Source: Pirellulales bacterium | Lineage (GTDB): Bacteria; Planctomycetota; Planctomycetia; Pirellulales; PALSA-1355 | Reading direction: 5' to 3' | Length of the DNA stretch: 64,000 nucleotides | Assembly: GCA_040877415.1 (NCBI GenBank) | Contig: JBBDNV010000087.1 | Span: 20,884 to 84,883, forward strand | Part shown: piece after piece, positions 1 to 64,000 of the stretch | Layout of the letters: each line of letters begins with the position of its first letter | Numbering within the stretch: position 1 is the stretch's first letter | Program-made: the position numbers and the translations under genes | The notes under the pieces: generated by a model | Told to the model about the DNA's origin: nothing | The model's database searches: none | The model's input: only the letters and a program-made list of their open reading frames with translations

Positions 1-103
1 CGGCAGGCTTTCCGGTAACGACCCGCTATTCACTAGGCGCCGATATCGCGGCGGCCTGCGGACAATTGGTCCGCACCGAACATCGCCCTCAGGCGTCGCT
101 GCG

Positions 104-928
104 ATGACTCGACGAGCTTTTCTGGTGATCGTGGCGGCCTCGGTGCTTTTGTGCGATCCGGCCACGGCTCGGGCGGCGCAGAAAGACAAACTGGTCGGCA
201 AGCTGCTGGTGTTGGCCGCGGCGAGCACCACCGACGCGGTCGACGTGATTCGGGCGGAATTCGCGCGGCTGCACCCGGAAGTCACGGTTCGCACGAGTTT
301 CGCGGCAAGTTCGGCGCTGGCTCGACAAATCGAGGCCGGCGCCCGCGCCGACGTGTTCCTCTCGGCCAGCAGCGAGTGGGCCGATCATCTGGAAAAGAAA
401 AAGCTGGTCGCGCGGCGGCGCGATTTGCTCGGCAACCGGCTGGTGGTGATCGTGCCGGTGGATGCGAAGATCAAGATCGACATGGCGTCCGACCTGGTCC
501 AAAAGAGCGTTCGCCGCCTGGCGATGGCCGATCCCCAGTCGGTTCCGGCCGGCATCTACGCGCGACAAGCTCTCGAGAAACTCCAACTTTGGGAGAAGCT
601 TCGATCCAAGGTGGCCGGCGCCGCCGACGTGCGGCAGGCGCTAAAGTTTGTCGAGACCGGCGCCGCCGACGCGGGCATCGTGTATGCAACCGACGCGGCC
701 GCCGACAAGCGAGTGCGCATCGCGCTCAAGCTGGATCCCAAGCTTTCCGAGCCGATTCGCTATCCGCTGGTGCTCGTTCAGGGGGCGGAAAGCAACGCCG
801 CGGCGGTCGCCTTTGACGAGTTCCTCGCGTCGCCGGCCGCGGCGGCCGTATTCGAGCGATTCGGGTTTGTCGCGCTCTCGAAAGCCGGCGAAACCAAACC
901 CCGAGAGGCAATCCCATGTGGTGGTTGA
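104..928 (+). CDS. modA: Molybdate ABC transporter substrate-binding protein (ModA)
   Basis: 274-aa ORF with a signal-like N-terminus (AFLVIVAASVLLC). ModA-like motifs are present (LLVLAAASTTDA, VFLSASSEWADHL, GIVYATDA). Its 3' end overlaps modB. Confidence 0.85.
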   Translation: MTRRAFLVIVAASVLLCDPATARAAQKDKLVGKLLVLAAASTTDAVDVIRAEFARLHPEVTVRTSFAASSALARQIEAGARADVFLSASSEWADHLEKKKLVARRRDLLGNRLVVIVPVDAKIKIDMASDLVQKSVRRLAMADPQSVPAGIYARQALEKLQLWEKLRSKVAGAADVRQALKFVETGAADAGIVYATDAAADKRVRIALKLDPKLSEPIRYPLVLVQGAESNAAAVAFDEFLASPAAAAVFERFGFVALSKAGETKPREAIPCGG

Positions 929-1608
929 CTGCCGACGAATGGTTGGCCCTGCAATTGAGCTTCAAAGTCGGGCTGTGCGCCGTATTGGCCAGCCTGCCGT
1001 TTGCCACCGCGGTGGGCTACCTGTTGGCGCGGTGGCAATCGCGCGGCAAATGGCTGGTGGAGCTGGCGGTGAACCTGCCGCTGGTGCTGCCGCCGGTGGT
1101 GACCGGATACTTGTTGCTCGTGCTTTTCGCGCCGCGCGGGCCGGTGGGCGGCGCGCTCGAGAATTGGTTTGGCGTGCGCATTGTGTTCAGTTGGATCGGC
1201 GCGGCGATCGCGGCCGCGGTCGTCAGCTTTCCGTTGATGGTCCGCGCGATCCGCCTGGCGTTTCAGGCGGTCGACCCGCGGCTGGAAATGGCGGCCCGCA
1301 GCCTGGGGGCGGGCCGCGTGGGCGCGTTTTGGAGCGTCACGCTGCCCTTGGCCAAAAGCGGAGTTCTGGCCGGCTGCGTGCTGGCCTTTGCCCGCAGCCT
1401 GGGTGAATTCGGCGCCACGATCATGGTGGCCGGCAATATCGTGGGCGAGACGCAGACGATTCCTTTGGCGATCTTCAGCTACTCGAATCGCCCCGGCACA
1501 GAGGCCGACGTCTGGCGGCTGGTCGGCATTTCGATCGTATTGGCCGCGGCGGCGCTAGTGGCCAGCGAGTGGCTGGAACGGAGGCACGCGCGGCGTGTAT
1601 CGACTTAG
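916..1608 (+). CDS. modB: Molybdate ABC transporter permease (ModB)
   Basis: 230-aa polytopic ORF with the CysTW-type permease signature (LPLVLPPVVTGY, ARSLGEFGATIMVAGN). It overlaps modA and modC. Confidence 0.85.
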   Translation: MWWLTADEWLALQLSFKVGLCAVLASLPFATAVGYLLARWQSRGKWLVELAVNLPLVLPPVVTGYLLLVLFAPRGPVGGALENWFGVRIVFSWIGAAIAAAVVSFPLMVRAIRLAFQAVDPRLEMAARSLGAGRVGAFWSVTLPLAKSGVLAGCVLAFARSLGEFGATIMVAGNIVGETQTIPLAIFSYSNRPGTEADVWRLVGISIVLAAAALVASEWLERRHARRVST

Positions 1609-2302
1609 CCTTCACTGCGTTCACCGCTTCGGCGGCGGATTTGCCATCGACGCCGCGCTGGCGACGACCGCCCGGGTCACCGCCCTGTTCGGTCCCTCGG
1701 GCAGCGGCAAGACGAGCATCCTGTACATGATCGCCGGTCTGTTTCGCCCGCATTCCGGCTCAATCTCGCTCGGCGATAGAATCTGGCTCGACACGAAGCG
1801 CGGCATCGACCTGAAGCCCGAGCGGCGGCGAGTCGGCTTCGTGTTTCAGGATCACCTGCTGTTCCCGCACCTGAGCGTCGAGCGAAACCTGATGTACGGC
1901 CGGCGCCGCCGGCCGAATCATCCGCAATCGATCCAGCCGGCGCGCGTCATCGAGGTGCTGGAGCTGGGCGAATTGCTGGGCCGCTATCCGCGGAATCTCT
2001 CGGGCGGCGAGAAGCAGCGCGTGGCCTTGGGCCGTTCGCTGTTGAGCGGTCCGGAGCTATTGCTCTTGGACGAGCCCTTGGCCGCGCTCGACGAGGGACT
2101 GAGGGACCGCGTGCTTACCTACCTGGAACGCGTCGTGGCCGAATGGCACGTGCCCACGCTCTACGTCAGCCACAATGCGTCCGAAGTGCGCCGCATGGCC
2201 GAGCACGTCGTTGTGCTGGAAGCGGGCCGCGTCACTCGGTGCGGCACGCCCGCAGACGTGCTGCCGGACAATCACTCTTCGCCAGGCGGCTCGCCGGTTT
2301 GA
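1595..2302 (+). CDS. modC: Molybdate ABC transporter ATP-binding protein (ModC-like, no C-terminal TOBE domain)
   Basis: GTG start overlaps the modB end. Walker A GPSGSGKTS, signature LSGGEKQRV and Walker B LLLLDEP are present. At 235 aa there is no Mop/TOBE extension. Confidence 0.8.
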   Translation: MYRLSLHCVHRFGGGFAIDAALATTARVTALFGPSGSGKTSILYMIAGLFRPHSGSISLGDRIWLDTKRGIDLKPERRRVGFVFQDHLLFPHLSVERNLMYGRRRRPNHPQSIQPARVIEVLELGELLGRYPRNLSGGEKQRVALGRSLLSGPELLLLDEPLAALDEGLRDRVLTYLERVVAEWHVPTLYVSHNASEVRRMAEHVVVLEAGRVTRCGTPADVLPDNHSSPGGSPV

Positions 2303-3930
2303 TTGGACCGTTTGGGCTCTCCGGACGGTTCGTTCGACTTTTCCTGCTGGGGCTTGATGAGCCCCTCCTTGATGTACTGGTCGACTCCCAACAGTTTTGG
2401 GTCCTTGCTGTTGGTGCCGGTGATGACCGGCATCGGGCGATAGTCGAACCACTCGCGATACGGGAGCCTGTCGGGCGGATCCGGTTCGGCGAAGGCCCCG
2501 TTGCCGAACGAATCCATCCACAAATCGCTGTCGGCCGAAAGCTTGCCGTCGGCAAAACGCAAGTCGTATTGGATGCCGTATTGCAGAGTGCCGCTGAGCG
2601 TGTTGTCGTGAACGTTGCCGGTATAAATGTAAATCAAGCCGGCCAGCGTCGCTCGACCGTCGGGCATTCCGATGGGAACGTAGGCCACCCAGCGCCACTG
2701 GGGTTCGAGCGTTTCGAGCCGCGTCGGCTCCTCCGCGAGCCGGCTGATCGGCTGCTCGTAAAAGTTCTTGACCATCAAGACCGAAGCCATCAGATCGTTC
2801 GAAAACAATAGCTCGGTCGTTCCCGGCGCGCGCTTGATTTCCACGCGCGCGAAAATGCCGTCCGCCGGCAACGCCTGTCCCACGTCGAGCTGCCGGTGTT
2901 CTTTGTCGCACAAACTCACGTGGAAAGTGGCCGTCAGGTAGTTGCCCTCGTTAAACAACTCGGGGTTGCGCTCGCAATTGCCTCGATAGTACGTGCCGGC
3001 GACTTGTTTGGGATGGTCGGGCCGGATCGGTTTCGGCGGCCAGCCGTAGGGTGTATTGCTCCAGGGGCTTCGTACCTCGTGATGTGAACGGTTGGCTTTG
3101 GCCAGCTCGCTTTCGATCTTCAGTACGTGGCCCCGCGCCACCGCCAACGCGACTCCCACGACCGAAACCGCCAGGAGCAGCAGCACCTCGCGGGAGTTCA
3201 CCCCGTCGCAGAACCTGCAGAACCGGGCCAGGCGTCCCGCCGTCCAACCGCGCCCATTGCGGAAGGCGGTTCGGCAGCGGATGACGGCCAAAAGCGCGAC
3301 ATTGAGCGCCAGAAAGCCGATCGTGTAGGGCATCGCGTACGCGTACTCGGCCTGATAGCGGTCAGCCAAATTGACCAGGTAATACACCGCCCGTTTGTAG
3401 AACGGCGCGGGTTTTGATGCGCTCGACGGGACGGGCCAAGGCGTGCCCTCGCCGACCCAGCGCCCGAGGAGCTCAATCTCCGGCTTGGAAAGGGGCGGCG
3501 CGTTCTTGGGCATGCGATACGCGCGATCGCTCGACGAGACGCGCGCCAAAAGTTCGTTGGTCGCGGGCGTGCCGCCCAGAACGTGTCTTCCCGAATCGCC
3601 GCCCCGCCTGGCGAATTCGCGCGCGTCCAGACGCAATCCGCCGCTGCGCTTTTGCGGTCCGTGGCACTTCCAGCAACGCTCGACGAGAATCGGCCGGACG
3701 TCGGCGAAAAAGTCGACGGGCTTATCCTTCGACTCGGCCGGCGGATGGTCGTCGGATCGGGCCGGCTCGGCGTCGGCGGGCCCGCTTTGCGCGGCCGCCG
3801 GCGACGGCTCTTCGGCCGGTTCGTGCTCTTGTCCCTGCGCCGCCGCAGACGCCGCCGCGCAGACGATCGCCGCCAGCCGCGCCGCCAGACGCCGGCAACG
3901 TTTACGATGATTGGCACGAAACGAACGCAT
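2272..3930 (-). CDS. Membrane protein with N-terminal Planctomycete cytochrome-c (PSCyt1-like) domain
   Basis: 552 aa. A signal/anchor is followed by FFADVRPILVERCWKCHGPQKRSGGLRLD (CxxCH). Then come hydrophobic segments (AMPYTIGFLALNVALLAVI, LLLLAVSVVGVALAV) and an unassigned C-terminal domain of about 300 aa. Confidence 0.6.
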   Translation of the reverse strand: MRSFRANHRKRCRRLAARLAAIVCAAASAAAQGQEHEPAEEPSPAAAQSGPADAEPARSDDHPPAESKDKPVDFFADVRPILVERCWKCHGPQKRSGGLRLDAREFARRGGDSGRHVLGGTPATNELLARVSSSDRAYRMPKNAPPLSKPEIELLGRWVGEGTPWPVPSSASKPAPFYKRAVYYLVNLADRYQAEYAYAMPYTIGFLALNVALLAVIRCRTAFRNGRGWTAGRLARFCRFCDGVNSREVLLLLAVSVVGVALAVARGHVLKIESELAKANRSHHEVRSPWSNTPYGWPPKPIRPDHPKQVAGTYYRGNCERNPELFNEGNYLTATFHVSLCDKEHRQLDVGQALPADGIFARVEIKRAPGTTELLFSNDLMASVLMVKNFYEQPISRLAEEPTRLETLEPQWRWVAYVPIGMPDGRATLAGLIYIYTGNVHDNTLSGTLQYGIQYDLRFADGKLSADSDLWMDSFGNGAFAEPDPPDRLPYREWFDYRPMPVITGTNSKDPKLLGVDQYIKEGLIKPQQEKSNEPSGEPKRSNQTGEPPGEE

Positions 3931-4233
3931 ACCTCAAATATACGTGCCACCGGCGGACTTGTCGCGGCTTGGCACGCGCGCAAAAGCCCGCCTATACTAA
4001 CGGCTCGTTGAGCACGGCGCGCCCTAGGAAGGCAAAGTCTACCTCGTGATCTACAAATTTGAGGACGGCAAAATGATCCAGTGCATGGAGGTGTCGAACG
4101 AGAAACGCTCCGGCGAGTTTACGGGCCAAGCCGGCAGCGGCAATCTGTTCGAAATCTGGGAGCGAGTCGAGTAGCCGCGCGCCCCCGCGTGGGGGCCGAA
4201 GTGGAGGGATCGCCCGCAGCCGAAAGATCGAGC

Positions 4234-5451
4234 ATGGACGAGCAGGGTCCGGCGTTGTCGCCGTCCGAGACTGCCGAAGCGAGCCCCAGGGGCCACTTGT
4301 CCCGCAACGTGCGGTTGTTGGGGGTGGTGAGCCTGGTCAACGACATCGCCAGCGAAATGATTTTTCCGCTGGTGCCGGCGTTTCTCACCGACGTTCTCAA
4401 AGCGGGTCCCGGCGCGCTGGGGGCGATCGAGGGAATTGCCGATTCGACCGCCAGCGTCGTCAAGTTGTGGTCCGGCGCGCTGTCGGACCGGGCCGGCAAG
4501 CGAAAGGTCTTTGTCGTGGCCGGCTACGCCTGCGCAGCCGTTTCGCGCCCGCTTTTGGGCATGGCCGCCGCCGTCTGGCAAGTTTTGGCGGTGCGCTTCA
4601 CCGACCGCTTCGGCAAGGGAATCCGCGCCGCCCCGCGCGACGCGATGATCGCCGATTCCACCGAACCGGCACTGCGCGGCCGGGCCTTTGGCTACAACCG
4701 CGCGATGGACCATCTGGGGGCGGCCATCGGTCCCGCCCTGGCTTTCGCCTTTTTGTCGCTTTGGCCGGGCCAGATGCGCGCGCTATTTCTATTGACGGTC
4801 GTGCCGGGCATCGTCGTCGTGGTGTTGGTGCTATTTGGCCTGCGCGAGCGGCCGATCACCACGCCGGCCGCCAAGGAGTTTCGCTTTACGCTGGCGCCCT
4901 TCGACCGCCGCTTTCGGGTGTACCTGGCGGCCTTGGTCGTCTTTACGCTGGGCAATTCGAGCGACGCTTTCTTGCTGTTGCGCCTGCGGGAACTGGGCGT
5001 GTCGCTCGAAATGCTGCCGCTGGTGTGGAGCGCGTTTCACGTCGTCAAAAGCGCCGGCAGTTTCCTGGCCGGACCCGCCGTCGACCGGTTTGGCCCGCGG
5101 CCGCTGATTGCAGCGGGTTGGATCGTCTATGCAATGATCTACCTGGCGTTTTCGTTGGCCACCACGGCGCTTCAAGGCTGGGCGTTTTTTCTGCTTTACG
5201 GCGCGTTCTACGCCCTGACGGAGCCCGCGGAACGTACGTTGGTCGCCAACCTGGTCGGACCCGACGAGCAGGGGCTGGCCTTCGGCTGGTTTAATTTCGC
5301 CATCGGCATCGCGGCCCTGCCGGCCAGCCTCATCTTCGGCGCGATTTACGAGGCTTACGGGGCGCAGGCGGCGTTCACCTGGGGCGCGGCCCTGGCGCTA
5401 GTGGCCGTGGCCATTTTGGGTGTGATCGGTCGGGGCACGAAGTCACGCTAG
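4234..5451 (+). CDS. MFS transporter
   Basis: Start placed at the internal ATG 4234 (MDEQGPAL), because the upstream part of the ORF is Arg-rich junk. About 12 hydrophobic segments. MFS loop motif GALSDRAGKRK. Confidence 0.75.
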   Translation: MDEQGPALSPSETAEASPRGHLSRNVRLLGVVSLVNDIASEMIFPLVPAFLTDVLKAGPGALGAIEGIADSTASVVKLWSGALSDRAGKRKVFVVAGYACAAVSRPLLGMAAAVWQVLAVRFTDRFGKGIRAAPRDAMIADSTEPALRGRAFGYNRAMDHLGAAIGPALAFAFLSLWPGQMRALFLLTVVPGIVVVVLVLFGLRERPITTPAAKEFRFTLAPFDRRFRVYLAALVVFTLGNSSDAFLLLRLRELGVSLEMLPLVWSAFHVVKSAGSFLAGPAVDRFGPRPLIAAGWIVYAMIYLAFSLATTALQGWAFFLLYGAFYALTEPAERTLVANLVGPDEQGLAFGWFNFAIGIAALPASLIFGAIYEAYGAQAAFTWGAALALVAVAILGVIGRGTKSR

Positions 5452-5871
5452 GCGACGGGAAAACACACGGTGCCGGCAACGGCCAATACTATACCTCATG
5501 CGTGCAATTTTCATCGATTTCCGCGTCATTGCGAGACGGGACAAGTCCTTGTGAAATGTTGCTTTACGCCGAGGCACAAGGTGAGGGTCGACCGCCACGT
5601 CTTGGAATCGAATGCAGAAACGTTTATTGGTCAGCCGATCTTTAATCTGGCAACTCGCTGTGACCTGCTGGCGGAGTCGCAGTTTGGCGACCTTGGTCAC
5701 CACTAAACGACATTGAATTTCACCACGACGTAAAAACAAGTGGTTTCCGATACATGGCGCGCTTCGGCGCCCATGAGCCGCACAGCGTTGCTGCCCCGCG
5801 CCTGTGCGGTTCTTTTTTGCGCCGACGGTTTTTTCGGCGCCCCCCGCTTGATCGCGTGCCGGCGCGCACGC

Positions 5872-7170
5872 TTACGCGCTGGCGAACAGAGCGCTGTCTG
5901 TTTGGCCGCTGGCGAGTTGTCCGGCCTTGACGACGCCGCCCTGCAGCACGGCGATGAACCGGCCGCGGTCTTCCAACAGCGCGATATCGGACAGTACGTC
6001 GCCATCGACGACCAGCACGTCGGCCAGTTTGCCGGGTTCGAGCGTGCCGAACTCGTCCTGGCGGCCCATGATCTCGGCGCCGGTTTTCGTGGCGCAGCGG
6101 ATGGTGTCGAGCGGGCTGAAGCCGACGTACTTGACGAAGAACGTCAATTCCTTGGCATACTTGCCGTGCGGATTCCAGGCGAAGCCGTAGTCGCCGCCCA
6201 TGCCCAGCCGTCCGCCGGCCTCGAGGATCAGCCGCGCGCTTTCGGCGCCTCCGTCGAGCGTTTCCTGGTGGCCGTCGATGACGTTTTGCGGCATGCCGAA
6301 CTCGGGGCCGCTGACGATCGAGGCGTATTCGAATTGCAAAGCGGGCACGACGGGCGTGTTGCGCTCAAGCAGCATGTCGAGCGCCTCGGTGTCCATGAAG
6401 GTGCCGTGCTCCAGCGTGTCGTAGCCGGCGCGCAGCGCGTTCTTGATGCCCGCCGTGGCGCGGCAATGTCCGGTGACCTTCAGCCGGTGGTTGTGCGCTT
6501 CTTCCACCACGGCGTGCATTTCTTCAAAAGTCATGCAGAGCGTATGGTGGTCGTTGGTTTGCGGCGCGGCGGCGTCGCCGGTGGGATAGGTTTTGACCCA
6601 TTCGACGCCGTCTTTGACCAGCTTGCGCACCGCCCGCCGCCCTTCGTCGGGGCCGTTAATCAAGAGAACCAGGCCCCCCATGCCGATCTTGCGGAAGTCG
6701 GGGTTCCAATCCATCAATCCGCCGACGCCGCAGATTTCGCGTCCGCTGGCCGCCAGCCGCGGCCCGGGGGTTAGTTCCTCTTCGATCGCCTTCTTCAGCC
6801 AGACGTCGATGTTGAACAGGCTGCCGCCGCTGCGCGCCGCCGTATATCCGCAGGCCAGCGCCAGCCGCGCGTTGGCCGCGGCCAGCAGCGTGACGTACTC
6901 GACCGGGTACTTGACGTCCAGGTCTTCCAGGTTCGCCACGTTGAAATACGTGGGATGAAAATGCGCCTCGACCAGCCCGGGCAGGATCGTGCCGCCTTGG
7001 GCGTCGAGGTGCGTGGCATCGGGCCCGACTTCGGGCGCGCCGGCAGCCCGTCCCGCGTAGGCAATTCGCCCGTCACGGATTACCACCGCGGCCTCGGGCA
7101 CGGCCGCCGCGCCGGTGCCGTCCACCAGTTGACCGTGCTCGATGATCGTCGTTCCGCGAGCCGTTTTCAT
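5872..7170 (-). CDS. Amidohydrolase-family metal-dependent hydrolase
   Basis: ILPGLVEAHFHP (HxH metal motif) follows the IRDGRIAYAG beta-sandwich start. C-terminal ADVLVVDGDVLSDI is typical of the amidohydrolase fold. Start chosen at MKTARG. Confidence 0.75.
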   Translation of the reverse strand: MKTARGTTIIEHGQLVDGTGAAAVPEAAVVIRDGRIAYAGRAAGAPEVGPDATHLDAQGGTILPGLVEAHFHPTYFNVANLEDLDVKYPVEYVTLLAAANARLALACGYTAARSGGSLFNIDVWLKKAIEEELTPGPRLAASGREICGVGGLMDWNPDFRKIGMGGLVLLINGPDEGRRAVRKLVKDGVEWVKTYPTGDAAAPQTNDHHTLCMTFEEMHAVVEEAHNHRLKVTGHCRATAGIKNALRAGYDTLEHGTFMDTEALDMLLERNTPVVPALQFEYASIVSGPEFGMPQNVIDGHQETLDGGAESARLILEAGGRLGMGGDYGFAWNPHGKYAKELTFFVKYVGFSPLDTIRCATKTGAEIMGRQDEFGTLEPGKLADVLVVDGDVLSDIALLEDRGRFIAVLQGGVVKAGQLASGQTDSALFASA

Positions 7171-7234
7171 GCGGTTGCACAACCCGAAGGCCGTCGTTAT
7201 TCTGCAATTCACGCCACTTGTCAGGCCAATCTAA

Positions 7235-8923
7235 GTGAGCCCAGCGGGCATGTCAAACAACCAGCCGCGCCGACGCATTCTTGGACTTAGCGCGATTTCG
7301 CTGCCGGCCTTTGTCTTGCTTTCGGCGCTCGCCGCGCCGCACGCATCGGCCGTCGAACCGCCGGCATCGACGAAGATCGTTTTCCTCGCCGGGACCGTGC
7401 ATCAGGGCCCCGGCGGGCATCCGGCGGGCACGCACGAGTATGAGTTGACCGCGCGGCTCTTGAAACACGCGCTAGAGACGGCGAACGTCTCGGGCGTCAA
7501 TGCCTTCGTGCACTTCGACGGCTGGCCGCGCGATCCGGCCACCCTGGACGACGCCGACACGATCGTGCTCGTTTCCGACGGGGCCGATCGCAACGAGCAG
7601 GATCACCCGCTGTTGGTCGGCGATCGCCTTGACACAATAAAAAAACAGATGGATCGCGGCTGCGGGCTGGTGGCCATCCACTGGAGCGTGTTCGTGCCGA
7701 ACGAGCACGGCGGAAAGGAGTTTTTGGAGTGGATCGGGGGTTACTTCGACTATCAGTCGGCGAGCGGGCCGAGAAACTGGTTCTCCAAGATTCAAACCGC
7801 GACGACCCGGCCCAAGCCGGCTTCACCCGGTCATCCGATTTGCCGCGGATTGGCGCCCTTCGAGCTGCGCGAGGAGTACTACTACAACGTTCGCTTCCGC
7901 GAGAACGACCCGCGGCTGGCGCCGATTCTCACGACGCCGATTCCCAACGAGGCGAAGGAGCAGGTCGTTGCCTGGGCGGTCGAGCGCGAAGGGGGCGGGC
8001 GCGGGTTCGGATTCACGGGCGGACATTTTTTCGACAATTGGGGCGTCGAGAACGTTCGCCGCATGGTGCTCAACGCAATTCTCTGGACCGCGCACGTCGA
8101 GGTGCCCGCCGGCGGCGTGCAAACGGCCGCTCCCCGCGCGCCCGATCCGCCGGTTGCCGCCCGCGACAAGCCGATCCAGGCGGTGATCGTCACCGGCCAT
8201 AATCATCCCGTTCACGCGTGGCGCGAGACGACGGCCGCGCTCGAGGATGCCCTCGCGCCAGACGCCCGGGTGCAGCTCACCGTTGTGACCGACCCCGAAT
8301 TCCTGGCCGCCCAAAACCTGTTCGGCTACGACGTGGTCGTGCTGAACTATTGCAACTGGCAGCGCCCCGGGTTGACGGACGCGGCCAAGGCGAATTTTCA
8401 GAAATACCTGTCCGGCGGCGGCGGGCTTACGATCATTCACTTCTCAAACGGCGCGTTTCATGCTTCGCTGCCCGAGACGCCCCCCTCCGACTGGCCCGAA
8501 TATCGCCACATTTGTCGCCGCGTCTGGGACCACGCGCCGGGCCGAAGCGCCCACGATCCGTACGGCCGCTTCACGGTCCGCGTCATGAAAGATCATCCGA
8601 TCACGAGCGGCCTCAACTCGTTCGAAACGATCGACGAGCTGTATTGCAACCAGCAGGGCGACTTGCCGATCGAGGTGTTGGCCACGGCACGCTCGACGAT
8701 CACCGGCAAGGACGAGCCGATGGCGCTGGTGTACGAGTTCGGCAACGGGCGGGTGTTTCAAACCGTGCTGGGCCACGCCGCCGAATCGATCCGAACGCCG
8801 GGCGCCGCGGCGCTCATTCGCCGCGGAACCGTGTGGGCCGCCGGGCATCCGCAGCGAAAAATCGCCGCGCCGGCCGAGCCGCCCAAGGCCGTTCCGCCGA
8901 AACTCGTGCCCGAGGGGCGTTGA
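7235..8923 (+). CDS. Secreted protein with two ThuA-like (trehalose-utilisation, class-I glutamine amidotransferase-like) domains
   Basis: Signal peptide (LSAISLPAFVLLSALAAPHASA). There are two repeats of the ThuA pattern: ADTIVLVSDG...GLVAIHWS and YDVVVLNYCNW...GGGLTIIHFSNGAF. Confidence 0.65.
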   Translation: MSPAGMSNNQPRRRILGLSAISLPAFVLLSALAAPHASAVEPPASTKIVFLAGTVHQGPGGHPAGTHEYELTARLLKHALETANVSGVNAFVHFDGWPRDPATLDDADTIVLVSDGADRNEQDHPLLVGDRLDTIKKQMDRGCGLVAIHWSVFVPNEHGGKEFLEWIGGYFDYQSASGPRNWFSKIQTATTRPKPASPGHPICRGLAPFELREEYYYNVRFRENDPRLAPILTTPIPNEAKEQVVAWAVEREGGGRGFGFTGGHFFDNWGVENVRRMVLNAILWTAHVEVPAGGVQTAAPRAPDPPVAARDKPIQAVIVTGHNHPVHAWRETTAALEDALAPDARVQLTVVTDPEFLAAQNLFGYDVVVLNYCNWQRPGLTDAAKANFQKYLSGGGGLTIIHFSNGAFHASLPETPPSDWPEYRHICRRVWDHAPGRSAHDPYGRFTVRVMKDHPITSGLNSFETIDELYCNQQGDLPIEVLATARSTITGKDEPMALVYEFGNGRVFQTVLGHAAESIRTPGAAALIRRGTVWAAGHPQRKIAAPAEPPKAVPPKLVPEGR

Positions 8924-9056
8924 TAGCTGGGCCGTCACGACTCCCCTCGAATCGGGCGTTTGTTGGCCGTGTTCGCTTGCTCGCAATCCCTGAGCGCCGT
9001 GCGGCCACTTTGGGCTACACCGCGAGCGATCGAGACCCTAGCATAGTACGGATATT

Positions 9057-9470
9057 ATGCCCGCTATCTACGAGCATTGGCTCACGGTCTCTCCGGGGGA
9101 GATTGACCGCTTGGGCCATGTGAACAACCTGGCCTACATGGCCTGGATGATCGACGCGGCCGTAGCGCATTCGGCGGCGCAAGGCTGGACCGGCGATCGC
9201 TACGAGCGGCTGGGTGCCGTGTGGGTCGTGCGGTCGCACGAAATCAAGTACGTCGAGCCGGCCTACGACGGCGAGCAAATCGTGGTGCGCACCTGGGTCG
9301 CCGACATGACCAAGGTTTCCTCGACGCGGCGCTACAAGATCGTGCGGCCCGCTGACGATCGCCTGTTGGCCGAAGCCGCCACGCGGTGGGCGTTCGTCGA
9401 CCTGGCAAGCGGGGCGCTGAAGCGCATTCCGGAGGAAGTGTGGCGGTCGTTCGAGCTGGTGTGCGAATAG
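9057..9470 (+). CDS. Acyl-CoA thioesterase, hotdog fold (4HBT/YbgC-like)
   Basis: 137 aa. VSPGEIDRLGHVNNLAYMAWM carries the catalytic D plus HVNN motif, with the typical hotdog length and pattern. Confidence 0.8.
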   Translation: MPAIYEHWLTVSPGEIDRLGHVNNLAYMAWMIDAAVAHSAAQGWTGDRYERLGAVWVVRSHEIKYVEPAYDGEQIVVRTWVADMTKVSSTRRYKIVRPADDRLLAEAATRWAFVDLASGALKRIPEEVWRSFELVCE

Positions 9471-9492
9471 TCACGGCCGCTGCACGCGCACG

Positions 9493-9524
9493 CACTCCCT
9501 CTCCGTTGACGGGGGAGTGATTTT
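9493..9524 (+). terminator. Candidate intrinsic terminator after the thioesterase gene
   Basis: A 7-bp stem CACTCCC / GGGAGTG (9493-9499 / 9513-9519) is followed by ATTTTAT. The loop is long (13 nt), so the call is weak. Confidence 0.35.
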
Positions 9525-9539
9525 ATGCGCATCGTCGGT

Positions 9540-9635
9540 TAGCCCGCCGGCTTTGCCGGGGGATCGTTGTACCGCGGCGATCGACTGGTTGGCATCCTGC
9601 GCAAGCGAGGAATCCCCCGGCAAAGCCGGGGGCTA
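9540..9635. repeat. Long-range inverted repeat (two about 24-nt arms, each itself a small palindrome) between convergent genes
   Basis: Left arm TAGCCCGCCGGCTTTGCCGGGGGAT (9540-9564). The reverse complement of the right arm (9611-9635) is TAGCCCCCGGCTTTGCCGGGGGATT, a 24/25 match. Each arm contains CCGGC-TTT-GCCGG. Confidence 0.7.
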
Positions 9636-9690
9636 AATGGTGACGTCGACGGTCAAAGTGCAACATCAAGAATTGCGCTTCGGGCGGGGA

Positions 9691-10902
9691 TTACAGCCAG
9701 TTCCGGAAGCGCCACGCCAGGCGGTGCAACTGCCGCTGCCAGAAGGAACGGCGGCGGCAGTAGCCGGCGTCGACGCGCCGGCTGGCTTCGATTTCTTCCT
9801 GGCAAATGCGACCGAGCGCAAGCGCGAGCTGCGGCGAGTGAATCACCGCGAAAAACTCCAGGTTGATGCGCAGGCTGCGGACGTCGAGATTGCACGAGCC
9901 GATGACGCTAAAGCGGCCGTCAATCTCCATGGCCTTGCCGTGCAGCATGCGGTCGCGCCGCTCGTAGATGCGAATGCCGCGCTTGAGCAAATGCTCGTAA
10001 AAGTGCCGCGTCGCCCACCCGACGAGCTTGACGTCGCTTGCTTCCGGCACAATCACGCGCACCCGAACTCCGCGGCGGCGGGCCTTGACCAACTCGCGCA
10101 GCACGCGGCCGCGCGGAATGAAATACGCCATCAAAACAGTGATCTCCCGCCGGGCCTGTTGAATCAAAGGAACCAGCACGCGGTGCGGCCGGCGGTCGGT
10201 GAACGTGGGCCGGGAGTCGAAAAAGTAGAGCGCCTCGCGCGGGGCGTGGGCAAAATCGGGCACCGACCATCGCGGCGGTTTTTCTCGCGGTTGATGATGC
10301 ACGCGCTTCCACAATCGCTCCATCAGGGCGGCGATCTCGGCTTGGCGCGGGCCCACCATCCGGGCGTGTACGTCGCGCCAGCCGGCGCTCGTGGGCAGAC
10401 CGCGGCGCCTGGCGTCGGCGGCGGTGCGCAGGCCGCCTTGATCGACCACGTTCATGCCGCCGAAGTAGGCAATCCCGTCGTCGACCACGAGCAGCTTGCG
10501 GTGGTTTCGCTGGTTGAGCGCCTGCAAAATTCTGGGTGCGCGTAACACGTGTCCGAGCGAATGAAAGACGTGCACCTGGACACCGGCGTCGCGCAGTCGG
10601 TTCAACAGCGCGGCCGGGAGCGAAAAGCTGCCGAAGCCGTCGACCATCAATCGCACGTCGAGGCCCGCTTGGGCCCGCTCCGCGAGTGCGTCGGCCACGG
10701 CCCGCCCGGCCGTATCGTCGGCGAAGATGTAACTTTCCATCCACACGCGCGAGCCGGCGGCGCGAATGTCCGCGAGCATCGCGTCGATCAAGGGAGGCGA
10801 CTCGGCAAAAAGCCGCATCTCGTGGCCGGCCACGATCACGCGATCGCGTGACTCGGAATCGTCCGGGTCGGAAGGTGGTTGCATGAGATGGTACCGGCAC
10901 AA
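9691..10902 (-). CDS. Phospholipase D / cardiolipin synthase family protein (ClsB-like, two HKD motifs)
   Basis: First HKD is NHRKLLVVDDGIAYFGGMN. Second HKD is LHGKAMEIDGRFSVIGSCNLD. The size fits a short cardiolipin synthase. Confidence 0.8.
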   Translation of the reverse strand: MCRYHLMQPPSDPDDSESRDRVIVAGHEMRLFAESPPLIDAMLADIRAAGSRVWMESYIFADDTAGRAVADALAERAQAGLDVRLMVDGFGSFSLPAALLNRLRDAGVQVHVFHSLGHVLRAPRILQALNQRNHRKLLVVDDGIAYFGGMNVVDQGGLRTAADARRRGLPTSAGWRDVHARMVGPRQAEIAALMERLWKRVHHQPREKPPRWSVPDFAHAPREALYFFDSRPTFTDRRPHRVLVPLIQQARREITVLMAYFIPRGRVLRELVKARRRGVRVRVIVPEASDVKLVGWATRHFYEHLLKRGIRIYERRDRMLHGKAMEIDGRFSVIGSCNLDVRSLRINLEFFAVIHSPQLALALGRICQEEIEASRRVDAGYCRRRSFWQRQLHRLAWRFRNWL

Positions 10903-11071
10903 GCACTACGGGGGCGACGCGGGTTTACTGCAATTCTACTTCGCCGCAAAAACAAGTGTGAGCTTCGCGGCGGCCACGAAAAGTCGCGTCGAACCGCTCG
11001 TGGCGGCCGAACGCTCTTGGCCTTTCGCTTGCGACAGGTAGACTTGGGGTGAACGACCGACACTTCGAGCG

Positions 11072-11432
<361 letters not shown>

Positions 11433-11434
<2 letters not shown>

Positions 11435-11579
11435 CCACGCCCCCGGCCCTCGAAGCCACGTGTGAAATGCGCCGCGTGCGGCCAAACTCGCCGGTAACCA
11501 CCACCAGCACGCGCCCGTCCAAGCCATGCTGATAGACGCGATTGCTGTCGTCCGAAAGGCGATTTCCGTTCAGTATCAC
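11433..11579 (-). pseudogene. Internal fragment of a DUF1501-family gene (paralog of 13615-15033)
   Basis: It translates to [35 protein letters not shown]. The intact gene has [34 protein letters not shown]. The DNA at 11432-11530 aligns by eye to 13897-13995 with scattered mismatches. There is no N- or C-terminal remainder. Confidence 0.65.
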
Positions 11580-12394
11580 GTATTATTCAACAAGAAGTAA
11601 GTCGAGAGTCCTATGACGCCCGTCGCAAGAGCGACAGCCACGACGCGCAGAAAGTTGTGAAGCAGGTCGTTGCCTTCTCCAGCAATGCTGCCAATGAGGC
11701 GGTCAATCGCTCCAATCAGAGTCATGAGCAACGCGCCGGACTGTCTGAAAACACTCGCGGTAGCCTCTCCCACGCTCTGGAAACGTTCAGGATTTACTTC
11801 AATCCATGGATCTAGGGCGTCAGATGCCTGATCTCGCGTAAATTGTGCAGCTGCGTCCCGGACGCCTTCTAATGCCTTTGCGAATTCGTCAACTGCCGCA
11901 TATTTGGAAGTTTGCAAGTAAGCGAGCAGACCGCCCCGAGCGTACAACAGCATCTCTCCATATTGACACACAGGCAGTTGAGAGTTGCTGCTGAATCGTC
12001 GATCAGGACCACCATCCTTATTGGGATGCTCCCACGTATGCCCGAGAATTGTCGCGTCCCCAGGCGCAATTCGCTCAATGAAGCGTACGCTCTTTGTCGA
12101 GGCCGTTAATTCGTTGTAGGTCACGTGAGCAATTCCGGATGAGTCGTAAAGGACGATTCCATTCGGCAGCAAATAAAGCGTGCGACCGGACAATCGGATC
12201 GCGGGAATTGGGACATCTGATTTGACCCAAAGCGGCGTTCCTTGACCTACGGATGCCGCAACTCGATGCTCGTGTAGTGTAGGCAGATGGAGCGACGGCG
12301 AATCTCCCATCGCGCGCACAACGCTACCAGCCAGATTGAAAGACAGAGAGCGACTGCCGCCAGAGTGGGATTTATGAAGAATGCGCCGATGCAA
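11576..12394 (-). CDS. Hypothetical protein, probably the C-terminal continuation of the upstream DUF4236 ORF
   Basis: AT-richer DNA. Conserved-looking core TWEHPNKDGGPDRRFSSNSQLPVCQYGEM and a C-terminal TM (VAVALATGVIGLSTYFLL). It overlaps ORF 12247-12759 by 148 nt in another frame. Confidence 0.45.
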   Translation of the reverse strand: MHRRILHKSHSGGSRSLSFNLAGSVVRAMGDSPSLHLPTLHEHRVAASVGQGTPLWVKSDVPIPAIRLSGRTLYLLPNGIVLYDSSGIAHVTYNELTASTKSVRFIERIAPGDATILGHTWEHPNKDGGPDRRFSSNSQLPVCQYGEMLLYARGGLLAYLQTSKYAAVDEFAKALEGVRDAAAQFTRDQASDALDPWIEVNPERFQSVGEATASVFRQSGALLMTLIGAIDRLIGSIAGEGNDLLHNFLRVVAVALATGVIGLSTYFLLNNT

Positions 12395-12759
12395 ACCGCC
12401 GTCGACGCTAGTCCCACTAGCATATCAATTCGATGCCACTGGCGCGGTTGCGCGAGCAGTTGTAGCATCTGTGACGTGGACGCTTTCGCGAGTGAGGCCG
12501 CCGACGATGCCGAAAACACGTTGGTTGGCTGAGTGGTTGTTGAAGCAGCATTCGAAGCTGTCGGCGTGCGTGCTGAACGGTTGCGGGTAAGCTCTTGTCG
12601 GTAATAAACACCGTAGCGACCCGCGTGCACGTATTCCGTGCCGTTCGGTCGGATGCCGTAACGAAGTCCGGTGATGCCGACGGACGCTCCGATGCCCGAT
12701 TTGGACAAATTCAACCGAATCGGTCCCAACCTGATTGATTTGCGAAAATAGAGCCCCAT
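12247..12759 (-). CDS. DUF4236 domain-containing membrane protein (N-terminal part)
   Basis: The N-terminus MGLYFRKSIRLGPIRLNLSKSGIGASVGITGLRYGI is the DUF4236 signature as I recall it. A Ser/Thr/Ala-rich linker follows, then two TM segments. Confidence 0.6.
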   Translation of the reverse strand: MGLYFRKSIRLGPIRLNLSKSGIGASVGITGLRYGIRPNGTEYVHAGRYGVYYRQELTRNRSARTPTASNAASTTTQPTNVFSASSAASLAKASTSQMLQLLAQPRQWHRIDMLVGLASTAVCIGAFFINPTLAAVALCLSIWLVALCARWEIRRRSICLHYTSIELRHP

Positions 12760-12986
12760 GGTTATCTCGGCCGCGGCCGGTCCCCGAGCGAGCCAACCTT
12801 ATGCTGGCGCGATTCTACCGACGGAATATCACCAATTCAAACAGACGATACGCGGCTTGAGATGCGCCGCGGCCAATCACGCGCCGGGCAGCAGCTCGCC
12901 AATGGCCACAGGGACCGCCTCATGTTCGACCTGCACGACTTGGCGTTCGCAAGGTCCGAGTGAGCAGGAGCTACAACGCGGTCCGG

Positions 12987-13289
12987 CTACAACCGGCGAA
13001 ACTGACGCGGCAAATCACGGACGGCATCGACCACTCGCATCACTTCGATTCCGTCAGGATGCGGCTGATAGAAGACAAGCCATCGCTTGTGCTTCAGGTA
13101 GAGCCATCCCTCGGGTGCGCTGGAATGCTTGTGACCCGGCAGCTGCTTTCCGGCGTGTTCGATGACTCGGTCTCGAATCGCGTAATAGAGTCGTTCTCCC
13201 GTCGCTGGCTTTCGATCAACGAAGGCGATGTAGAACAAGATGTCGTCGAGATCCGATTCGGCAACAGGTGTCCACACCGCTCGGGACAT
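12987..13289 (-). CDS. parE: Type II toxin, ParE/RelE family
   Basis: 100 aa. AESDLDDILFYI ... WLVFYQPHPDGIEVMRVVDAVRD is a typical ParE pattern. Its start ATG directly abuts the antitoxin stop (TAG-ATG). Confidence 0.8.
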   Translation of the reverse strand: MSRAVWTPVAESDLDDILFYIAFVDRKPATGERLYYAIRDRVIEHAGKQLPGHKHSSAPEGWLYLKHKRWLVFYQPHPDGIEVMRVVDAVRDLPRQFRRL

Positions 13290-13556
13290 CTAATCGAGGA
13301 TTCCTTCCTTGGCAAGCCTTTCTCGAAGCCGGGCAAGAACCTTGTCATCGTCGAGCGGTCTGGAAAGGCCTTGCTTGCTTTGCTCAGAGGCAAGCTGATT
13401 TCGCTCATGCCATCGGGCAATCTTGTCCACCTCAAGTTGGTCCAGCGCTCCCATCGCGTCGCGGAGGACCTCGTCTTCGGACGCATAGGCGCCCGACTCC
13501 ATGTGCCTCTTGATACGTTCTTCGACGTCGGGAGGAAACTGGTAGGCCATCGTCAT
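13290..13556 (-). CDS. parD: Type II antitoxin, ParD-like
   Basis: 88 aa. ESGAYASEDEVLRDAMGAL is the ParD-type motif. It lies immediately upstream of parE. Confidence 0.7.
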   Translation of the reverse strand: MTMAYQFPPDVEERIKRHMESGAYASEDEVLRDAMGALDQLEVDKIARWHERNQLASEQSKQGLSRPLDDDKVLARLRERLAKEGILD

Positions 13557-13614
13557 CCCTTGGCTTTCTCTTGGCTCGTTTGACCTCTCGCTATGATACC
13601 ATGTCGGACGCGAA

Positions 13615-15033
13615 TCACGCGCGCGGCAGCAACTCGCGAATGGCCTGGCCGTGGGAGACGATCGGCGTGGGACGGCCGGCGTGGTCGGGGATCGTCACGT
13701 GCTCGTAGTCGATTCCCAGGTGCCGATAAATCGTGGCCAGAAAATCGTGCGGCCCCACGCGGCGTTCGACAACCTCTTCGCCGCGGCGGTCGGTGGCACC
13801 GATGATTTGGCCGGTTGGAATGCCTCCGCCGGCCCAGATCATCGAGTTGGCTTGCGGCCAGTGATCGCGCCCCGGCTGCACGGTGCCGGCCGACGCGCTG
13901 GCCACGCCCCCGCCGCTACTGGCCACGTGTGAAATGCGCGGCGTGCGACCGAACTCGCCGGTCACCACCACCAGCACGCGCTTGTCCAGCCCGCGGGCAT
14001 AGATGTCTTCGATCAATGCCGACACGGCCTGGTCAAAATAGGGCGCGCGGAAGCGCAGCGCGTCGAACACGTGATGATTCACCGCGTGGTCGTCCCAGTT
14101 TTGCACCCGGCCACACAGCGGGCCGTCGAACACGGTGGTCACGATCTCGACGCCGGCCTCGATCAGGCGGCGGGCCATCAGGCATTGCTGTCCCCACGGG
14201 TGCAGGCCGTACCGCTCGCGCACATCCGGCTTCTCCAGGCTCAGGTCGAACGCCCGGGCGGCCGCGGAGCTGGTGAGCAGGCTCATGGCCTGGGCCTCGA
14301 AATCGTCCATCGCCCGCATCACACCCGACTCGTCCAGCGCGCGCCGGAACTTGTCGAATGACTGTCGCAGACGAATCCGCTCGCGCAGCCGGCCGGCCTG
14401 TCCCGGATCCGACAGGCCGACGTTGGGCACCTTGAATCCCGGCGCGCTCGGATCGCCAGAGACGACAAACGGCTCGTAGGAAGGCCCCAGATACGCGGGG
14501 CCGGCGATGGTGAAAGCGTCATAGCGCGTGATCGGGTTGACGCCGACGTAATTGGGCAGCTCCTTCACCCGATCCGATCGCAGGTAGTGGGCCACGCTCA
14601 TCAGATCGGGATACACCGGCACGATCTTGTCCGCCGCGTCGGGATCGCCCGAGAGAAGCTGCAGCGAACCGGATGGATGTCCGCCGCCGGTGTGAGCCAT
14701 CGAACGCAGCAGGGCGAACTTGTCGGACAATTGCGCTTGCCGCGGCACCAGCTCGGTCAATCGCAGCCCCGGCGTGTGGGTGGCGATGGTGCCAAAAGGC
14801 CCGCTGTAGTCGGAGCCGGCCAGGGGTTTGGGATCGTAGGTGTCCAAATGGCTGCAGCCGCCGCGCAGCCAGACGATGATCACGGCCGTGCGCTCGCCGC
14901 CGCCGGGCGTCGCGGCCGCGGCTCGCAAACGCAACAGCCCCGGCAACGACAGCGCGCCAAACCCGGCCAGGCCGACGCGCAGAAACTCCCGCCGGGAAGT
15001 TGACAGGGCACGTGCCTTCGCGCTTGGGACCAT
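13615..15033 (-). CDS. DUF1501 domain-containing protein (sulfatase-like, Tat-exported)
   Basis: Tat-type N-terminus SRREFLRVGLAGFGALSL. DUF1501 hallmarks [25 protein letters not shown] and GRDHW. Confidence 0.85.
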   Translation of the reverse strand: MVPSAKARALSTSRREFLRVGLAGFGALSLPGLLRLRAAAATPGGGERTAVIIVWLRGGCSHLDTYDPKPLAGSDYSGPFGTIATHTPGLRLTELVPRQAQLSDKFALLRSMAHTGGGHPSGSLQLLSGDPDAADKIVPVYPDLMSVAHYLRSDRVKELPNYVGVNPITRYDAFTIAGPAYLGPSYEPFVVSGDPSAPGFKVPNVGLSDPGQAGRLRERIRLRQSFDKFRRALDESGVMRAMDDFEAQAMSLLTSSAAARAFDLSLEKPDVRERYGLHPWGQQCLMARRLIEAGVEIVTTVFDGPLCGRVQNWDDHAVNHHVFDALRFRAPYFDQAVSALIEDIYARGLDKRVLVVVTGEFGRTPRISHVASSGGGVASASAGTVQPGRDHWPQANSMIWAGGGIPTGQIIGATDRRGEEVVERRVGPHDFLATIYRHLGIDYEHVTIPDHAGRPTPIVSHGQAIRELLPRA

Positions 15034-15069
15034 GCGTCGAACCCCTGCGTTTTGCGAACGTGTGAAAAG

Positions 15070-15143
15070 TACGCCCGACAGGATTCGAACCTGTAACCCT
15101 CGGTTCCGAAGACCGATGCGCTATCCAATTGCGCCACGGGCGC
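15070..15143 (-). tRNA. tRNA-Arg (anticodon UCG)
   Basis: Hand-folded cloverleaf on the minus strand. Acceptor GCGCCCG/CGGGCGU (G1-U72 wobble). D arm GCGC-AAUUGGAUA-GCGC. Anticodon arm UCGGU-CUUCGGA-ACCGA. T arm ACAGG-UUCGAAU-CCUGU. Discriminator A. CCA is not encoded. Confidence 0.9.
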
Positions 15144-15429
15144 GTGCCAATTCAGCTTACGTTGTCCGGCCGTCCGGGACAAGCACGCGACAGCACGCGC
15201 ACGAGCGCGATTGCGCGACGTGTCCGCGGGATTCGGCGCTTGCGGCGACAGCGCGCGGGCGGCGGACAATCCGCCATGCCAGATTCTTTTGCTTGCGCTT
15301 CAGCTTGGTATGCGGCTTGCGGCGCGCAGAGAACTGCAGTCGACTTGAGCCGGGGGCGGTGGGATGCTATAAGCGCAGGTGCCGTGGCGCGGCCGCGGCG
15401 GCGGTCTCGTTTCTGCCGGCAGTGCATCC

Positions 15430-16101
15430 ATGGCGCAAATCACCCTACGCGTGCTGGACGGCGCCGATCGCGGCCGGATCTACGAAAATCTACCGACGCC
15501 CGTGACGATCGGCCGCGAAGAAGGCAATTCGCTGCAGCTCAACGACGAGCGCGTGAGCCGCTTTCACGTCAAAATCCAGGAAGACCAGGAAAAAATCGTC
15601 ATCACCGACCTGGAAAGCACCAACGGCACCAAGGTCAACGGCGAGGATATCCAGCTCCGCATTCTGCGCTATGGCGACATCGTCAGCCTGGGCCGCACGG
15701 TGCTCTTGTTCGGCTCGCGCGAGCAGATCGCCCAGCGGCTGGCCGCGCTGCGCGGCGAGAAACCGACGACCGGGAGCTTGAAAGACGCGCTGCAAGCCGG
15801 AAAGGCCGGCTCGCTCGAATTCGAGTTGAACTGGAGCGGCGACCCAGACATCCAAAGCACGCTGCATACGCTCTTGCCCCCCGATCTGCCCGAGCGTTTG
15901 AGCCCGGGCCAGGCGGCCCAGCTCTGCGAGCTGTTGGAATACTTGCACGTTCGCATTCGCGACATGCTCAATGCCGTCAAGATCAAGGCCGACGCGGAGC
16001 AAGTGGTGCTCGAGGCGCGGCAGTGGCAGAACCTGATCGACGTGCAATCCCGTTTGGCGAGCTACCTGCGCGCCGTCGGCCAGCCGCCGGAAGAGGAGTG
16101 A
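15430..16101 (+). CDS. FHA domain-containing protein
   Basis: Start at MAQITLRVLDG. FHA core is TIGREEGNSLQLNDERVSRFHVKI...DLESTNGTKVNG. Confidence 0.8.
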   Translation: MAQITLRVLDGADRGRIYENLPTPVTIGREEGNSLQLNDERVSRFHVKIQEDQEKIVITDLESTNGTKVNGEDIQLRILRYGDIVSLGRTVLLFGSREQIAQRLAALRGEKPTTGSLKDALQAGKAGSLEFELNWSGDPDIQSTLHTLLPPDLPERLSPGQAAQLCELLEYLHVRIRDMLNAVKIKADAEQVVLEARQWQNLIDVQSRLASYLRAVGQPPEEE

Positions 16102-16120
16102 CGCGGAATCGGGGAAAGGA

Positions 16121-16158
16121 TTTTGAACCACGACGACACGACGAGCACGACGCAAAGG
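16121..16158 (+). repeat. AACCAC-type repeat, copy A (direct repeat partner of 16945-16980)
   Basis: TTTTGAACCACGACGACACGACGAGCACGACGCAAAGG. The first 24 nt are identical to the copy at 16945. Confidence 0.75.
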
Positions 16159-16212
16159 ACCGTGGTTGTCGCCGTTTTTTCCTCGTTGCGCCGTGGTAGT
16201 CAACTCCGATTC

Positions 16213-16911
16213 CTACGCCGCATCGTCGGCGCTCGGCCGGCGTTTATGCCTCGCAAGGCGGTAGAGCAGCGTATTGCCTTGTTTGCCGACGGGCTCAACG
16301 GCGCGCATCTCGCGCAGGCAATAGGCGATACGCTGTGCCGCGTGGCGATCGACGCCGCATAGCTCGGCCAGCGCGCGGGTGTGAAACTCGGCCGGCAACG
16401 GGGCCGGCAGGAGCTTGATCAGATCGGCCGGCCGGCAAAGCCGGACGCTTGCGCCGACGGCAATCAGCTTTTGATCGGCCACCACGTGATCGTTTCGCCG
16501 CCAGCGCCGCCGACGGCCGTGACCCGGATAACGCCATTCTTCGACGTCGACCAGCACCACTTCAACGGCCAGCCGCGGATGCGGAAAGACGCGCGTGAAA
16601 TACACCAGCTCGTCAAAGATGTCGAGCAACCCGCCGCGCTTGGGGCTCAGCCGCCGCGAGACGGCCTCGCCGTCCGGCGCGGGCTGCTTCACCAGCATTT
16701 TGGTGCGCACGATCGGCTTGACGACTAGCACGCGGTGGCGCGCGACGAGACGGCCGATTTTGTCGCGAATGGCTGCCAGCGAGCCGTGCTGAATTTCGAT
16801 CAATTGCCCGCCGCTGACCGCGTCGATGCGATAGTCGTCGAGCACGACTTCCGTGCGGGCCCGTTGGCCGGCATAGCGGCGTTTCAGATCGCGGTGCAGC
16901 GAGGTTTCCAT
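16213..16911 (-). CDS. Hypothetical nuclease-fold protein (CoiA-like D...EIQ motif) with C-terminal winged-helix-like region
   Basis: Start at METSLH. YRIDAVSGGQLIEIQHGSL resembles the PD-(D/E)xK / CoiA ExQ core. The C-terminus (ALAELCGVDRHAAQRIAYCLREMRAVEPVGKQGNTLLYRLA) looks like a wHTH. It is bracketed by direct repeats. Confidence 0.5.
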   Translation of the reverse strand: METSLHRDLKRRYAGQRARTEVVLDDYRIDAVSGGQLIEIQHGSLAAIRDKIGRLVARHRVLVVKPIVRTKMLVKQPAPDGEAVSRRLSPKRGGLLDIFDELVYFTRVFPHPRLAVEVVLVDVEEWRYPGHGRRRRWRRNDHVVADQKLIAVGASVRLCRPADLIKLLPAPLPAEFHTRALAELCGVDRHAAQRIAYCLREMRAVEPVGKQGNTLLYRLARHKRRPSADDAA

Positions 16912-16944
16912 CGATCCGCGAGTTTCCTCGCTGATTGGACGCGG

Positions 16945-16980
16945 TTTTGAACCACGACGACACGACGAACACAACGAGGG
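16945..16980 (+). repeat. AACCAC-type repeat, copy B
   Basis: TTTTGAACCACGACGACACGACGAACACAACGAGGG. It lies 34 nt upstream (gene sense) of the 16911 start codon. Confidence 0.75.
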
Positions 16981-16996
16981 AGAGGACTCACGAAAG

Positions 16997-17569
16997 TTAT
17001 CGCAATTCCGCTTCCTTTTTGTCGGGCGGCTCGATGCCCAGGTCGCGAATCGTCAGCAAGCTGGCAAATTCGTAGCCGCGCGCGGCAAACGCGTCCGCGC
17101 CTCCTTCCATGCGGTCGATGATCGCCACCACGCGCTTCACCTTCAGGCCGAAGGCTTCCGCGCGCTCGATGGCCTCGAGCGACGAGCCGCCGGTCGTCAC
17201 GACGTCTTCGACAATCACGACGTTATCGCCCGGGCTTACCGGGCCTTCGATATAGCGGCCCGTGCCGTGATCCTTGGGCTGTTTTCGCACGAGGATGCCT
17301 TTCAGGGGCAAGCCGCGCACGCCGGCCATGGTGACGACGGCCGCGGTGATCGGGTCGGCGCCGATGGCCATGCCGCCGACGGCCGTGGGCAATTCATTTC
17401 CCAACAAATCGAGGATTCCCTCGGCCACGAGCTTGGCGCCCGCCGCATCGAGCGTGACCTGTTTGCCGTCGAGGTAGTAGCTGGCCTTTTTTCCCGAAGC
17501 GAGCGTGAACTCGCCGAACGCCAGCGCCTTTTCCTTGACCAGCGCGATCAGTGCCCCCTTGTCGTACAC
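16997..17569 (-). CDS. pyrE: Orotate phosphoribosyltransferase
   Basis: 190 aa. FGEFTLASGKKASYYLDGK and the PRPP-binding VVIVEDVVTTGGS motif. Confidence 0.9.
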   Translation of the reverse strand: MYDKGALIALVKEKALAFGEFTLASGKKASYYLDGKQVTLDAAGAKLVAEGILDLLGNELPTAVGGMAIGADPITAAVVTMAGVRGLPLKGILVRKQPKDHGTGRYIEGPVSPGDNVVIVEDVVTTGGSSLEAIERAEAFGLKVKRVVAIIDRMEGGADAFAARGYEFASLLTIRDLGIEPPDKKEAELR

Positions 17570-17713
17570 GCGGTTGCCCCCTGCAAATCGACGAGCATCA
17601 TTGGTGACTTTTTCGAGCCCTCATCCTAAACCACCAGACGCAAACAATCGACAGGAAATGTGCGTGGCGAGAGGTGCGAAAATTCGCTTGAACTTGATAA
17701 GCGTCGGGGAGAA

Positions 17714-17746
17714 GATTACCACCAAGGCACCAAGGGCACCAAGAAT
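17714..17746 (+). repeat. Left arm of the inverted repeat bracketing the GxxExxY gene (contains a 9-nt tandem GGCACCAAG x2)
   Basis: GATTACCACCAAGGCACCAAGGGCACCAAGAAT. It ends in the AT of the start codon. Confidence 0.75.
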
Positions 17747-18143
17747 GGGCGAAAGCTTTGAGCCGGTCTCGCAAGAGGTTGACGCGATTGCCAAAAGCGT
17801 GATCGACGCTGCACTGCATGTGCACCGTGCGTTGGGCCCGGGACTGCTTGAGTCTGCCTACGAAATTTGTCTTTGCCACGAGCTTTCAAAACGCCGGATC
17901 AAAGTTGAGCGACAGAAGTCATGGCCTATTCTGTATGACGGCATTCGTCTTGACGCCGGCCTTCGTTTGGACTTGCTCGTGGAAGATCAGGTGATCGTCG
18001 AACTCAAAGCGGTGGAACAGATGAATCCGCTTTTTGAAGCCCAACTATTGACTTATCTAAAGTTAGCTGGGAGACGGCTCGGACTTCTGATCAACTTCAA
18101 CGTACCCTTACTGAAAGACGGCATTAAGCGATTGGTTCGCTAG
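17745..18143 (+). CDS. GxxExxY protein (PD-(D/E)xK nuclease-fold family)
   Basis: Start at MGESFEP. The literal motif is GPGLLESAY. ...DLLVEDQVIVELKAV... and LLINFN match the GxxExxY family pattern. Confidence 0.85.
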   Translation: MGESFEPVSQEVDAIAKSVIDAALHVHRALGPGLLESAYEICLCHELSKRRIKVERQKSWPILYDGIRLDAGLRLDLLVEDQVIVELKAVEQMNPLFEAQLLTYLKLAGRRLGLLINFNVPLLKDGIKRLVR

Positions 18144-18176
18144 TCGCCGGTGACCGTACGTTCCTTATCCGTCGTT

Positions 18177-18201
18177 ATTCTTGGTGCCTTGGTGGTTAAT
18201 C
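18177..18201 (-). repeat. Right arm of the inverted repeat bracketing the GxxExxY gene
   Basis: The reverse complement is GATTAACCACCAAGGCACCAAGAAT. It matches the left arm apart from one extra A and a single (not double) GGCACCAAG unit. Confidence 0.75.
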
Positions 18202-18212
18202 CTTGTCCCGCC

Positions 18213-19637
18213 CTAGCGGCGGATGGTGACGCGGGAGCCGAGGCTGAGAATGTCGTAGACGTCCTCGGCGTCGCGTTCGCTTAAGCTGATCGACCCGGGA
18301 AGGTCGGTGCGGCCGATGCTCTCGGGGTTATTCGTGCCGTGAATGCCGATGCCGCTGCCCAGGCCGATCCAACGCTCGCCGAGCGGATTGTCACTTTCCT
18401 CGGCGCCGATGGCTCGATCGCGGCCGTAGTAGACCGGATTGACGACTTTTTCGGCGACGGGAAACGTGCCTTCCTGAGGCGGGTGTTCGCCGCCGATGCC
18501 GATCTTGAACCGGCCGGCATACGAGCCGTCGGCCGCAAACAGCGTCAGTTCGCGCTTCTGGAGACTGACGATCGCCTGGAACGGACCGCGCACGACTTTG
18601 AGCCGCTCGCCCGGCCGCAGCGCCGACGGATCGTCGATGCCGTTGATCTTGGCCAACAATTGCCACGGCACGCTGTACTTTTCGCCGATGTCTTCCAGAC
18701 GTTCACCGCTCTGGACCTCGTAAGGCGGTTCGAGCAGATTCTGCGTCGAATAAACCACCGTGCCGGCCACCTGATCCAAAAGCTCGTTGAGCTGCTGGTG
18801 CTCGGCGGGTGAAAGCTCAGGACGGTCGTACCACTTGGAAAGCTGGCGCAAGGCAGAGGCCATTTGGCCGCCTTCCAATTCGCGCTTGGCCGCTGCGACC
18901 GCCGCTGCGAAATCGCTCGACGCCCCGGCCGCGGGCGGCGGACTGCCGCTCGTCGACGCTTGATCCGGCGGCGCCGGATTACCGGATGGCGCAGGAGAAC
19001 CAGGCCCAGGCCCGCCTTCAGCCGGCGGCGCTTGATATCGGTCCGGCACGCCGGACTCATCCGAGCCGGCGTAAGGGTCCACGACCGGGCCTTCCTGCGC
19101 GCCTGGCACTGAGGGACCCGTGCCCGCCGGTCCCGCCGGCGGTTGGTTTTCGTTTTGCGCCTTGAACGGCTGCCCAGGATCTTGCTGCGGCTGGCCGGCT
19201 GGCTGGCCGGCGGCATTCGGCGGCGGCGGATTGGTGCCGGCATACGGCGGAGCCTCGCTCGCGCCCACCCCCGGGGTCAAAGGCGGGGCCTGCCCTGTCG
19301 GCGGGTATTGCCCCGCGGGCGGTCGAGGACCACCGGGTGGAGCCGGGGCTACGGATGCCGCGGCGGAAGGTGGGTGGTAGGATGGCGCTTCGCCGCCGGT
19401 CGGCGGCGGCGCGGCCGCGTTGGGGGACGCACCAAATGGTCCCGCCGGGCCCGGAGCTTGCGCAGGCGGCGGACCCCACGGCGCGGAACTCGGCTGGTCG
19501 GGCAACTGCACGTTGGGCGTCGTATCCCAACCTGCGGCAACCGGCGGCGCACCGTTTCCGCTGTTGAGCCGGATGTACACTCCGTAGCCAATTCCTGCCA
19601 GGACGGCAACGATCAATAGCGGCTTCAGCGTATTCAC
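18213..19637 (-). CDS. Membrane-anchored proline-rich protein with LysM and L,D-transpeptidase (YkuD) domains
   Basis: N-terminal TM (LLIVAVLAGIGYGVYI), then a long Pro/Ala/Gly-rich spacer. LysM is YEVQSGERLEDIGEKYSVPWQLLAKINGI. The YkuD catalytic region is IGIHGTNNPESIGRTDLPGSISL (Ser at the usual Cys position). Confidence 0.75.
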   Translation of the reverse strand: MNTLKPLLIVAVLAGIGYGVYIRLNSGNGAPPVAAGWDTTPNVQLPDQPSSAPWGPPPAQAPGPAGPFGASPNAAAPPPTGGEAPSYHPPSAAASVAPAPPGGPRPPAGQYPPTGQAPPLTPGVGASEAPPYAGTNPPPPNAAGQPAGQPQQDPGQPFKAQNENQPPAGPAGTGPSVPGAQEGPVVDPYAGSDESGVPDRYQAPPAEGGPGPGSPAPSGNPAPPDQASTSGSPPPAAGASSDFAAAVAAAKRELEGGQMASALRQLSKWYDRPELSPAEHQQLNELLDQVAGTVVYSTQNLLEPPYEVQSGERLEDIGEKYSVPWQLLAKINGIDDPSALRPGERLKVVRGPFQAIVSLQKRELTLFAADGSYAGRFKIGIGGEHPPQEGTFPVAEKVVNPVYYGRDRAIGAEESDNPLGERWIGLGSGIGIHGTNNPESIGRTDLPGSISLSERDAEDVYDILSLGSRVTIRR

Positions 19638-19912
19638 AAGTTCGTCCTCCCTGACGACACCGGCGAAAAGCGCAATCGCGAACGGGTCTTAAACGGTACG
19701 AGTTCGCTGTGGAAATGATACGCGCGACGCGGCCGACACGGGCACCGAGGCATCGCGGCCCGCCCGCTCGTCGGTAGTGCCCTAGTTTTCGAGTGCGGAT
19801 CATAGGCCAAGGGCCCATTCGAAGCCAGCCCAAAGTAGGCGGACGGCTGCGTGCACGTCCGGGTGAAGCCGGAAGCACGGTGAATTCCCAAGATGCCAGC
19901 ATCCGCCGGCCG

Positions 19913-21265
19913 TCAGCTTGGATTCGGCGGCTGGCCGCCCGGTTCTGACTGCTTCGACTGCCGCAGCCGGGCGCGAATCGCTTCCAGCCGCCGGGCCAGC
20001 TCGCTTTCATGGCCGCGATCCACCGGGCGGTAGTACTCGCGGTCGACGCCCAGATAGTCTTGTGCGGCGATAGCATCGGGGCTGTTATGCGAATACTGGT
20101 ATCCGACACCGTGGCCGAGCCGCTTGGCGCCCGCGTAATGGCTGTCGCGCAGGATCACCGGAACCGGCAAGAGCCGGCCTTGGCGCACGTCGGCTACGGC
20201 CTCGGACAGGGCCACCATCGAGGCGTTCGACTTCGGCGCGCAGGCCATGTAAGTCACCGCCTGGGCCAGGTTCAATTGGCACTCGGGCAGACCGACGAAT
20301 TCGCAGGCTTGCATCGTCGCGGTGGCCAGCGGCAAGGCATGTGGATCGGCGTTGCCCACGTCCTCGCTGGCGAAGATCACGATCCGCCGGGCCAGAAAGC
20401 GCACGTCCTCGCCGGCTTCGAGCATCCGGGCCAGCCAGTAAATGGCCGCGTCGGGATCGCTGCCGCGCATGCTCTTGATCAACGCGCTGGCGGCATCGTA
20501 ATGGGCATCGCCGGTGCCGTCGTATTCGACGGCTTTGCGCTGCACCGAATCTTCGGCCAGGGCGCGAGTAAATTCCACCGGGCGCTGGTGGCTCGAAAGC
20601 ACGCCGACTTCCAGGGCGCTTAGCGCCCGGCGCGCGTCGCCGTCGCTCACTTCGGCCAGGAATTCGAGCGCGTCGTCGTGCATCCGCACCTCGTATTGGC
20701 CCAATCCGCGCTCGCGGTCGGCCAGCGCTCGGCGGATGAGCGTTTTGACGTCGTCTTTCGACAAGGGCTCGAATTGGAAAATGCGGCTGCGGCTCACCAG
20801 CGCGCTGTTGATGGCGAAAAACGGGTTCTGCGTCGTCGCGCCGACCAGAATCACGATGCCCTCCTCCACGTCGGGCAATAGCACGTCTTGCTGCGCTTTG
20901 TTGAAGCGATGGATCTCGTCGATGAACAGCAGTGTGCGCGTGCCGTCGGCCGACAGCCGGTCGCGGGCCGCTTCGAGCACTTCGCGCAGCTCTTTCACGC
21001 CGCTCGTGACGGCGCTGAGCTGCACGAACTTGCTGCGGCTGGCCTGGGCCAGCACGTGCGCAAGCGTGGTCTTGCCGGTCCCCGGCGGACCGTAAAAGAT
21101 GACCGAATCGAGTCGATCGGCCGCCAGCAGCCTCCCGAGCAGTTTCCCTTCGCCCAAAAAATGCCGCTGTCCGACGAATTCCTCGAGCGAGCGGGGGCGC
21201 ATCCGCGCCGCCAGCGGCTGCGCGTTGCGTCTGTTTGCGGCTTCGCTGGCTTCGAACAGGGACAT
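19913..21265 (-). CDS. rarA: Replication-associated recombination protein A (AAA+ ATPase)
   Basis: Start at MSLFEAS. LAARMRPRSLEEFVGQ, Walker A GPPGTGKTT, Walker B LFIDEIHRFNKAQQD, and the C-terminal MgsA domain (YDAASALIKSMRGSDPDAAIYWLARM). Confidence 0.9.
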   Translation of the reverse strand: MSLFEASEAANRRNAQPLAARMRPRSLEEFVGQRHFLGEGKLLGRLLAADRLDSVIFYGPPGTGKTTLAHVLAQASRSKFVQLSAVTSGVKELREVLEAARDRLSADGTRTLLFIDEIHRFNKAQQDVLLPDVEEGIVILVGATTQNPFFAINSALVSRSRIFQFEPLSKDDVKTLIRRALADRERGLGQYEVRMHDDALEFLAEVSDGDARRALSALEVGVLSSHQRPVEFTRALAEDSVQRKAVEYDGTGDAHYDAASALIKSMRGSDPDAAIYWLARMLEAGEDVRFLARRIVIFASEDVGNADPHALPLATATMQACEFVGLPECQLNLAQAVTYMACAPKSNASMVALSEAVADVRQGRLLPVPVILRDSHYAGAKRLGHGVGYQYSHNSPDAIAAQDYLGVDREYYRPVDRGHESELARRLEAIRARLRQSKQSEPGGQPPNPS

Positions 21266-21464
21266 GCAGGGTTTCGCGGTCAAGACGTAGGGCAAAATGC
21301 GTCACTTCATTGTACGCGACGCGGGAATCGGCGAGGAGCGACGTAAGGGCGGGGTAGTGTCTGAACAGTGAGTTGGTCGCCGCTACTCCCCAGAGTCCGG
21401 TAGTGTCGAAACTGTGTGTTGCTGGCTGGTCAGAAATGCAACCACAGTCAGCAGGCAGGTGGTT

Positions 21465-21689
21465 CTATGCGTCTAGGAATTCCTCTAAGGGAACGGACGC
21501 CTGCTTCAAGATGCCATGCAACGTTCCCTTTTTGACTGCTTTGCTACCGTGGCATGGCACGGTAGTCATTGCGGCCGAAACCGCGTGCCGCAGGATCACA
21601 TGGCCGTCCTTGCAGTGGTCTTCCTCAAAACCTAGGCGCTTCAATCGCCGAACAACCTCAGCACCAGTTAGCTGGGGTAGCTTAGCCAT
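21465..21689 (-). CDS. hicA: Type II toxin HicA
   Basis: 74 aa from MAKLPQLTGAEVVRRLKRLGFEE...GHVILRH...KKGTLHGILKQA, the classic HicA pattern. Its start overlaps the hicB end by 8 nt. Confidence 0.8.
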   Translation of the reverse strand: MAKLPQLTGAEVVRRLKRLGFEEDHCKDGHVILRHAVSAAMTTVPCHGSKAVKKGTLHGILKQASVPLEEFLDA

Positions 21690-22017
21690 TAACCTTGATC
21701 CGACGTCGCTTGGCGTTCGCGGGAATATCCAAGGCTGGACCATGAGAGAACAGCATTTCTTCGTGGTGCTTGCGCCTTGCTTCCAGCATCGCAATGAACG
21801 CTTCTGCGATGTTTGATTCCGCCTCTTCCAGCGTATCGCCTTGGCTGATTACGCCAGGATAGTTAAGAGCGAAGATCGAAAAGCCGCCATCATCCTCTGG
21901 ACATGCCACAGCGACAAATTCATGGGGGGGAGGCGTCTGATGCGTCCACACAATGCGCACAATCTTGCCTCGTGAGGCCACACCTGCTTCGCGGGAAAGT
22001 GGAGAAAGTACCGTCAT
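21682..22017 (-). CDS. hicB: HicB-family antitoxin (short form, no obvious DNA-binding domain)
   Basis: Start at MTVLSP. The HicB/UPF0150 core is FVAVACPEDDGGFSIFALNYPGVISQGDTLEEAESNIAEAF. An ATGA overlap joins it to the upstream ORF. Confidence 0.7.
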   Translation of the reverse strand: MTVLSPLSREAGVASRGKIVRIVWTHQTPPPHEFVAVACPEDDGGFSIFALNYPGVISQGDTLEEAESNIAEAFIAMLEARRKHHEEMLFSHGPALDIPANAKRRRIKVNG

Positions 22018-22484
22018 TGATCGGCTCCCGGTTCGGTTGCTTGCTCTTCGGCTTTTTTTACTGTAATGCGCCATGATCCAAGGATTTCGCCATCGTGCAA
22101 AAGATCGAGAGAGTAGTTCCCGACCTTATCTGTTGGGAGCAATGGCATCGGCAATACATACTCGGCAACCGCTACTGGGTCCGCAGCGGTCACAACAACC
22201 TGTGCTTCAAATAAAACGCATGAATCAGATAAGTCCACGAATTTCAGGCTAAGCGGAAGTTGTCCGTGAACTTCCACTAGGGCGAGATAAAGATACGGCG
22301 ACCCAGCTTTGGTTATTGGCTGTGAAATAACTTGCCGTTGGTCATCACCCTCGCTCGTCAGGGCAACCTTCGCCGTTCCGAATAGGATTCCAGTGAATGT
22401 ACCGGAAATGATATGTTTGCCGGTCAACCTATCCTGATAAACATGATCTGCAAGCACCATTGCTTGCAGGATGGGCTTTGGCAT
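22014..22484 (-). CDS. Hypothetical protein, first gene of the X-hicB-hicA operon
   Basis: 156-aa ORF in AT-richer DNA, translationally coupled to hicB. The N-terminus MPKPILQAMVLADHVYQDRLTGKHIISGTF looks like a small beta-rich family that I cannot name with confidence. Confidence 0.5.
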   Translation of the reverse strand: MPKPILQAMVLADHVYQDRLTGKHIISGTFTGILFGTAKVALTSEGDDQRQVISQPITKAGSPYLYLALVEVHGQLPLSLKFVDLSDSCVLFEAQVVVTAADPVAVAEYVLPMPLLPTDKVGNYSLDLLHDGEILGSWRITVKKAEEQATEPGADQ

Positions 22485-22722
22485 TTGTGCCGCCTTTCAA
22501 TCAGCCAGATACTTGTGTCGTGGTAATCGTGCGGTCAATGCCAGATGAGCCAACGCCTGCAGAGTACCGCACGATTACCACAATTGCCAGCGATTTGAGT
22601 GCCAAAAAGCACTGGAAAATGCGAACCCAGCCAGCCGGCGAGCGTCTACCATATTCTATGGACGCGATCAAGTTCATTCAAATCGGGCCGCTCTGAGGAG
22701 CGGCCCGCGTCTTGGCGGCGCA

Positions 22723-22788
22723 GGGGTCTTATAAGCCCCGCGAGGGATCGGCTTGCGCCGAATGGGTTCGATTCCCTTCTCTCCGCTA
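22723..22788 (+). other. tRNA-like fragment (anticodon-arm-like hairpin, long variable region, T-arm-like GGGTTCGATTCCC, 3' acceptor-like tail)
   Basis: GGGGT-CTTATAA-GCCCC (22723-22739), a 22-nt spacer, then ATGGG-TTCGATT-CCCTT (22762-22778) and CTCTCCGC. I could not find a matching 5' acceptor strand or D arm. Confidence 0.3.
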
Positions 22789-22905
22789 GCGCTTGCCTTG
22801 CGCTTTCACAGCGGCTTTAGACAGACAATCCCGAATCCAGGCCGACAGCTTTTGGTCTGCCTTTTCCGCAGCCCGCTCGCATTGTGCGCGCTCGGCCTTG
22901 GTCAT
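22786..22905 (-). CDS. Possible small ribbon-helix-helix protein (start uncertain)
   Basis: VVPVRMTKAERAQCERAAEKADQKLSAWIRDCLSKAAVKA has an RHH-like strand-helix-helix pattern. The only ATG gives 39 aa, and a longer form would need a non-ATG start. Confidence 0.25.
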   Translation of the reverse strand: MTKAERAQCERAAEKADQKLSAWIRDCLSKAAVKAQGKR

Positions 22906-23174
22906 GCGGACAGGCACGACACTACCAAGGGCGGCGATCGTGATACGTTCTCGCTCACCCTCAAGCGTCCATCGTGCAAAGCAGCGAAAACGCGCGGCCG
23001 GCCGGATTTTGCTTGCAAGCGGCCATCGATCGGCTAAGCTCAAGGGCGATTTGTTCCCGCCGTTTTCCTGCCCCCCTACCCGCCCGCGGCTGTTCTCGAC
23101 GTTACGCTTTCGCAACCGAGCGCGTCCCACGCGACGATGCGCGGCCCGCGGGCCCCACCAACGGGAGAAACACG

Positions 23175-24191
23175 ATGGTCGCCCCTGCTCCCCGCCGGCC
23201 CCGAAGTGGTTTTACGCTTGTTGAGCTGTTGGTCGTGATCGCGATTATCGGCATCCTGGTGGCGCTTTTGCTGCCCGCCATACAGGCCGCCCGCGAGGCG
23301 GCGCGTGCCTCGCAGTGTAAAAACAACCTGCGCCAAATCGGCGTGGCGCTGCAAAACTTCGAGACCGCGCGGAAGCGATTCCCATCGGGTGGACAGGGCA
23401 CGCTGCCGGGCACCAACGAAACCGGCTACGATCTGCACTCGACCTTTACCTTGATCCTGCCCTACATGGAGCACACGGAGCTGTCGGACCTCGTGAATTT
23501 GAAGTTCGCCTACAACGACAAAAACTGGCCGGGCAATCAATTCGCCGCCAAGACGCGAATTGACACGCTGTTGTGCCCCAGCAACCCGTATGCGGAAGAA
23601 GATCCGCAAGGTTACGGCCAGACCGATTACGTACCGACCGTGCACGCCGACATCAGTCCCACTACGGGCGTTCTGGATAACGACACGCGGATGGATGGCG
23701 CCCTGGCGCTGGGGGGCACGCGCATCGGCCGCATCACGGACGGCACAAGCCATACGATCGCGATGGCCGAAGATTGTCCCGTGAATTACGAGACGGTGTT
23801 CCCGTTCATTGTGTCGGCCAGCCCCGACCCTGTTGTCGCCGCCGCCAACAATGCCGATCCACCCGCTCCGAGCAAGCACCGTTCGGCCAATCGCTGGGCC
23901 GAGCCGGACAACGGCATCGGCATCTCGGGACCGTCCAATTCCACGGAGGGTCATCTGCGCAGTCCGGTCAACAATAACAGCGAGCCGCCCGGTGGGCCCG
24001 CCGACTGCCGTTGGACAAGGTCCAACTGCGGTCCCAACAGCGAAATCTTCAGTTTCCATCCCGCCGGGGCCCACGTCATGTTGTGCGATGGCAGCGTCAA
24101 TTTGCTGCGCGACGCGATCGATCCTCGCGTGCTGCGCAAACTGGTGACCCGCGCCGAAGGCACGGAGGTCGACTCCGGCGATTATCAGTAG
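23175..24191 (+). CDS. DUF1559 domain-containing protein with prepilin-type N-terminal cleavage/methylation domain
   Basis: GGAG precedes ATG 23175. [46 protein letters not shown]-terminal H-X9-DG motif ([13 protein letters not shown]). Confidence 0.85.
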
Positions 24192-24236
24192 GTGCTTGAG
24201 AAGGCTTCGTAGAGTTGCGCGGAGGCCTACCGGATC

Positions 24237-24914
24237 ATGTCCGCTGAGCTCGACCACTTTTTCATCTGCACGTCGCGCGGCGCTCCCGAAGTCGAGCAAC
24301 TCGCGCGGTTCGGCCTGGCAGAAGGCGCGCCAAATCGACACCCCGGGCAGGGGACGGCCAATCGGCGCTTTTTCTTCGAGAACGCCTTCTTGGAACTGTT
24401 GTGGGTCGAGGATCCAACTGAGACGCAGAGTGCGCTAGTGCGCCGTACGGGCCTGTGGGAGCGCTGGTCCAACCGCTGCGATGGCGCTTCGCCCTTTGGC
24501 GTTTGCCTGCGGTCTGCCGGCACGGAACCGTCGGGGGCGCCATTTGCGACGTGGGAATATCGGCCGCCGTATTTGCCGGCGCCGTTGGTAATCCACATGT
24601 CCGCCAGCTCACAAATCAGCCAATCGCCGCTTTTGTTTTACATCGCCTTCGGCCGCCGTCCCGATGCGGACGATCCGTCGCGCAGGCAGCCACTTAAGCA
24701 TCCGGCCGGCCTGCGAGCGATCACTCGACTTGAGATTGCCGTGCCGATGGGGAGCCAGTCTCATCCGCCCGAGCAAGAAGCGCTCGAGCAGCAGTGTTCG
24801 GATGTGCGGGTGGTTGGCGGCAGCGGGCATCTCGTCGAAGTCAGCTTCGACGGCCGGAAGCTCGGCCAAACTGCCGATTTCCGTCCGGCCCTTCCGCTCG
24901 TGTTCCATTGGTGA
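24237..24914 (+). CDS. Glyoxalase-like (VOC superfamily, Glyoxalase_3-type) protein
   Basis: LDHFFICTS...GLAEGAPNRHPGQGTANRRFFFENAFLELLWV is the pattern of the glyoxalase-like domain family. Confidence 0.6.
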   Translation: MSAELDHFFICTSRGAPEVEQLARFGLAEGAPNRHPGQGTANRRFFFENAFLELLWVEDPTETQSALVRRTGLWERWSNRCDGASPFGVCLRSAGTEPSGAPFATWEYRPPYLPAPLVIHMSASSQISQSPLLFYIAFGRRPDADDPSRRQPLKHPAGLRAITRLEIAVPMGSQSHPPEQEALEQQCSDVRVVGGSGHLVEVSFDGRKLGQTADFRPALPLVFHW

Positions 24915-25058
24915 AGGGCAGGGCGGGCGATTCCATGCAAGCCCGGCCACCGGACGCTAAATAGGTCCTCCGCGAGACCGTCGCGATACGGGCGCGACAG
25001 TTCGCGGCATTCGCGAAGCAAATGCCGCCAGCACTGGTATGGATCCGGCGAGGTTTGT

Positions 25059-26144
25059 TCAAAACAGCCGAAGTTGTCCGCTGGTGGGTCGGGGCGGAGC
25101 GAACTTCGAGTGGTCCAACGGCGCCAGCGGACGGTCGAGGCCGTGCTTTTTGCGGAAGATCTGAAAGGTTTTCTCGATCCCTTCGGCGTAGTGGCCCTGG
25201 CCGCGCATGCGGCGACCCCACTGGCTGTCGTTCATCCGGCCGCCGCGGGTTTGGCGAATGAGAGCCAGCACGCGCGGGGCTTTGTCGGGATAATTGCGCG
25301 TGATCCACTCTTCGAAAATCGGACGCACGGCATAGGGGAGCCGCAGCAGGATGTAGCTGGCGCTCGCGGCGCCCGCTTCCTTCGCCGCCGCGAGAATGGC
25401 GGGAATCTCCTGGTCGTTTAAGCCGGGGATGATCGGAGACGTCATCACGCCGGTTGGCACGCCCGCGGTCGCCAGTTCGCGGATCGTCCGCAGACGCGCT
25501 TCGGGCGTTGCGGTGCGCGGTTCCATGGTGCGGGCCAGGTTGGAATCGAGCGTGGTGATGCTCACATGAACGTGCACGAGGTTTTCGGCCGCCAGGCGAG
25601 CGAGCAGATCGACGTCGCGCGTCACCAGGGCGTTTTTGGTGACGATGCCCAGCGGCTGCCGGGCTTCGAGCATCACTTCCAAACAGCCGCGCGTGAGGCG
25701 CAGCTTTCGTTCGGCCGGCTGATAACAGTCGGTCACGCCGGAAATGATGATTAGCTCGCCGTGCCAATTCTCGTCGGCCAGCTCGGCCCGCAACATTTCG
25801 GCCGCGTCGTGCTTGACCATGATTCTCGATTCGAAATCGAGCCCGGCATTCATGCCCAACAGCTCGTGGCTCGGCCGAGCGTAGCAATAGACGCAGCCAT
25901 GTTCACAGCCTCGATAAGGATTGATGCTATAGCGGAAAGGCACGTCGGGGCTGTCGTTGGTGCTGATGAACGTGCGGCTGCGGTCGGGCAGAAAGACGGT
26001 CGGCACCCGCCGCACGTCGGGCAGATCTTCGGCATTGTCGAGCTGCTCCAGGTCGTCTTCCAGGCGCACCCGCTCAAAGCGATTGGGCGGGCTGATGCCC
26101 GACGCGCGGCCGACAATTCTGGGTTGCGAAGACTGGGGATGCAT
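25059..26144 (-). CDS. PA0069-family radical SAM protein
   Basis: Start at MHPQSS. N-terminal PNRFE, then the radical SAM cluster motif NPYRGCEHGCVYCYARP. Confidence 0.8.
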   Translation of the reverse strand: MHPQSSQPRIVGRASGISPPNRFERVRLEDDLEQLDNAEDLPDVRRVPTVFLPDRSRTFISTNDSPDVPFRYSINPYRGCEHGCVYCYARPSHELLGMNAGLDFESRIMVKHDAAEMLRAELADENWHGELIIISGVTDCYQPAERKLRLTRGCLEVMLEARQPLGIVTKNALVTRDVDLLARLAAENLVHVHVSITTLDSNLARTMEPRTATPEARLRTIRELATAGVPTGVMTSPIIPGLNDQEIPAILAAAKEAGAASASYILLRLPYAVRPIFEEWITRNYPDKAPRVLALIRQTRGGRMNDSQWGRRMRGQGHYAEGIEKTFQIFRKKHGLDRPLAPLDHSKFAPPRPTSGQLRLF

Positions 26145-26250
26145 GACGCGACGCCTGCTGCCACGGATACTGTACAATTGTACAATATCGGGCAAGGGTT
26201 GCAAAGAGGGCGCACCCCCACGCCCTCTCGGCCGTTTCGTGGGAGCCGAC

Positions 26251-26317
26251 GCGTGCCGCGGGTGGCTCGTCCGCCCGTGCTGCCCCGCACGCTGCTGGAT
26301 AGGCCAGTGGCGCCCGG
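26251..26317 (-). repeat. Palindromic 34-nt repeat unit (reverse orientation) plus CCAGTGGCGCCC tail
   Basis: GCGTGCCGCGGGTGGCTCGTCCGCCCGTGCTGCC matches 30/34 against the reverse complement of the unit at 27657. It lies upstream of cax. Confidence 0.65.
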
Positions 26318-26404
26318 CTGTTCATGCCCAATTCGCGCGGCGTTCCCCTGGCTGGCACGTCGGGTTAGTATGACCGCTTTCCAACGCCCGGGAGTAACCC
26401 GCCC

Positions 26405-27595
26405 ATGCCGCCGCAACAAGGGCGCTCGTGGTTCCAACAGACCTGGCACAGGCTGGGCGCGCATCCGCTCGATGGGCTGCTGGTGGCGTTTCCCGTGGCG
26501 CTGGCGGCGCGGTATTTCGGGGCCGGCGACGTGTGGGTGTTCGTCGCTTCCGGGGTGGCGATTATTCCGCTGGCCGGGCTGATGGGCCGCGCCACCGAAA
26601 GCCTGGCGGCCACGCTGGGCGCCGGCGTCGGTGGGCTGCTCAACGCCACCTTCGGCAACGCCGCGGAATTGATCATCGCCTTGGTCGCGCTGTGGGAAGG
26701 CCCCCAGATGTATCCGCTCGTGAAAGCGTCGATCACAGGATCGATTATCGGAAACGTGCTGTTGGTGTTGGGCCTGGCCGTGGCGCTGGGAGGCATGCGG
26801 CACAAATATCAGCGGTTCAATCGCACGGCGGCCAGCATGGGCGCGACGCTTTTGACCCTGGCCACCGTGGGTCTGATCATGCCGACCTTGTACTATTACG
26901 TTTTCGCCGCCGGCCGCCCGCTCGAACCGGCGCAGTTGACGACCGTCGAGTTTCTCAGCGAAGAAATCGCCGCCATCCTGGCAGGCGTGTACGTGTTGAG
27001 CCTGGTGTTCATGTTCGTCACGCACCGCAGTCTGTTCGACGCTTCCGAGCAACGCGCCAAGAGCGCCCAAGCCCAGCGCGAGGAGGAACCGCATTGGAAC
27101 CGGCCCGCGGCGCTGTCGGTGCTGCTTGCGGCCACGGTCTGCGTGGCAGTCGTGGCCGAATTGCTGGTCGGATCGGTCGAGGCGGCCGCGCACGAATTGG
27201 GCATGAGCCGGGTCTTCGTAGGCATCATCGTGGTGGCCATCGTGGGCAACGCGGCCGAACATTCGACCGCGGTGTTGGCGGCCATGAAAAACAAGATGGA
27301 TTTGGCGGTCAACATCGCCGTGGGCAGCGGCATCCAGATTGCCCTGTTCGTGGCGCCCTTGCTGGTTTTCGCGAGCATTGCCATGGGGCACGAGCGGCCG
27401 ATGGATCTGCATTTTACGCCGCTGGAGATCGTGGCCGTCGTGATCGCGATCCTCGTACTGGCGCTGGTGGCGCAGGACGGTGAAAGCCATTGGCTGGAGG
27501 GGATTATGCTGTTGGCGGTGTACGCGATATTGGCGCTTGCCTTTTATCACCTGGGCGAAATTTCACCCCCCGAAATGACGGTCCCCGGAAGCTAG
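26405..27595 (+). CDS. cax: Calcium/proton exchanger (CaCA family)
   Basis: Two alpha-repeat signatures, [13 protein letters not shown] and [13 protein letters not shown]. About 11 TM segments with an acidic central loop. Confidence 0.85.
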
Positions 27596-27656
27596 AGAGT
27601 CCGTTTCGGACTTAGGCATCACGCGGCGTGCCGCCGCCGGTTGGTGCGACAGCGCG

Positions 27657-27758
27657 GGCAGCACGGGTGGGCGAGCCACCCGTGGCACCCGACAGCACGG
27701 GTGGGTGAGACGCCAGTGGCACCCGACAGCACGGGTGGGCGAGCCACCCGTGGCACGC
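27657..27758 (+). repeat. Three tandem 34-nt units of a palindromic (REP-like) repeat
   Basis: Units lie at 27657, 27691 and 27725 (GACAGCACGGGTGGGCGAGCCACCCGTGGCACCC). Units 1 and 3 carry a 9-bp hairpin, CACGGGTGG-GCGAG-CCACCCGTG. Unit 2 is the CCAGTGGCACCC variant. Confidence 0.8.
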
Positions 27759-27984
27759 TCTTGGCGGCCGTCTGTTCGGTACAAGCCGTGCATTAGGCGA
27801 ACGGCTGGGCCCGCAATTCCGTTGCGACGATTCAGTCCGCGCGGGCCAGCCGGACAGTTCAAGCCCGATGCTAGCGTGTCCGAAGATGATCATGATCGGA
27901 CGCGCCGATTGGTGGGGTTCATCCGGCGGCCTGCCCCCGGCCGCGGCATACGCAACCCTGCCCGCTATCCGGAAGCTTTTTCTC

Positions 27985-28788
27985 ATGGCCGCCAAACAAG
28001 CGCCGCAACCGGCATCGACAACTTCTTCCGGCCGCGGCGTATGGCCGCACTCGGTGAGCCACTACTGGCGGCAGTCGCGGCGGCCGCTGGCCAGCCTGGC
28101 CTTCGTGGTGCCGCTGTTGGTGCTGTACGAAGGGGGCGTGCTGCTGCTGGGCCCGCAGGCGGTGCGCAACGGAGCCGACGTCTGGTTACGCCAGTTTTTG
28201 GACGGGGTCGGCTTTTCGCAGTATTTTCTGCTGCCGGTGTTGACCGTCTGCGTGCTTTTGGCCTGGCATCATCTGGCCCACGATCGCTGGCAGCTTTCGG
28301 CCGGCGTGCTGTACGTCATGTTCGCCGAGTGCGCGATGCTGGCTCTGGTGCTGTTGGTCGTGGCTCGCGTGGAAGGTCTGATCAGCCACGGCGCGCTCTG
28401 GGGCGTCGACGACGTCGACCGGGCCCGGGCGGCGATGCCGTGGGTGGTCGCCGGGCGCGGAGCGTTTTTGGGACGCGTGCTGGGATTCGTCGGGGCGGGG
28501 ATCTACGAGGAAATGCTGTTTCGACTGTTGTTGTTGCCGCCGGTGGCTGTGGTTGCCCGGCACTTGGGCGCGCGGGCGGCCCTGCGCGTGGCGGGAGCGG
28601 TGATCCTCACCAGCCTCATGTTTTCCGCAGCCCATTACCTGGGTCCGCACGGGGAGGCTTTCGAGGCCTACACGTTTTTCTTCCGCTTTACGGCAGGAGC
28701 GTTTTTCGCGATTCTGTTCGTGTATCGGGGCTTCGGAATCGCCGCCGGAACGCACGCCCTGTACGACATTTTCGTCAGTCTCGGTTAA
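27985..28788 (+). CDS. CPBP family intramembrane glutamic endopeptidase
   Basis: Start at MAAKQ. Motif 1 is GAGIYEEMLFRLLLL (EExxxR). Motif 2 is FSAAHY. Motif 3 is HALYD. Confidence 0.75.
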   Translation: MAAKQAPQPASTTSSGRGVWPHSVSHYWRQSRRPLASLAFVVPLLVLYEGGVLLLGPQAVRNGADVWLRQFLDGVGFSQYFLLPVLTVCVLLAWHHLAHDRWQLSAGVLYVMFAECAMLALVLLVVARVEGLISHGALWGVDDVDRARAAMPWVVAGRGAFLGRVLGFVGAGIYEEMLFRLLLLPPVAVVARHLGARAALRVAGAVILTSLMFSAAHYLGPHGEAFEAYTFFFRFTAGAFFAILFVYRGFGIAAGTHALYDIFVSLG

Positions 28789-28983
28789 CGCCGCCCCCGG
28801 GCCCCAATGCCCAAGCGGCGCGCCGGTGCTAGCAGGAAACGAGCGGCGACTTGAACAGCGATTCGACAAATGTCAAGACCCTAAATTTAAAGACGCGCGC
28901 GGCGCAAAAAAGTCTCTTTGTCGACCCCCTTGGCGAGTTTATAATGCGCTCGTTCGGGCATCGCGTTTCCCGCGTCACCCGGC

Positions 28984-29544
28984 ATGCCGAAGGAGTCTTG
29001 CGCTGTGCTTTCTGTAAGACCGAAAGTCGCTGAACTGGTTTTTCAGCTCTACGGCCGGGCGCTGCACCCGGAGTTGTTCAAGATTCACAGCACGCGCACG
29101 ATCGAGCGCAACGGCTACGAGGCCACGGTCCACATCACCAGCGCCGGCCACTGCGTCACGTGGCGGTACCAGGGGCTGACTCTGACCGAAGTGGCCACCA
29201 GCGCCCATCACCCGCTCCCGCAGAAGCGACGGCTCATCTCGTGCCGTCTCAAGGGGGAGGGGAGCGACCAGGTGGAATGCCGCGGCGGCGCCAGCTACCG
29301 AGTCAACTTCCAGCTCGAGCCGGTGGAGCCGGAAGTCTTCTGGACCTTTCAGCAGGAATTGGCCTGCGACGGCGGGCACCAGGGCATGCTGTACCGGTTC
29401 GATTCGAGCGGACGCATGGCGCTGGGCGCCTTGAGCTACATCAATCTCGAGGCCCGCAATCGCAGCCTGCTGGTGCAGGCGTTTCACACGTTCCCCGACG
29501 ATTACGCGATCGTCAGGACGCAGTCGCGCTTCGAGCTGCCCTAA
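28984..29544 (+). CDS. Hypothetical protein (DUF2617-like by recollection)
   Basis: 186 aa. LVFQLYGRALHPELF near the N-terminus resembles DUF2617. The assignment is uncertain. Confidence 0.5.
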   Translation: MPKESCAVLSVRPKVAELVFQLYGRALHPELFKIHSTRTIERNGYEATVHITSAGHCVTWRYQGLTLTEVATSAHHPLPQKRRLISCRLKGEGSDQVECRGGASYRVNFQLEPVEPEVFWTFQQELACDGGHQGMLYRFDSSGRMALGALSYINLEARNRSLLVQAFHTFPDDYAIVRTQSRFELP

Positions 29545-29575
29545 GGCGCCCCCTCTCCCGCGAAGGGGAGAAGGA

Positions 29576-30421
29576 CTAACTGCCGCGCTCGACGCGGGTC
29601 AGGAATAGCTCGATCGCTTCGTTGAAGCCGTCGGGGTTTTCCAGCGGGGTCATGTGGCCCGAGCCCGGAATGATCACGAACTCGGCGGCGGCAATGGCTT
29701 TGGCAATCGAGCGCATCTCGTCCACCGTGGAAATTGAATCGTGCTCGCCGACGATGACCAGGGCGGGCAAGGAGATGTTGGCCAGCTCGTCGCGAAAGTC
29801 GCGGCGCGTCGCCATGCCGCCGAGGGCCGCTGCCACGCCCTCGGGATGAGCGGCCAGAATCTTCTGTCGCTCGAGGGCGTATAGGTTGGGGTGGTTTTTG
29901 AGCGTCGCCGGCGCGAACAACTTGGGCAGCATGGCGTCGGCCAAAGGTTCGTTGCCCTCGCGCAAGACGCGCTCGACCGTCTCGAGCCGCCCGGCGGCGG
30001 CTTCGGGCGTGTCGGCGGCGGCGCGCGTGTCGCAGAGCACCAATCCCCGCAGCCGCGCCGCATATTTTCGCCAGAACTCGAGTGCGACGTAGCCCCCCAT
30101 CGACAGCCCGCACAGGACGATCGGCTCGTCGATCCCTAGCGTGTCGGCCAGTGCGGCCAGGTCGTCGGCCATCTGCTCCATCGTGACGGTGCCGCTTGTG
30201 ACCTGGCTGCCGCCAAAGCCGCGCAGGTCGGGCGCGATGATCTGCCAGCGCTGGGAAAGATGCGCGATTTGCGCGTCCCACATCGAATGATCGAGCGGAA
30301 AGCCGTGCACCAACAGCACGGGCATGCCCCGGCCGCGGCTTAGCACCTGCAATTCGAATTGTCCGGCGCGCGCCCGGCGCATCAAGCCGGGCTCGCGATC
30401 GTGATCGTTCGATGGATGCAT
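29576..30421 (-). CDS. Alpha/beta hydrolase
   Basis: VLLVHGFPLDHSMW. Nucleophile elbow LCGLSMGGYV. C-terminal GSGHMTPLENP. Confidence 0.8.
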   Translation of the reverse strand: MHPSNDHDREPGLMRRARAGQFELQVLSRGRGMPVLLVHGFPLDHSMWDAQIAHLSQRWQIIAPDLRGFGGSQVTSGTVTMEQMADDLAALADTLGIDEPIVLCGLSMGGYVALEFWRKYAARLRGLVLCDTRAAADTPEAAAGRLETVERVLREGNEPLADAMLPKLFAPATLKNHPNLYALERQKILAAHPEGVAAALGGMATRRDFRDELANISLPALVIVGEHDSISTVDEMRSIAKAIAAAEFVIIPGSGHMTPLENPDGFNEAIELFLTRVERGS

Positions 30422-30664
30422 TGAAGGCGATGCTATCGTTTGATCTTCGCTCCATCGGATAACCGGGGCGGAAACCGAACCGGCCAGGCAGTCCTGACGG
30501 CATTTCTGATTGTAAGAATTCGCCCCCCGCGCGGCGACTTATGGCGGTTTTGAAGTTCCGCGGTCGGGGGCGTGGATTTTTCGCGTCGGCCGGTCGATAC
30601 AGGTGGAGTTACCTCTTGGGGGCTGCCGGCGCCGGTTGGCCTTCGATCCGCGCCCGTTGTGATT

Positions 30665-30949
30665 ATGTCAATCCTGTCATTCCGCAAACCACTCGATTCC
30701 GCGACCATCGTCCGGGCCGCCGAGCTGCGGCTGCGCGAGAGCCCGTATTTCTTCCTCAAGGGCGTGAGCTGCCGAGTCGACCACGGCGTGCTGACGCTCG
30801 GGGGACGCGTGCCGTTTAAGCCGTTGAAAAAGTTTGCCGAATCGATCGTGTCGCGCGTCGAGGGGGTGCAGGAAGTCGTTAACCGGATCGAAGTCTACGA
30901 CTCTGCCGCGCCCGTGACTAGCGCGCAAGCGGCGCGTAACGGCGGATAA
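30665..30949 (+). CDS. BON domain-containing protein
   Basis: Start at MSILSF. VSCRVDHGVLTLGGRVPFKPLKKFAESIVSRVEGVQEVVNRIEV is a BON pattern. Confidence 0.65.
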   Translation: MSILSFRKPLDSATIVRAAELRLRESPYFFLKGVSCRVDHGVLTLGGRVPFKPLKKFAESIVSRVEGVQEVVNRIEVYDSAAPVTSAQAARNGG

Positions 30950-32522
30950 TCGCCTTGGCCGCCCGCAGGCCATCCAGCGCCGCGCTGACGATTCCACCGG
31001 CATAACCGGCGCCTTCGCCGACCGGATAGAGCCCGAGCGTGCCCGTGCTTTCCAGCGTGCGCTCGCCGCGTGGGAAGCGAAGGGGCGAGCTGCCGCGTGC
31101 TTCGGGCCCGACGAGCGTCGCATCGCGCAAAAACTGGCCGCGCCAGCGACGATCAAACAGCGGCAAGACGTGATCGAGCGCCTCGATCACGAGCGGCGGC
31201 GCGAGCTCGGTCAAATCGGCCGCAATCACGTCCCGCGCGTAGCTGGAATCCACCTTGCCGACGGAGAGCCGCCGGTTGAGAAAATCGCCGGCACGCGAGA
31301 TCGGGCACAGGTACTCGCCGCGGCCCACGTCGAACGCGCGCCGTTCGTAGGTGCGCTGCAGCATCATTCCGGCCAGGGCATGGGCCGAGCCAAAATGCGC
31401 CGGCTCGAGCGTGATCATCAGGCCGCTCGTGGCAAACCGCGAGTCGCGCTTCGAGAGGCTCATGCCGTTGGTGCAAAAATGCCCCGGCTCGCTGACGCTG
31501 GGCATGACGTATCCGCCCGCGCACATGCAGAACGAAAAGACGTTGTGCCGCCCGCGGGCCACGAGCGCGTAGTCGGCCGCGCCGAGTTTTTCCTCCAGCC
31601 GTGCTTCGCCGTATTGCGCGCGGTTGACCTGCTCCTGCGGTTGCTCGATCCGCAGCCCGAATTGAAACGGTTTTTGCACGATCGGCACGCCGCGGCGAAA
31701 CAGCATTTCATAGGTATCGCGGGCACTGTGTCCGATGGCCAGCACCACGACCGACGATTTCAGATAACCGGACGAAGTGACCAGTCCGCGCACTGCGCCG
31801 TCGGCCACATCCAGATCTTCGAGCCGGCAGGAAAAGCGGAATTCGCCCCCCATCGCCGTAATCCGCTCGCGCAGCGCCTTGACCACGGCCGGCAAGCGGT
31901 TGCTGCCCAAGTGGGGCCGGTGATCATAAAGGATCGAAGGGGTGCCCTTGCACTCGGCGAAGATCTCCAGCACGCGGCGCACGTCGGGCCCCGTCGAGCG
32001 ACAGGTCAGCTTGCCGTCGCTGAACGTGCCGGCGCCCCCTTCGCCGAACAGATAATTGCTTTCCGGGTCGTGCGGGCCGCCGGCATCGAAAGCCCGCATG
32101 TCGGCAATCCGCTCGCGCACTTTGCGGCCGCGTTCCAGGACCAGCGGCCGATAGCCCTGCTCGGCCAGAAACCAGGCCGCGAACACGCCCGCCGGACCGG
32201 ACCCGACGATGACCGGCCGCTCGGCAAGCGGCTCGTCGCCGACGGCCGGCATCTCGAAGGGCGGCTCGCGATACAACTCGGCCGAAACGCCGTTGCGGCG
32301 CCGCGCGCGGGCGACGATCTGCGATTCGCGCTCGGGAAGCTCGACTTCCAGCGAATAGACATACGAAACTTGCGACTTGTCGCGCACGTCGAGACTTTTG
32401 CGCAAGATGCGCCACCGCGCGATGTCGCCGGTGCGCACCTCAAGCGCGTGTGCCGCGCGCGAAACGAGGGCCGCTTCCGGCTCGTCAATGCCGGTGCGGA
32501 TGTTGGAAAGTCGAATCGACAT
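30918..32522 (-). CDS. NAD(P)/FAD-dependent oxidoreductase (COG2509-type uncharacterised FAD dehydrogenase)
   Basis: Rossmann motif VIVGSGPAGVFAAWFLAEQGYRPLVLERG. ...GEGGAGTFSDGKL... C-terminal GLYPVGEGAGYAGGIVSAA. Confidence 0.8.
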   Translation of the reverse strand: MSIRLSNIRTGIDEPEAALVSRAAHALEVRTGDIARWRILRKSLDVRDKSQVSYVYSLEVELPERESQIVARARRRNGVSAELYREPPFEMPAVGDEPLAERPVIVGSGPAGVFAAWFLAEQGYRPLVLERGRKVRERIADMRAFDAGGPHDPESNYLFGEGGAGTFSDGKLTCRSTGPDVRRVLEIFAECKGTPSILYDHRPHLGSNRLPAVVKALRERITAMGGEFRFSCRLEDLDVADGAVRGLVTSSGYLKSSVVVLAIGHSARDTYEMLFRRGVPIVQKPFQFGLRIEQPQEQVNRAQYGEARLEEKLGAADYALVARGRHNVFSFCMCAGGYVMPSVSEPGHFCTNGMSLSKRDSRFATSGLMITLEPAHFGSAHALAGMMLQRTYERRAFDVGRGEYLCPISRAGDFLNRRLSVGKVDSSYARDVIAADLTELAPPLVIEALDHVLPLFDRRWRGQFLRDATLVGPEARGSSPLRFPRGERTLESTGTLGLYPVGEGAGYAGGIVSAALDGLRAAKAIIRRYAPLAR

Positions 32523-32533
32523 GCCCCGATTCT

Positions 32534-32821
32534 ATGCCCCGCCCGGCGGTTGACCAAGGCGGCGGCATTTCAGGCGGGCGACGGCTGAAAGACGAGAAGA
32601 CGCCACCCGAATCCATCTTGGTCGAAGTGCCCGTTGCCGAGGTGCCGCCGGCAACGTGGGGGCTGCACATCAACACGCATCTGAGCCCCGAGCAATCGCA
32701 GGCACTTCGTCGCGTGACCGCAGCGCCCGATCAGCGATTGGCCCGGCTGCCAAACGGACGACGAGTGGTCAATCCATGCGATGCGCTGAAGTACGTGCTC
32801 GAGCAGATCTGCGCGGAATAG
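32534..32821 (+). CDS. Small hypothetical protein
   Basis: 95-aa ORF from the first ATG beyond the divergent FAD gene. The C-terminal half (LSPEQSQALRRVTAAPDQRLARLPNGRRVVNPCDALKYVLEQI) looks protein-like. No family recognised. Confidence 0.3.
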   Translation: MPRPAVDQGGGISGGRRLKDEKTPPESILVEVPVAEVPPATWGLHINTHLSPEQSQALRRVTAAPDQRLARLPNGRRVVNPCDALKYVLEQICAE

Positions 32822-33140
32822 AGCCCATCAGTGCCAAATATCGGTCCTTTCCTGGATCGATTCAGAAAACCTGTGGCGAACGAGACGATGGGGAGGCCAA
32901 ATATGGGAGCTACGGACCACAACTGCGGTAGGTCGATGTGACCGACGCGTGGTATGGCTCTTCACCCAGCTAACTTGGTCTCATCTTCTGTGCGGTGCGT
33001 GTGGCTGCCAGTAGGATGTTGCACGTACTCTTGGCCTACCCTGATCACCCCTGGGTCGGGGTGAAGTCGTGATTACCGTCTGCTCTGACGGCGACACGCC
33101 CTGGTCTCGTAAACTACTGGACGGTCCTGTCGGCTTTGCC

Positions 33141-33548
33141 TCAGAGACCACCTCTCTTCGCGGCGCCTTCCTGGCGCATCTCTTTCAACGAGCGCAGAAC
33201 CCGTGACTGGGTCGTCACCTTCTGGCCACTAACGACGGATGAGGTCTCACTTACCTTCATCTCCGTGCCCAGCGAATTCCGATTATGGGATTTCTTGGCC
33301 TCTTTCTGCACCATCCGTAGGCTCACGTGTTCGGTCGTTGAGTCCTCCGACTCTTTCTCTCTCTCCGAAAGCCGGAGGAGCGGTTTCTGCTTTGTGGCTT
33401 GCTGCGCCATTACATTCTGGCCAGTGGCGACATGTTGTATTGACGGCTGATTACCCTTCCGGTTCATATCACGTGCGAAGATGCTCGCCGATTGGAAGAC
33501 CACCGAGGTGAAAATCGCCGTCATCAAAAATATTGGGAAACTTTTCAT
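33141..33548 (-). CDS. Small secreted hypothetical protein
   Basis: Signal peptide MKSFPIFLMTAIFTSVVFQSASIFA followed by a polar, low-complexity body. AT-richer DNA. Confidence 0.35.
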   Translation of the reverse strand: MKSFPIFLMTAIFTSVVFQSASIFARDMNRKGNQPSIQHVATGQNVMAQQATKQKPLLRLSEREKESEDSTTEHVSLRMVQKEAKKSHNRNSLGTEMKVSETSSVVSGQKVTTQSRVLRSLKEMRQEGAAKRGGL

Positions 33549-34136
33549 CGCTCGTCGTCCTTTCGCCAAGAATGCATTTGTGGAGTTTCGTTTCTGGCGG
33601 ATTGATGTCCGCCCCTACCTGTACAAGCGCGAAAAAGAATCGATTGTTACAGCGGCCGGCTTCGATTTTCGCTGCCTGGGATGCGAAAAATGGCCCTAAC
33701 CTCAAGCGGCAACACGATATAGCTGCTTGGTCCAGGCTTCGCGCCGACCTGGAAAAGTTTCGATAGCCGTCCTGTCGCCCCCGAGATCTGAATTCTCGAA
33801 CTCGCGTCGGTGCGACACACCGACGCGCGTTAACGCAGGCTTACCTAAAAACGTTCGTTTGTCGACACTCCTTGCCGCAACCTCACACGGAGCAGAAAGT
33901 TGCGGGCACGGATGTTTCCAAACTCATGTCGGAAATCAAAATGCCAACCTCTCATTGCGTCGGTAGCTAGTCGGCACGGCTTCTCTGGCCTCGTTCGACG
34001 GCCCCGAGTCCCTCGTTAGCGACGCGGCAGTGATGCTCTCGGACGACAACGGCCGGTCGGGCCTGCGCCCAGAGTATTGGGCCCGTCAGAAACGGCCGAA
34101 TAGAAGCCCACTTGCTCCGACTAGCCTTGGAGACCG

Positions 34137-34973
34137 TTACGGGCGGTCTTCGAGAGCGATCGTAAACTGATCCGAATTGCTCACCCATCCGAACAGAGTT
34201 TGGATTAACAAGAGCGATGCCTCGTGATTGCTTCGCGGCAAGTCAAGTCCAATCGGCTCGGCCGCGCAGTCCGCGAGCAGCACACACGAATAGTCCCTGA
34301 ACATCGCGTCTCGAATCGTCGACTCCACGCAAACACTGGTCGTGCATCCTGTCACGATCAGATACTTGATCCCCAGTCGCTTGAGGACTTCATCTAAGTT
34401 TGTCTGATAGAAACCGCTAAATCGATTCTTGTAGATCACGATGTCCGATGCTTGCGCCTTGAGTTCGTCGAGAATATCTGTGTTCCAAGTGTCACGGATC
34501 AGCACTCGGCTTTCTCTGCCGTCAGGAGCTTGCACGCTCTCTCCAACACGAAATGGCACGTGCCTAATCCAATTCTGAGAATCAGGGCCACCGGCGTCGG
34601 AAAGATCAGGGCGAAACGCCATTTTCAAATAGATAACTTGTATGCCAGCTTTTCGAGCCGAGGCGATCACTCGTGCCGTAGGATCGACCGCCTTTTGGAT
34701 GGGTGCGATGTCAATTCTAGCAAGGTCAAACATGCCTCCCTTGGCCCCGAAGTCATTCTGCATGTCGACAACGATGACCGCCGTCTTTGCCACATCGATC
34801 GTAATCGCCTTCGGTTGAGCGTCGATGGTCACGAGCCGACTTTCGGATGCAGGACGGCTCGCGGCCTTTGGTGTCTGGTTTCGCGAATCGCAACCTGAAG
34901 CGGCGATGATTGCAAGGGCCAGTGCTGTCGTTGGCAGCGAAGACGACCGGAACGCGGCGCAGATTAGCCTCAT
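34137..34973 (-). CDS. Isochorismatase-family cysteine hydrolase, probable lipoprotein
   Basis: Lipobox-like ALAIIAASGC. AVIVVDMQNDF. Catalytic-Cys region YLIVTGCTTSVCVESTIRDA. Confidence 0.8.
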   Translation of the reverse strand: MRLICAAFRSSSLPTTALALAIIAASGCDSRNQTPKAASRPASESRLVTIDAQPKAITIDVAKTAVIVVDMQNDFGAKGGMFDLARIDIAPIQKAVDPTARVIASARKAGIQVIYLKMAFRPDLSDAGGPDSQNWIRHVPFRVGESVQAPDGRESRVLIRDTWNTDILDELKAQASDIVIYKNRFSGFYQTNLDEVLKRLGIKYLIVTGCTTSVCVESTIRDAMFRDYSCVLLADCAAEPIGLDLPRSNHEASLLLIQTLFGWVSNSDQFTIALEDRP

Positions 34974-35275
34974 ACTCGCTTGCCCTTAAGTGCTGCGCGT
35001 GCCGGATGCAACTTAGCGGGAGCCGCCAAACAGATATTCGACCACTGAGCTCTGGCAGCGCTTTGCGGCATTGTCGCGGTCGACGATGGCGTTTTCAAAC
35101 TTGCTCCATCACCCACTAGAACAAGTTGCGAGAGATGACTGGGTGCGGCGAATTAGGACTGCTGGACTCGTAGGCTCCCAGCATGCCCTGGACAACAACG
35201 GCCCGCTTGGGCAAAGTCCCATCATACCTCCCATACCGCACTTCGAAATAGTCGCGAGGCCATTACGATTGAAGT

Positions 35276-35608
35276 ATGGCTGATCTAACCACACTCGCCG
35301 GCATTGAAGCCGAGCTTGCTGCCACCGCGGACTACGACGTCGCGATCGACGTTTCCAAGGCGAAGCGTCGTGTGGCGGCGTTGCGCCCCAAGCTCGTCTT
35401 TCCGGAGTCGAGCGGACGCGGCGAGCAGAACATCGCATTCGCCATGCAGGCGATTCAAGACCGGATGCAGCAGGCGTCACGCCGGCGCCGTCATGCGATG
35501 GGTCGGAACGGGGCGGCCCGGACGGAAGCTCTTGGTCTCGTGCCAGGTTGTTTTCGCGCCTGCTGTCGAACAGGCCGCTTCGACCGCCGAGCGCACTTCG
35601 CGCTCTAG
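35276..35608 (+). CDS. Doubtful small ORF
   Basis: The first ~65 aa look protein-like ([36 protein letters not shown]...). The last ~45 aa are Arg-rich and antisense to the 3' end of the GTPase gene (132-nt convergent overlap). Confidence 0.25.
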
Positions 35609-36580
35609 TTGTTCCGGATCGAGCGCCACCCGGGCGTTGACGATCAATTCGGCGTCGCGCGTCTGGCTTCGCGAGGGGAGCGAAAGCTCGGGCTGCGATT
35701 GGCTGCTCACCAGGTTGGCCACGGCGAACGAATCGGGCGCGAGTCCGATCACTTTCAAGTGGGCCGTTTCGGCATCGGCCGCGCCAAGCGCCGCGTGCAA
35801 CCGGCCGATGATGTCGAGCGTCAGCCGATCGAGATCGATCGGTTTGTCGCTGTCGAGCGACAGCCGGGCGTTGAGCCAGCCCAGCTCCGCCTCGCCTGCG
35901 GCATAGATATCGTAGTCCAAGTCCAGAATGCGCCGGCCGAAGTCGCCGCGCTGATCGAGAAACGCCGAAAGCGCGTCAAAACCTGCGCCGCTCTTGGCCG
36001 AGATGCGCAACTGCGGCGTGTCGGGAAACTCATCGGCTACAAGATTGGCAAGCTCGTCGGCGTCGGACGACGACAATTCGTCGATGCGGTTGATCAGAAC
36101 GAGATCGGCTTCTTCGAGCTGCTTGCGAAATATATACGCGGCCTTGGGCGAAAAGCCGGACTTTTCGCGGGGCTTTAAAATCCGCAGCCCATGACTCGGC
36201 TTCAGAATCACGCCATAGGGAGCCACTTCGAACCGTCCCTGGTAAAGCTGCACAAGGGGCTGCACGACCGTGGCGACCAGATCGGTGCAACTGCCGACCG
36301 GCTCGGCCAGGATGAAGTCGGGCCGGGCGGCCGCTTGGAGGCTTTCGACCGTGTTGATCAAATCGTTGAAGTGGCAGCAGAAGCAAGCGCCGGCCACTTC
36401 GCCGACCAGGTGTCCCTGCGACCGCAGCAAGTGCGTATCGACCAGGTCGGCCGCCTGGTCGTTGGTGACGATGCCGACGCTGTGCCCTTGCTTGCCGAGC
36501 ATGCCCGCCAGCCGCCCGATCATCGTCGTTTTGCCCGCGCCCAGAAAGCCCCCGACCATGATGAAGCGAATCGGTTTCAT
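35477..36580 (-). CDS. G3E-family P-loop GTPase (CobW/HypB/UreG-like metallochaperone family)
   Basis: Start at [16 protein letters not shown] (P-loop). GACFCCHF (CxCC metal motif). [17 protein letters not shown] (NKxD-like). Confidence 0.75.
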
Positions 36581-36849
36581 GGCCCAATTGTAATGAGAGC
36601 CGGCGCCAGAGTGCAAGGAAGTCTCACCTGGCGCGCGGGCTGCATTGAGGCGAAACCTCGGATTAGCCGGCCTGGCAATTGTAGGGTATTCCGATGAAAA
36701 CGCATCTGCGGCATATAACGCCGGCCTGTCGCTGAATTCTGACGGTCCACCGCCCGTTGTTACCGAAGGCAGACGACCGCTCCGCCATTATTCTGCGCAA
36801 AAGGTACTCTTAGAGCGGAAGATTTTCTCACCGGGCGCCTGTATGGTTT

Positions 36850-37482
36850 TTGGGGGCAGATGCGATGACATTCCACCTGGGATCGACTTGCAGAGGGTTC
36901 CTGTGGTTGGCCTTTGGCGTGCTCTGGGTGGCTGCCACCGGTACCGGGTTGGCAATGCTGGCTCACTACGCCAATTCAGCCGGCAAAACCCAGCCGGCTC
37001 CGTCGCATTGGCCGATGGGTAGCAGAATCCAATTGAGTGACGATCGTGCCAGCCTGGTCTTGTTTGTTCACCCGCGCTGCCCTTGTACCAGGGCCAGTCT
37101 CGGCGAGTTGGAGAAAATCGTGGCCCATTACGGGGCCGCGATGGAACCGTGGGTGGTGTTTCTGAAACCGGCCGGGGCCGGCAACAACTGGGAGCAGACC
37201 GACCTGTGGAGAACGGCTATCGCGATTCCCGGAGTCCACGTGATCAGCGACGTCGGCGGTGCAGAAGCGCGCCGTTTTCATGCCGTCACCTCGGGGCAGA
37301 CCCTGGTGTACAGCGACCGCGGCGAGTTGCTGTTTGACGGCGGAATTACGTACGCGCGCGGTCATGCTGGAGACAACGCCGGCCGGACTGCGATCGAGAT
37401 GTGCTTGTCCGGCCATGCACCAGGGTACCGAGAAACGCCGGTCTTTGGCTGTTCGATCGCCGTCACGGCCGAGGAGAAATAA
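36850..37482 (+). CDS. Membrane-anchored thioredoxin-fold-like protein
   Basis: N-terminal TM ([21 protein letters not shown]). [17 protein letters not shown] (CPC in a Trx-like position). It ends 11 nt before the histidine kinase gene. Confidence 0.55.
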
Positions 37483-37493
37483 GGAGCCCAGTC

Positions 37494-40243
<2,750 letters not shown>

Positions 40244-40247
<4 letters not shown>

Positions 40248-41176
40248 GAGTGCTGATTGCCGACGACGAACCCGTTTCGCGGCGATTGCTCGAATCGTTG
40301 CTGATTCGGTGGGGCTACGAGGTCGCCGTCGCCGAGGACGGTGCGACGGCCTCGCGAGCACTGCTTTCGCCCGACGCCCCAAAGCTCGCCATTCTGGACT
40401 GGTTAATGCCCGGCATCGACGGGGCACAGCTCTGCCGCGAAATCCGCCGCAACAAGCCGGAACCTTACACGTACATCATCATGCTCACGGGCAAACGCCA
40501 CAAGTGTGACGTGATCAGCGGGCTCGACGCTGGGGCCGATGACTACGTGATCAAACCCTTCGATCCGGCCGAGTTGAAGGTGCGACTGCGCACGGGGAAA
40601 AGAATCCTTTACCTCCAGGATCAATTGATCAGCGCTCGAGAGGCGCTGCGCGACCAGGCCACGCGCGACGCGCTCACCGGACTTTGGAATCGTGCCGCGA
40701 TTCTGAACATCCTGGGCGACGAACTGGAAAGGGCTCGGCGTGAAGGCTCGTTGCTTGGCGTCGCCATCGCCGACCTGGATTTCTTCAAGCACATCAATGA
40801 CACCTATGGACACCCGATCGGCGACGAGGTCTTGCGCAAAGTCGCGCAGGTTATGCGGGAATTCGTTCGGCGATATGATTCGGTCGGTCGCTACGGGGGC
40901 GAGGAATTTCTAATCGTCTTACCAGGATGCGATGCTTGCAACGCGGTAAGCCACGCGGAACGACTGCGGGCCGCCGTCGCCCGCGTCGTCGTGGAGTCGC
41001 CGCGCGGGAACATTTCAACGACCGGCAGCTTCGGCGTTGCCGTGGCCGGCCAACGATCCTCTGCGGACGCTTGTGATCTGATTCAGGCCGCCGACCAGGC
41101 GCTCTACCGCGCGAAGCAAGGCGGACGAAATCGCGTGGAAGGTGGCACGCCCGTCGAGCTGTTAGCCGCATTGTAA
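40244..41176 (+). CDS. Response regulator with GGDEF diguanylate cyclase domain (PleD-like)
   Basis: ATGA overlap with the kinase. REC is [10 protein letters not shown]...[11 protein letters not shown]. The GGDEF active site is [10 protein letters not shown]. Confidence 0.9.
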
Positions 41177-41215
41177 AGCACAGGCAACGTCGGTGAGAAG
41201 ACGCAACACCGCACC

Positions 41216-42271
41216 TCACTCCCGCCAGGCGGCTTTGTAGCTGCGGCCCAGCGTCATGATGCGGTGCAAGAGGGCGCCGTACTTCAGACCGGCCGCTTCG
41301 CCCGACTCGGCGAAATCTTCGCCGTACGACAAGTTGGGGTTGGGATTGGCTTCCAGCACGTAGGCCCGGCCATCTTCGGCCAGCCGCAGGTCGACGCGAG
41401 CGTAACCGGTCAAAAACAACGCCCGATAGGTGCGAATGCACTGCTTGACAATGGCGTTCTCGGTCCCGTCGGGCAAGGCTTTGGCCGCTTGGGTTTCGAC
41501 GCCGAGCTTTTTCTGATAGTCGTAATCCCACTTTACTTTGGCCGTGGCAATCAAGGGCACTTTGTCGCCGCTCTTGGTAAACAACAGCTCCCAGATCGGA
41601 AACGTCCGCAAGCGCTGGTTCCCCAGGATGGCGACGTACAACTCGCGTCCTTCGATGTATTCCTCCACCAGCGCGTCGGACTGGACGTGCTCGTGGACGA
41701 ACTCAACGCGGTCCTTCAATTTTTCGTCGCTGGTGACGATCGAGGCCTGGGAGATGCCGAGCGAGGCTTCCTCGCTGACGCTTTTGACGACCAACGGGTA
41801 ATTGAGGCGCTTGGTCGGCCTGACGGCGCGCCTGAGCGGGTACACGGCGAACTTGGGCGTCAGAATGCGATGATACGCCAGAATCTGCTTGCACAGCGCC
41901 TTGTCGTGAGCCAACAGCAAGCCGCGCGGGTTGCAGCCCGTATAGGGCTGCCGCAACAGTTCCAGATAGCTGACGACGTGTTGGTCGTAAACGGCGACTC
42001 CGTGGAACTCCTCCAGCAGATTGAAGGCCACGTGGGGCTGCCAATCGTCGACTTCCTTGCGGATTTTTCCCAAATCGTCCGAGACGCCCAGCGGCCGCAC
42101 GTCGTGGCCCATGTCGCGCAGCGTGGTGACCACGTCATACTCGGTTTTCCACTCCTGGATTTCCTTCTCGCTGTAGCCTTCGAGGCTCTCGGGCGGGACA
42201 AGATCTTCGTGCACCAGGACGAGCACGCGCAGTTTTTTGACGTCGCGGCGTCTTATCTTGGCCTTCGTCAC
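41216..42271 (-). CDS. ATP-grasp enzyme (D-alanine-D-alanine ligase-like family)
   Basis: A GTG start at 42271 overlaps the upstream stop (GTGA). LRVLVLVHEDLVPP..., KALCKQIL, EEYIEGRELYVAILGN and VLEANPNPNL are typical of the ATP-grasp fold. Confidence 0.75.
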   Translation of the reverse strand: MTKAKIRRRDVKKLRVLVLVHEDLVPPESLEGYSEKEIQEWKTEYDVVTTLRDMGHDVRPLGVSDDLGKIRKEVDDWQPHVAFNLLEEFHGVAVYDQHVVSYLELLRQPYTGCNPRGLLLAHDKALCKQILAYHRILTPKFAVYPLRRAVRPTKRLNYPLVVKSVSEEASLGISQASIVTSDEKLKDRVEFVHEHVQSDALVEEYIEGRELYVAILGNQRLRTFPIWELLFTKSGDKVPLIATAKVKWDYDYQKKLGVETQAAKALPDGTENAIVKQCIRTYRALFLTGYARVDLRLAEDGRAYVLEANPNPNLSYGEDFAESGEAAGLKYGALLHRIMTLGRSYKAAWRE

Positions 42272-43341
42272 AGCGCCACCCGATGATATCCGCCGTGCAG
42301 GTAGTTCATGGTCTGCACGGTCACCAGCACCAGCGCATCGCGTTGCGCCTGATCGACGGGACGGTTCATCCGCAGGTTCAATTCGCGGCAGCGATCGATC
42401 ATTTCCTCGAGCACCTGATCGATGATGTATTGATACTCGCCCGTCCAATGGGCGACCGTTTTGCGCAGATCAGCTCGATTGCGTCGCAGAAACAAGGCGG
42501 CCGACGGTCCTGCGGCGAATTCGGGCGCGTCGGAGAACAGCCGCCGCAGATGCTGGTCGTATAAGTTCGGGAGATTGATCCCGTATTGGTCGCGTTTCTG
42601 CGCGTAGTGCTCGCCGAGCGTCTTGCGCAGCTTGCGAACCGGGTCGACGTGCTCGCGGGAAACCACCGTCGGTTTCTCGCCGCAAATCTCCTTCATCAGC
42701 TCGGCGACGTAGTCGAGCTTTCTGATAACCGGCCAACCTTCGTAGGCTGAGCGCCAGGGCGAACGCGGCCGCAGCCACACGGCGAAGGTCTCGGCGAAAT
42801 CTTCGGCCGGATGCGCCTGGGCATAAGACGGTTCCAGATGCAGCACGTAATTCTTGCTGTACGGCTTGGGATGGTAATTCTCGGGGTAAGGCTTCGTGTA
42901 GCTGCCAAAAAGCTCGCGATACTTTTTGCGGCGGTGCAGACGATAGGCCGTGTCGAGCGCGTGGCCCGTCTCGTGCCGCAAGATGCGCAGGCACCACTCT
43001 TCCGTGCCTCCTTCCACCTCGAGCATCTGCCGGCGCTCGAGCCGGGCCAGGCGCGGATGCGCCAAATAAAACGGAATCGCGACGCCGGGCACGCCGTCGG
43101 GTGAAAACCACTCTTCGGCCAGCCAGAAATGAGGACGGAAGCGAATGGCCCGGTATTCCAGCTCCTCGAACAGCCGTTCGATCCGCTCGTCGAGCGCGGT
43201 GCCTTCGATCACCAGGCCCAGATCGCACATCCGCCACTTGAGCAGCTCGTCGTCGGGCAAATTCGCCCACGACGGCCCCTTGCTGCTCGGGCGCTCAGGG
43301 CGCTGGTTCTCTACGGCGGCCTTGCGATGGTTCGAGTTCAC
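42268..43341 (-). CDS. Putative zinc-binding metallopeptidase (HExxH)
   Basis: ILRHETGHALD (HExxH) and a later AEDFAETFAVWL. It resembles the putative zinc-binding metallopeptidase family. It is coupled to the ATP-grasp gene. Confidence 0.65.
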   Translation of the reverse strand: MNSNHRKAAVENQRPERPSSKGPSWANLPDDELLKWRMCDLGLVIEGTALDERIERLFEELEYRAIRFRPHFWLAEEWFSPDGVPGVAIPFYLAHPRLARLERRQMLEVEGGTEEWCLRILRHETGHALDTAYRLHRRKKYRELFGSYTKPYPENYHPKPYSKNYVLHLEPSYAQAHPAEDFAETFAVWLRPRSPWRSAYEGWPVIRKLDYVAELMKEICGEKPTVVSREHVDPVRKLRKTLGEHYAQKRDQYGINLPNLYDQHLRRLFSDAPEFAAGPSAALFLRRNRADLRKTVAHWTGEYQYIIDQVLEEMIDRCRELNLRMNRPVDQAQRDALVLVTVQTMNYLHGGYHRVAL

Positions 43342-43804
43342 GATCGGTGTTCAGGCTGTGCCGGGAATGGGGGACGCCCAAAATCCGGCAACTCAAGCTG
43401 GTCGTTGATGCGGCGAATTTCCTATTTCAGCAGCAATCGATCTGCGCTGCAATCCTAGCATGTTCGACGCGCGACGGCAGCGAAATCGGCCCCCCGCCCA
43501 GCGTTGAAATCTCTCGGGTGACCGCGATAACCTCACGAACCCGAGCCGTCACGCCACAGATGGCCAAAACCGGACGAGCCGGTCGGCGCCCGCTGAAACG
43601 TCCCCACCGGATCGGCAGACCTTGGGCACCGGGCCGGCGCTGCCCGAAAACCCACGCGACCGGTGCCGTTTTTGGGGGCCATCGAACATCCGCGGGCTAC
43701 TGGTCGCCGCAAACCTTACGAGGGAAACCCAGGCAGGCAGCGACCGCGGTGGGCAACCTTACGGATTTGTAATTTTCGTCGCCCTTTCTGACGCTTCATA
43801 GAAT

Positions 43805-43819
43805 TGGCAACATACATGC
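43805..43819 (+). promoter_or_regulatory. Possible sigma-54 (-24/-12) promoter element
   Basis: TGGCAACATACATGC has GG and GC at the consensus spacing (TGGCAC-N5-TTGC). It lies 55 nt upstream of ATG 43874. This is a single weak match and no enhancer-binding protein is in the window. Confidence 0.25.
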
Positions 43820-43873
43820 CGTGCGCGGCCATTTTTGCGGCGCGCGACGAGACCATTCAGGAAGCCTGCCGAC

Positions 43874-44569
43874 ATGCAACTGACACTGCCCGACGTAGTT
43901 CGTTTGTTCGGCGTGACGGAGAACACGGTCAGGAACTGGATCAACGACGACAACCTGCCCTGCGAAGTCATCGACGATCGTTATCGCTTCAACCAGGCCG
44001 AGCTGTTGGAGTGGGCGACGATCCGCAAGTTGAACGTCTCGCCGTCGATCTTCGAGGCCGTCAACGGCAACGCGGTTTCCGAAAGTTCGCTGTCGGCGGC
44101 GCTCGAAAGCGGCGGCATTGCCTACCAGGTGAAGGCAACCCACAAACGGGCCCTGCTGCGACGTATCGTCGACGAACTTCCACTGCCCGAAGGCTTCGAC
44201 CGCGACGTTCTCTTGCAATTGTTCCTGGCCCGAGAGGCACTTGGCAGCACGGCCCTGGAAGGGGGCATCGCGGTTCCGCATCCGCGCCGGCCCATCGTGC
44301 TCGATGTCGAGCGGCCCATCGTCCGTCTCTGCTTTTTGGCGGAACCGCTCGACTTTCAGGCTCCCGATGGGAAGCCTGTGAATACACTGTTTGCCATGGT
44401 TGCGCCGACGGTGCATGAGCATCTGCAACTGTTGGCACGGCTAGCGTCGGTTCTCAAGGACCACCAGGTGCGGCGCGTGCTGAGCGAACGAGCTTCCGCA
44501 CAGGAAATTCTCGCGGCAGTCAGCGACGCCGACCACCGACTCGGCGCTCGATCGGTGGAGGCCACTTGA
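43874..44569 (+). CDS. HTH (MerR/excisionase-type) DNA-binding protein fused to a PTS EIIA(Ntr)/PtsN-like domain
   Basis: AGGAAG precedes ATG 43874. The HTH is LTLPDVVRLFGVTENTVRNWINDDNLP. The EIIA_2 region is REALGSTALEGGIAVPHPRRP (phosphorylatable His context) ...NTLFAMVAP...HLQLLARLA. Confidence 0.75.
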   Translation: MQLTLPDVVRLFGVTENTVRNWINDDNLPCEVIDDRYRFNQAELLEWATIRKLNVSPSIFEAVNGNAVSESSLSAALESGGIAYQVKATHKRALLRRIVDELPLPEGFDRDVLLQLFLAREALGSTALEGGIAVPHPRRPIVLDVERPIVRLCFLAEPLDFQAPDGKPVNTLFAMVAPTVHEHLQLLARLASVLKDHQVRRVLSERASAQEILAAVSDADHRLGARSVEAT

Positions 44570-46573
44570 ATGGGGCTTTTTCTTGCCGGCCTGGCCGTCG
44601 TCACGTGCGGTGGATTCGTCGCCCTGGCGCTGGCCCGCGCATCGCGCCTGGCCAATCTATTGGGCGCGGCAAGCACGGCCGCCGGCTGCGCGATGGCGCT
44701 GGTTCCCGTGGTCGCGACGCTCGTTTCGGGGACCACTCCGGCGCCGCTGTCGAGGCCATGGAGCGTTCCTTACGGGTCGCTGTCGCTAGGCATCGACCCT
44801 TTGTCCGCGTGGTTCGCGGCGGCCATTCTGGGATTGTCGGGACTAGCCGCGGTCTACGCGGCCGAGTACCTGCTGCGCTATGCGGACCGCAAGAATCTGG
44901 GGGTTGCGTGGTGGTTCTACAGCTTGCTGGTGACGTCGATGGCGGTCGTTGTCACGGCGCGCAACGGCGTTCTTTTTCTCGTCGCCTGGGAAGTGATGGC
45001 GCTGGCGTCGTATTTCCTGGTGGTCTTCGACGACGAGAAGGCCGAGGTCCGCGATGCCGGACGGATCTATCTGATCGCTTCGCACTTGGGAACGGCATTC
45101 CTGCTGGTCTTCTTTGTGCTGCTGGGGCGACAAGCGGGAACCCTTGATTTCGGGGGCATCGAGGATTGGATCCGCGCGACGGGCGGCTTCGCGCCGGCGA
45201 CCGCGGGACTCTTGTTCGTGCTGGCCATCGTCGGCTTCGGGACGAAGGCCGGATTCATGCCGTTTCACGTCTGGCTTCCCAAGGCGCATCCCGTTGCGCC
45301 AAGCCATGTCTCGGCCGTGATGTCGGGCGTGATGATCAAGACGGGCATCTACGGCCTGGTGCGAACGCTGACACTGCTCGGGGAACCAGCCGCCTGGTGG
45401 GGCTGGTTGCTGATCGGTATCGGCGTCGTTTCGGGCATTATGGGAGTGCTCTACGCCCTGGGACAGCACGACGTGAAGCGACTGCTCGCGTACCACAGCG
45501 TCGAAAACATCGGCATCATCGCCCTCGGCCTGGGCATCGGACTGCTCGGCGTCACGCTGGACGAACCGGCCGCGGCAGCGCTCGGCTTCGGCGGCGCCTT
45601 GCTGCACGTCGTCAATCACGCCTTGTTCAAGGGGCTGCTGTTTTTGGGTGCCGGCGCCATCATTCATAGCACGCACACGGCCGACATCGAGCGACTCGGC
45701 GGGCTGCTGAAGCGAATGCCGGTGGTCGGCGTGACCTTTCTCGCCGGCTGCGTGGCGATTTGCGGACTGCCCCCGCTGAATGGCTTCGTCAGCGAGTTCC
45801 TGATCTACCTGGGCGCTTTCGAAGAAGGGACCCTTGCGGGAGGGGCGGGAGGGATTCCCGCATTGTTCGTCATCGGCAGCCTGGCATTGATCGGCGGCCT
45901 GGCCGTCGCGGCATTCACCAAGGCTTTCGGCGTGATCTTTCTGGGCGAGCCGCGCACCGACGCGGCGCGGAACGCTCATGCTCCCGGACTGTTGATGCAG
46001 GCTCCCCTGGTGATTCTGGCCGCGGGCTGCTTACTGGTGACGTTGGCGGCCGTGCCGATTGTCAAAGCGCTCACGCCGGTGCTAGCCGTTGCCGTCGGCC
46101 AGCCAGCAGGCGTCGTGTCCGAGCAGATGACCGGCGCGGTCGGGTCACTGGCCGCCGTCACGGGAATTGCGATCACCTTGCTTGCCGTCGCATCCGCACT
46201 GGCCCTGCTGCGCGTGTGGCTGCTGTGGGGACGCGACGTTGGCGCCAGCCCAACCTGGGACTGCGGATATGCGCGTCCAACCGCCAGGATGCAATACACG
46301 GCCTCGTCGTTCGCTCAACCGCTCGCCGACTTTTTCTCGGCCGTGCTGCAGACGCGGAAAAGGCTTTCGCCGCCCCGCGGGTTTTTTCCGCTCGAAGCGA
46401 GCCTGGAGACCGAAATTCCGGACGTTGCATTGGAGCGCGGCTATCAGCCGCTGTTTCGCGGCGTGAGCTGGATTCTGTCCTGGCTGAGCTGGATTCAGCA
46501 CGGTCGGGTAAGCGTCTACATTCTGTACATCGCGGTGACGATGGTGGCGTTGCTGGTCTGGTACGTCAGTTAA
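44570..46573 (+). CDS. NuoL/HyfB-like antiporter-type membrane subunit
   Basis: 667 aa and about 16 TM. Proton_antipo_M hallmarks are present (GFGTKAGFMPFHVWLPKAHPVAPSHVSAVMSGVMIKTGIYG, LAYHSVENIG). The ATG directly follows the regulator stop. Confidence 0.85.
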   Translation: MGLFLAGLAVVTCGGFVALALARASRLANLLGAASTAAGCAMALVPVVATLVSGTTPAPLSRPWSVPYGSLSLGIDPLSAWFAAAILGLSGLAAVYAAEYLLRYADRKNLGVAWWFYSLLVTSMAVVVTARNGVLFLVAWEVMALASYFLVVFDDEKAEVRDAGRIYLIASHLGTAFLLVFFVLLGRQAGTLDFGGIEDWIRATGGFAPATAGLLFVLAIVGFGTKAGFMPFHVWLPKAHPVAPSHVSAVMSGVMIKTGIYGLVRTLTLLGEPAAWWGWLLIGIGVVSGIMGVLYALGQHDVKRLLAYHSVENIGIIALGLGIGLLGVTLDEPAAAALGFGGALLHVVNHALFKGLLFLGAGAIIHSTHTADIERLGGLLKRMPVVGVTFLAGCVAICGLPPLNGFVSEFLIYLGAFEEGTLAGGAGGIPALFVIGSLALIGGLAVAAFTKAFGVIFLGEPRTDAARNAHAPGLLMQAPLVILAAGCLLVTLAAVPIVKALTPVLAVAVGQPAGVVSEQMTGAVGSLAAVTGIAITLLAVASALALLRVWLLWGRDVGASPTWDCGYARPTARMQYTASSFAQPLADFFSAVLQTRKRLSPPRGFFPLEASLETEIPDVALERGYQPLFRGVSWILSWLSWIQHGRVSVYILYIAVTMVALLVWYVS

Positions 46574-46576
46574 TCG

Positions 46577-47506
46577 ATGCGGTGGGTTGATATGCGGTTC
46601 GTTCCCTTGATCCTCGCGCTTGCGTTGGCCCCGTTGCTGCGGGGGATTATCAACCGCACCAAGGCACGGTTTGCCGGACGAGCGGGTCCGCCGCTGTTGC
46701 AGGCGTATTACGATCTGTCCAAGCTGTTGAGGAAAGGCGCTGTCTACAGCCATACGACGACCTGGGTCTTTCGCGCCGGGCCGATCGTGTCGTTGTCCGG
46801 CGTGCTGGTCGCCGCCACGCTGCTTCCTTTTGGCAATTGTCCCTCCGCGGTCGCATTTCCCGGCGACCTTGTGGTGTTCGTCTATTTGCTGGCCGTGGGG
46901 CGGTTTTTCACCGTGGCCGCGGCGCTCGACACGGGATCGGCCTTCGAAGGCATGGGAAGCAGCCGCGAGGTGTTCTTTTCGGCTCTGGCCGAACCCTCCT
47001 TGTTGCTTGGCATGGCGGCCGTCGCGCGCGAGTCGATTGGAGGATCGGCGTTTACTTCGCTGTCTGAAATACTGAGCGCCGCCAGTGGGCATCTATGGGT
47101 GAACTTGGGGCTGATCCTCGTTTTCGTCGCCGTTGCGCTGTTCGTCGTGTGCCTTGCCGAGAACGCGCGCATGCCCGTCGATGACCCAACCACGCACCTC
47201 GAGCTGACGATGATCCACGAGGTGATGGTGCTCGATCACGGCGGACCGGACTTCGCGCTAGTCAACTATGCCGCGGCGCTCAAATTGTGGCTCACCGCAG
47301 CGCTCATCGTCGGCATCGTCGTCCCGTCCACGCACCTACTCGTCGTGGACGTCGCGGTTTCGCTGTCCGCGATGGCGTTTTTGGCCGTTTTGATCGGCGC
47401 TGTGGAATCGACGATGGCCCGGCTGCGGATGGTGCGCGTTCAGCAGTTGCTCATTGGCGCAGCTACGCTCACCTTTCTGGCCCTGATCCTGGAGTATCGC
47501 GCGTAA
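46577..47506 (+). CDS. NuoH/HyfC/HycD-like membrane subunit
   Basis: 309 aa polytopic. AGRAGPPLLQAYYDLSKLLRKG, ENARMPVDDPTTHLELTMIHE. Alternative start at 46592. Confidence 0.8.
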   Translation: MRWVDMRFVPLILALALAPLLRGIINRTKARFAGRAGPPLLQAYYDLSKLLRKGAVYSHTTTWVFRAGPIVSLSGVLVAATLLPFGNCPSAVAFPGDLVVFVYLLAVGRFFTVAAALDTGSAFEGMGSSREVFFSALAEPSLLLGMAAVARESIGGSAFTSLSEILSAASGHLWVNLGLILVFVAVALFVVCLAENARMPVDDPTTHLELTMIHEVMVLDHGGPDFALVNYAAALKLWLTAALIVGIVVPSTHLLVVDVAVSLSAMAFLAVLIGAVESTMARLRMVRVQQLLIGAATLTFLALILEYRA

Positions 47507-48150
47507 TGACTTCGCCGTCCGACATCATTCTGGTTCTCGTCATCCTGATCAACCTGCTGCTGCTCGGGACGGGACGACTGCGCTCCTGCATTCGCGCTGT
47601 CGCGGTTCAAGGCGCCGCCATCGGGCTCTTGCCGCTCTTGGTCTCGAGCGCAGGATTCAGCCCGCGGCTGACCCTGGTGGCCGTAGTGAGCGTGGCACTT
47701 AAGGGATTCGTGTTTCCGTGGCTGCTCTTCCGGTCGATGCGCAGCGCCAACGTCCGCCACGAAGTCGATCCTGTGATCGGTTACACGGCGTCGATCCTGG
47801 CGGGCGTCGTGTTGACAGGCGCGTCGTTCTGGATGGCGTCGCGCTTGCAGCTTCCCATCGTGCCGGTTTCCGACCTCGTGCTGCCCGTGGCGCTCTCCAC
47901 GATTCTCTGCGGCTTGCTGCTGATCGTGTCGCGCCGCCAGGCCTTGAGCCAGGTCGTGGGCTACCTGGTGCTGGAGAACGGGATTTACATCTTCGGAACG
48001 GCGCTGGCGCACGAGGAGCCGCTGCTGGTGGAAATGGGGATTTTGCTGGACGTGTTCGTGGCGGTCCTCGTGATGGGAGTCGCCGTGTTCCACATCAGCC
48101 GGGAGTTCGACCACATTGACGTCGATCATCTGGCACGCTTGAAGGATTGA
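47506..48150 (+). CDS. HyfE-like small membrane subunit
   Basis: TAATG overlap with the previous gene. 214 aa and about 7 TM. LENGIYIFGTAL resembles the hydrogenase-4 component E family. Confidence 0.7.
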   Translation: MTSPSDIILVLVILINLLLLGTGRLRSCIRAVAVQGAAIGLLPLLVSSAGFSPRLTLVAVVSVALKGFVFPWLLFRSMRSANVRHEVDPVIGYTASILAGVVLTGASFWMASRLQLPIVPVSDLVLPVALSTILCGLLLIVSRRQALSQVVGYLVLENGIYIFGTALAHEEPLLVEMGILLDVFVAVLVMGVAVFHISREFDHIDVDHLARLKD

Positions 48151-48189
48151 AACGGCTCGAGCCGGCCGCAGGGCCGGGAGACAATCCGC

Positions 48190-49755
48190 GTGATTTTACT
48201 GGCACTGATTCTTGTTCCCACGCTGGCCGGCGGGCTGGCGTTCGCGATGCGCGCAAAGATGTGGCGCCGGACGCTCCTGATCGCCACCGCGCTTGTGCAT
48301 GCGGCCTTGACCGCTTCGCTGTGGATCGATCGGCCCGGGCCGGTGCTGAACCAGTGGCTGGCGGTCGATTCCCTGGGGCTCTTGTTTTTGAGCATTGTGA
48401 GCGGGTTGTTTCTCGCCTCGGCGGTGTACTCGATCGCGTACCTGCGCGAGGAAGAGGCCGCTCGTCACATTGACCGCGAGGAGGGGTTTTTATTCTCCAA
48501 TGAGCCGGAGGCGGTGTTCGTCGGTTGCCTGTTGTTGTTCCTGGCGTCGATGACCATGGTGACGCTGAGTCATCACCTGGGATTGTTGTGGGTCGGCATT
48601 GAGGGAACGACGTTGGCCAGCGCGCCATTGATTTACTTCCACAGGCACCATCGGTCGCTGGAGGCGACGTGGAAGTATATTCTCATCTGTTCCGTCGGCA
48701 TTGCCCTGGCATTGATGGGAAACTTTGTCCTGAGCGTGGCCACGACCAGCCCCGACGGCCGGCACGAGATTCCGTTGATCGTCCATCGGCTGCTCGAGAA
48801 TGCCGGCCGGATCCGCGTGGATTGGCTCAGGGCCGCGTTCCTGTTTTTCCTCGTCGGGTACGGGACAAAGATGGGATTGGCGCCGCTGCACACGTGGCTG
48901 CCCGACGCGCATAGCGAAGCGCCCTCGCCCGTCTCGGCATTGCTCTCCGGAGCCTTGCTGAATTGCGCGTTCCTGGGCATCCTGCGCGTTCACCAGTTGT
49001 GCGTTGCCGCCGGTGAAGCGGCGTTCAGCAGTCCGCTCTTGATCTTGTTCGGCGTGCTCTCGCTGACCGTCGCCGCGGTGTTCATCATGCGGCAAACCGA
49101 CATCAAGCGCATGTTGGCCTACTCGAGCGTCGAGCACATGGGAGTGCAGGTCATCGGCGTCGGGCTGGGAGGAGCCGGCGTGTTCGGCGCCATGCTCCAC
49201 TCCGTCAATCATTCCCTGACCAAGGCGGCGCTGTTCCTTACCGCCGGGAACATCCTGGCGTACTTTGGCAGAAAGCGCGTCGACGAAGTGAGCGGAATGA
49301 ACCGCGCGCTGCCCACGAGCGCCGTGCTGTGGATTGCCGGTTTTCTGGCCATTACCGGGTCGCCGCCGTTCGGCGCGTTTCTGAGCGAGTTTACGATCCT
49401 CAAGGCGGCGCTCGACGGCGAGCGATTCGTCGTCGCGGTGCTGTATCTTGTCATGCTAGCGCTGATCTTCGTCGGCATGGCCAACATCTTTTTGCGCATG
49501 GCGCAAGGGGGCCGGCCCAAGACCAAAGGCCCGGGCGCCCGCGAAACGCCGCTGGCCCTGCTGTCGCCGGTGCTGCTGTTGTCGTGCACGCTCGTGCTCG
49601 GCCTGTACGTGCCTCGACCGCTCGAGAACGTCTGCCGCGACGTGCAATCGTCTCTGGAGACTCCGGCCCGCGCCCGAGCGGCGGCGGAGAAGCCCGAGGC
49701 TCGCACGGTACTTTCCCACTCCACCGTTCGGCCGAATCGCACTCTCAAGAAATAG
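48190..49755 (+). CDS. NuoM/NuoN/HyfF-like antiporter-type membrane subunit
   Basis: GTG start with GGGAG 7 nt upstream. GYGTKMGLAPLHTWLPDAHSEAPSPVSALLSGALLN, LAYSSVEHMG. Confidence 0.8.
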   Translation: MILLALILVPTLAGGLAFAMRAKMWRRTLLIATALVHAALTASLWIDRPGPVLNQWLAVDSLGLLFLSIVSGLFLASAVYSIAYLREEEAARHIDREEGFLFSNEPEAVFVGCLLLFLASMTMVTLSHHLGLLWVGIEGTTLASAPLIYFHRHHRSLEATWKYILICSVGIALALMGNFVLSVATTSPDGRHEIPLIVHRLLENAGRIRVDWLRAAFLFFLVGYGTKMGLAPLHTWLPDAHSEAPSPVSALLSGALLNCAFLGILRVHQLCVAAGEAAFSSPLLILFGVLSLTVAAVFIMRQTDIKRMLAYSSVEHMGVQVIGVGLGGAGVFGAMLHSVNHSLTKAALFLTAGNILAYFGRKRVDEVSGMNRALPTSAVLWIAGFLAITGSPPFGAFLSEFTILKAALDGERFVVAVLYLVMLALIFVGMANIFLRMAQGGRPKTKGPGARETPLALLSPVLLLSCTLVLGLYVPRPLENVCRDVQSSLETPARARAAAEKPEARTVLSHSTVRPNRTLKK

Positions 49756-49770
49756 TCGAGCATTCCTCCG

Positions 49771-51297
49771 ATGACGCTCGTTTCCGAAACGCGAAGCATA
49801 CGCAACGGCGAGCGGCTGGCGCTGGCCAAGGTGCCGCAACTGCCGCTCGGCGAACTGCAGTCGTGGCTCGACGAGCGGATCGCCGCCGGCGGTCAGCTTT
49901 CCGCGCTGTTTGGCGTTCCGCTGGACTCGACGGCGCTGGCGCTCTACGCCGTCACGACCGCGGCAACCAGCGGCACCATTGCGGTTGCGGAAACGGTCGT
50001 CAAAGGACGCTATCCCGCGCTCACGCCGCGCGTGCCCCAGGCCCATTGGTTCGAGCGCGAGATCGCCGAGCAGTGGGGCGTGGTGCCCGAAGGCCACCCC
50101 TGGCTGAAGCCGATTCGTTTTCACGCCTCGTACGCCTCCGGCAGGGACGCATGGAACCGGGCGGCCGGCGAGGCGATCCTGCCGGGCGTAACCGATTATT
50201 TCCGGGTCGAGGGGGAGGAAATTCACGAAGTCGCCGTGGGGCCGGTCCACGCCGGCGTCATCGAGCCCGGCCATTTTCGGTTTCAGTGCCACGGCGAGCA
50301 CGTGTTTACGCTGGAAATCGAGCTGGGCTATCAACACCGCGGCATCGAGCGCCAGCTCGTGGGCGGTCCCACGAAGCGGACGCTGCATTACATGGAGACC
50401 CTGGCGGGAGATACCACGATCGGGCACGCAGCGGCGTATTCCCAGGCCGTCGAGGGATTGTCCGGCTCCGCGCCTCCGCTGCGGGCACAAGCCATTCGGG
50501 TGATCGCGCTCGAGCTCGAGCGGCTGGCCAACCACGTCGGCGATCTCGGTGCGCTGGCGCAGGACGTGGGCTATTTGCCGACGGCGTCCTACTGCGGCCG
50601 TCTCCGCGGAGATTTTTTGAACGCGACCGCGATGATTTGCGGCAATCGTTTTGGTCGCGGAACCGTGCGCCCCGGCGGCGTCGGATTCGATATCGACGAA
50701 TCGCTGGCAAAAGCGCTGTGCGAGAAGGTCGAGGCCGCGCTGCGAGACGTCGAGGGAGCCACCCGGCTGCTGTGGACCACGTCGAGCGTCATGGCCCGAT
50801 TTGAGGAGACGGGCAGGGTTTCGCGGGCAACGGCGAGTGAGCTGGGGCTCGTGGGACCGGCGGCCCGGGCGTGCGGGATCGATCGCGACATCCGCCGCGA
50901 CTTTCCGTCCGGATATTATCGATTCGCGCAACTGCCCGTGTCGACGTGGCACTCCGGCGACGCGTTTGCGCGGGCCTACTTGCGCTGGTTGGAGGTGAAT
51001 CGCTCCGCCCGTTTCATCATCGAACAGCTTCGCGCGCTTCCGCACACGACGCTTCGCGCCGAGGTCGGTCCGCTCGAGCCGAATAGCCTGGTGGTCGCGT
51101 TGGTCGAAGGCTGGCGCGGTGAGATTTGCCACGTGGCGCTCACCGACGACGACGGCCGCTTTGCCCACTACAAGGTGGTCGATCCTAGCTTTCACAATTG
51201 GATCGGGCTGGCCATGTCGCTTCGCGACCAGCAGATTTCGGATTTTCCCCTGTGCAACAAGAGTTTCAACCTGTCGTACTGCGGTCACGACCTGTGA
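49771..51297 (+). CDS. Fused NuoC-NuoD / HyfG(HycE)-like large subunit lacking the canonical Ni-Fe cysteine ligands
   Basis: The N-terminal part is 30-kDa-like (AHWFEREIAEQWGVVPEGHPWLKP). The 49-kDa/large-subunit core is GPVHAGVIEPGHFRF, LELERLANHVGD. The L1 position reads ETLAGDTTIGH (no Cys). The C-terminus reads DFPLCNKSFNLSYCGHDL instead of DPCxxCxxR. Confidence 0.85.
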   Translation: MTLVSETRSIRNGERLALAKVPQLPLGELQSWLDERIAAGGQLSALFGVPLDSTALALYAVTTAATSGTIAVAETVVKGRYPALTPRVPQAHWFEREIAEQWGVVPEGHPWLKPIRFHASYASGRDAWNRAAGEAILPGVTDYFRVEGEEIHEVAVGPVHAGVIEPGHFRFQCHGEHVFTLEIELGYQHRGIERQLVGGPTKRTLHYMETLAGDTTIGHAAAYSQAVEGLSGSAPPLRAQAIRVIALELERLANHVGDLGALAQDVGYLPTASYCGRLRGDFLNATAMICGNRFGRGTVRPGGVGFDIDESLAKALCEKVEAALRDVEGATRLLWTTSSVMARFEETGRVSRATASELGLVGPAARACGIDRDIRRDFPSGYYRFAQLPVSTWHSGDAFARAYLRWLEVNRSARFIIEQLRALPHTTLRAEVGPLEPNSLVVALVEGWRGEICHVALTDDDGRFAHYKVVDPSFHNWIGLAMSLRDQQISDFPLCNKSFNLSYCGHDL

Positions 51298-51318
51298 TCC
51301 CACCAGGAGACCATCGCG

Positions 51319-52101
51319 ATGCTGAAAGTGCTCGGAGAACGATGGCGTCAGGGCCACCGCACGATTTCGTGGCCGGCCGGCGCTCCGCCGGTGCTGCCGG
51401 AACGCTTTCGCGGCTTGCCGGTCGTCGACACGTCGAAATGCCCCGACGGGTGCCGCGAGTGCGCTAAAGCCTGCCCGACCGATGCGATCACCGTGAATGG
51501 ATCGCTCAAGTTGGACCTGGGACGCTGCCTGTTTTGCACCGATTGCATGGAAGCCTGCCCAGAGGGAGCGATCGCCTATACCCAGGACTTTCGACTTGCC
51601 TCGCGCACCCGAGACGGCCTCGCGATGGATGGCTCGGCGCTAGCGCTGGCCGCAGCATTGGACGAAAAGACGCGCCGGTTGTTCGGCCGCTCCCTGCAAT
51701 TGCGCGAAGTCAGCGCCGGCGGCTGCAACGGCTGTGAAGCGGACGTCAACGTGCTGAGCACGATCGTGTTCGACCTCAGCCGATTTGGCATCAGCATTGT
51801 CGCTTCGCCGCGCCACGCGGATGGCCTGATCATTACCGGCCCGGTCACCCAAAACATGAAGCTGGCGCTGCGCAAGACGTACGATGCGACTCCGCCGCCG
51901 AAGATTGTCGTCGCCGTCGGGGCCTGCGCCATCAGCGGCGGGCCGTATGTGGATCACCCCGAGCAGAACAACGGCGCGGACAGCGTTGTTCCGGTCGACC
52001 TGTATATTCCCGGCTGCCCACCCCATCCCCTGACGATTCTCGACGGCCTGCTGCGCTTGTTGGGACGGATTGAGGATGGGACGCGGCGCGCCGCAACTTA
52101 A
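51319..52101 (+). CDS. Fusion of a 2x[4Fe-4S] ferredoxin module (NuoI/HycF-like) with a NuoB/HycG-like small subunit
   Basis: AGGAGA precedes the ATG. Ferredoxin motifs are CPDGCRECAKACP and CLFCTDCMEACP. NuoB-type cluster ligands are GGCNGCE, GACAISGGP and PGCPP. Confidence 0.8.
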   Translation: MLKVLGERWRQGHRTISWPAGAPPVLPERFRGLPVVDTSKCPDGCRECAKACPTDAITVNGSLKLDLGRCLFCTDCMEACPEGAIAYTQDFRLASRTRDGLAMDGSALALAAALDEKTRRLFGRSLQLREVSAGGCNGCEADVNVLSTIVFDLSRFGISIVASPRHADGLIITGPVTQNMKLALRKTYDATPPPKIVVAVGACAISGGPYVDHPEQNNGADSVVPVDLYIPGCPPHPLTILDGLLRLLGRIEDGTRRAAT

Positions 52102-52116
52102 AGCGATGTTCGAATC

Positions 52117-54135
52117 ATGGCTCAAGCAACCCTAGAAATTCCACGCGGAAACGCCGCCGGGTTTCGCAAGTATTTCCAGCACGACTTGCCGGCGGGTTTC
52201 CTGGTGTTCCTCATCGCGCTGCCGCTTTGTCTGGGGATTTCCCTGGCCTGCGGGTATCCGCCGCTGGCGGGGATCTTCACGGCCATCATCGGCGCGATTC
52301 TGACGACGTTCATCAGCAATTCCGAGCTCACCATCAAAGGACCGGCGGCGGGTTTGATTGTCATCGCCATAGGCTGCATCGAAGACTTCGGCGGCGACGG
52401 CGCCGTGGGCGGATTCACCGGGGCGGACATGACAGCCTACAAGGTGGCGCTGGCCGTCGGCGTGGCCGCCGCGGTGCTCCAGATCCTGTTCGGCCTGTTT
52501 CGCGCCGGCATCCTGGGTGAGTTCTTTCCGATCTCGGCCGTGCACGGCATGCTGGCGGCGATCGGCGTGATCATCGTCGCCAAACAGATTCCCGTCGCGC
52601 TGGGGGTCGAGGCGAAAGGCGATCCGCTGGTGCTGCTGCGAGACATTCCCCACTTCGTCGTCGAGGCCAACCCGGCCATCGCCGCCATCGGGGTCGTCGG
52701 CATGCTCATCATGTTCCTGTGGCCGGTCGTCCGTCACCGGCTCGGCTTTCTGAAGTTGATCCCGGCGCCCATGGTCGTGCTGCTGGCGACGGTGCCGATG
52801 GGCATGGCCTTCGATCTTTTGCACGCCCATTCATACGCGCTCGAGGGACACAAGTACCAGCTCGGGGGGCAGTACCTGGTGTCGATGCCGGACCGCGTGT
52901 TTGGCATGTTCGATGAGATCACGCTGCCCGATTTTTCGGCCCTTGCCCAGCCGAAGGCCTGGAAGTGGGTGTTCATGTTCTTCGTGATCGGGAGCCTGGA
53001 GTCGCTCTTGAGCGCGAAGGCCATCGACATCATCGACCCGTGGAAGCGCAAGACGAACATGAATCGCGACATGACGGCCATCGGCGTGGCCAACCTGGCC
53101 AGCGCGCTGGTGGGCGGCCTGCCGATGATTTCCGAAATCGTCCGCAGCAAGGCCAATATCGACAACGGCGCGAGGACCCGCTTCGCCGACATGTGGCACG
53201 GCGTCTTCTTGCTGGCCTGCGTGGCGTTGATTCCGACAATCCTGCACCGGATCCCGCTGGCGGCGCTGGCGTCCATGCTGGTCTACACCGGCTACCGGCT
53301 GGCGCATCCTTCCGAGTTCATTCACGTCTATCACGTCGGTCGCGAGCAGCTCGTTGTCTTCGTAACGACCCTGATCGGGGTGCTGGCGACCGACTTGCTG
53401 ATCGGAATCGGGATCGGCATCGGCGTCAAGCTGCTGATTCACATTGTCAACGGCGTGCCGCTGAGTTCGTTGGTCAAGCCGTATCTGGAGGTGTCCGACG
53501 TCGATGACCGAACCTGCAGGATCTTGGCCCACGGTTCGGCCGTGTTCACCAATTGGATTCCGTTCCGCCGCGAAATCGAAAACCTCGGGTTGGTGCAGCG
53601 CAAGAACGTGATCGTCGATCTCTCGGATACGACGCTTGTGGACCACAGCGTGATGGACAAGTTGGCTGTGATGCAGCGCGACTTCGCTCAAGAGGGCTTG
53701 TCGCTCGAGATCACCGGGCTTGACGCCCACCAGCAATTGTCGCGACACGATCAGGCCGCCCGCAAGCGCGGGCTGGCGCGAATCCGCCGCCTCACCGTCA
53801 TCACGGACAAGGCGCACGAGAAATGGCTCGAGGAGGAGTTCGTCGGGTGTGGGGCCAGCGGCTACACCGTCGTCCCTTGCTTGGGAGCCGGCTGGCGGCA
53901 CATCGCCGGGAACGAAGCGTCCGCAAACTCGCAAGTGCGTATCGAGGTGATTGTCACGAACGATGTCTGCGCACGTATTCTTGAATTCTTACGAAGGGAG
54001 GTTCGGCCCGAACACCACACGACTGCTTGCGTCGAAACCGTCGAAGTGTTGCGCATTGGTCAGTTCCGGGTCGATCAAGCCGAACGCATTCCTGGGGTTG
54101 CCGGCATGGCGTCGCAAACCGATCATGGGGGATGA
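52117..54135 (+). CDS. SulP-family anion transporter with STAS domain and an additional C-terminal PII-like domain
   Basis: SulP core ([58 protein letters not shown]). STAS ([19 protein letters not shown]). About 110 extra aa follow, with a beta-alpha-beta-beta-alpha-beta look ([30 protein letters not shown]...[19 protein letters not shown]). Confidence 0.85.
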
Positions 54136-54221
54136 TGGAACCGTCGGGCGCCGCGTGCTCGGCCCCGCGGCGCCGCACGGCGAACTCATCGTCACGGCCC
54201 CCGCTCATCAAGGAGAGTCGA

Positions 54222-54881
54222 ATGCGAACCCTTCGAGAGCTGATCGAAAACAATCGGAAATGGTCGGAAGACATCACGCGGCGCGATCCCGATTTCTTCC
54301 CGCGGCTCGCTCGCCAGCAGCAGCCGCGGTACCTTTGGATCGGATGTGCCGACAGTCGCGTGCCGGCGAACCAGGTCGTGGGTTTGGATCCGGGTGAGTT
54401 GTTCGTGCATCGCAACGTTGCCAATCTGGTCGTGCATTCGGATTTAAACTGCCTTTCGGTGATTCAGTACGCGGTCGAGGTGCTAGAGGTCGAGCACGTC
54501 ATTGTTTGCGGTCACTACGGGTGCGGCGGCGTCAAGGCCGCCCTGGAGAACGAGCAGCTTGGACTGATCGACAACTGGCTCAGGCACATTCAGGACATCC
54601 GAGACAAGCACATGACGAGCCTGGAAAGGATCGCGGACGCCGCGGCTCGCTGCGACCGGCTGTGCGAGCTGAACGTCGTGGAGCAGGTTGTCAACGTGTG
54701 CCACACAACGATCGCGCGGGATGCGTGGCGCAGGAATCAGCCGCTGACCGTGCACGGATGGATTTACCGGATCACCGACGGCCATGTGCGGGACCTGAAC
54801 ATGTGCGTCAGGCACCCGGAGGAGCTGTCCGCGAGCTATAACCTGGCGCGCAGTTCCATTGCCATACCGCGGCACGCTTGA
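54222..54881 (+). CDS. Beta-class carbonic anhydrase
   Basis: AAGGAGAG precedes ATG 54222. WIGCADSRVP (Cys-Asp-Arg zinc site) and VCGHYGCGGV (His, Cys ligands). The length is typical for Can/CynT. Confidence 0.9.
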   Translation: MRTLRELIENNRKWSEDITRRDPDFFPRLARQQQPRYLWIGCADSRVPANQVVGLDPGELFVHRNVANLVVHSDLNCLSVIQYAVEVLEVEHVIVCGHYGCGGVKAALENEQLGLIDNWLRHIQDIRDKHMTSLERIADAAARCDRLCELNVVEQVVNVCHTTIARDAWRRNQPLTVHGWIYRITDGHVRDLNMCVRHPEELSASYNLARSSIAIPRHA

Positions 54882-54982
54882 CGTGGAGACGGAGCTGTCA
54901 CAACTCCTGTGTGGAGAGTGAGTGGGGCTTGGGTGGCCCCGTTTCTCTCCAAGTTCTCCCCAAGATTCGACCACCTGTGCAG

Positions 54983-55282
54983 CTATTCGCCCATGGGACG
55001 GCGGACTTCGTAGCGAGTCATGCGATTCACTTTTTGCGGCAGTTGCTGGACCTGGCAACGCTCGCGGCACTCGGCAATCGTCATCGCATACGGCACCCAG
55101 GATCCGCCATTGAACTCAAACGTCATTTTGTTTTCATCTTCCATTAGCGTGAAGGGTTTACCATATGCGACCGGGGGCTTCCTTTCCGGCATCATCAGAG
55201 GCGCCAGCGGTGGCGGCACATGCGACCCGCGGGTTTGATGCTTCTTCTGACGGTTGCCATGAAATCGTTTTTTCCTACCCAT
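54983..55282 (-). CDS. Small hypothetical protein
   Basis: Start at MGRKKRF. Basic N-terminus followed by a protein-like core (FTLMEDENKMTFEFNGGSWVPYAMTIAECRERC). No family recognised. Confidence 0.35.
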   Translation of the reverse strand: MGRKKRFHGNRQKKHQTRGSHVPPPLAPLMMPERKPPVAYGKPFTLMEDENKMTFEFNGGSWVPYAMTIAECRERCQVQQLPQKVNRMTRYEVRRPMGE

Positions 55283-55438
55283 TGCCGATCCCCTCGCCAA
55301 TGTTGTACGGTTCCGACCGCGCCATACGTGGGCCGAACCGCCCCAGCGCCGGCTTGGGGTCAAAATTGGCCCAAGAACAAACCGGAGGGGCGCGAAACGC
55401 GCCCCTCCGGCTCTTGCATGCAGCCGAAAGATGATCCA

Positions 55439-55759
55439 CTAACGGCCAAAACGACCGCCGCCGCGATAGCCCCCGCGAGCGCCGCTGCGCTCTTCGCGAG
55501 GCTTAGCCTCGTTGACGCTCATCGCGCGTCCATCGTGCTCTTTCAAGTTCAAGCCCTGGATCGCCTGGTTCGCCGCGTTGTCGTCGTCCATCTCCACGAA
55601 ACCAAACCCTTTGCTGCGCCCGGTGTCGCGGTCTTGAATGACTTCGGCGCTGCGCACCGTGCCGAACTCTGAAAACATCTGTTCCAGATCGGCGCTCGTG
55701 ACGTTGTAACTCAAATTTCCTGCGTACAACTTCTTGCCCACAATCGACTCCCTCAACAA
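55439..55759 (-). CDS. RNA-binding protein with RRM domain and Arg/Gly-rich tail
   Basis: RNP2 is KLYAGNLSY. RNP1 is KGFGFVEM. The RGG tail is GARGGYRGGGRFGR. The true start may be the GTG at 55741. Confidence 0.85.
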   Translation of the reverse strand: MLRESIVGKKLYAGNLSYNVTSADLEQMFSEFGTVRSAEVIQDRDTGRSKGFGFVEMDDDNAANQAIQGLNLKEHDGRAMSVNEAKPREERSGARGGYRGGGRFGR

Positions 55760-56401
55760 AAATACTGTCGACCCAAATCAATTTTCCGGGGTCGAATCGA
55801 AAGGGGCCAAGGTGGTGGCCCCTCCAAGCAGGCGAGACGAGAGAGGACGAGGGGCAGATTCAGAAGAACCAACGCTTCGAGCGCGTCGTCAAACCGACTA
55901 AGTGCAATATAGCTGATTGTTGGCCCGATGCTAGGGCAATTCCAGCGCAAACGGCCTGCGCGTGAGAAAATGAGGCTCGATCCGGCATGCGCGAAAGAGG
56001 TGTATCCGCTCCGCCACAACACACTTGCGCCGACGCAGCAGTCCCCGCCAGCGCCTTTTTTGGCTGCTGACGTGAACAACGCGCCTCGGTGCTAGAGGAG
56101 TTCAGTCGCTGCGCGAGCGTGTTTCTCAAACCGACATCCGCTGCTTGGATCGCTCCCGAGCATCCGCCGGTTGCCTGCAAAATCCCCAGGGAACAACAAG
56201 GGGGAAGGAAGTGGGGGTTTGGGGGAGAAACCCGGGGCCTCTGGTTTCTCTCCCAAGGCCCTTGCGATGCGACTCATTTCCACCCGCAGATTCTGCTCAG
56301 GAACCAATAAGTCTATGGGGCGCAGATCACCGCGTGTTAGAATGAGAGTCGCCTGTGGGCAGTTTTTTTTTGCGCGAGCACTCACAAACAGGGCCATCCC
56401 A

Positions 56402-56569
56402 ATGAGCAGCGTCATCCCCATCGAAAAAGGCGACATCGTCGAACACAAGGCTACCGGTCAAACCTGGCGAGTGGTTTCCAACGCCGAGGGCAAGCTGCGA
56501 GTCAAAGGCAATGGCATGTCAAAGACTTTTCTGTTGCACGAAGTCAAAAAGGCTCCTCCCAGATCGTGA
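56402..56569 (+). CDS. Small hypothetical protein
   Basis: 55 aa, MSSVIPIEKGDIVEHKATGQTWRVVSNAEGKLRVKG..., an SH3-like beta pattern. Weak. Confidence 0.3.
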   Translation: MSSVIPIEKGDIVEHKATGQTWRVVSNAEGKLRVKGNGMSKTFLLHEVKKAPPRS

Positions 56570-56600
56570 TGCCGACGGCACTTCAATTCACATAACCTCA

Positions 56601-57650
56601 CTACCCTGCGATGCGCATGCGCTGGTTTTCGGGGAGTGATCGTGCCTGGCTGTTGGCCCCAGGGGCATTGCCTTGTTGTTGGCGTTGATGCCGTGGCGGG
56701 ACGACGTCCGTGGCAAGTCCGAAAAACTCCAGCGTGCGAATGAAAACGTAAATCAGGTCGATTTCCCACCAGCGATGTGAATTGCTGGCACTGGACGGAT
56801 CGGCGTGGTGATTGTTGTGCCAGCCTTCGCCGCTGGTCAATAGTGCCACGAACCAACTGTTGCGGCTGTTGTCGGCCGTTTCGTACGTTTGGTATCCGAC
56901 GAGATGGGTCAATGAGTTGACCGACCAACTGATGTGCCAAACGCAGACAGTCCGCGCGATCACGCCCCAGACTAGCAAGCTGAGTCCAAATTGCATGCCG
57001 CTCGACAAGCTGAATGTCGTGCCCCAGCCAAGCAGGAATCCGGCCAAAAAGTAGACGAACGCATGGCCCAGGTAGATCCAAATCGGCAACAGGCTGCGTT
57101 CTAATCGCAAGTAGAACGGATCGCGCAGCACGTCGCGCGCGTAGCGCTCGTACGCCGACATACTCCGCACGGCGTGATTCTCAACCAGCAGCCATCCAAC
57201 GTGGCCCCAGAGAAAGCTCACCAGCGGACTGTGGGGATCGGGTCGGGCGTCGGATTCATGGTGGTGAAGCCGATGCGTCGCGATCCAACTGGCCGGAGCA
57301 TCTTCCATGCAACACAGCGCACAAATCACGAAACATCGTTCCAGCCACAGAGGACACTTGAAACTGCGATGAGTCAACAAGCGATGGTAGGCAATGTTGA
57401 TCCCCAATCCGCCATAAATCTCAATGCCCGCCACCAGCAGTACGACGCCGGTCCAACTGAAGAGCCACGGCAGGCACACCCCCAGTGCTAGCAAATGCAT
57501 GGTGGCAATCGGGATGGCGTACCGCCACGCGATGCGTTTTGTGACCGCAGCGGGGCGATCCAATCCCTTTGGCCCCGGCTCGTAGAGACGAATCGATGCC
57601 GGGCGATCGCTCTCGACCCTTCCAGATCTGAGCGATGAAACGGTGGGCAT
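56601..57650 (-). CDS. Acyl-CoA (delta-9-type) fatty acid desaturase
   Basis: Three His boxes: HRLLTHRSF, HRLHHHESD and GEGWHNNHHA. Confidence 0.85.
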   Translation of the reverse strand: MPTVSSLRSGRVESDRPASIRLYEPGPKGLDRPAAVTKRIAWRYAIPIATMHLLALGVCLPWLFSWTGVVLLVAGIEIYGGLGINIAYHRLLTHRSFKCPLWLERCFVICALCCMEDAPASWIATHRLHHHESDARPDPHSPLVSFLWGHVGWLLVENHAVRSMSAYERYARDVLRDPFYLRLERSLLPIWIYLGHAFVYFLAGFLLGWGTTFSLSSGMQFGLSLLVWGVIARTVCVWHISWSVNSLTHLVGYQTYETADNSRNSWFVALLTSGEGWHNNHHADPSSASNSHRWWEIDLIYVFIRTLEFFGLATDVVPPRHQRQQQGNAPGANSQARSLPENQRMRIAG

Positions 57651-57832
57651 GGTTGTTCCTGGCGGTCCGGGTCCAACTACTTCAATTTCAATCGCCGCGA
57701 TCGAGGCCGGTCATGAGGAACAATCGGAATAATCTGAGAGATGCCGGGCAAAGCCGGGCTTTCCCTCGTCACAAAACAGCCACAGGCCGGTGCGATCGGC
57801 CCACTCATGCGCGTCGTGGCTGTGGGCGTCCG

Positions 57833-58057
57833 TCAAACCAATGGCGGTCCAATGGCGGTGATTGAACCGTGGCTGCTATAGAGGAAACTAACCCCCCACC
57901 ATGCCAAACCGATCGCCGCTGCGCCGAGGGCAACGTAAAAGAACACCTCGATCAGACCTTTGCCAAATCGGAGAGAGTCGATCTCTCCGCACTGATCGCA
58001 GCGCTTGGTGAGGAGCGGAATCGGCTGCCAACACTTGCGGCAATGCACTTTTCTCAT
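57833..58057 (-). CDS. Small zinc-ribbon protein with C-terminal TM segment
   Basis: CRKCWQP...CDQCG followed by the hydrophobic VFFYVALGAAAIGLAWWGVSFL. Confidence 0.4.
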   Translation of the reverse strand: MRKVHCRKCWQPIPLLTKRCDQCGEIDSLRFGKGLIEVFFYVALGAAAIGLAWWGVSFLYSSHGSITAIGPPLV

Positions 58058-58456
58058 GAACTTTGACCGTCGCTGATCATTAGGCGTCCACTCAGAAAAG
58101 GAACGCGCTCATTCGGATCACTAGCACAAATCGCAGCCGTCCCTTTGAAATACGCGAGGACACCTGGCAATGGGTCGGTCGCCTTTGCGCCGGGCACCAT
58201 TCGCCCCCCCCGAACGGGTACATGCGCAGTCGACGTAAATTACCCTGTCTACTTCATCGCCTGACGGCCGAACAACTGGCAAATCCCGGCACCGCACCCA
58301 GGCCAAATACTTGTCTCGACGAGATTTTTCGAGATCTCTCATCAGTTTTCGCTGGGATTCTTCAGAAAAGCAGGTTGATCCGCCTGGCCCTCTGATCTAT
58401 ACTAGGTTGAGGTGCAGAATTTGCAAGTGCAGTTTTTGTAACTGGTCGGTGGCTTC

Positions 58457-58981
58457 ATGGTCAATGTGATACTCAGCCGGGAAGATCTTGCTCGGGACCG
58501 GCAGGGCCGAACGTTTGCCGACGTGCTTGGGGATGCGGAGCAGCCCTTCGACCAGGTACTCGCTTTTTTTAATGATCAGGATCGACAGCGCCGCATGGAG
58601 GAATCAGAGCTGCACCACAACCGACCGCCTCTGGCCGGTGTGGTGCGAGAGCTTGAATCCCAAAGCGACGTCGACCGGTTTCTGGCTTCACAGCACCCTG
58701 GACGCACGAAGCGCTTGCGGCAGGCCGTCGGCGTCGTCGTGCGGATGATTATGGAGCGCCGTGGCTGGCGCAAGACGGGCAAGAAGGGTTCTCTCGGCGT
58801 TCGGGAGGTGCGTGAGATCCACACGACGAAGCCGGGCGCATACCACAACACCGGCGGACTGGCCTTCTGGTTTTTGCGCGCGGAGCGGTACGAGCGTCTG
58901 GAGGGCATGCCTTTCCGCTCAGTGCGCTCGCGCCGCGATGAGCTGGGATCCTTTCCTTCGCAGGAATCATCTGCAAACTGA
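58457..58981 (+). CDS. Hypothetical protein
   Basis: 174-aa ORF with protein-like composition in an AT-richer stretch. No family recognised. Confidence 0.4.
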   Translation: MVNVILSREDLARDRQGRTFADVLGDAEQPFDQVLAFFNDQDRQRRMEESELHHNRPPLAGVVRELESQSDVDRFLASQHPGRTKRLRQAVGVVVRMIMERRGWRKTGKKGSLGVREVREIHTTKPGAYHNTGGLAFWFLRAERYERLEGMPFRSVRSRRDELGSFPSQESSAN

Positions 58982-59320
58982 GGCGGCAGTGGTATTGCCC
59001 ATCCACGCAAACAAACGCAACACAGATACAACATAGACGACCTCGAGTTGGGTCGGAAAAGGTCAGCAGAGCGAAGCCCTCTCATCTATGCAGGCAGACC
59101 GCTGGGCGGTCCCTTTCGTCATTGGCCTATCTTCATAGATCGGAGCTGAACAGGTCCAGAGCATCATCGCCGAGCGCCTCAAACGAATGGCGGCGTGCTC
59201 ACGACTGTGTAAAGCGGCCGATAATCGGCATCCGCTGGCGGTGATCGCGATAGCCGAGATATCTCTTCGATTGCAGGACATACTGCAACGACCTGGCGCT
59301 GGACTGAGGGATAAAACACC

Positions 59321-59659
59321 ATGAGCGAACGAAAACCAGTCCCCATCCACGCAGTTCCGAAGAGAGTTCTTTGTCCTGTGTGCGGAAGGGCGTCTTATTC
59401 GCTGACGGGCACGCATCCACAGTGTGCCGTGGCACGTGCCGACGCAATCTCGCGAGCAGCCCTGAAGGCCGCCGGAGTTCAAGTCAGCAAGCGGCCGGTT
59501 CGGAAATCGTGGTCCAAACCGTGCCCAAAATGCAAACGCCAGATTCCGGCACGGCGATTTGTCTGCGATTGCGGCCACCAGTTTGCTGCGACGCCTACGA
59601 GCGAGGCAAACGGAGCGACCCATGAACGGCCCCAATCGATTGGGCAAAAACCGCGTTAA
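59321..59659 (+). CDS. Hypothetical double zinc-ribbon protein
   Basis: CPVCG...HPQC and CPKCKRQ...CDCGH cysteine pairs. Confidence 0.4.
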   Translation: MSERKPVPIHAVPKRVLCPVCGRASYSLTGTHPQCAVARADAISRAALKAAGVQVSKRPVRKSWSKPCPKCKRQIPARRFVCDCGHQFAATPTSEANGATHERPQSIGQKPR

Positions 59660-59685
59660 CCTGAAATCTCGATTCTGGAGCAAGA

Positions 59686-59928
59686 ATGATGGCCATCACA
59701 CCCGTTCAAGATCGAACCATCACGCGACAGGTCCAAGGCAGAATCGCCGGTCGAGGATTGGCCTCTCCCTGCCACATTTCGGTCGAGACACGCAAAGGCG
59801 AGGTGACGTTGAGTGGTAGCGTTCAATACGCTCATCAAAAATCGACGGCCGTCCAGGCAGCTAATGGAATCTCGGGCGTCCGGCGCGTCTTCGATCGACT
59901 AATCATTAAGACGGTCGCCAAGTACTAG
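59686..59928 (+). CDS. BON domain-containing protein
   Basis: ISVETRKGEVTLSGSVQYAHQKSTAVQAANGISGVRRVFDRLII is a BON pattern. Confidence 0.65.
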   Translation: MMAITPVQDRTITRQVQGRIAGRGLASPCHISVETRKGEVTLSGSVQYAHQKSTAVQAANGISGVRRVFDRLIIKTVAKY

Positions 59929-60028
59929 ACCAACGACGGAAGCATTGTTGGCCCAACGGCATTGAGGCCCTTCGATCCCGCAGGGACAGTGCGGAAAGAC
60001 GGCCGCCGGTGACTGGGAATGGAGTTCT

Positions 60029-60787
60029 ATGCAACGTTCCCCGAACGAACTAATGCCCGGCTCCGAGATCCATCTGTTGCTGCCCTATGTGACCGATTTG
60101 GAATTCGAGGTGGACCGCCTCCGAAGGCAGGGGCGGTTTATCGAACAACGGGCATGGGATGCACTGAAGCAGGTGCAAAAACTATGCGGAGACGCGACGC
60201 AATCTCAAGATACGGCCGACGCGCTGGCTCAGATCGAAAAAACCGCAAACGAATTTGCCAAGGTGCTGGGGGACTTGCACGAACAGCCCGGATACCACCC
60301 TGCCCACGACCAGGTCATCCCCATTGCGGCGCGTCCGCTGATCGAGCAGGTGTTTCGCTGGCAGCAACGCCTGTCGGACGCTTCGCAGGTTGTGCTTCGG
60401 TTGGAGTTGGAAATCGAACACCTGGATTGGTTTCCCGCACGCTTTCGGCATATCGTTGATAACTTGCTCGCGAACGCTCTAAAGTACCGCGGTGCCGATA
60501 AAGGCGAGACGCGAGTAACTCTGGCGCTACGCCGGTCACCGAATAGCTATGAGCTACGCATCTCCGACAATGGCGTGGGAATCCAGGCGGACGCGCGCAT
60601 CGACGTGCTCGAACTATTCTATCGCGCGGCGCCCATGCGGGCGGCGGGGTTGGGCGTCGGTTTGGCCGTCGTCAAATTGCTTGTGGAGCAGAGCGGCGGA
60701 ACGTTGACGGTCGAATCGGTTGAGGGCCAGGGGACCTCCTTCTTGGCAGTGTTGCCGCGGTATGACATCGATGATTTCCTCAAATGA
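60029..60787 (+). CDS. Soluble histidine-kinase-like ATPase (HATPase_c) with atypical or absent H-box
   Basis: N box VDNLLANALKY. G1 DNGVGI. G2 GLGVGLAVV. No TM and no canonical HExxxP H-box upstream. Confidence 0.7.
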   Translation: MQRSPNELMPGSEIHLLLPYVTDLEFEVDRLRRQGRFIEQRAWDALKQVQKLCGDATQSQDTADALAQIEKTANEFAKVLGDLHEQPGYHPAHDQVIPIAARPLIEQVFRWQQRLSDASQVVLRLELEIEHLDWFPARFRHIVDNLLANALKYRGADKGETRVTLALRRSPNSYELRISDNGVGIQADARIDVLELFYRAAPMRAAGLGVGLAVVKLLVEQSGGTLTVESVEGQGTSFLAVLPRYDIDDFLK

Positions 60788-60840
60788 GAGCGCCCGGCCG
60801 GCCATTGGCTTGCCACGATTGACTGCTGAGCGATTTTGGC

Positions 60841-61221
60841 ATGAGCGTGAAGACCAGCCTGCGAAGTCAAGCCGTCCAGCCAGAACGCGCGGACGGGCGT
60901 CCCACAGAGCCCGCTTCGGGGTGCGTGCTTAGTGTCGGTTCGCTCGGCATGATGTCTTTCGGCGCTTTGAGTGGGAACCCACTCGTGATGGGTGCTGGAG
61001 CAATGATGGCGGGGCTGTTGGTGCTCTCCCGTCTGGCGATGGACTTTCGCAGCGGTGTAACGAGCAGCAATTGGGGCACGTGGCGGCGCGACGAGGACTA
61101 CGCCCGGTACTGCTGCAATACCTGCTTTTGGGCGGTTGTTGCGCTGCTCTGGTTCAGTGTCGGGGTCTTGATCATGATCGGATATACGCCGTTGCCTTCA
61201 ATCTGGTTTTCTCGAAGTTGA
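60841..61221 (+). CDS. Hypothetical membrane protein
   Basis: 126 aa with hydrophobic segments (LVMGAGAMMAGLLVL, FWAVVALLWFSVGVLIMIGY). Confidence 0.4.
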   Translation: MSVKTSLRSQAVQPERADGRPTEPASGCVLSVGSLGMMSFGALSGNPLVMGAGAMMAGLLVLSRLAMDFRSGVTSSNWGTWRRDEDYARYCCNTCFWAVVALLWFSVGVLIMIGYTPLPSIWFSRS

Positions 61222-61831
61222 CAACGTCTTGAATCGCATTCAGGGACAGGCCACGCTTTTTCTTGCTTTCCGGGGCAATTTCGCGTACGATGTGTCCGCG
61301 ACCGGCAATCAAATAGCACCGCGCACACTTTCTGACCGGCGACTCACACCGGGCAGGACCGCTAATGTCCTTCTTCGCGAGCATGCGCTAACGGCCGCCT
61401 CGGTCGCGCTCCCCGGCGCGCACCGGCGCAGCGACTAGCTCCGGACTTGCGGCGCCCACTTTACTCTCGCCCTCTCGGCCACTGGTGCGCCACGATCGGC
61501 GCGGCTGCAGCGTCCGGACTCGACCCCGGCCTCTCGTTGACCGCCGGGCACAAGGGCCAACGAGTCACATGTTGGTCTCAGCACACGGCTGTACGAAAGG
61601 CATCTGCAGACGATTCGAGCTTATCGTCGTGTAGCAACAATAAGAATTCAAATGCAGCGAATCTTCCTTCCAATCGCCCCAGCAACTGTCGTCACGCCTG
61701 GCCTCACTGCCAGGTCGGCCTTCGCGTTCACGCCACGCAATCCGTATACCCCGGCCGAGGCCGAGATCCAGGGCAAAGTGGCATGATCGAAGTTTGGCGC
61801 GAATAAAACACCTGCTTGGAGGACGGCTTTT

Positions 61832-62656
61832 ATGAAATCGACAACTCTGCTCGAGACCGTGACCGTTTGTTGTGTTTTGGTCCTGGCCACGGATCGTCCG
61901 GCAAGGGCCGACCTGGTTGTCACGAACACGAATCGCTACGTGAGCGCCGCGGCCGAGGTTACCGGCGCCGGCCCCTACTCTGCCTACCTTGCCGGACCGG
62001 CCACGGGAACTTTTGCGGATTTCGCGTTCGCATTTGCCGGCGTTTTTATTCCCGAAATTGTGCAGGTCAGCACGCGGGCGGATCAGGACACGTTCGTTCC
62101 TTCGGTGGGCGCAAGCATCTACGGCAATGGCCAGGCGACGGCCGAAATCGAGTTTGATCCGATGGCGTCGCCGGACATTACCGCCGAGATCATCGACCTC
62201 ATGACTCAATACGCGCCCACCTCTTATTTGCGCGTGGCGTTCACGCTCGCCGAGCCGCACTTTTTTTCGCTGACGGGCAGCCTGTTCGAGCAGGTCATCC
62301 CGTCACCCAACGACGACCTCCTGTATGCCGCGTCGGTAGCGCAACTGATTGACCGCACGAACACGATCACGTTGTTCGCCCTCGAAGGAGCTCCAGGCAC
62401 GACCCCGTTCGATGAGTCCGGCATTCTGCAGGCCGGTGACTACGAACTGATTGTGGGATCGATCCTCGGCAGCGAGTTCCCGCTCACGATGACCGGGTCG
62501 GCGCTCGCGCAATTCAGTGTCGAATTTTCGGTTCAGCCCGTCCCCGAACCGGCCTCGATCGTGCTGGCCGGCTTGGCTGCCTGCGGATTGGTTCCCTGCG
62601 CGTACCTGCGACGCGCTCGACGCTCGCCGCCGCGCGAGAAAGTGTTCACTCTGTAA
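61832..62656 (+). CDS. PEP-CTERM sorting-domain protein
   Basis: Signal peptide present. The C-terminal VPEPASIVLAGLAACGLVPCAYLRRARR is a PEP-CTERM anchor. Confidence 0.8.
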   Translation: MKSTTLLETVTVCCVLVLATDRPARADLVVTNTNRYVSAAAEVTGAGPYSAYLAGPATGTFADFAFAFAGVFIPEIVQVSTRADQDTFVPSVGASIYGNGQATAEIEFDPMASPDITAEIIDLMTQYAPTSYLRVAFTLAEPHFFSLTGSLFEQVIPSPNDDLLYAASVAQLIDRTNTITLFALEGAPGTTPFDESGILQAGDYELIVGSILGSEFPLTMTGSALAQFSVEFSVQPVPEPASIVLAGLAACGLVPCAYLRRARRSPPREKVFTL

Positions 62657-62810
62657 TGAGTTCGTCGCTCGAAGTGGCGGGTCTGGCCGTAAACTCGTTT
62701 GGGGCCAGCCAGGGGGACGGTCCGCTGCGATACCGCTTGTGCGTCCGACCCTTGGCCGTCATCAGCGGGCGCCCGGGGCATTTCAGCATTCGAGGTGGTA
62801 GCATGGGGGG

Positions 62811-63386
62811 ATGAGCGACGTCACGCAGATTCTCGAGGCCATCAGGCAAGGCGATGCGCAAGCCGCGTCGCGGCTATTGCCGTTGGTGTACGACGAGCTG
62901 CGGCGGCTGGCCCGGACGCACATGGCGCAGGAACGCGCCGAGCACACGCTCGAGGCCACGGCGCTCGTGCACGAAGCCTACCTGCGGCTGGTGAAGGAGA
63001 ACGACGCGCACTGGGATGGACGGGGCCATTTCTTCGCGGCGGCCGCCGAGGCGATGCGGCGGATCCTCATCGAGCACGCCCGCAAGAAAAACGCGCTACG
63101 GCGTGGGGGCGGGCAGCGGTGCGTCGCGCTCGACGACGATTTCCCGCCGATCGCCTCGCCCTGCGACAATCTTGACGATCTCGTGGCGCTGGACGAGGCG
63201 ATCGATCGGCTCGCCCAGGAACACCCCGACAAGGCGGCGCTGGTCAAGCTCTTGTACTTCGCCGGGCTGAACCTGGAGGAAGCCGGCGCCGCGCTGGGCG
63301 TTTCCCGCAGCACCGCCTACAGGCATTGGCTCTTCGCCCGGGCGTGGCTGCACGACGCCATCGCCGGAAAAGAAAATCCAACCTGA
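62811..63386 (+). CDS. ECF-type RNA polymerase sigma factor (Planctomycete type paired with a Ser/Thr kinase)
   Basis: The N-terminus is ILEAIRQGDAQAASRLLPLVYDELRRLA. Region 2 is HTLEATALVHEAYLRL. The region 4 HTH is EEAGAALGVSRSTAYRHW. Confidence 0.9.
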   Translation: MSDVTQILEAIRQGDAQAASRLLPLVYDELRRLARTHMAQERAEHTLEATALVHEAYLRLVKENDAHWDGRGHFFAAAAEAMRRILIEHARKKNALRRGGGQRCVALDDDFPPIASPCDNLDDLVALDEAIDRLAQEHPDKAALVKLLYFAGLNLEEAGAALGVSRSTAYRHWLFARAWLHDAIAGKENPT

Positions 63387-63456
63387 ATCGAGCCGATTTG
63401 GTGGAACGATTTGCCCCGGGATTTCGCATGAACAGGTATGGGAAAGGGCTCAGCGA

Positions 63457-64000
63457 ATGCAGGTTGACCCGGCTCGAATCGAAAAAATCTTCGGCGAAGC
63501 CCTAACCAGGGCCGACGCCGCGGCGCGCGCCGCCTATCTGGACCAGGCTTGCGGCGACGACGCCCCCCTGCGCGAGCGTGTCGAGGCGCTGTTGGCGGCG
63601 CACGATGACGCCGGCAGCTTTCTGGAACTGCCAAAAACGGACCGGCCGACCGAAGGGTTCGTTCCTCTCAGCCAGGGCCCGGGCTCGAGAATCGGCCGCT
63701 ACAAGCTCTTGGAGCAGATCGGCGAGGGGGGCTTTGGCGTCGTGTTCATGGCCCAGCAGACCGAGCCCGTCGAGCGGAAGGTGGCGCTTAAAATCATCAA
63801 ACCGGGCATGGACACCCGCCAGGTGATTGCGCGCTTCGAAGCGGAGCGCCAGGCCCTGGCGCTGATGGATCATCCCCATATCGCCAAAGTGCTCGACGCC
63901 GGCACGACCGACGATGGCCGACCGTATTTCGTGATGGAGCTGGTCAAGGGCGTGCCCATCATCCAGTACTGCGATGACCGTCGTCTCGCCCCTCGCCAGC
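63457..64000 (+). CDS. Serine/threonine protein kinase (5' part; runs off the window end)
   Basis: Hand-translated from ATG 63457. IGRYKLLEQIGEGGFGVVFMA (Gly loop), VALKIIK (catalytic Lys), RFEAERQALALMDHPHIAKV. There is no stop before 64000. Confidence 0.9.
   Translation, partial: MQVDPARIEKIFGEALTRADAAARAAYLDQACGDDAPLRERVEALLAAHDDAGSFLELPKTDRPTEGFVPLSQGPGSRIGRYKLLEQIGEGGFGVVFMAQQTEPVERKVALKIIKPGMDTRQVIARFEAERQALALMDHPHIAKVLDAGTTDDGRPYFVMELVKGVPIIQYCDDRRLAPRQ

Follow-up and report, generated by a model that had tools for sequence, protein, structure and literature searches.

Does the small nuclease gene lodged between the YkuD gene and pyrE in this 64,000-nucleotide stretch of Pirellulales DNA (hereafter the window) belong to a discrete, repeat-bracketed unit, and is the same true of the DUF8091 gene on the other side of pyrE? 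The preliminary description of the locus had answered yes in both cases, on the strength of related repeats seen on either side of each gene. The repeats themselves lie where it had placed them (Table 1), and the skeleton it had proposed as common to both repeat families is real: across the 64 kb, the pattern CAC-N-A-N-G repeated at 8-9 nt spacing is matched by the four arm sites and by only two others, both chance matches in coding sequence. In more general form an arm consists of T-T-M-A-C followed by about three tandem units of 8-9 nt, C-R-C-N-N-A-G-R, here represented by CACCAAG. The direct copies at 16121-16152 and 16945-16976 agree at 30 of 32 positions, confirming the 24-nt identity reported at their start, and a search of the 64 kb with that 24-mer, allowing up to three mismatches, returns the 16121 and 16945 sites only, shuffled sequences leading one to expect none. 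We do not count the weaker look-alike that had been listed at 5713-5730, which is a single unit without structure (fold z = +1.1). A "fifth arm" at about 17621-17645 was likewise set aside, being a spacer segment conserved in the relatives L219 and L220 and probably no arm.

Table 1. Repeat arms and associated genes in the window (positions are those of the whole stretch).
Feature	Position	Strand	Basis or remark
Gene-less arm, unit type CACGACG	16121..16152	+	between convergent FHA and DUF8091 genes
Decayed partner arm, CGTTGCGCCGTGGTAGTCAA	16184..16203	-	pairs with arm 16121-16152; coordinates by eye
DUF8091 (PF26351) gene, conserved downstream partner of pyrE	16213..16911	-	synteny and precomputed PF26351
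Solo arm, unit type CACGACG	16945..16976	+	inside pyrE-DUF8091 spacer
Left (upstream) arm of GxxExxY cassette	17714..17743	+	GATTA-CCAC-CAAGG-CACCAAGGG-CACCAAG
GxxExxY / PDDEXK_3 PD-(D/E)XK nuclease gene, 132 aa, cassette cargo	17745..18143	+	profile matches
Right (downstream) arm of GxxExxY cassette	18177..18201	-	GGATTAACCAC-CAAGG-CACCAAG-AAT (minus-strand reading), two units

That the four arm sites fall within 2 kb of the 64-kb window might be taken to mean that the repeats are a local accident, the product of a duplication or a chance match, with no wider meaning. We give this reading essentially no credence: unrelated contigs by the hundreds contain the arm skeleton, as do the flanks of most GxxExxY genes sampled, and this already refutes it. 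The repeats are not unique to the locus, recurring in other contigs and around other genes of the same family.

The arms of the GxxExxY gene form an inverted repeat of which 17 nt (17718-17734 and 18180-18196) are 100% complementary, where chance would lead one to expect 0.07 matches. The left arm is made of three units (CACCAAGG, CACCAAGGG and CACCAAG), and a second, 12-nt pairing register arises because of its extra unit. This difference in unit count between the arms had been noticed before. It stems from a loss on the right and not from a gain on the left: in the orthologous cassettes of L219 and L231 each arm is three units long, and it is therefore the right arm of the window that has lost a 9-nt unit. 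The fit of the arms to the gene is close, with the ATG at 17745 lying 1 nt past the end of the left arm (17743) and the right arm 34 nt beyond the stop codon, as well as 11 nt past the stop codon of the YkuD gene on the minus strand. The purine run AAGGG of the left arm, 8 nt before the ATG, is likely to be the ribosome-binding site. Some 28 of 32 columns of the left arm are invariant among the window, L219 and L220, and the neighbouring spacer is poorly conserved. The possibility that the arms are a translated N-terminal extension was considered and rejected: 14 of 54 cassettes have a start codon at the boundary, and for 7 it is in frame, no more than chance would give.

The product of the enclosed gene matches PF13366 (1.2e-41, 142.2 bits against a cut-off of 22) and TIGR04256 (2.8e-44, 150.2 bits against a cut-off of 35), with PDDEXK_3 its sole Pfam match. 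Both the G-x-x-E-x-x-Y motif and the catalytic D...E-x-K are present, the conserved catalytic set being E36, D76, E86 and K88; in alignments of homologues, G33, E36, Y39 and D76 are invariant, as are E86 and K88 in A3, whose conservation in A4 is 90% or higher. The AlphaFold2 model (pLDDT 93.6) adopts a PD-(D/E)XK fold, its best fold matches in the PDB being Cas4 SSO0001 and a lambda-exonuclease-like enzyme (E ~7e-3). When the GxxExxY and DUF8091 proteins were searched by sequence against the PDB, nothing significant was returned; a search of defence-system and phage families with the same two proteins gave nothing except a marginal PHROG match in the wHTH region, and no GxxExxY protein was found in the phage collection. 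The GxxExxY/PDDEXK_3 family is very large, with 21,041 clusters at 50% identity, can be multi-copy on one replicon (three places on a Gemmatirosa plasmid), and has been entered as "unknown" with "multiple transfers" (PMC3424549).

Comparison with related genomes bears out the second of the two cassettes originally proposed, namely that the inverted arms and the GxxExxY gene form a discrete unit with presence/absence polymorphism. The empty sites that had been suggested as a check exist: the YkuD-pyrE spacer is without the cassette in L215, L007/L008, L002 and L006. In L215 and L007 the empty site is also without any arm, so that at YkuD-pyrE the gene came or went along with its arms. A cassette with the same arm type as the window's cassette is present in L219 and L220, and the cassette is inverted in place in L231. 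A 72%-identical copy resides at an unrelated locus, between ribonucleotide reductase and methyltransferase genes (L232/L234), the arms of the L232 cassette being hybrids. The arms of the neighbouring FHA-DUF8091 spacer also turn over, with different ones borne by the orthologous spacers of the window, L219 and L220. Among isolates, Bacteroides finegoldii has a cassette between radA and the gene that follows, and in Sphingomonas one separates fabD from fabG. Orthologous cassettes are 74-85% identical across several Pirellulales, and 10 samples from a single Thermoguttaceae population all have an identical cassette; given this stability, movement would be rare or the unit domesticated. The occurrence of protein P0160 on 24 contigs, which might have been taken for several insertion sites, reflects the same locus in one population with identical arms. 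The nearest relatives yielded no exact junction of excision or insertion, because their spacers do not align.

The association of arms with this gene family extends well beyond the Pirellulales, the homologues sampled coming from many bacterial phyla. Among metagenomic GxxExxY loci with sufficient flank, 56 of 74 have an inverted repeat (score of at least 30) linking the 200 nt upstream to the 200 nt downstream, as compared with none of 186 shifted control intervals, and the arm skeleton is common to all 56. At least three units are found in 69 of 80 loci, mostly in a 3 + 3 arrangement, and strict three-unit arms reach a density of 3.29 per kb at distances of up to 200 nt from the gene, versus 0.136 per kb in the remainder of these loci. 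The start codon of other cassettes follows the upstream arm by 0-20 nt, and the downstream arm lies a median of 15 nt past the end of the protein match. The cargo is specific as well: of 52 ORF-enclosing arm pairs, 44 enclose a GxxExxY gene and the other 8 are artefacts, no other cargo family being found between arms and no other recurrent gene family next to them. The arm class is the same as that of the protein's nearest neighbour in 45 of 69 cases versus 19.5 expected (permutation p < 0.0005), an association of protein lineage with arm class that could be simple co-inheritance or host taxonomy. As for target-site duplications, no direct repeat of 2-9 nt (offsets 0-7) rises above 5 of 44 cassettes, although a short one might be masked by the T-T-M-A-C end, which is palindromic.

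Might the DUF8091 gene be cargo too, travelling between direct repeats as the GxxExxY gene sits between inverted ones? It is indeed flanked by two nearly identical 32-nt repeats, and its product may be nuclease-like in its N-terminal domain. With the AlphaFold2 model (pLDDT 90), a fold search identifies a C-terminal wHTH with probability 1.0 and an N-terminal BglII/YaeQ-like domain with probability 0.5-0.6, so that the N-terminal domain is weakly predicted to be restriction-endonuclease-like; residues D29, E38 and Q40 are invariant. As to the "CoiA-like/wHTH" label originally attached to this gene, the winged helix is seen in the model, and the family assignment is PF26351: against Pfam-A and NCBIfam the product matched 0 families, and there was no CoiA match. 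Against the gene being cargo, the pyrE-DUF8091 adjacency is kept in all seven related genomes compared (L002, L006, L007, L215, L219, L220 and L231), at 70-83% protein identity, and the spacer between the two genes contains no repeat arm in any of them. The DUF8091 arms are moreover direct, whereas those of the 44 cassettes found to enclose an ORF are convergent, and DUF8091 is never seen as cargo between arms. We therefore consider it very improbable that both genes are the cargo of repeat-bracketed cassettes, and the first cassette of the preliminary description has to be given up.

DUF8091 has a decayed doublet on one side and a solo arm on the other, both of a second unit type, CACGACG. 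The arm at 16121-16152 lies 20 nt past the stop codon of the FHA gene, has the composition TTTTGAACCAC-GACGA-CACGACGAG-CACGACG, and makes up, together with 16184-16203, a degenerate hairpin doublet of ~80 nt; in a single-strand fold of 16105-16215 (z = -2.6 for the + strand, -3.2 for the - strand) these two segments pair. The solo arm at 16945-16976 lacks a partner, and no structure is predicted for it (fold z = 0.2 and -1.0). These two copies arrived in the lineage of the window only, and no DUF8091 cassette is defined by them. Arms of the CACGACG type are also known from other Planctomycetota (L036, L065, L094, L097), and they flank GxxExxY genes in L163, L208 and L232.

Gene-less arms of this sort, some of them hairpin doublets and others solo, are a common feature of intergenic DNA in at least eight phyla. 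A pattern scan of GTDB genomes gave at least 120 loci with arms, ranging from 33 to 71% GC and distributed, among the matches listed, over Planctomycetota, Chloroflexota, Acidobacteriota, Cyanobacteria, Verrucomicrobiota, Bacteroidota, Pseudomonadota, Gemmatimonadota and Methanothrix. In 65 of 138 arms both free positions read alike in all three units, the estimated chance rate being 1 in 256. A convergent partner lies within 600 nt of 70 of 130 arms, versus 7 of 121 on the control side, leaving about half of the arms solo. The gene-less doublets are convergent hairpins with loops of 4-260 nt in short intergenic spacers, and in the sampled regions gene-less copies appear to outnumber gene-bearing ones. 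Their origin as deletion derivatives of cassettes was considered and rejected, as the interiors of 20 gene-less pairs contain no GxxExxY remnant. A viral contig (L013) carries two 175-nt elements that have internal sequence in common, occupy different spacers and fold very strongly (z = -9.9), and in Gemmatirosa a hairpin is nested in the loop of another, the composite occurring twice. Two arms with identical flanks in L045 proved to be the duplicated ends of a repetitive gene, with no transposition involved. Searches of Rfam, at the gathering threshold on 14 loci and at an E-value threshold on the window region, returned tRNAs only, and a literature search for GxxExxY, the family and the arm sequences found nothing relevant, the one apparent match to an arm sequence being a pair of cloning primers.

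Foldable arms around an ORF also invite a reading at the level of RNA, in which a transcript stem would be processed in RNase III-like fashion or would hide the ribosome-binding site, the gene-less hairpins serving as mRNA stabilisers or terminators. The predicted minimum-free-energy fold of 17705-18210 does pair both arms (z = -4.6), the Shine-Dalgarno-like purine run of the upstream arm has its complement in the downstream arm, the L013 hairpins fold as strongly as stated above, and arms are frequently found just past stop codons. Yet the mismatches between paired arms (75 of G·U type, 79 of A·C type and 211 others) betray no wobble bias, about half of all arms are solo, the L232 arms are hybrids, and the cassette is found in both orientations relative to the surrounding operon. 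Nor do the arms match an Rfam family or coincide with any terminator-like site, a scan of 15300-19700 for intrinsic terminators finding none at any arm. A role in RNA would, in addition, leave the gain, loss, inversion and nesting of the unit unexplained, and we regard it as improbable. The earlier likening of the arms to the processed stems of rRNA intervening sequences is not supported either, given the lack of wobble bias, the solo and hybrid arms and the two orientations, even though the predicted RNA fold pairs the arms. The intervening-sequence ORFs of 23S rRNA are likewise small and likewise sit inside complementary arms able to pair (there, RNase III stems), but they belong to PF05635, whereas the GxxExxY cassette is of another family, lies outside any rRNA gene (none is found in the region) and has arms without a wobble or compensatory signature.

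The GxxExxY gene and its arms look instead like an undescribed selfish DNA element. From the architecture and its specificity for GxxExxY, the gain and loss between relatives, the in-place inversion, the homologue at an unrelated locus, the turnover of arms in orthologous spacers, the nested and multi-copy gene-less elements, and the co-inheritance of arm type with protein lineage, we infer both the selfishness of the unit and the action of its nuclease on its own arms. On balance we lean toward the view that the segment 17714-18201 is a copy of a compact cross-phylum module, selfish and REP/RAYT- or MITE/IS-like, whose nuclease acts on the arms that bracket it. An ORF for a nuclease of ~130 aa exactly fills the interval between two terminal inverted arms of ~30 nt; the encoded enzyme would recognise its own arms and cut them, the site being the T-T-M-A-C boundary or else a hairpin or cruciform formed by them, and this cutting would drive the copying or movement of gene-bearing and gene-less copies alike. 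The upstream arm would supply the ribosome-binding site too, and recombination between the arms would flip the gene. Because the gene-less arms of the window differ in unit type from those of the cassette, and because the L232 arms are hybrids, strict cognate recognition of the unit sequence is doubtful.

How does such a module compare with known systems? As in REP/REPIN elements and their RAYTs, a small enzyme gene lies between inverted copies of a short repeat, the repeat is scattered through spacers as singlets and as hairpin-forming inverted doublets, several repeat types per genome are possible, and the repeat type travels with the gene lineage. The RAYT enzyme, however, is an HUH/Y1 (IS200/IS605-like) transposase, and the GxxExxY enzyme a PD-(D/E)XK nuclease. 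The REP repeat is short, palindromic and tagged with GTAG or CGTC (PMC3733652), whereas the GxxExxY arm consists of three direct units of 8-9 nt in a row; neither tag is found in the arm logo, and a single arm does not fold (z = +1.5). REPs are also species-specific, in contrast to an arm skeleton conserved across phyla. With MITE/insertion-sequence pairs such as Correia/NEMIS the module has in common terminal inverted repeats of ~26-30 nt, nested insertions, short gene-less derivatives with shared internal sequence (L013), and a preference for short spacers by gene ends. Unlike them, the GxxExxY cassette has no DDE, serine or tyrosine transposase, no detected target-site duplication, arms that are internally periodic, and a coding capacity of one 130-aa nuclease with no promoter space. 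Integron cassettes and their attC sites resemble it in the promoterless ORF, the tight, imperfect, foldable inverted repeats and the presence/absence polymorphism, but the arm ends GTGGTTAATC and GTGGTTCAAAA do not fit the R''/R' core (RYYYAAC ... GTTRRRY), and the copies found are of a single cargo family and dispersed between housekeeping genes instead of standing in an array beside an integrase.

Free-standing homing endonuclease genes of phage and bacterial operon spacers offer another parallel, being small nuclease genes placed between intact housekeeping genes (here fabD/fabG, radA and YkuD/pyrE) and missing from related genomes. They have no bracketing repeats and one target locus each, whereas GxxExxY genes occupy many loci with the arm pair in common. 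One may nonetheless imagine a reversed order of events, with the hairpins primary, either useful to the host or spreading independently, and GxxExxY a homing-type parasite that cuts gene-less hairpins at the centre and is inserted in the loop by arm-homology repair templated by a gene-bearing copy. The ORF is always in the loop position, which it fills exactly; the hairpin-in-hairpin nesting of Gemmatirosa implies that loops are insertion targets; gene-less copies appear the more numerous in the sampled regions; and the interiors of gene-less pairs, devoid of ORF remnants, argue against their being deletion derivatives. This order of events is at odds with the arm-free empty YkuD-pyrE sites of L215 and L007, where gene and arms came or went together. 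Arms of 26-30 nt stand at the lower limit for homologous repair, and the spread of the hairpins themselves would go unexplained. We think this scenario unlikely, if less so than one confined to RNA.

The selfish module that we favour would, in its most far-reaching form, be an unrecognised cross-phylum mobile palindromic element whose 130-aa nuclease is the only element-encoded enzyme, cutting at or in the arm pair and thereby moving or copying itself along with gene-less hairpins that number in the hundreds per genome, by a mechanism unlike those of the DDE, HUH, serine and tyrosine systems. This extended proposal we advance tentatively, as a possibility to which we attach less weight than to the module itself. 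For the very large GxxExxY family, that of a nuclease acting on its own flanking repeats would be a concrete and testable role. The arms also constitute a major class of intergenic repeat, ranging from Bacteroides to cyanobacteria, Planctomycetota and Methanothrix, without an Rfam match or a counterpart in the searchable literature, and one that can invert or rearrange operon spacers.

There are consequences for annotation as well. Gene callers often carry a GxxExxY ORF on into the arms, which are free of stop codons, or merge tandem copies into one, and one finds overextended homologues of 144-157 aa and two-domain products of 275-295 aa. The starts of neighbouring genes are likewise mis-set, as seen in Bacteroides (L217).

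The repeats around pyrE in this Pirellulales metagenome-assembled genome (Table) are not of a kind that chance would be expected to give. The direct copies at 16121 and 16945 agree at 30 of 32 positions, including all of the first 24, and the inverted arms about the GxxExxY gene share a perfect 17 nt (17718-17734 and 18180-18196). The common skeleton proposed in the preliminary description holds for all four copies: a T-rich lead and AACCAC, then tandem 8-9-nt units, CACGACGA(G) or CACCAAGG(G) according to the repeat pair. That description had the left arm of the GxxExxY cassette carrying its 9-nt unit twice rather than once; since orthologues carry three units in both arms, it is instead the right arm of the window that has lost one. 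Over the 64 kb, a two-unit regular expression matched these four sites and, by chance, two places in coding sequence, nothing more; the look-alike at 5713, with one unit and no structure, was dropped.

Table. Genes of the repeat-bearing locus (window coordinates)
Feature	Position	Strand
FHA-domain gene	15379-16101	+
DUF8091 gene	16213-16911	-
pyrE-like phosphoribosyltransferase gene	16997-17569	-
GxxExxY/PDDEXK_3 gene	17745-18143	+
LysM-YkuD gene	18213-19637	-

The arm-gene-arm architecture is specific for GxxExxY and behaves as a unit. For 80 metagenomic GxxExxY loci (52-65% identity), unbiased alignment of the upstream flank with the reverse complement of the downstream flank found an inverted repeat around the gene in 56/74 loci, versus 0/186 shifted control intervals. 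The same skeleton is present in every inverted repeat found, usually as 3 + 3 units, the unit types being CGCAGAG (18), CACAGAG (13), CACGAAG (10), CACAAAG (5), CACCAAG (4) and others. T-T-M-A-C forms the outer arm boundary, beyond which the two flanks are unrelated in sequence; the GxxExxY ORF, the sole cargo found, fills the space from arm to arm, and arm density adjoining the gene is 24-fold that elsewhere in the same loci. Arm class follows protein relatedness, being the same in nearest neighbours at the protein level in 45 of 69 cases (19.5 expected). Among cultured isolates, Bacteroides finegoldii carries the cassette between radA and the gene that follows, with four further arm sites in 21 kb, and Sphingomonas carries it between fabD and fabG; on a Gemmatirosa plasmid the GxxExxY gene adjoins full hairpins. 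At the B. finegoldii locus (L217, 16020-16075), a ‘zinc ribbon domain’ CDS probably has a mis-set start, as its annotated start runs through an arm.

The encoded protein is confidently modeled by AlphaFold2 (pLDDT 93.6) as a minimal PD-(D/E)XK domain with conserved E36, D76, E86 and K88, its nearest folds being, at weak E-values, Cas4 and lambda-exonuclease-type nucleases. The family numbers 21,041 representatives at 50% identity; a 2012 survey described its function as unknown and its bacterial and archaeal clades as mixed (PMC3424549). Some predicted proteins (P0241-P0245 and similar) are 275-295 aa long and have two GxxExxY domains; here gene callers may have joined tandem cassettes through stop-codon-free arms.

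That the GxxExxY cassette is a discrete unit, as first suggested, is borne out in relatives, where it is absent, present or inverted in the same spacer, or lies elsewhere. Empty sites, which had been proposed as a check, do exist: L215 and L007/L008 have neither GxxExxY nor arm between YkuD and pyrE, where the spacer measures 45 nt and 135 nt, respectively. In L219 and L220 the cassette has the same place and orientation as in the window, with GxxExxY 82-85% identical and arms likewise of the CACCAAG type, and nowhere in the region is conservation higher than in its left arm. In L231 (a 7.8-Mb contig; GxxExxY 74% identical) it occupies the same spacer inverted, so that the gene is co-directional with YkuD and pyrE, to which it is opposed in the window. 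L232/L234 carry a 72%-identical gene with arms between ribonucleotide reductase and DNA methyltransferase genes; this cassette (L232 gene 5001-5399) is a hybrid, with an upstream arm of CACMAAG type and a downstream arm of CACGACG type. An additional “-” CACCAAG arm lies ~50 nt further upstream.

Nor are the repeats confined to this locus, as the preliminary description had allowed they might be: beyond the arms at metagenomic GxxExxY loci, a degenerate scan for AACCAC followed by three C-A-C-N-A-N-G units, with each GTDB species represented by one genome, found at least 120 loci, with about 70 chance matches estimated for the whole collection. The matches clearly go beyond chance, because among those listed both free positions are the same across the three units of 65/138 arms, A stands at unit position 6 of all three in 109/138, and T makes up only 1.7% of the arm. 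Hosts among the matches listed include Planctomycetota, Chloroflexota, Acidobacteriota, Cyanobacteria (complete Calothrix genomes among them), Verrucomicrobiota, Bacteroidota, Pseudomonadota, Gemmatimonadota and a Methanothrix, at a locus GC of 33 to 71%; in the same matches a convergent partner lies within 600 nt of 70/130 arms, versus 7/121 on the control side, with loops of 4-260 nt. Gene-less copies seem to multiply as units, judging from two cases. On a viral contig (L013), a pair of 175-nt elements occupies separate spacers between structural genes; their arms are the same and their interiors related, and one of the pair folds at -137.6 kcal/mol (z = -9.9). On Gemmatirosa kalamazoonensis plasmid 1 (L216), a CACRGAG hairpin sits within the loop of a CGCAGAG hairpin at ~1700-1850 and again, with identical junctions, at ~14440-14590. 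Hairpins of this region have a common inner stem, GAAACCAAC...GTTGGTTTC, after the three units. We found no description of the arms in the searchable literature, outside which most subscription-journal papers lie.

The other proposed cassette, DUF8091 between direct repeats, does not survive comparison: DUF8091 lies directly downstream of pyrE in all seven related genomes examined (L002, L006, L007, L215, L219, L220, L231), and the spacer between them holds a repeat in none. It is a conserved gene, with thousands of homologues (66-83% identity among the best 120). Beyond it, the arms differ among close relatives: in the window a “+” CACGACG arm has a decayed partner, though the spacer retains a fold (z = -2.6 and -3.2); in L219 there is a CACCAAG doublet together with a “-” CACGACG arm, and in L220 a “-” CACGAAG/CACCAAG arm. 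As one copy is thus a decayed hairpin, the 16945 copy is a solo arm without structure, and relatives' spacers differ, the direct repeats are independent gene-less copies in neighbouring spacers. In place of the window's solo arm, the pyrE-DUF8091 spacer of L231 (6078-6135) has an ordinary terminator-like hairpin with a T run after it (GGGGACATTCT...AGAATGTCGCCTTTTTT). The earlier CoiA-like label for DUF8091 is withdrawn, there being no CoiA profile match; the predicted DUF8091 structure has a clear C-terminal winged helix and a weakly restriction-endonuclease-like N-terminal domain.

Might the arms function at the RNA level? They can pair in the predicted RNA fold of the cassette, and an SD-like run immediately ahead of the start codon comes from the upstream arm. 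However, mismatches between paired arms lack wobble bias (75 G·U-type, 79 A·C-type, 211 other), about half of the arms in the matches listed are solo, hybrid arms exist, and the cassette works in both orientations relative to the operon; no terminator-like site was found at the arms, and they have no Rfam match. Gain, loss, inversion, nesting and turnover of arms are, moreover, DNA-level events. The best-supported reading is that the module is selfish DNA with REP/RAYT-like or MITE/IS-like logic. Its enzymology and mode of movement we infer: the GxxExxY nuclease would be the enzyme acting on the arms. It is weakened in that neither a target-site duplication nor an exact junction was found at the cassettes and that the cassette is stable across the sampled divergence; the mixing of arm types argues against strict sequence-specific recognition.

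Several further features of the window may be recorded. A tRNA gene (15070-15143, -) lies just upstream of the FHA-domain gene, and abutting small ORFs at 12987-13289 (-) and 13290-13556 (-) resemble, by eye, a ParE/RelE-type toxin with antitoxin. A 113-nt direct repeat, 81% identical (11424-11536 and 13891-14003), is probably paralogous coding sequence, since the second copy is within a DUF1501-like ORF (13615-15033). Finally, a separate repeat family has a 34-nt unit (CAGCACGGGTGGGCGAGCCACCCGTGGCACCCGA), itself a small palindrome, in three tandem copies, and 1.37 kb upstream of these lies an inverted match of 85%; its sites (26245-26285 and 27659-27760) flank an ORF (26405-27595, +) whose product resembles, by eye, a CaCA-type cation/H+ antiporter.

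Follow-up and report, generated by a model that had tools for sequence, protein, structure and literature searches.

Ehr complexes were first named in Geobacter sulfurreducens and are catalogued in Nitrospira, ammonia-oxidising archaea, Margulisbacteria and others, with no function assigned to them in the literature (PMC7894505, PMC10284858, PMC12342949, PMC6349859). Subunit names, including 'EhrA-1', are in use for Geobacter (PMC7894505); a sub-clade of the Ehr loci fetched here has the NuoL-like gene duplicated in tandem, which fits this name. DAB is a PMF-driven CO2 hydratase and a DIC accumulation system (PMC13144422). In the literature, no paper was found mentioning a linkage of Ehr to SulP-PII, beta-CA or Dab genes, or reporting that Ehr clusters invariably open with an HTH-EIIA gene.

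The window analyzed, a 64,000-nt stretch of DNA from a Pirellulales bacterium, contains a cluster of nine + strand genes, identified by ORF listing and translation, in which two modules are joined: an Ehr unit (43874-52101) and a SulP-PII/beta-CA cassette (52117-54881). Pfam and NCBIfam searches back the family assignment of every one of the nine genes. The features are listed below, with their basis in brackets.

43342..43873, +, leader, putative promoter region of the operon, 532 nt, non-coding
43874..44569, +, HTH_17 + PTS EIIA_2 regulator, 231 aa (Pfam)
43880-44017, +, HTH of the regulator (HTH_17, E 1e-8, Pfam)
44114-44524, +, EIIA domain of the regulator (EIIA_2, PF00359, E 6e-23, Pfam)
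44279-44281, +, codon of His136, predicted phosphorylatable, in a GxAxPH motif (conservation)
44570..46573, +, EhrA, HyfB/NuoL-like antiporter subunit, 667 aa (Pfam, NCBIfam)
46577..47506, +, EhrB, NuoH/HyfC-like, 309 aa (Pfam NADHdh)
47506..48150, +, EhrC, HyfE-like with NuoK-like C-terminal part, 214 aa (NCBIfam, Pfam)
48190..49755, +, EhrD, HyfF/NuoM-like antiporter subunit, 521 aa (Pfam, NCBIfam)
49771..51297, +, EhrL, fused NuoC+NuoD-like large subunit without NiFe ligands, 508 aa (Pfam, structure match)
51319..52101, +, EhrS, fusion of 2x[4Fe-4S] ferredoxin and NuoB/HycG-like parts, 260 aa (Pfam)
51418-51579, +, HycF/NuoI-like ferredoxin domain of EhrS (Pfam Fer4 families)
51724-52056, +, NuoB/HycG-like domain of EhrS (Oxidored_q6, E 9e-30, Pfam)
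52117..54135, +, SulP anion transporter with weak STAS and P-II-like domain, 672 aa (Pfam)
52174-53367, +, SulP TM core (Sulfate_transp, E 4e-55, Pfam)
about 53542-53730, +, weak STAS in the SulP protein (E 0.002-0.02, below Pfam cut-offs)
53788-54060, +, P-II-like domain of the SulP protein (PF00543, E 1.5e-10 to 7e-12)
54222..54881, +, type-II (Can-like) beta-carbonic anhydrase, 219 aa (Pfam, NCBIfam)

Along the cluster, a TGA stop directly followed by an ATG, a 3-nt gap and a one-base TAATG overlap between the EhrB stop and the EhrC start precede gaps of 39, 15, 21, 15 and 86 nt, and no intergenic terminator-like site was found inside it; unrelated genes on the opposite strand flank it on both sides. 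The ORF listing reproduces the nine co-directional genes and the junction lengths of a preliminary description of the locus, each of whose gene-order assignments is also backed by Pfam or NCBIfam. The start at 43805 given there had to be abandoned, as no start codon is found at that position in the regulator frame: the ORF is open from 43802, and its first ATG, at 43874, yields a protein of 231 aa ending at 44569, in line with homologue lengths of 231-233 aa. The leader spans from the end of a divergent gene (43341) to this ATG. Neither an Rfam match nor, on the + strand, a sigma-70 consensus was found in it; an AT-rich 24-mer (43758-43781) shows 92% identity to the equivalent region of locus L081, in the opposite orientation. 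A regulatory role of the leader may be supposed.

Both antiporter-like subunits match Proton_antipo_M in Pfam (EhrA, E 8e-57; EhrD, E 1e-53), and score below cut-off with the NCBIfam hydrogenase-4 subunit B model (EhrA, 607 bits vs 667) and the HyfF model (EhrD, 390 bits vs 610). The translation of EhrA shows the TM5 Glu (AWEV), TM7 Lys (GTKAG) and TM12 Lys (LFKGL) motifs, and that of EhrD the conserved Glu/Lys motifs GIEG, GTKMG and LTKAA. EhrB matches NADHdh (E 2e-32, Pfam), with orthologues in related loci at 48-79% identity; EhrC matches Oxidored_q2 (E 2e-6, Pfam) and reaches 102.6 bits with the NCBIfam hydrogenase-4 membrane subunit, below the cut-off of 136.

EhrL matches Complex1_49kDa (E 1.5e-34, Pfam), and its best solved-structure match is HycE (7z0s_E, E 1e-42). 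In the alignment, AGDT of EhrL stands opposite CGIC of HycE, and NLSYCG opposite DPCYSC; the protein ends with ...SYCGHDL, with no extension past that point. Cys is absent from the four NiFe ligand columns in all 86 EhrL orthologues, being replaced by A/S/G and T/A/S/M in L1, and by S and G in L2. His38 and Tyr87 of T. thermophilus Nqo4 correspond to Ile164 and Gly213, both invariant in the 86 sequences, and D214, C173, C275, C453-H454, C504 and H506 are 96-100% conserved in the orthologues. EhrS keeps 12 out of 12 Fe-S cluster Cys, each of them 94-100% conserved in 47 orthologues. A Pfam search of the nine proteins revealed no CA-like or Cup-like subunit within the Ehr module.

Judged by its sequence, the complex is related to group-4 hydrogenases, lacks the NiFe site and is of the Ehr type: the large subunit is homologous to those of group-4 [NiFe]-hydrogenases and to NuoD, and NuoB-like, NuoH-like and Mrp/NuoL-M-like subunits are encoded in one cluster. 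The large-subunit alignment of 86 orthologues thus bears out the Ehr-type identification made initially. A group 4 [NiFe]-hydrogenase (Hyf/Hyc/Ech/Mbh) was rejected since the four NiFe Cys ligands are gone, and complex I/NDH-1 since Ile164 and Gly213 replace the quinone ligands His38 and Tyr87 of Nqo4. DAB/MpsAB, defined by DabA (PF10070) beside DabB, was discarded, a tblastn search of the window with DabA having returned nothing, and so was NDH-1MS, none of the nine proteins having a Pfam match to CupA/CupB (ChpXY). A search for Hyp maturation or endopeptidase genes, limited to the 64-kb window, was negative; the sole HypB-like candidate, a CobW/HypB/UreG-superfamily GTPase (35477-36616, -), matches the cobW family. 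Maturation genes, formate dehydrogenase and NuoEFG, reported as absent in the preliminary description, are indeed missing: no hyp, hycI, fdh, nuoEFG, PTS, RuBisCO or DabA genes are found in the rest of the window, and neither NuoEFG nor another dedicated input module is present in it or in the 10-kb flanks of 80 related loci.

The regulator is closest to PtsN, scoring 72.8 bits with TIGR01419 (equivalog cut-off, 138.7) and carrying an extra HTH_17 domain; His136 and His183 are conserved in 100% and 95% of 43 orthologues. In nearly all loci with an upstream flank, the Ehr cluster starts with an HTH-EIIA gene. About 80 loci, counted at species level, keep the order of the seven-gene unit from HTH-EIIA to EhrS; they span more than 10 phyla, among them Planctomycetota, Verrucomicrobiota, Myxococcota, Acidobacteriota, Lentisphaerota and Spirochaetota, and have no further conserved neighbour in common. 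EIIA thus accompanies Ehr universally, heading Ehr clusters across phyla, and is no peculiarity of the Pirellulales locus. The HTH-EIIA protein would most likely adjust transcription of the operon to whether an HPr/NPr-type phosphocarrier is phosphorylated.

Substrates of SulP transporters vary. The protein encoded here scores 92.8 bits with the BicA model NF050096, far under the cut-off of 880, and was rejected as a BicA equivalog. Of the SulP-STAS-extra domain architecture first proposed, SulP stands and STAS is only weakly detectable; the extra domain is P-II-like (PF00543, 46 bits vs a cut-off of 25), with TTHA0516 (2e-11) and SbtB (5e-4) as best solved-structure matches and the carbon-regulatory SbtB as nearest functionally characterized protein. 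The beta-CA matches Pro_CA (E 1.5e-55, Pfam) and PRK10437 (314 bits, above the NCBIfam cut-off of 251); its zinc site is readable (C42, D44, R46 and the HxxC motif HYGC), and no signal sequence was seen by eye at its N-terminus. SulP-PII fusions form a family about 70% identical across Planctomycetota, usually located directly downstream of DabA-DabB-DabB. At least 11 further Planctomycete loci, among them that of Stratiformator vulcanicus, have orthologues of the cassette (66-79% identical) directly behind DabA-DabB-DabB (SulP-PII in L086, L087, L089, L097, L099, L101, L106, L107, L109, L111 and L114), and beta-CAs are often found there too. Because of this placement in relatives, the second module is read as an inorganic-carbon cassette, in agreement with the earlier interpretation of SulP and beta-CA, and the Dab and CA neighbourhood points to bicarbonate as the probable SulP substrate.

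In one Planctomycetota clade, Ehr is linked with SulP-PII, with DabAB or with both in 12 out of about 16 diverged lineages. All fall in a single LSU clade of the NJ tree, with LSUs 64-86% identical to one another, and show four arrangements: that of the window (P0007 contig, L116, L083, L098), one with divergent SulP (L081), a third with split Ehr followed by DabA-DabB-DabB-SulP-PII (L001, L115, L117, L119, L005) and a fourth (L003). DabA is present in L001, L005, L115, L117 and L119, and L116 retains a DabA relic, an N-terminal fragment upstream of EIIA. Ehr is not simply a 'third way' in place of DAB: it is often found together with DAB, and in the third arrangement it is co-operonic with DabA-DabB-DabB. 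EhrS and DabA overlap by ATGA in L119; this overlap and the 15-nt EhrS-SulP gap of the Pirellulales locus are indicative of translational coupling. An OmpR-type response regulator and a HAMP histidine kinase flank Ehr-less Dab-SulP-PII loci, and their orthologues (50-63% identical) also head the Ehr membrane-subunit operon of split loci.

The reading preferred here, to which a probability of roughly 45% is given, is that of a composite operon in which Ehr energises the inorganic-carbon uptake of the clade. Ehr would be a membrane oxidoreductase of group-4 hydrogenase build, devoid of the NiFe site and of the complex-I quinone-binding His/Tyr; its three [4Fe-4S] clusters are retained, as are two antiporter-like subunits whose charged residues are intact. 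Ehr would most likely exchange electrons with a low-potential soluble carrier, presumably of the ferredoxin type, at the HycF-like domain, and the exchange is likely to be coupled to transmembrane movement of H+ or Na+. The second module would consist of a SulP bicarbonate-type transporter, gated by the fused SbtB-like P-II, and a cytoplasmic Can-type beta-CA. Both modules would be co-expressed, probably by co-transcription, in the linked clade, and Ehr would drive bicarbonate uptake, by ion-motive force or by removing protons, and, in DabAB-bearing relatives, also PMF-dependent CO2 hydration. A point against this reading is that a cytoplasmic CA beside a bicarbonate importer would dissipate the bicarbonate pool, which makes the flux direction ambiguous. 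The recurring Ehr/inorganic-carbon pairing would be the first testable clue to the role of Ehr.

Among about 66 Ehr loci outside the clade, neither DabA nor a SulP-PII fusion was found, with one partial exception, L022, which belongs to a different LSU clade and carries a 69%-identical partial SulP divergent from EIIA; other matches are distant (SulP, 27-37%, in L025 and L055) or weak (beta-CA in L017 and L029). The core role of Ehr thus cannot depend on DIC genes. Also within the clade, L002, L004 and L008, all with full 10-kb flanks, have no Dab or SulP nearby. The initial proposal is partly supported: an association of Ehr with SulP-PII, DabAB or both exists in 12 lineages and, bar L022, is missing outside the clade. 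The link between Ehr and inorganic carbon is genuine, but it is restricted to that clade and no general trait of Ehr. Such a distribution would also be expected, together with the very different physiology of Ehr hosts and a function left open in the literature (PMC10284858, PMC12342949, PMC7894505), if there were no mechanistic coupling. Ehr would then serve respiration or redox balancing in general (by ferredoxin:quinone or PMF-driven ferredoxin reduction, for instance), sharing a neighbourhood or regulator with DIC genes by inheritance from one or few ancestral juxtapositions. This is considered rather unlikely, since proximity has outlasted at least four rearrangements among lineages as diverged as those above, junctions are tight or overlapping, the two-component system is shared even in L002 and L004, and L022 shows a divergent SulP in another LSU clade; by our own estimate, a single-copy gene would lie within 10 kb by chance in about 0.3% of 6-8 Mb genomes.

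A closer union, in which Ehr would be physically built into a supercomplex for redox-driven, vectorial CO2 hydration, analogous to NDH-1MS but outside the cyanobacteria, appears improbable. The Ehr core would take the role of NDH-1M, DabB1/DabB2 that of NdhF3/NdhD3, and DabA (or the beta-CA, in the lineage of the window) that of CupA; however, the Pirellulales window contains neither DabA nor a ChpXY/Cup homologue, and its CA is of the ordinary soluble Can type. One co-directional string, EIIA-EhrL-EhrS-DabA-DabB1-DabB2-SulP-PII, is present in L001, L115, L117 and L119 (junction gap of 17 nt in L117, ATGA overlap in L119), and Planctomycete DAB operons have two antiporter-like genes, one with a NuoL-type N-terminal domain and the other NuoM-like, in parallel to NdhF3/NdhD3; moreover, CO2 hydration by NDH-1MS is driven by redox-coupled proton removal (PMC6981117). 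Yet at least 11 loci have Dab-SulP-PII but no Ehr, and about 70 have Ehr but no Dab, so that each would work independently, and the lone EIIA-EhrL fusion (P0080), from a single assembly, may be an indel artefact. Very improbable is an operon for cytoplasmic pH or Na+ homeostasis, not carbon supply, with CA interconverting CO2/HCO3- and thereby making or using protons, SulP moving HCO3-, possibly outward, and Ehr moving H+/Na+: the pairing of a cytoplasmic CA with an anion transporter, the relation of the antiporter-like subunits to Mrp, and a Porin_O_P anion porin adjoining the cassette in L095, L108, L114 and L116 would fit it, but the usual partner of the cassette is the DIC accumulation system DAB (PMC13144422), and the fused P-II is most similar to carbon-regulatory SbtB among functionally characterized proteins.

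The Ehr of G. sulfurreducens (GSU0739-0745), likened by subunit names, has the same subunit set: NuoL-like, NuoH-like, HyfE-like and NuoM-like subunits, a CxxC-less large subunit and an Fe-S small subunit. The present locus differs from catalogued Ehr by its operon with SulP-PII and beta-CA, and its relatives by DabA-DabB-DabB. E. coli Hyf/Hyc (formate hydrogenlyase, group 4a) provides the best sequence match for every Ehr subunit, and shares the membrane arm architecture and the HycF-like + HycG-like electron path, whereas Ehr lacks the four NiFe Cys and, in the window, hyp, hycI and formate dehydrogenase genes. SulP beside beta-CA recalls BicA-type SulP with adjacent or fused CA, from which it is set apart by its score far below cut-off; with SbtA-SbtB it shares a P-II-like carbon-signalling module attached to a bicarbonate transporter, separate there and fused to SulP here. 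DAB/MpsAB likewise links a complex-I-type antiporter subunit, at the gene level, to CO2/HCO3- handling; unlike DAB, the Pirellulales window has no DabA, and the antiporter-like subunits sit in a full Fe-S-containing Ehr complex, so that any energy input would be redox-derived and not taken from a pre-existing PMF. The Ehr locus differs from cyanobacterial NDH-1MS/MS' (NdhF3/D3/CupA/CupS) in having no Cup/ChpXY homologue and no conserved quinone-binding His/Tyr, and any association is read from gene order; for the proposed energising of carbon uptake by Ehr, this ferredoxin-fed complex-I-like core tied to CO2 uptake (PMC6981117) is the closest analogy of working mode.

The locus at 43874-54881 is composed of nine genes, all on the + strand, as read from the ORF table and the translations. 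Their assignments, by Pfam and NCBIfam models, are reported in order below.

43874-54881, + strand, first to fifth gene: HTH_17 + PTS_EIIA_2 regulator (HTH-EIIA), HyfB/NuoL-like, NuoH-like, HyfE-like, HyfF/NuoM-like
43874-54881, + strand, sixth to ninth gene: fused NuoC+NuoD, 2x[4Fe-4S] ferredoxin + NuoB, SulP, beta-carbonic anhydrase (beta-CA)

The six genes behind the regulator encode an energy-converting hydrogenase-related (Ehr) complex, with membrane subunits EhrA-D, large subunit EhrL and small subunit EhrS. The TGA of the regulator is directly followed by an ATG (44569/44570); thereafter the genes are separated by 3 nt, overlap at 47506 (TAATG), then lie 39, 15, 21 and 15 nt apart, with 86 nt before the final gene. 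Gene direction and junctions are thus as given in the preliminary description, and its regulator start, 43805, was slightly off: the ORF is open from 43802, and its first ATG, at 43874, yields 231 aa, the length of the homologues. The DNA belongs to a Pirellulales MAG. None of the flanking genes is related to the operon (a hybrid kinase, a GGDEF protein, an ATP-grasp protein and a peptidase on the opposite strand, and downstream a fatty-acid desaturase), and no hyp, fdh, nuoEFG, PTS, RuBisCO or dabA gene was found among the otherwise typical Planctomycete genes in the rest of the 64-kb window; for hyp, fdh and nuoEFG this had already been noticed.

Promoter scanning gave 0 matches on the + strand, and terminator-like sites all fell within coding regions, at a count near the shuffled expectation, both scans being uninformative for a Planctomycete. 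The 532-nt leader (43342-43873) had no Rfam match. When the upstream regions of 62 EIIA genes were searched by k-mers for a common operator, TTGACA-like and TGTCCAAA words were all that came up, in no more than 11 loci, and none was convincing. An AT-rich 24-mer, cttacggatttgtaattttcgtcg, lies at 43758-43781, about 95 nt 5' of the first ATG of the operon; it is 92% identical, in opposite orientation, to the corresponding leader of the comparison locus L081, and may be a regulatory site. Elsewhere in the window, two ORF blocks (10836-12759, - strand, and 21373-22484) show a third-position GC of 0.47-0.62, versus about 0.8 elsewhere, with local GC falling to 0.59; they may be recently acquired DNA. 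The one ORF scanned in them, 10836-11579, had no Pfam match.

A scan of genomes gave 587 relatives, of which the best 80 were kept, one per species (related loci are numbered L001 onwards). By tblastn with the nine window proteins, nearly all sufficiently flanked loci among these best 80 of 587 have the gene order HTH-EIIA, EhrA, B, C, D, L, S. The seven-gene unit occurs in Planctomycetota, Verrucomicrobiota, Myxococcota/'Deltaproteobacteria', Binatia, Acidobacteriota, Lentisphaerota, Omnitrophota, Spirochaetota and Limnocylindria, among others. Clustering of all ORFs from the 80 loci gave no additional conserved neighbours, only Ehr genes and antisense shadow ORFs. EIIA still directly precedes EhrL in split clusters with divergent membrane genes (L002-L004, L008, L115, L117, L119), and two more HTH-EIIA homologues, picked from a protein search, likewise adjoin Ehr. 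The active-site His of EIIA (GxAxPH) is 100% conserved. This near-constant position makes HTH-EIIA a hallmark of Ehr clusters across phyla, and not, as had been proposed, a feature of a special system at this locus; an invariant first gene of PTS type suggests regulation through the PEP/phosphocarrier state. L022 and L065 each carry two tandem HTH-EIIA paralogues. In L115 (10001-12238) one 745-aa ORF, protein P0080, joins HTH-EIIA to the Ehr large subunit, either as a genuine fusion or through an assembly indel artefact; genes are fragmented in L118, a neighbour of L115 from the same sample. The idea that EIIA is a physical Ehr subunit was set aside, as it comes from this single, possibly artefactual case.

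The best solved relative of EhrL (49771-51297) is HycE (E 1e-42). In their alignment, CGIC is replaced by AGDT and DPCYSC by NLSYCG, and none of the 86 EhrL orthologues has Cys in any of the four NiFe-ligand columns. Where complex I has its quinone ligands (Nqo4 His38 and Tyr87), the same 86 sequences have invariant Ile and Gly. With both sets missing, EhrL is not a hydrogenase, and not a canonical quinone reductase either. Other residues (D214, C173, C275, C453-H454, C504, H506) are 96-100% conserved, D214, C504 and H506 adjoining in sequence the lost NiFe-ligand positions, and the C-terminal end, ...NKSFNLSYCGHDL, is invariant. Such conservation of Cys, His and Asp argues for some defined site under strong selection, and suggests a putative different metal or substrate site. 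EhrS retains all 12 cysteines of its three [4Fe-4S] clusters, each present in 94-100% of 47 orthologues. Both antiporter-like subunits show, in translation, what we take from established NuoL/M knowledge to be the TM5 Glu, TM7 Lys and TM12 Lys motifs. It is a reasonable inference that Ehr function is redox-coupled and ion-translocating. The NuoL-like EhrA is tandemly duplicated in one Ehr sub-clade (L022, L053, L059, L065, L072, L078; at ~3000-7000 in each).

The extra domain of the SulP protein is P-II-like (E 7e-12), closest to TTHA0516 and next to the carbon-regulatory SbtB; STAS gives only a weak signal. This SulP-PII fusion family is about 70% identical across Planctomycetota, cultured strains included. 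In the metagenome scan and in one isolate genome, it usually sits immediately 3' of DabA-DabB-DabB, often with beta-CAs (L086, L087, L089, L097, L099, L101, L106, L107, L109, L111 and L114, the last from Stratiformator vulcanicus CP036268). DAB hydrates CO2 vectorially, driven by PMF (PMC13144422). The window beta-CA scores above the Can equivalog cut-off, and the window SulP scores below that of the BicA model. From these similarities and neighbours, the cassette is best read as a putative inorganic-carbon (DIC) uptake system; a sulfate or dicarboxylate carrier, allowed by the family models, was judged less likely because Dab and CA genes adjoin. Planctomycete DAB operons have two antiporter-like genes 3' of DabA, one with a NuoL-type N-terminal domain (~460 aa) and one NuoM-like (~488 aa), then SulP-PII and up to three beta-CAs (L114 3969-13253, L087, L089, L097, L099, L106, L109, L111, L117, L119). 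The canonical DAB has one DabB. In four loci the cassette is adjoined by orthologues, 43-61% identical, of the anion-selective outer-membrane porin Porin_O_P (L116 12256-13728; L114 724-2121; L095 ~2585-3874; L108 ~1720-2898).

Association of Ehr with DIC genes is frequent inside one Planctomycetota clade of the large-subunit tree, whose members are just 64-86% identical, and takes four forms.

Forms of the Ehr-DIC association
i, Ehr-SulP-PII(-CA): window, contig of protein P0007, L116, L083, L098
ii, SulP-PII divergent from EIIA: L081
iii, split Ehr, then DabA-DabB-DabB-SulP-PII: L001, L005, L115, L117, L119
iv, DabB-SulP-PII upstream of split Ehr: L003

EhrS and DabA are separated by 17 nt in L117 and overlap by ATGA in L119. 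In L116, immediately upstream of HTH-EIIA, a 132-aa ORF (658-1056) matches only DabA residues 23-134 (E 9e-14), and is probably a relic of a former Dab-Ehr junction; in contrast, no such relic is found upstream of the EIIA of the window. Outside the clade, DabA or the SulP-PII fusion occurs in 0 of ~66 Ehr loci. There, a partial SulP gene, 69% identical, is divergent from EIIA in L022, the SulP matches in L025 and L055 are distant (27-37%), and the beta-CA matches in L017 and L029 are weak. The proposed tie between an Ehr complex and CO2/HCO3- genes therefore stands, but as a trait of one clade and not of Ehr in general.

An OmpR-type response regulator and a HAMP histidine kinase (50-63% identical) flank the Ehr-less Dab-SulP-PII loci L097, L099 and L109, and also occur in L084 and L091. 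The orthologous pair (L117 6984-9135, - strand; also L002, L004, L031, L115, L119) stands, in split loci, at the head of the operon of Ehr membrane genes, also in L002 and L004, where no Dab or SulP lies nearby. The two proteins make up a candidate two-component system responsive to CO2/DIC, of which the window lacks an orthologue.

By our own estimate, two single-copy genes fall within 10 kb by chance in about 0.3% of cases in a 6-8 Mb genome. This estimate, the DabA relic of L116 and the shared two-component pair are all consistent with an Ehr-DIC link. Shared ancestry inflates the linkage count, and co-location without mechanistic coupling has to be weighed; the linkage has been kept through four rearrangements, which argues for selection, and we hold mere co-location to be rather unlikely. 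Our main reading, to which we give a probability of roughly 0.45, is that Ehr would be an autonomous Fe-S ion-translocating oxidoreductase, co-expressed in the clade with DIC uptake genes and supplying them with ion-motive force or a proton sink. What the analysis shows is limited to gene content, residue conservation and synteny; the substrates, the direction in which ions flow, co-transcription and coupling are inferred. A ferredoxin-type carrier would feed Ehr at the HycF-like domain, under control of HTH-EIIA; Ehr would be co-expressed with the uptake genes; SulP, and in relatives DAB too, would run on the resulting ion-motive force or proton sink, with the P-II domain gating the transporter. 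A physical NDH-1MS-like supercomplex is considered improbable, and a role in pH or Na+ homeostasis more improbable still.

Ehr complexes span many phyla, nitrifiers, Geobacter, Planctomycetes and Verrucomicrobia being among their hosts, and their function is still called unknown in papers from 2019-2025 (PMC6349859, PMC7894505, PMC10284858, PMC10432482, PMC12342949). The EIIA gene is unmentioned in the searchable Ehr papers, and none of the searchable papers connects Ehr with EIIA or with DIC genes. Neither Ehr nor the DIC toolkit is new as a kind; their combination, the universal HTH-EIIA partner, and a P-II-fused SulP beside a DAB with two antiporter subunits appear undescribed. Heterotrophic Planctomycetes have an elaborate DIC toolkit, made of two-antiporter DAB, SulP-P-II fusion, beta-CAs, anion porin and two-component system. 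The presence of Ehr within CO2/HCO3- uptake operons, with translational coupling to DabA in one case, makes the role of Ehr directly testable. Tentatively, inorganic-carbon uptake in this clade could have in Ehr its own dedicated redox engine, which would power, and perhaps dock with, DabA/DabB/DabB, the P-II-gated SulP and beta-CA. If true, this would be the first physiological role for the family, and the proposed engine would be to a heterotroph what NDH-1MS is to cyanobacteria.

Follow-up and report, generated by a model that had tools for sequence, protein, structure and literature searches.

The window, that is, the whole 64,000-nt stretch of DNA analysed here, contains a run of nine tightly packed genes: a regulator, six subunits of an Ehr-type complex, a SulP-type transporter and a carbonic anhydrase (Table 1). 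The regulator gene opens the operon and abuts ehrA, the genes for EhrB and EhrC share one base, and the transporter gene begins 15 nt past ehrS. The gaps between eight of the genes are 0–39 nt long, and the carbonic anhydrase gene is preceded by a gap of 86 nt. A scan of positions 43000–55600 for promoters and terminators gave counts no better than those in shuffled sequence, with no terminator found 3' of the carbonic anhydrase gene; the operon structure is therefore read from gene spacing alone. GC3 is about 0.8 in each operon gene checked.

Table 1. Genes of the ehr operon and its inorganic-carbon neighbours, in window coordinates.
Feature	Coordinates	Strand	Domain and family matches
HTH_17 + PTS_EIIA_2 (PtsN-like) regulator	43874..44569	+	Pfam HTH_17 1.1e-8, PTS_EIIA_2 7.1e-23
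EhrA, HyfB/NuoL-like antiporter-like membrane subunit, 667 aa	44570..46573	+	Pfam Proton_antipo_M 7.7e-57
EhrB, HyfC/HycD/NuoH-like membrane subunit, 309 aa	46577..47506	+	Pfam NADHdh 2.3e-32
EhrC, HyfE-like (NuoK-related) membrane subunit, 214 aa	47506..48150	+	NCBIfam HyfE ('hydrogenase 4 membrane subunit') 1.5e-28; Pfam Oxidored_q2
EhrD, HyfF/NuoM/N-like antiporter-like subunit, 521 aa	48190..49755	+	Pfam Proton_antipo_M 1.3e-53
EhrL, fused NuoC + NuoD/HycE-type large subunit without Ni-Fe ligands	49771..51297	+	Pfam Complex1_30kDa, Complex1_49kDa
EhrS, fused HyfH/NuoI-like 2x[4Fe-4S] ferredoxin + HyfI/HycG/NuoB-like small subunit, 260 aa	51319..52101	+	Pfam Fer4 families, Oxidored_q6 9.4e-30
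SulP-STAS-PII fusion transporter, probable bicarbonate transporter	52117..54135	+	Pfam Sulfate_transp 4e-55, P-II 1.5e-10
Beta-class carbonic anhydrase, 219 aa	54222..54881	+	Pfam Pro_CA 2.8e-55

The gene content and order of the window are those published for ehrABCDLS (PMC6688271, PMC7894505), where Ehr stands for Ech-hydrogenase-related or energy-converting hydrogenase-related, and the six-subunit order recurs at most of the 83 Ehr loci compared. Ehr has been described in the lineages Nitrospira and Geobacter (PMC10284858, PMC7894505), and the family has been reported to lack a [NiFe] centre (PMC10284858, PMC6349859, PMC13194489). A large subunit without the CxxC motifs is thus already known, from Ehr of Geobacter, Nitrospira, Acidithiobacillus, Methylacidiphilum and candidate phyla. 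Two segments of the window protein, AGDTTIGH and NLSYCGHDL, fit the motifs SGD[TS][TS][AV][GA]Y and NLSYSGHDL published for Acidithiobacillus (PMC6002666). The closest described system is that of Geobacter sulfurreducens (GSU0739-45) with its counterparts, which have the same six subunit types in the same order and a large subunit homologous to those of group-4 hydrogenases without the L1 and L2 cysteines; the comparison with G. sulfurreducens is by description, and the window operon differs in the appended SulP-STAS-PII and beta-carbonic anhydrase genes, seen in close Planctomycete relatives only. In the literature searched, no experiment was found that fixes the substrate, ion or direction of any Ehr complex. 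The initial annotation did not recognise this already described family, and the database names of EhrL homologues are generic or wrong and never 'Ehr'.

The membrane subunits resemble those of hydrogenase-4. EhrA scores 607 bits against the NCBIfam model 'hydrogenase 4 subunit B' (under the cutoff of 667) and is syntenic at 71 of 83 loci; EhrB is syntenic at 67. The start of EhrC was placed at the ATG at 47506, with homologues of 213–216 aa, and EhrD matches NCBIfam HyfF at 1.8e-116, again under the cutoff. Aligned with MbhH, NdhD1 and MrpA, EhrD keeps three charged residues that are taken as the TM5 Glu, TM7 Lys and TM12 Glu, and has an Asn opposite the conserved Lys taken as the TM8 Lys of NuoM-type subunits. 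The regulator matches NCBIfam PtsN at 2.9e-20 (under the cutoff) and carries the PtsN-type motif GGIAVPH, whose His is, by our own count, residue 136 of the 231-aa protein; a homologue is present at 49 of the 83 loci, in many phyla. Apart from the six subunits and this regulator, all-vs-all clustering of the ORFs at 82 loci revealed no conserved partner. Formate dehydrogenase (FDH), NuoEFG and CODH were considered as conserved electron-donor modules, and none of them recurs beside Ehr in these loci; the FDH-Ehr idea of PMC6349859 is unsupported for the window's clade.

EhrL is a HycE-like product of 508 aa and matches P0001, a protein of a Pirellulales MAG, at 100% identity. Its top sequence match in the PDB by phmmer is HycE (7z0s_E, E=1e-42); MbhL matches at 3.7e-29, and any NuoD at 1e-29 or weaker. 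For the AF2 model (pLDDT 92.8), Foldseek ranks 7z0s_E first, with a TM score of 0.86, and the TM score against NuoCD is about 0.8. The NCBIfam NuoD models both fall below their cutoffs (181 bits against 360 and 148 bits against 459), and the β1–β2 loop, GPVHAGVIEPGHFRF, is of the hydrogenase type. EhrL descends from the large subunits of group-4 [NiFe] hydrogenases, and the two flanking landmarks that the initial annotation had quoted for this group are both present.

In the phmmer alignment, the RVC(241)GIC(244)GFAH motif of HycE lies opposite T210-L-A212-G-D214-T215-T-I-G-H219 of EhrL, and DPC(531)YSC(534)TDR opposite N500-L-S502-Y-C504-G505-H-D-L508 (by our own count, the numbering of chain 7z0s_E is the native numbering plus 12). 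The four Ni-Fe ligand columns are therefore occupied by Ala212, Thr215, Ser502 and Gly505, with cysteine at none of them. A second alignment, made with MAFFT from 150 representatives, among them four true all-Cys relatives (P0219, P0250, P0269 and P0270), gives the same register: the cysteines of these relatives, as in ERICGVCAASH...KSFELCYSCTDL, fall in the four columns, and no cysteine of EhrL does. The by-eye placement of Ser and Gly at L2, with no cysteine in L1, was thus correct, as was the remark that the two C-terminal cysteines are out of register; these are Cys495 and Cys504, of which the latter abuts a ligand column. Among 95 full-length representatives neither is invariant (C53/S24/A13 at position 504; C67/I12/V6 at position 495). 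The absence of a C-terminal extension is likewise real, but it is not evidence in itself, because it is shared by the closest true hydrogenases, which also end in ...C-x-D-[LR]. Since all four metal-binding cysteines are replaced by a different and strongly conserved set of residues, EhrL is, as judged from its sequence, not a hydrogenase.

The four all-Cys relatives are the nearest to EhrL (about 37–41% identity) and probably represent the group 4f 'Ehf' type, which is placed beside Ehr in the literature. They share with EhrL the frame KSF-x-L-x-Y-x-x-x-D-[LR], the lack of an extension and the hydrogenase-type β1–β2 loop; unlike EhrL, they retain C-G-x-C and C-Y-x-C. On a neighbour-joining tree rooted at its midpoint, the four branch as an exclusive clade, separate from the 84 representatives (of 88) in which at least three of the four ligand cysteines are absent. 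E. coli formate hydrogenlyase/hydrogenase-4 (PDB 7z0s) has in common with the window the fused NuoC-NuoD protein, membrane subunits like HyfB/C/E/F and Fe-S subunits like HycF and HycG, the latter two joined in a single protein, EhrS, in the window. In contrast to that system, EhrL lacks the four cysteines and the C-terminal maturation peptide, and genes for formate dehydrogenase, HycB, hyp and hycI are not found nearby.

The replaced site is widespread and well kept. At least 592 stretches matching EhrL occur in a one-genome-per-species collection, in many phyla, and identity to homologues at 80 genome loci, also in many phyla, is 56–69%; a Nitrospiraceae homologue is 68% identical and the syntenic protein of the isolate Geobacter argillaceus 58%. 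Across the homologues both L1, [AS]-G-D-[TS], and the C-terminal KSFNLSY-x-G-x-DL are strongly conserved, and in 120 close homologues with overall identities of 65–84% the two motifs are nearly invariant. In an alignment of 40 sequences with a mean column identity of 41%, the columns of G213, D214, S502, G505 and D507 rank with the most highly conserved. The lack of cysteine is systematic and not an accident.

The electron-transfer chain leading to the site is retained as well. EhrS matches MbhJ (5.9e-35) and HycG (4.3e-33), with GGCNGCE, GACAISGG and IPGCPP conserved, and has all 12 Fe-S cysteines, which are kept in 52–57 of 57 aligned sequences (the query counted). The proximal [4Fe-4S] ligands, C136, C139, C203 and C233, match the MbhJ/HycG motifs and are kept in 52–54 of the 57. 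In Geobacterales the cysteines of one ferredoxin motif of EhrS are gone, and the route of electron entry is therefore not uniform across Ehr. The site is strongly conserved rather than decayed, and strong purifying selection acts on the pocket and on the three Fe-S clusters leading to it.

Downstream of ehrS, the neighbours point towards inorganic carbon. The carbonic anhydrase, whose start is taken as the ATG at 54222 with AAGGAG upstream, scores 313 bits against the NCBIfam carbonate dehydratase model, over the cutoff of 251. The STAS domain of the transporter was found in the orthologue at locus L059. The gene for SulP-PII adjoins Ehr in five further places (the P0007 contig, L084, L085, L059 and L100), in three different arrangements, and the order Ehr, SulP-PII, Pro_CA is also seen on the P0007 contig. 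In 11 of 30 metagenome loci SulP-PII lies directly behind DabA-DabB, and in one locus (L004) EhrL, EhrS, DabA, DabB and SulP-PII are consecutive. Judged from its neighbouring genes alone, the SulP protein is a probable bicarbonate carrier; SulP transporters carry other anions too. Strong SulP-PII matches occur at 3 of the 83 Ehr loci, with weaker SulP matches at 3 further loci, and a carbonic anhydrase at 1 of the 83. A family-wide association of these genes with Ehr was consequently rejected: the linkage is limited to Planctomycete relatives of the window, and so it cannot define the general function of Ehr.

Taken together, we think it likely that the gene encodes EhrL of a complete ehrABCDLS operon, and that the product is a ferredoxin-fed, ion-translocating Fe-S complex which here supports inorganic-carbon uptake. 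A soluble low-potential carrier, most likely ferredoxin, would pass electrons along the three clusters to an acceptor located in the remodelled pocket where EhrL, EhrS and EhrB meet; a soluble donor is proposed because no partner is conserved beyond the six subunits and the regulator in the 82 loci. Electron transfer would drive the translocation of H+ or Na+ via EhrA and EhrD, since the Proton_antipo_M subunits keep the presumed TM5 Glu, TM7 Lys and TM12 Glu, and the reverse direction is also possible. In the Pirellulales lineage, the co-transcribed SulP-STAS-PII bicarbonate transporter would draw its energy from the ion gradient, the β-carbonic anhydrase would equilibrate HCO3- and CO2 in the cytoplasm, and the HTH-EIIA(Ntr)-like protein would bring the operon under phosphorylation control of the PTS(Ntr) type. 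The link to inorganic carbon is drawn because of the tight gene packing, the position of SulP-PII beside Ehr and behind DabA-DabB elsewhere, and the row of genes at L004.

A different and unlikely reading is that EhrL is a NuoD-like quinone reductase with a menaquinone pocket, the complex being a ferredoxin:quinone oxidoreductase and a minimal proton pump resembling complex I. The subunit set corresponds to the modules NuoB, C, D, H, I, K, L and M/N, with an unbroken Fe-S chain. EhrL shares with NuoD/Nqo4 its fold (as the TM score against NuoCD indicates) and its place by the NuoB cluster, and both have lost the Ni-Fe cysteines. However, Tyr87 and His38 of Thermus Nqo4, which we take to be the ligands of the quinone head group, lie opposite Gly213 and Ile164 of EhrL, respectively, in the phmmer alignment with 2fug_4. 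The loop and the C-terminus are of the hydrogenase type, HycE is nearer in sequence than any NuoD, and there is no NuoEFG module. In the literature Ehr is seen as connecting group-4 hydrogenases with complex I (Marreiros 2013, as cited in PMC10284858), which suits a quinone reductase, but it also occurs in Riflemargulisbacteria, where neither a ubiquinone nor a menaquinone pathway was identified in full (PMC6349859). The suggestion in the initial annotation that the pocket may bind another substrate is plausible, given the selection on the site and its clusters, while the analogy drawn there with the quinone pocket of NuoD fails for want of the Tyr87 and His38 equivalents.

It is distinctly improbable that the complex is an Mrp-like cation/proton antiporter which acts in pH or ion homeostasis independently of redox chemistry, with the peripheral arm and its clusters serving a structural or regulatory role only. 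Such a role would agree with the lack of a donor or acceptor module conserved beside the operon, with its linkage here to bicarbonate and CO2 genes, and with the conserved EIIA(Ntr)-like regulator, a class that governs K+ and ion homeostasis in Proteobacteria. A function in pH homeostasis has been proposed for the ehrABCDLS of Methylacidiphilum (PMC6688271). Nevertheless, the conservation across phyla of all 12 Fe-S cysteines and of the pocket residues is hard to explain without electron transfer, and Mrp systems function without such an arm.

More speculative still is a stronger version of the inorganic-carbon reading, in which Planctomycete Ehr would be the energy-coupling engine of inorganic-carbon uptake, a redox-driven equivalent of DabAB or NDH-1MS that acts together with SulP-STAS-PII and the β-carbonic anhydrase; more boldly, the Asp/Thr/Ser pocket itself might act on CO2/HCO3- or gate protons for vectorial CO2 hydration. 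We regard this as improbable. As in DAB (DabA/DabB) and the cyanobacterial NDH-1MS/CupA systems, an antiporter-like module is found within a gene set for inorganic-carbon uptake, and the SulP-PII transporter can lie downstream of either DabAB or Ehr. In contrast to those systems, Ehr has no zinc subunit of the DabA or CupA type and no known site for CO2 hydration, and the link is one of gene neighbourhood alone.

That the operon is what remains of a hydrogenase operon, in decay and without function, is very improbable. The catalytic ligands are gone, and a study of Geobacter KN400 evolution, in which missense mutations gather in two subunits in long-term cultures, calls Ehr non-functional (PMC13194489). 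Against this, the operon is intact with the GC3 given above, matching stretches abound in many phyla, and the motifs and Fe-S cysteines are conserved as described; moreover, all Ehr subunits were detected in the G. sulfurreducens proteome, at levels that shift with growth condition (PMC7894505). Scarcely credible, finally, is an enzyme that is still a [NiFe] hydrogenase and binds its metal through Cys495 and Cys504, or through other residues. Two cysteines do lie close to the C-terminus, one of them beside a ligand column, but L1 is devoid of cysteine; among the 95 representatives, position 504 is Ser or Ala in 37 and position 495 is a residue other than Cys in 28. The Acidithiobacillus proteins read NLSYSGHDL, and A. 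thiooxidans strains that possess such clusters failed to grow on H2 (PMC6002666). Among the Pfam-scanned ORFs of the 64-kb window (about ten ORFs lie outside the scan), neither hyp nor hycI genes turned up. The judgement that a [NiFe] centre is unlikely, made at the outset, is well supported by these results and by the literature.

The missing cysteines are textbook for Ehr and will not surprise a specialist. They do have a practical side: EhrL is commonly mis-annotated as 'Ni,Fe-hydrogenase III large subunit' or 'NADH-quinone oxidoreductase subunit C', and in metagenome surveys EhrL genes should not be counted as hydrogenases. The hosts of Ehr include nitrifiers, metal reducers, acidophiles, methanotrophs and many uncultured phyla. 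What is new here is the conservation of the replaced site and of the Fe-S chain, the recurrent PtsN-like regulator and the inorganic-carbon neighbours in Planctomycetes, which make the question of function testable. If true, the reading of Planctomycete Ehr as the engine of inorganic-carbon uptake, with or without a direct role of the pocket in CO2 chemistry or proton gating, would provide the first function for Ehr complexes.

The large subunit of the Ech-hydrogenase-related (Ehr) complex, EhrL, is encoded within a closely packed run of nine genes, all on the + strand. Its Pfam domains give a fused NuoC-NuoD protein of the HycE type, and every score against the NCBIfam NuoD models falls far under the model cutoff. 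In a phmmer search of PDB sequences the top match is E. coli HycE (7z0s_E, 1e-42), followed by Thermus Nqo4 (1.3e-29) and Pyrococcus MbhL (3.7e-29); an AlphaFold2 model (pLDDT 92.8) likewise has HycE as its top Foldseek match (TM 0.86), with NuoCD chains next. The protein is 100% identical to one from a Pirellulales MAG, which NCBI names 'NADH-quinone oxidoreductase subunit C', and other genes of the window encode the planctomycete-specific families PSCyt1 and DUF1501. An antisense ORF of 633 aa covers the entire gene and exceeds it in length; its GC at the third codon position is 0.68, against 0.80 in the EhrL frame, and it is a high-GC artefact, which could misdirect gene callers.

Features of the Ehr region and of loci compared with it
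Feature	Source	Coordinates	Strand	Remarks
REC-GGDEF response regulator	window	35477-36616	-	upstream of operon
Hybrid histidine kinase	window	37401-41176	+	HisKA-HATPase-2xREC-Hpt; upstream of operon
Regulator	window	43874-44569	+	HTH_17-PTS_EIIA_2
EhrA	window	44570-46573	+	HyfB/NuoL-like
EhrB	window	46577-47506	+	HyfC/NuoH-like
EhrC	window	47506-48150	+	HyfE-like
EhrD	window	48190-49755	+	HyfF/NuoM-like
Antisense ORF	window	49456-51357	-	633 aa
EhrL	window	49771-51297	+	508 aa; Complex1_30kDa + Complex1_49kDa
EhrS	window	51319-52101	+	
SulP-STAS-PII transporter	window	52117-54135	+	
Beta-carbonic anhydrase	window	54222-54881	+	
DAB locus	L004	3821-10296		Planctomycetaceae MAG
Geobacterales EhrS	L063	7260-8006		
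Geobacterales EhrS	L064	12204-13136		

The initial annotation held that EhrL has no cysteine at the four Ni-Fe ligand positions, and this was borne out by two alignments. In the phmmer alignment to HycE (7z0s_E chain numbering is native +12, counted from the printed alignment), the columns of Cys241/Cys244 are occupied by Ala212/Thr215 and those of Cys531/Cys534 by Ser502/Gly505, the same register for the N- and C-terminal CxxC motifs (L1 and L2) as in the initial annotation. An exhaustive search with HMMER supplied the best 150 cluster representatives for an independent alignment. It contains four truly all-Cys homologues, P0219, P0250, P0269 and P0270 (e.g. ERICGVCAASH ... KSFELCYSCTDL), whose cysteines occupy these same four columns. 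A midpoint-rooted neighbour-joining tree built from 88 near-full-length representatives places these four in an exclusive clade, and the remaining 84 lack at least three of the ligand cysteines; the commonest pattern is A-T-S-G, as in the query (23 sequences). The cysteine loss is therefore a property of the lineage rather than chance. The absence of a C-terminal extension was also correctly noted, but is not diagnostic by itself, because the nearest all-Cys relatives likewise end at C-x-D-[LR]. With none of the four ligand columns holding cysteine, EhrL does not qualify as a [NiFe] protein. Pfam scans covering all but about ten of the window's ORFs detected neither hyp or hycI genes nor one for formate dehydrogenase. 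Farther upstream of the operon lies a GTPase of the CobW/HypB/UreG superfamily with a Pfam cobW match, possibly a metal chaperone and not HypB.

The site shows strong conservation in its altered form. Among 120 homologues of 65-84% overall identity, L1 reads ETL[AS]GD[TS][TS][IV][GA]H in each of the commonest variants printed, and the C-terminus is exactly KSFNLSYCGHDL in 116. Residue counts in 95 full-length representatives, down to ~35% identity, are A48/S30/C13 at position 212, G89 at 213, D85 at 214, T42/S36 at 215, S86 at 502, Y85 at 503, G87 at 505 and D92 at 507. The out-of-register Cys504 (C53/S24/A13), His506 (H35/N24/F12) and Cys495 are variable in this set. In a 40-sequence alignment with a mean column identity of 41%, G213, D214, S502, G505 and D507 show little or no variation. 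Asp214, a residue gained in the stretch that separated the L1 cysteines, is the clearest signature of the family, and the pattern indicates a Ni-Fe site that was replaced rather than decayed, with the remodelled site under strong constraint.

EhrS consists of a HyfH/NuoI-type two-cluster ferredoxin domain fused to a HycG/NuoB-type domain. Both four-Cys ferredoxin motifs are present, C136, C139, C203 and C233 match the motifs for the proximal cluster in MbhJ and HycG, and each of the 12 cysteines is retained in 52-57 of 57 aligned sequences (query counted); the three-cluster Fe-S wire is intact. Geobacterales are among the exceptions: in their EhrS (L063, L064) the first ferredoxin motif is gone and the second is retained with the NuoB-type cysteines; L064 also has an additional regulator-like gene between ehrL and ehrS.

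The Ehr family is already known; the complex adds a new member to it, one whose operon has a lineage-specific extension of inorganic-carbon genes. In G. sulfurreducens, GSU0739-45 encodes EhrA-1, EhrC, EhrL and EhrS, described as Ech-hydrogenase-related, without a Ni-Fe centre and with a role never investigated; every subunit reaches higher levels on formate (PMC7894505; PMC13194489, citing Coppi 2005). The Ehr of comammox Nitrospira lies near group 4f, lacks CxxC motifs and has its function given as unknown (PMC10284858). The complex also occurs in some ammonia-oxidising archaea (PMC10432482) and in Methylacidiphilum (ehrABCDLS), where a role in pH homeostasis was suggested (PMC6688271). The motifs published for Acidithiobacillus large subunits, SGD[TS][TS][AV][GA]Y and NLSYSGHDL, are the same as in the window EhrL (PMC6002666). 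The literature searched yielded no study of the function or structure of an Ehr complex.

Scanning a collection of one genome per species with motif seeds gave at least 592 confirmed Ehr stretches, the matches listed including Planctomycetota, Verrucomicrobiota, Myxococcota, Geobacterales (with the isolate Geobacter argillaceus), Acidobacteriota, Spirochaetota, Elusimicrobiota, Fibrobacterota and others. By tblastn of the window proteins against 83 loci, the six structural genes are present in nearly all sufficiently long loci and the HTH-EIIA gene in 49. All-against-all ORF clustering of 82 loci gave no further recurrent neighbour, and hence no dedicated donor or acceptor module. The PtsN-like regulator is the operon's first gene here and holds the same position across many phyla; heading the operon and retaining the PtsN-type histidine motif GGIAVPH in its EIIA domain, it suggests that a phosphorelay of the PTS(Ntr) type controls the operon. 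No mention of it was found in the searchable Ehr literature. In P0080 (745 aa), HTH_17, PTS_EIIA_2 and NuoC/NuoD domains stand in one called protein, which may be a genuine regulator-EhrL fusion or a merged call of genes overlapping by 4 nt, as in locus L001.

SulP (strong matches in three of the 83 Ehr loci, weaker ones in three more) and carbonic anhydrase (one locus) are not family-wide traits. In the window's own clade (71-81% identity) SulP-PII always adjoins Ehr, in varying arrangements: downstream and followed by Pro_CA on the P0007 contig, upstream and divergent in L084, downstream without carbonic anhydrase in L085, and beside Ehr in L059 and L100 as well. In L004 the order is EIIA-EhrL-EhrS-DabA-DabB-antiporter-like-SulP-PII; DabA (1080 aa) and DabB are joined there by another Proton_antipo_M protein (550 aa), so that the DAB locus has two antiporter-like subunits. 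A metagenome search with the SulP-PII protein returned 30 loci, in 11 of which DabA-DabB lie immediately upstream of the transporter and in two of which Ehr takes that place (L087, the L085 contig, and L100); in L091 the transporter is followed by a carbonic anhydrase of 62% identity. These neighbours place the transporter in an inorganic-carbon gene set, and in the window's clade Ehr is its recurring alternative or additional neighbour. The transporter itself (also in L004, L059 and L084-L115) joins SulP to a STAS-like region and, at the C-terminus, to a PII domain; the fusion can be read as analogous to the SbtA/SbtB pairing and looks like an undescribed bicarbonate-transporter architecture. 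No report of SulP-PII, DabAB and carbonic anhydrase occurring in association was found in the literature searched.

The operon encodes antiporter-type membrane subunits, with no fixed partner enzyme nearby. A soluble low-potential donor, probably ferredoxin, would reduce an acceptor at the EhrL/EhrS/EhrB interface, and this reduction would drive, or be driven by, H+/Na+ translocation. Coupling of cytoplasmic redox reactions to charge translocation was suspected for Margulisbacteria and Saganbacteria, where Ehr occurs in genomes without any complete quinone pathway identified (PMC6349859). A NuoD-like quinone-binding role is possible, but fails the ligand test: Tyr87 and His38, the quinone ligands of Nqo4, lie opposite Gly213 and Ile164 in the phmmer alignment. 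Of the initial interpretation, the lack of a Ni-Fe centre is supported and the quinone analogy is not. Likelihood falls further, in this order, for a purely Mrp-like antiporter, a dead relic and a cryptic hydrogenase. EhrD carries three conserved charged residues, taken as the Glu of TM5, Lys of TM7 and Glu of TM12 known from antiporter-like subunits, and has Asn at the conserved central Lys column, taken as TM8 Lys of NuoM/NdhD/MbhH-type subunits. With ferredoxin-linked translocation as the proposed mechanism, the ion gradient in the Pirellulales lineage would serve the putatively co-transcribed bicarbonate transporter and carbonic anhydrase.

Cys-less members of the family are named 'Ni,Fe-hydrogenase III large subunit', 'hydrogenase large subunit' or 'NADH-quinone oxidoreductase subunit C' in JGI, UniRef and NCBI, and name-based surveys would count them wrongly, as hydrogenases or complex I. 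The interest of the window complex is not in the missing cysteines themselves; it lies in the function of a complex that is very widespread and often wrongly annotated, and in the testable leads that accompany it.
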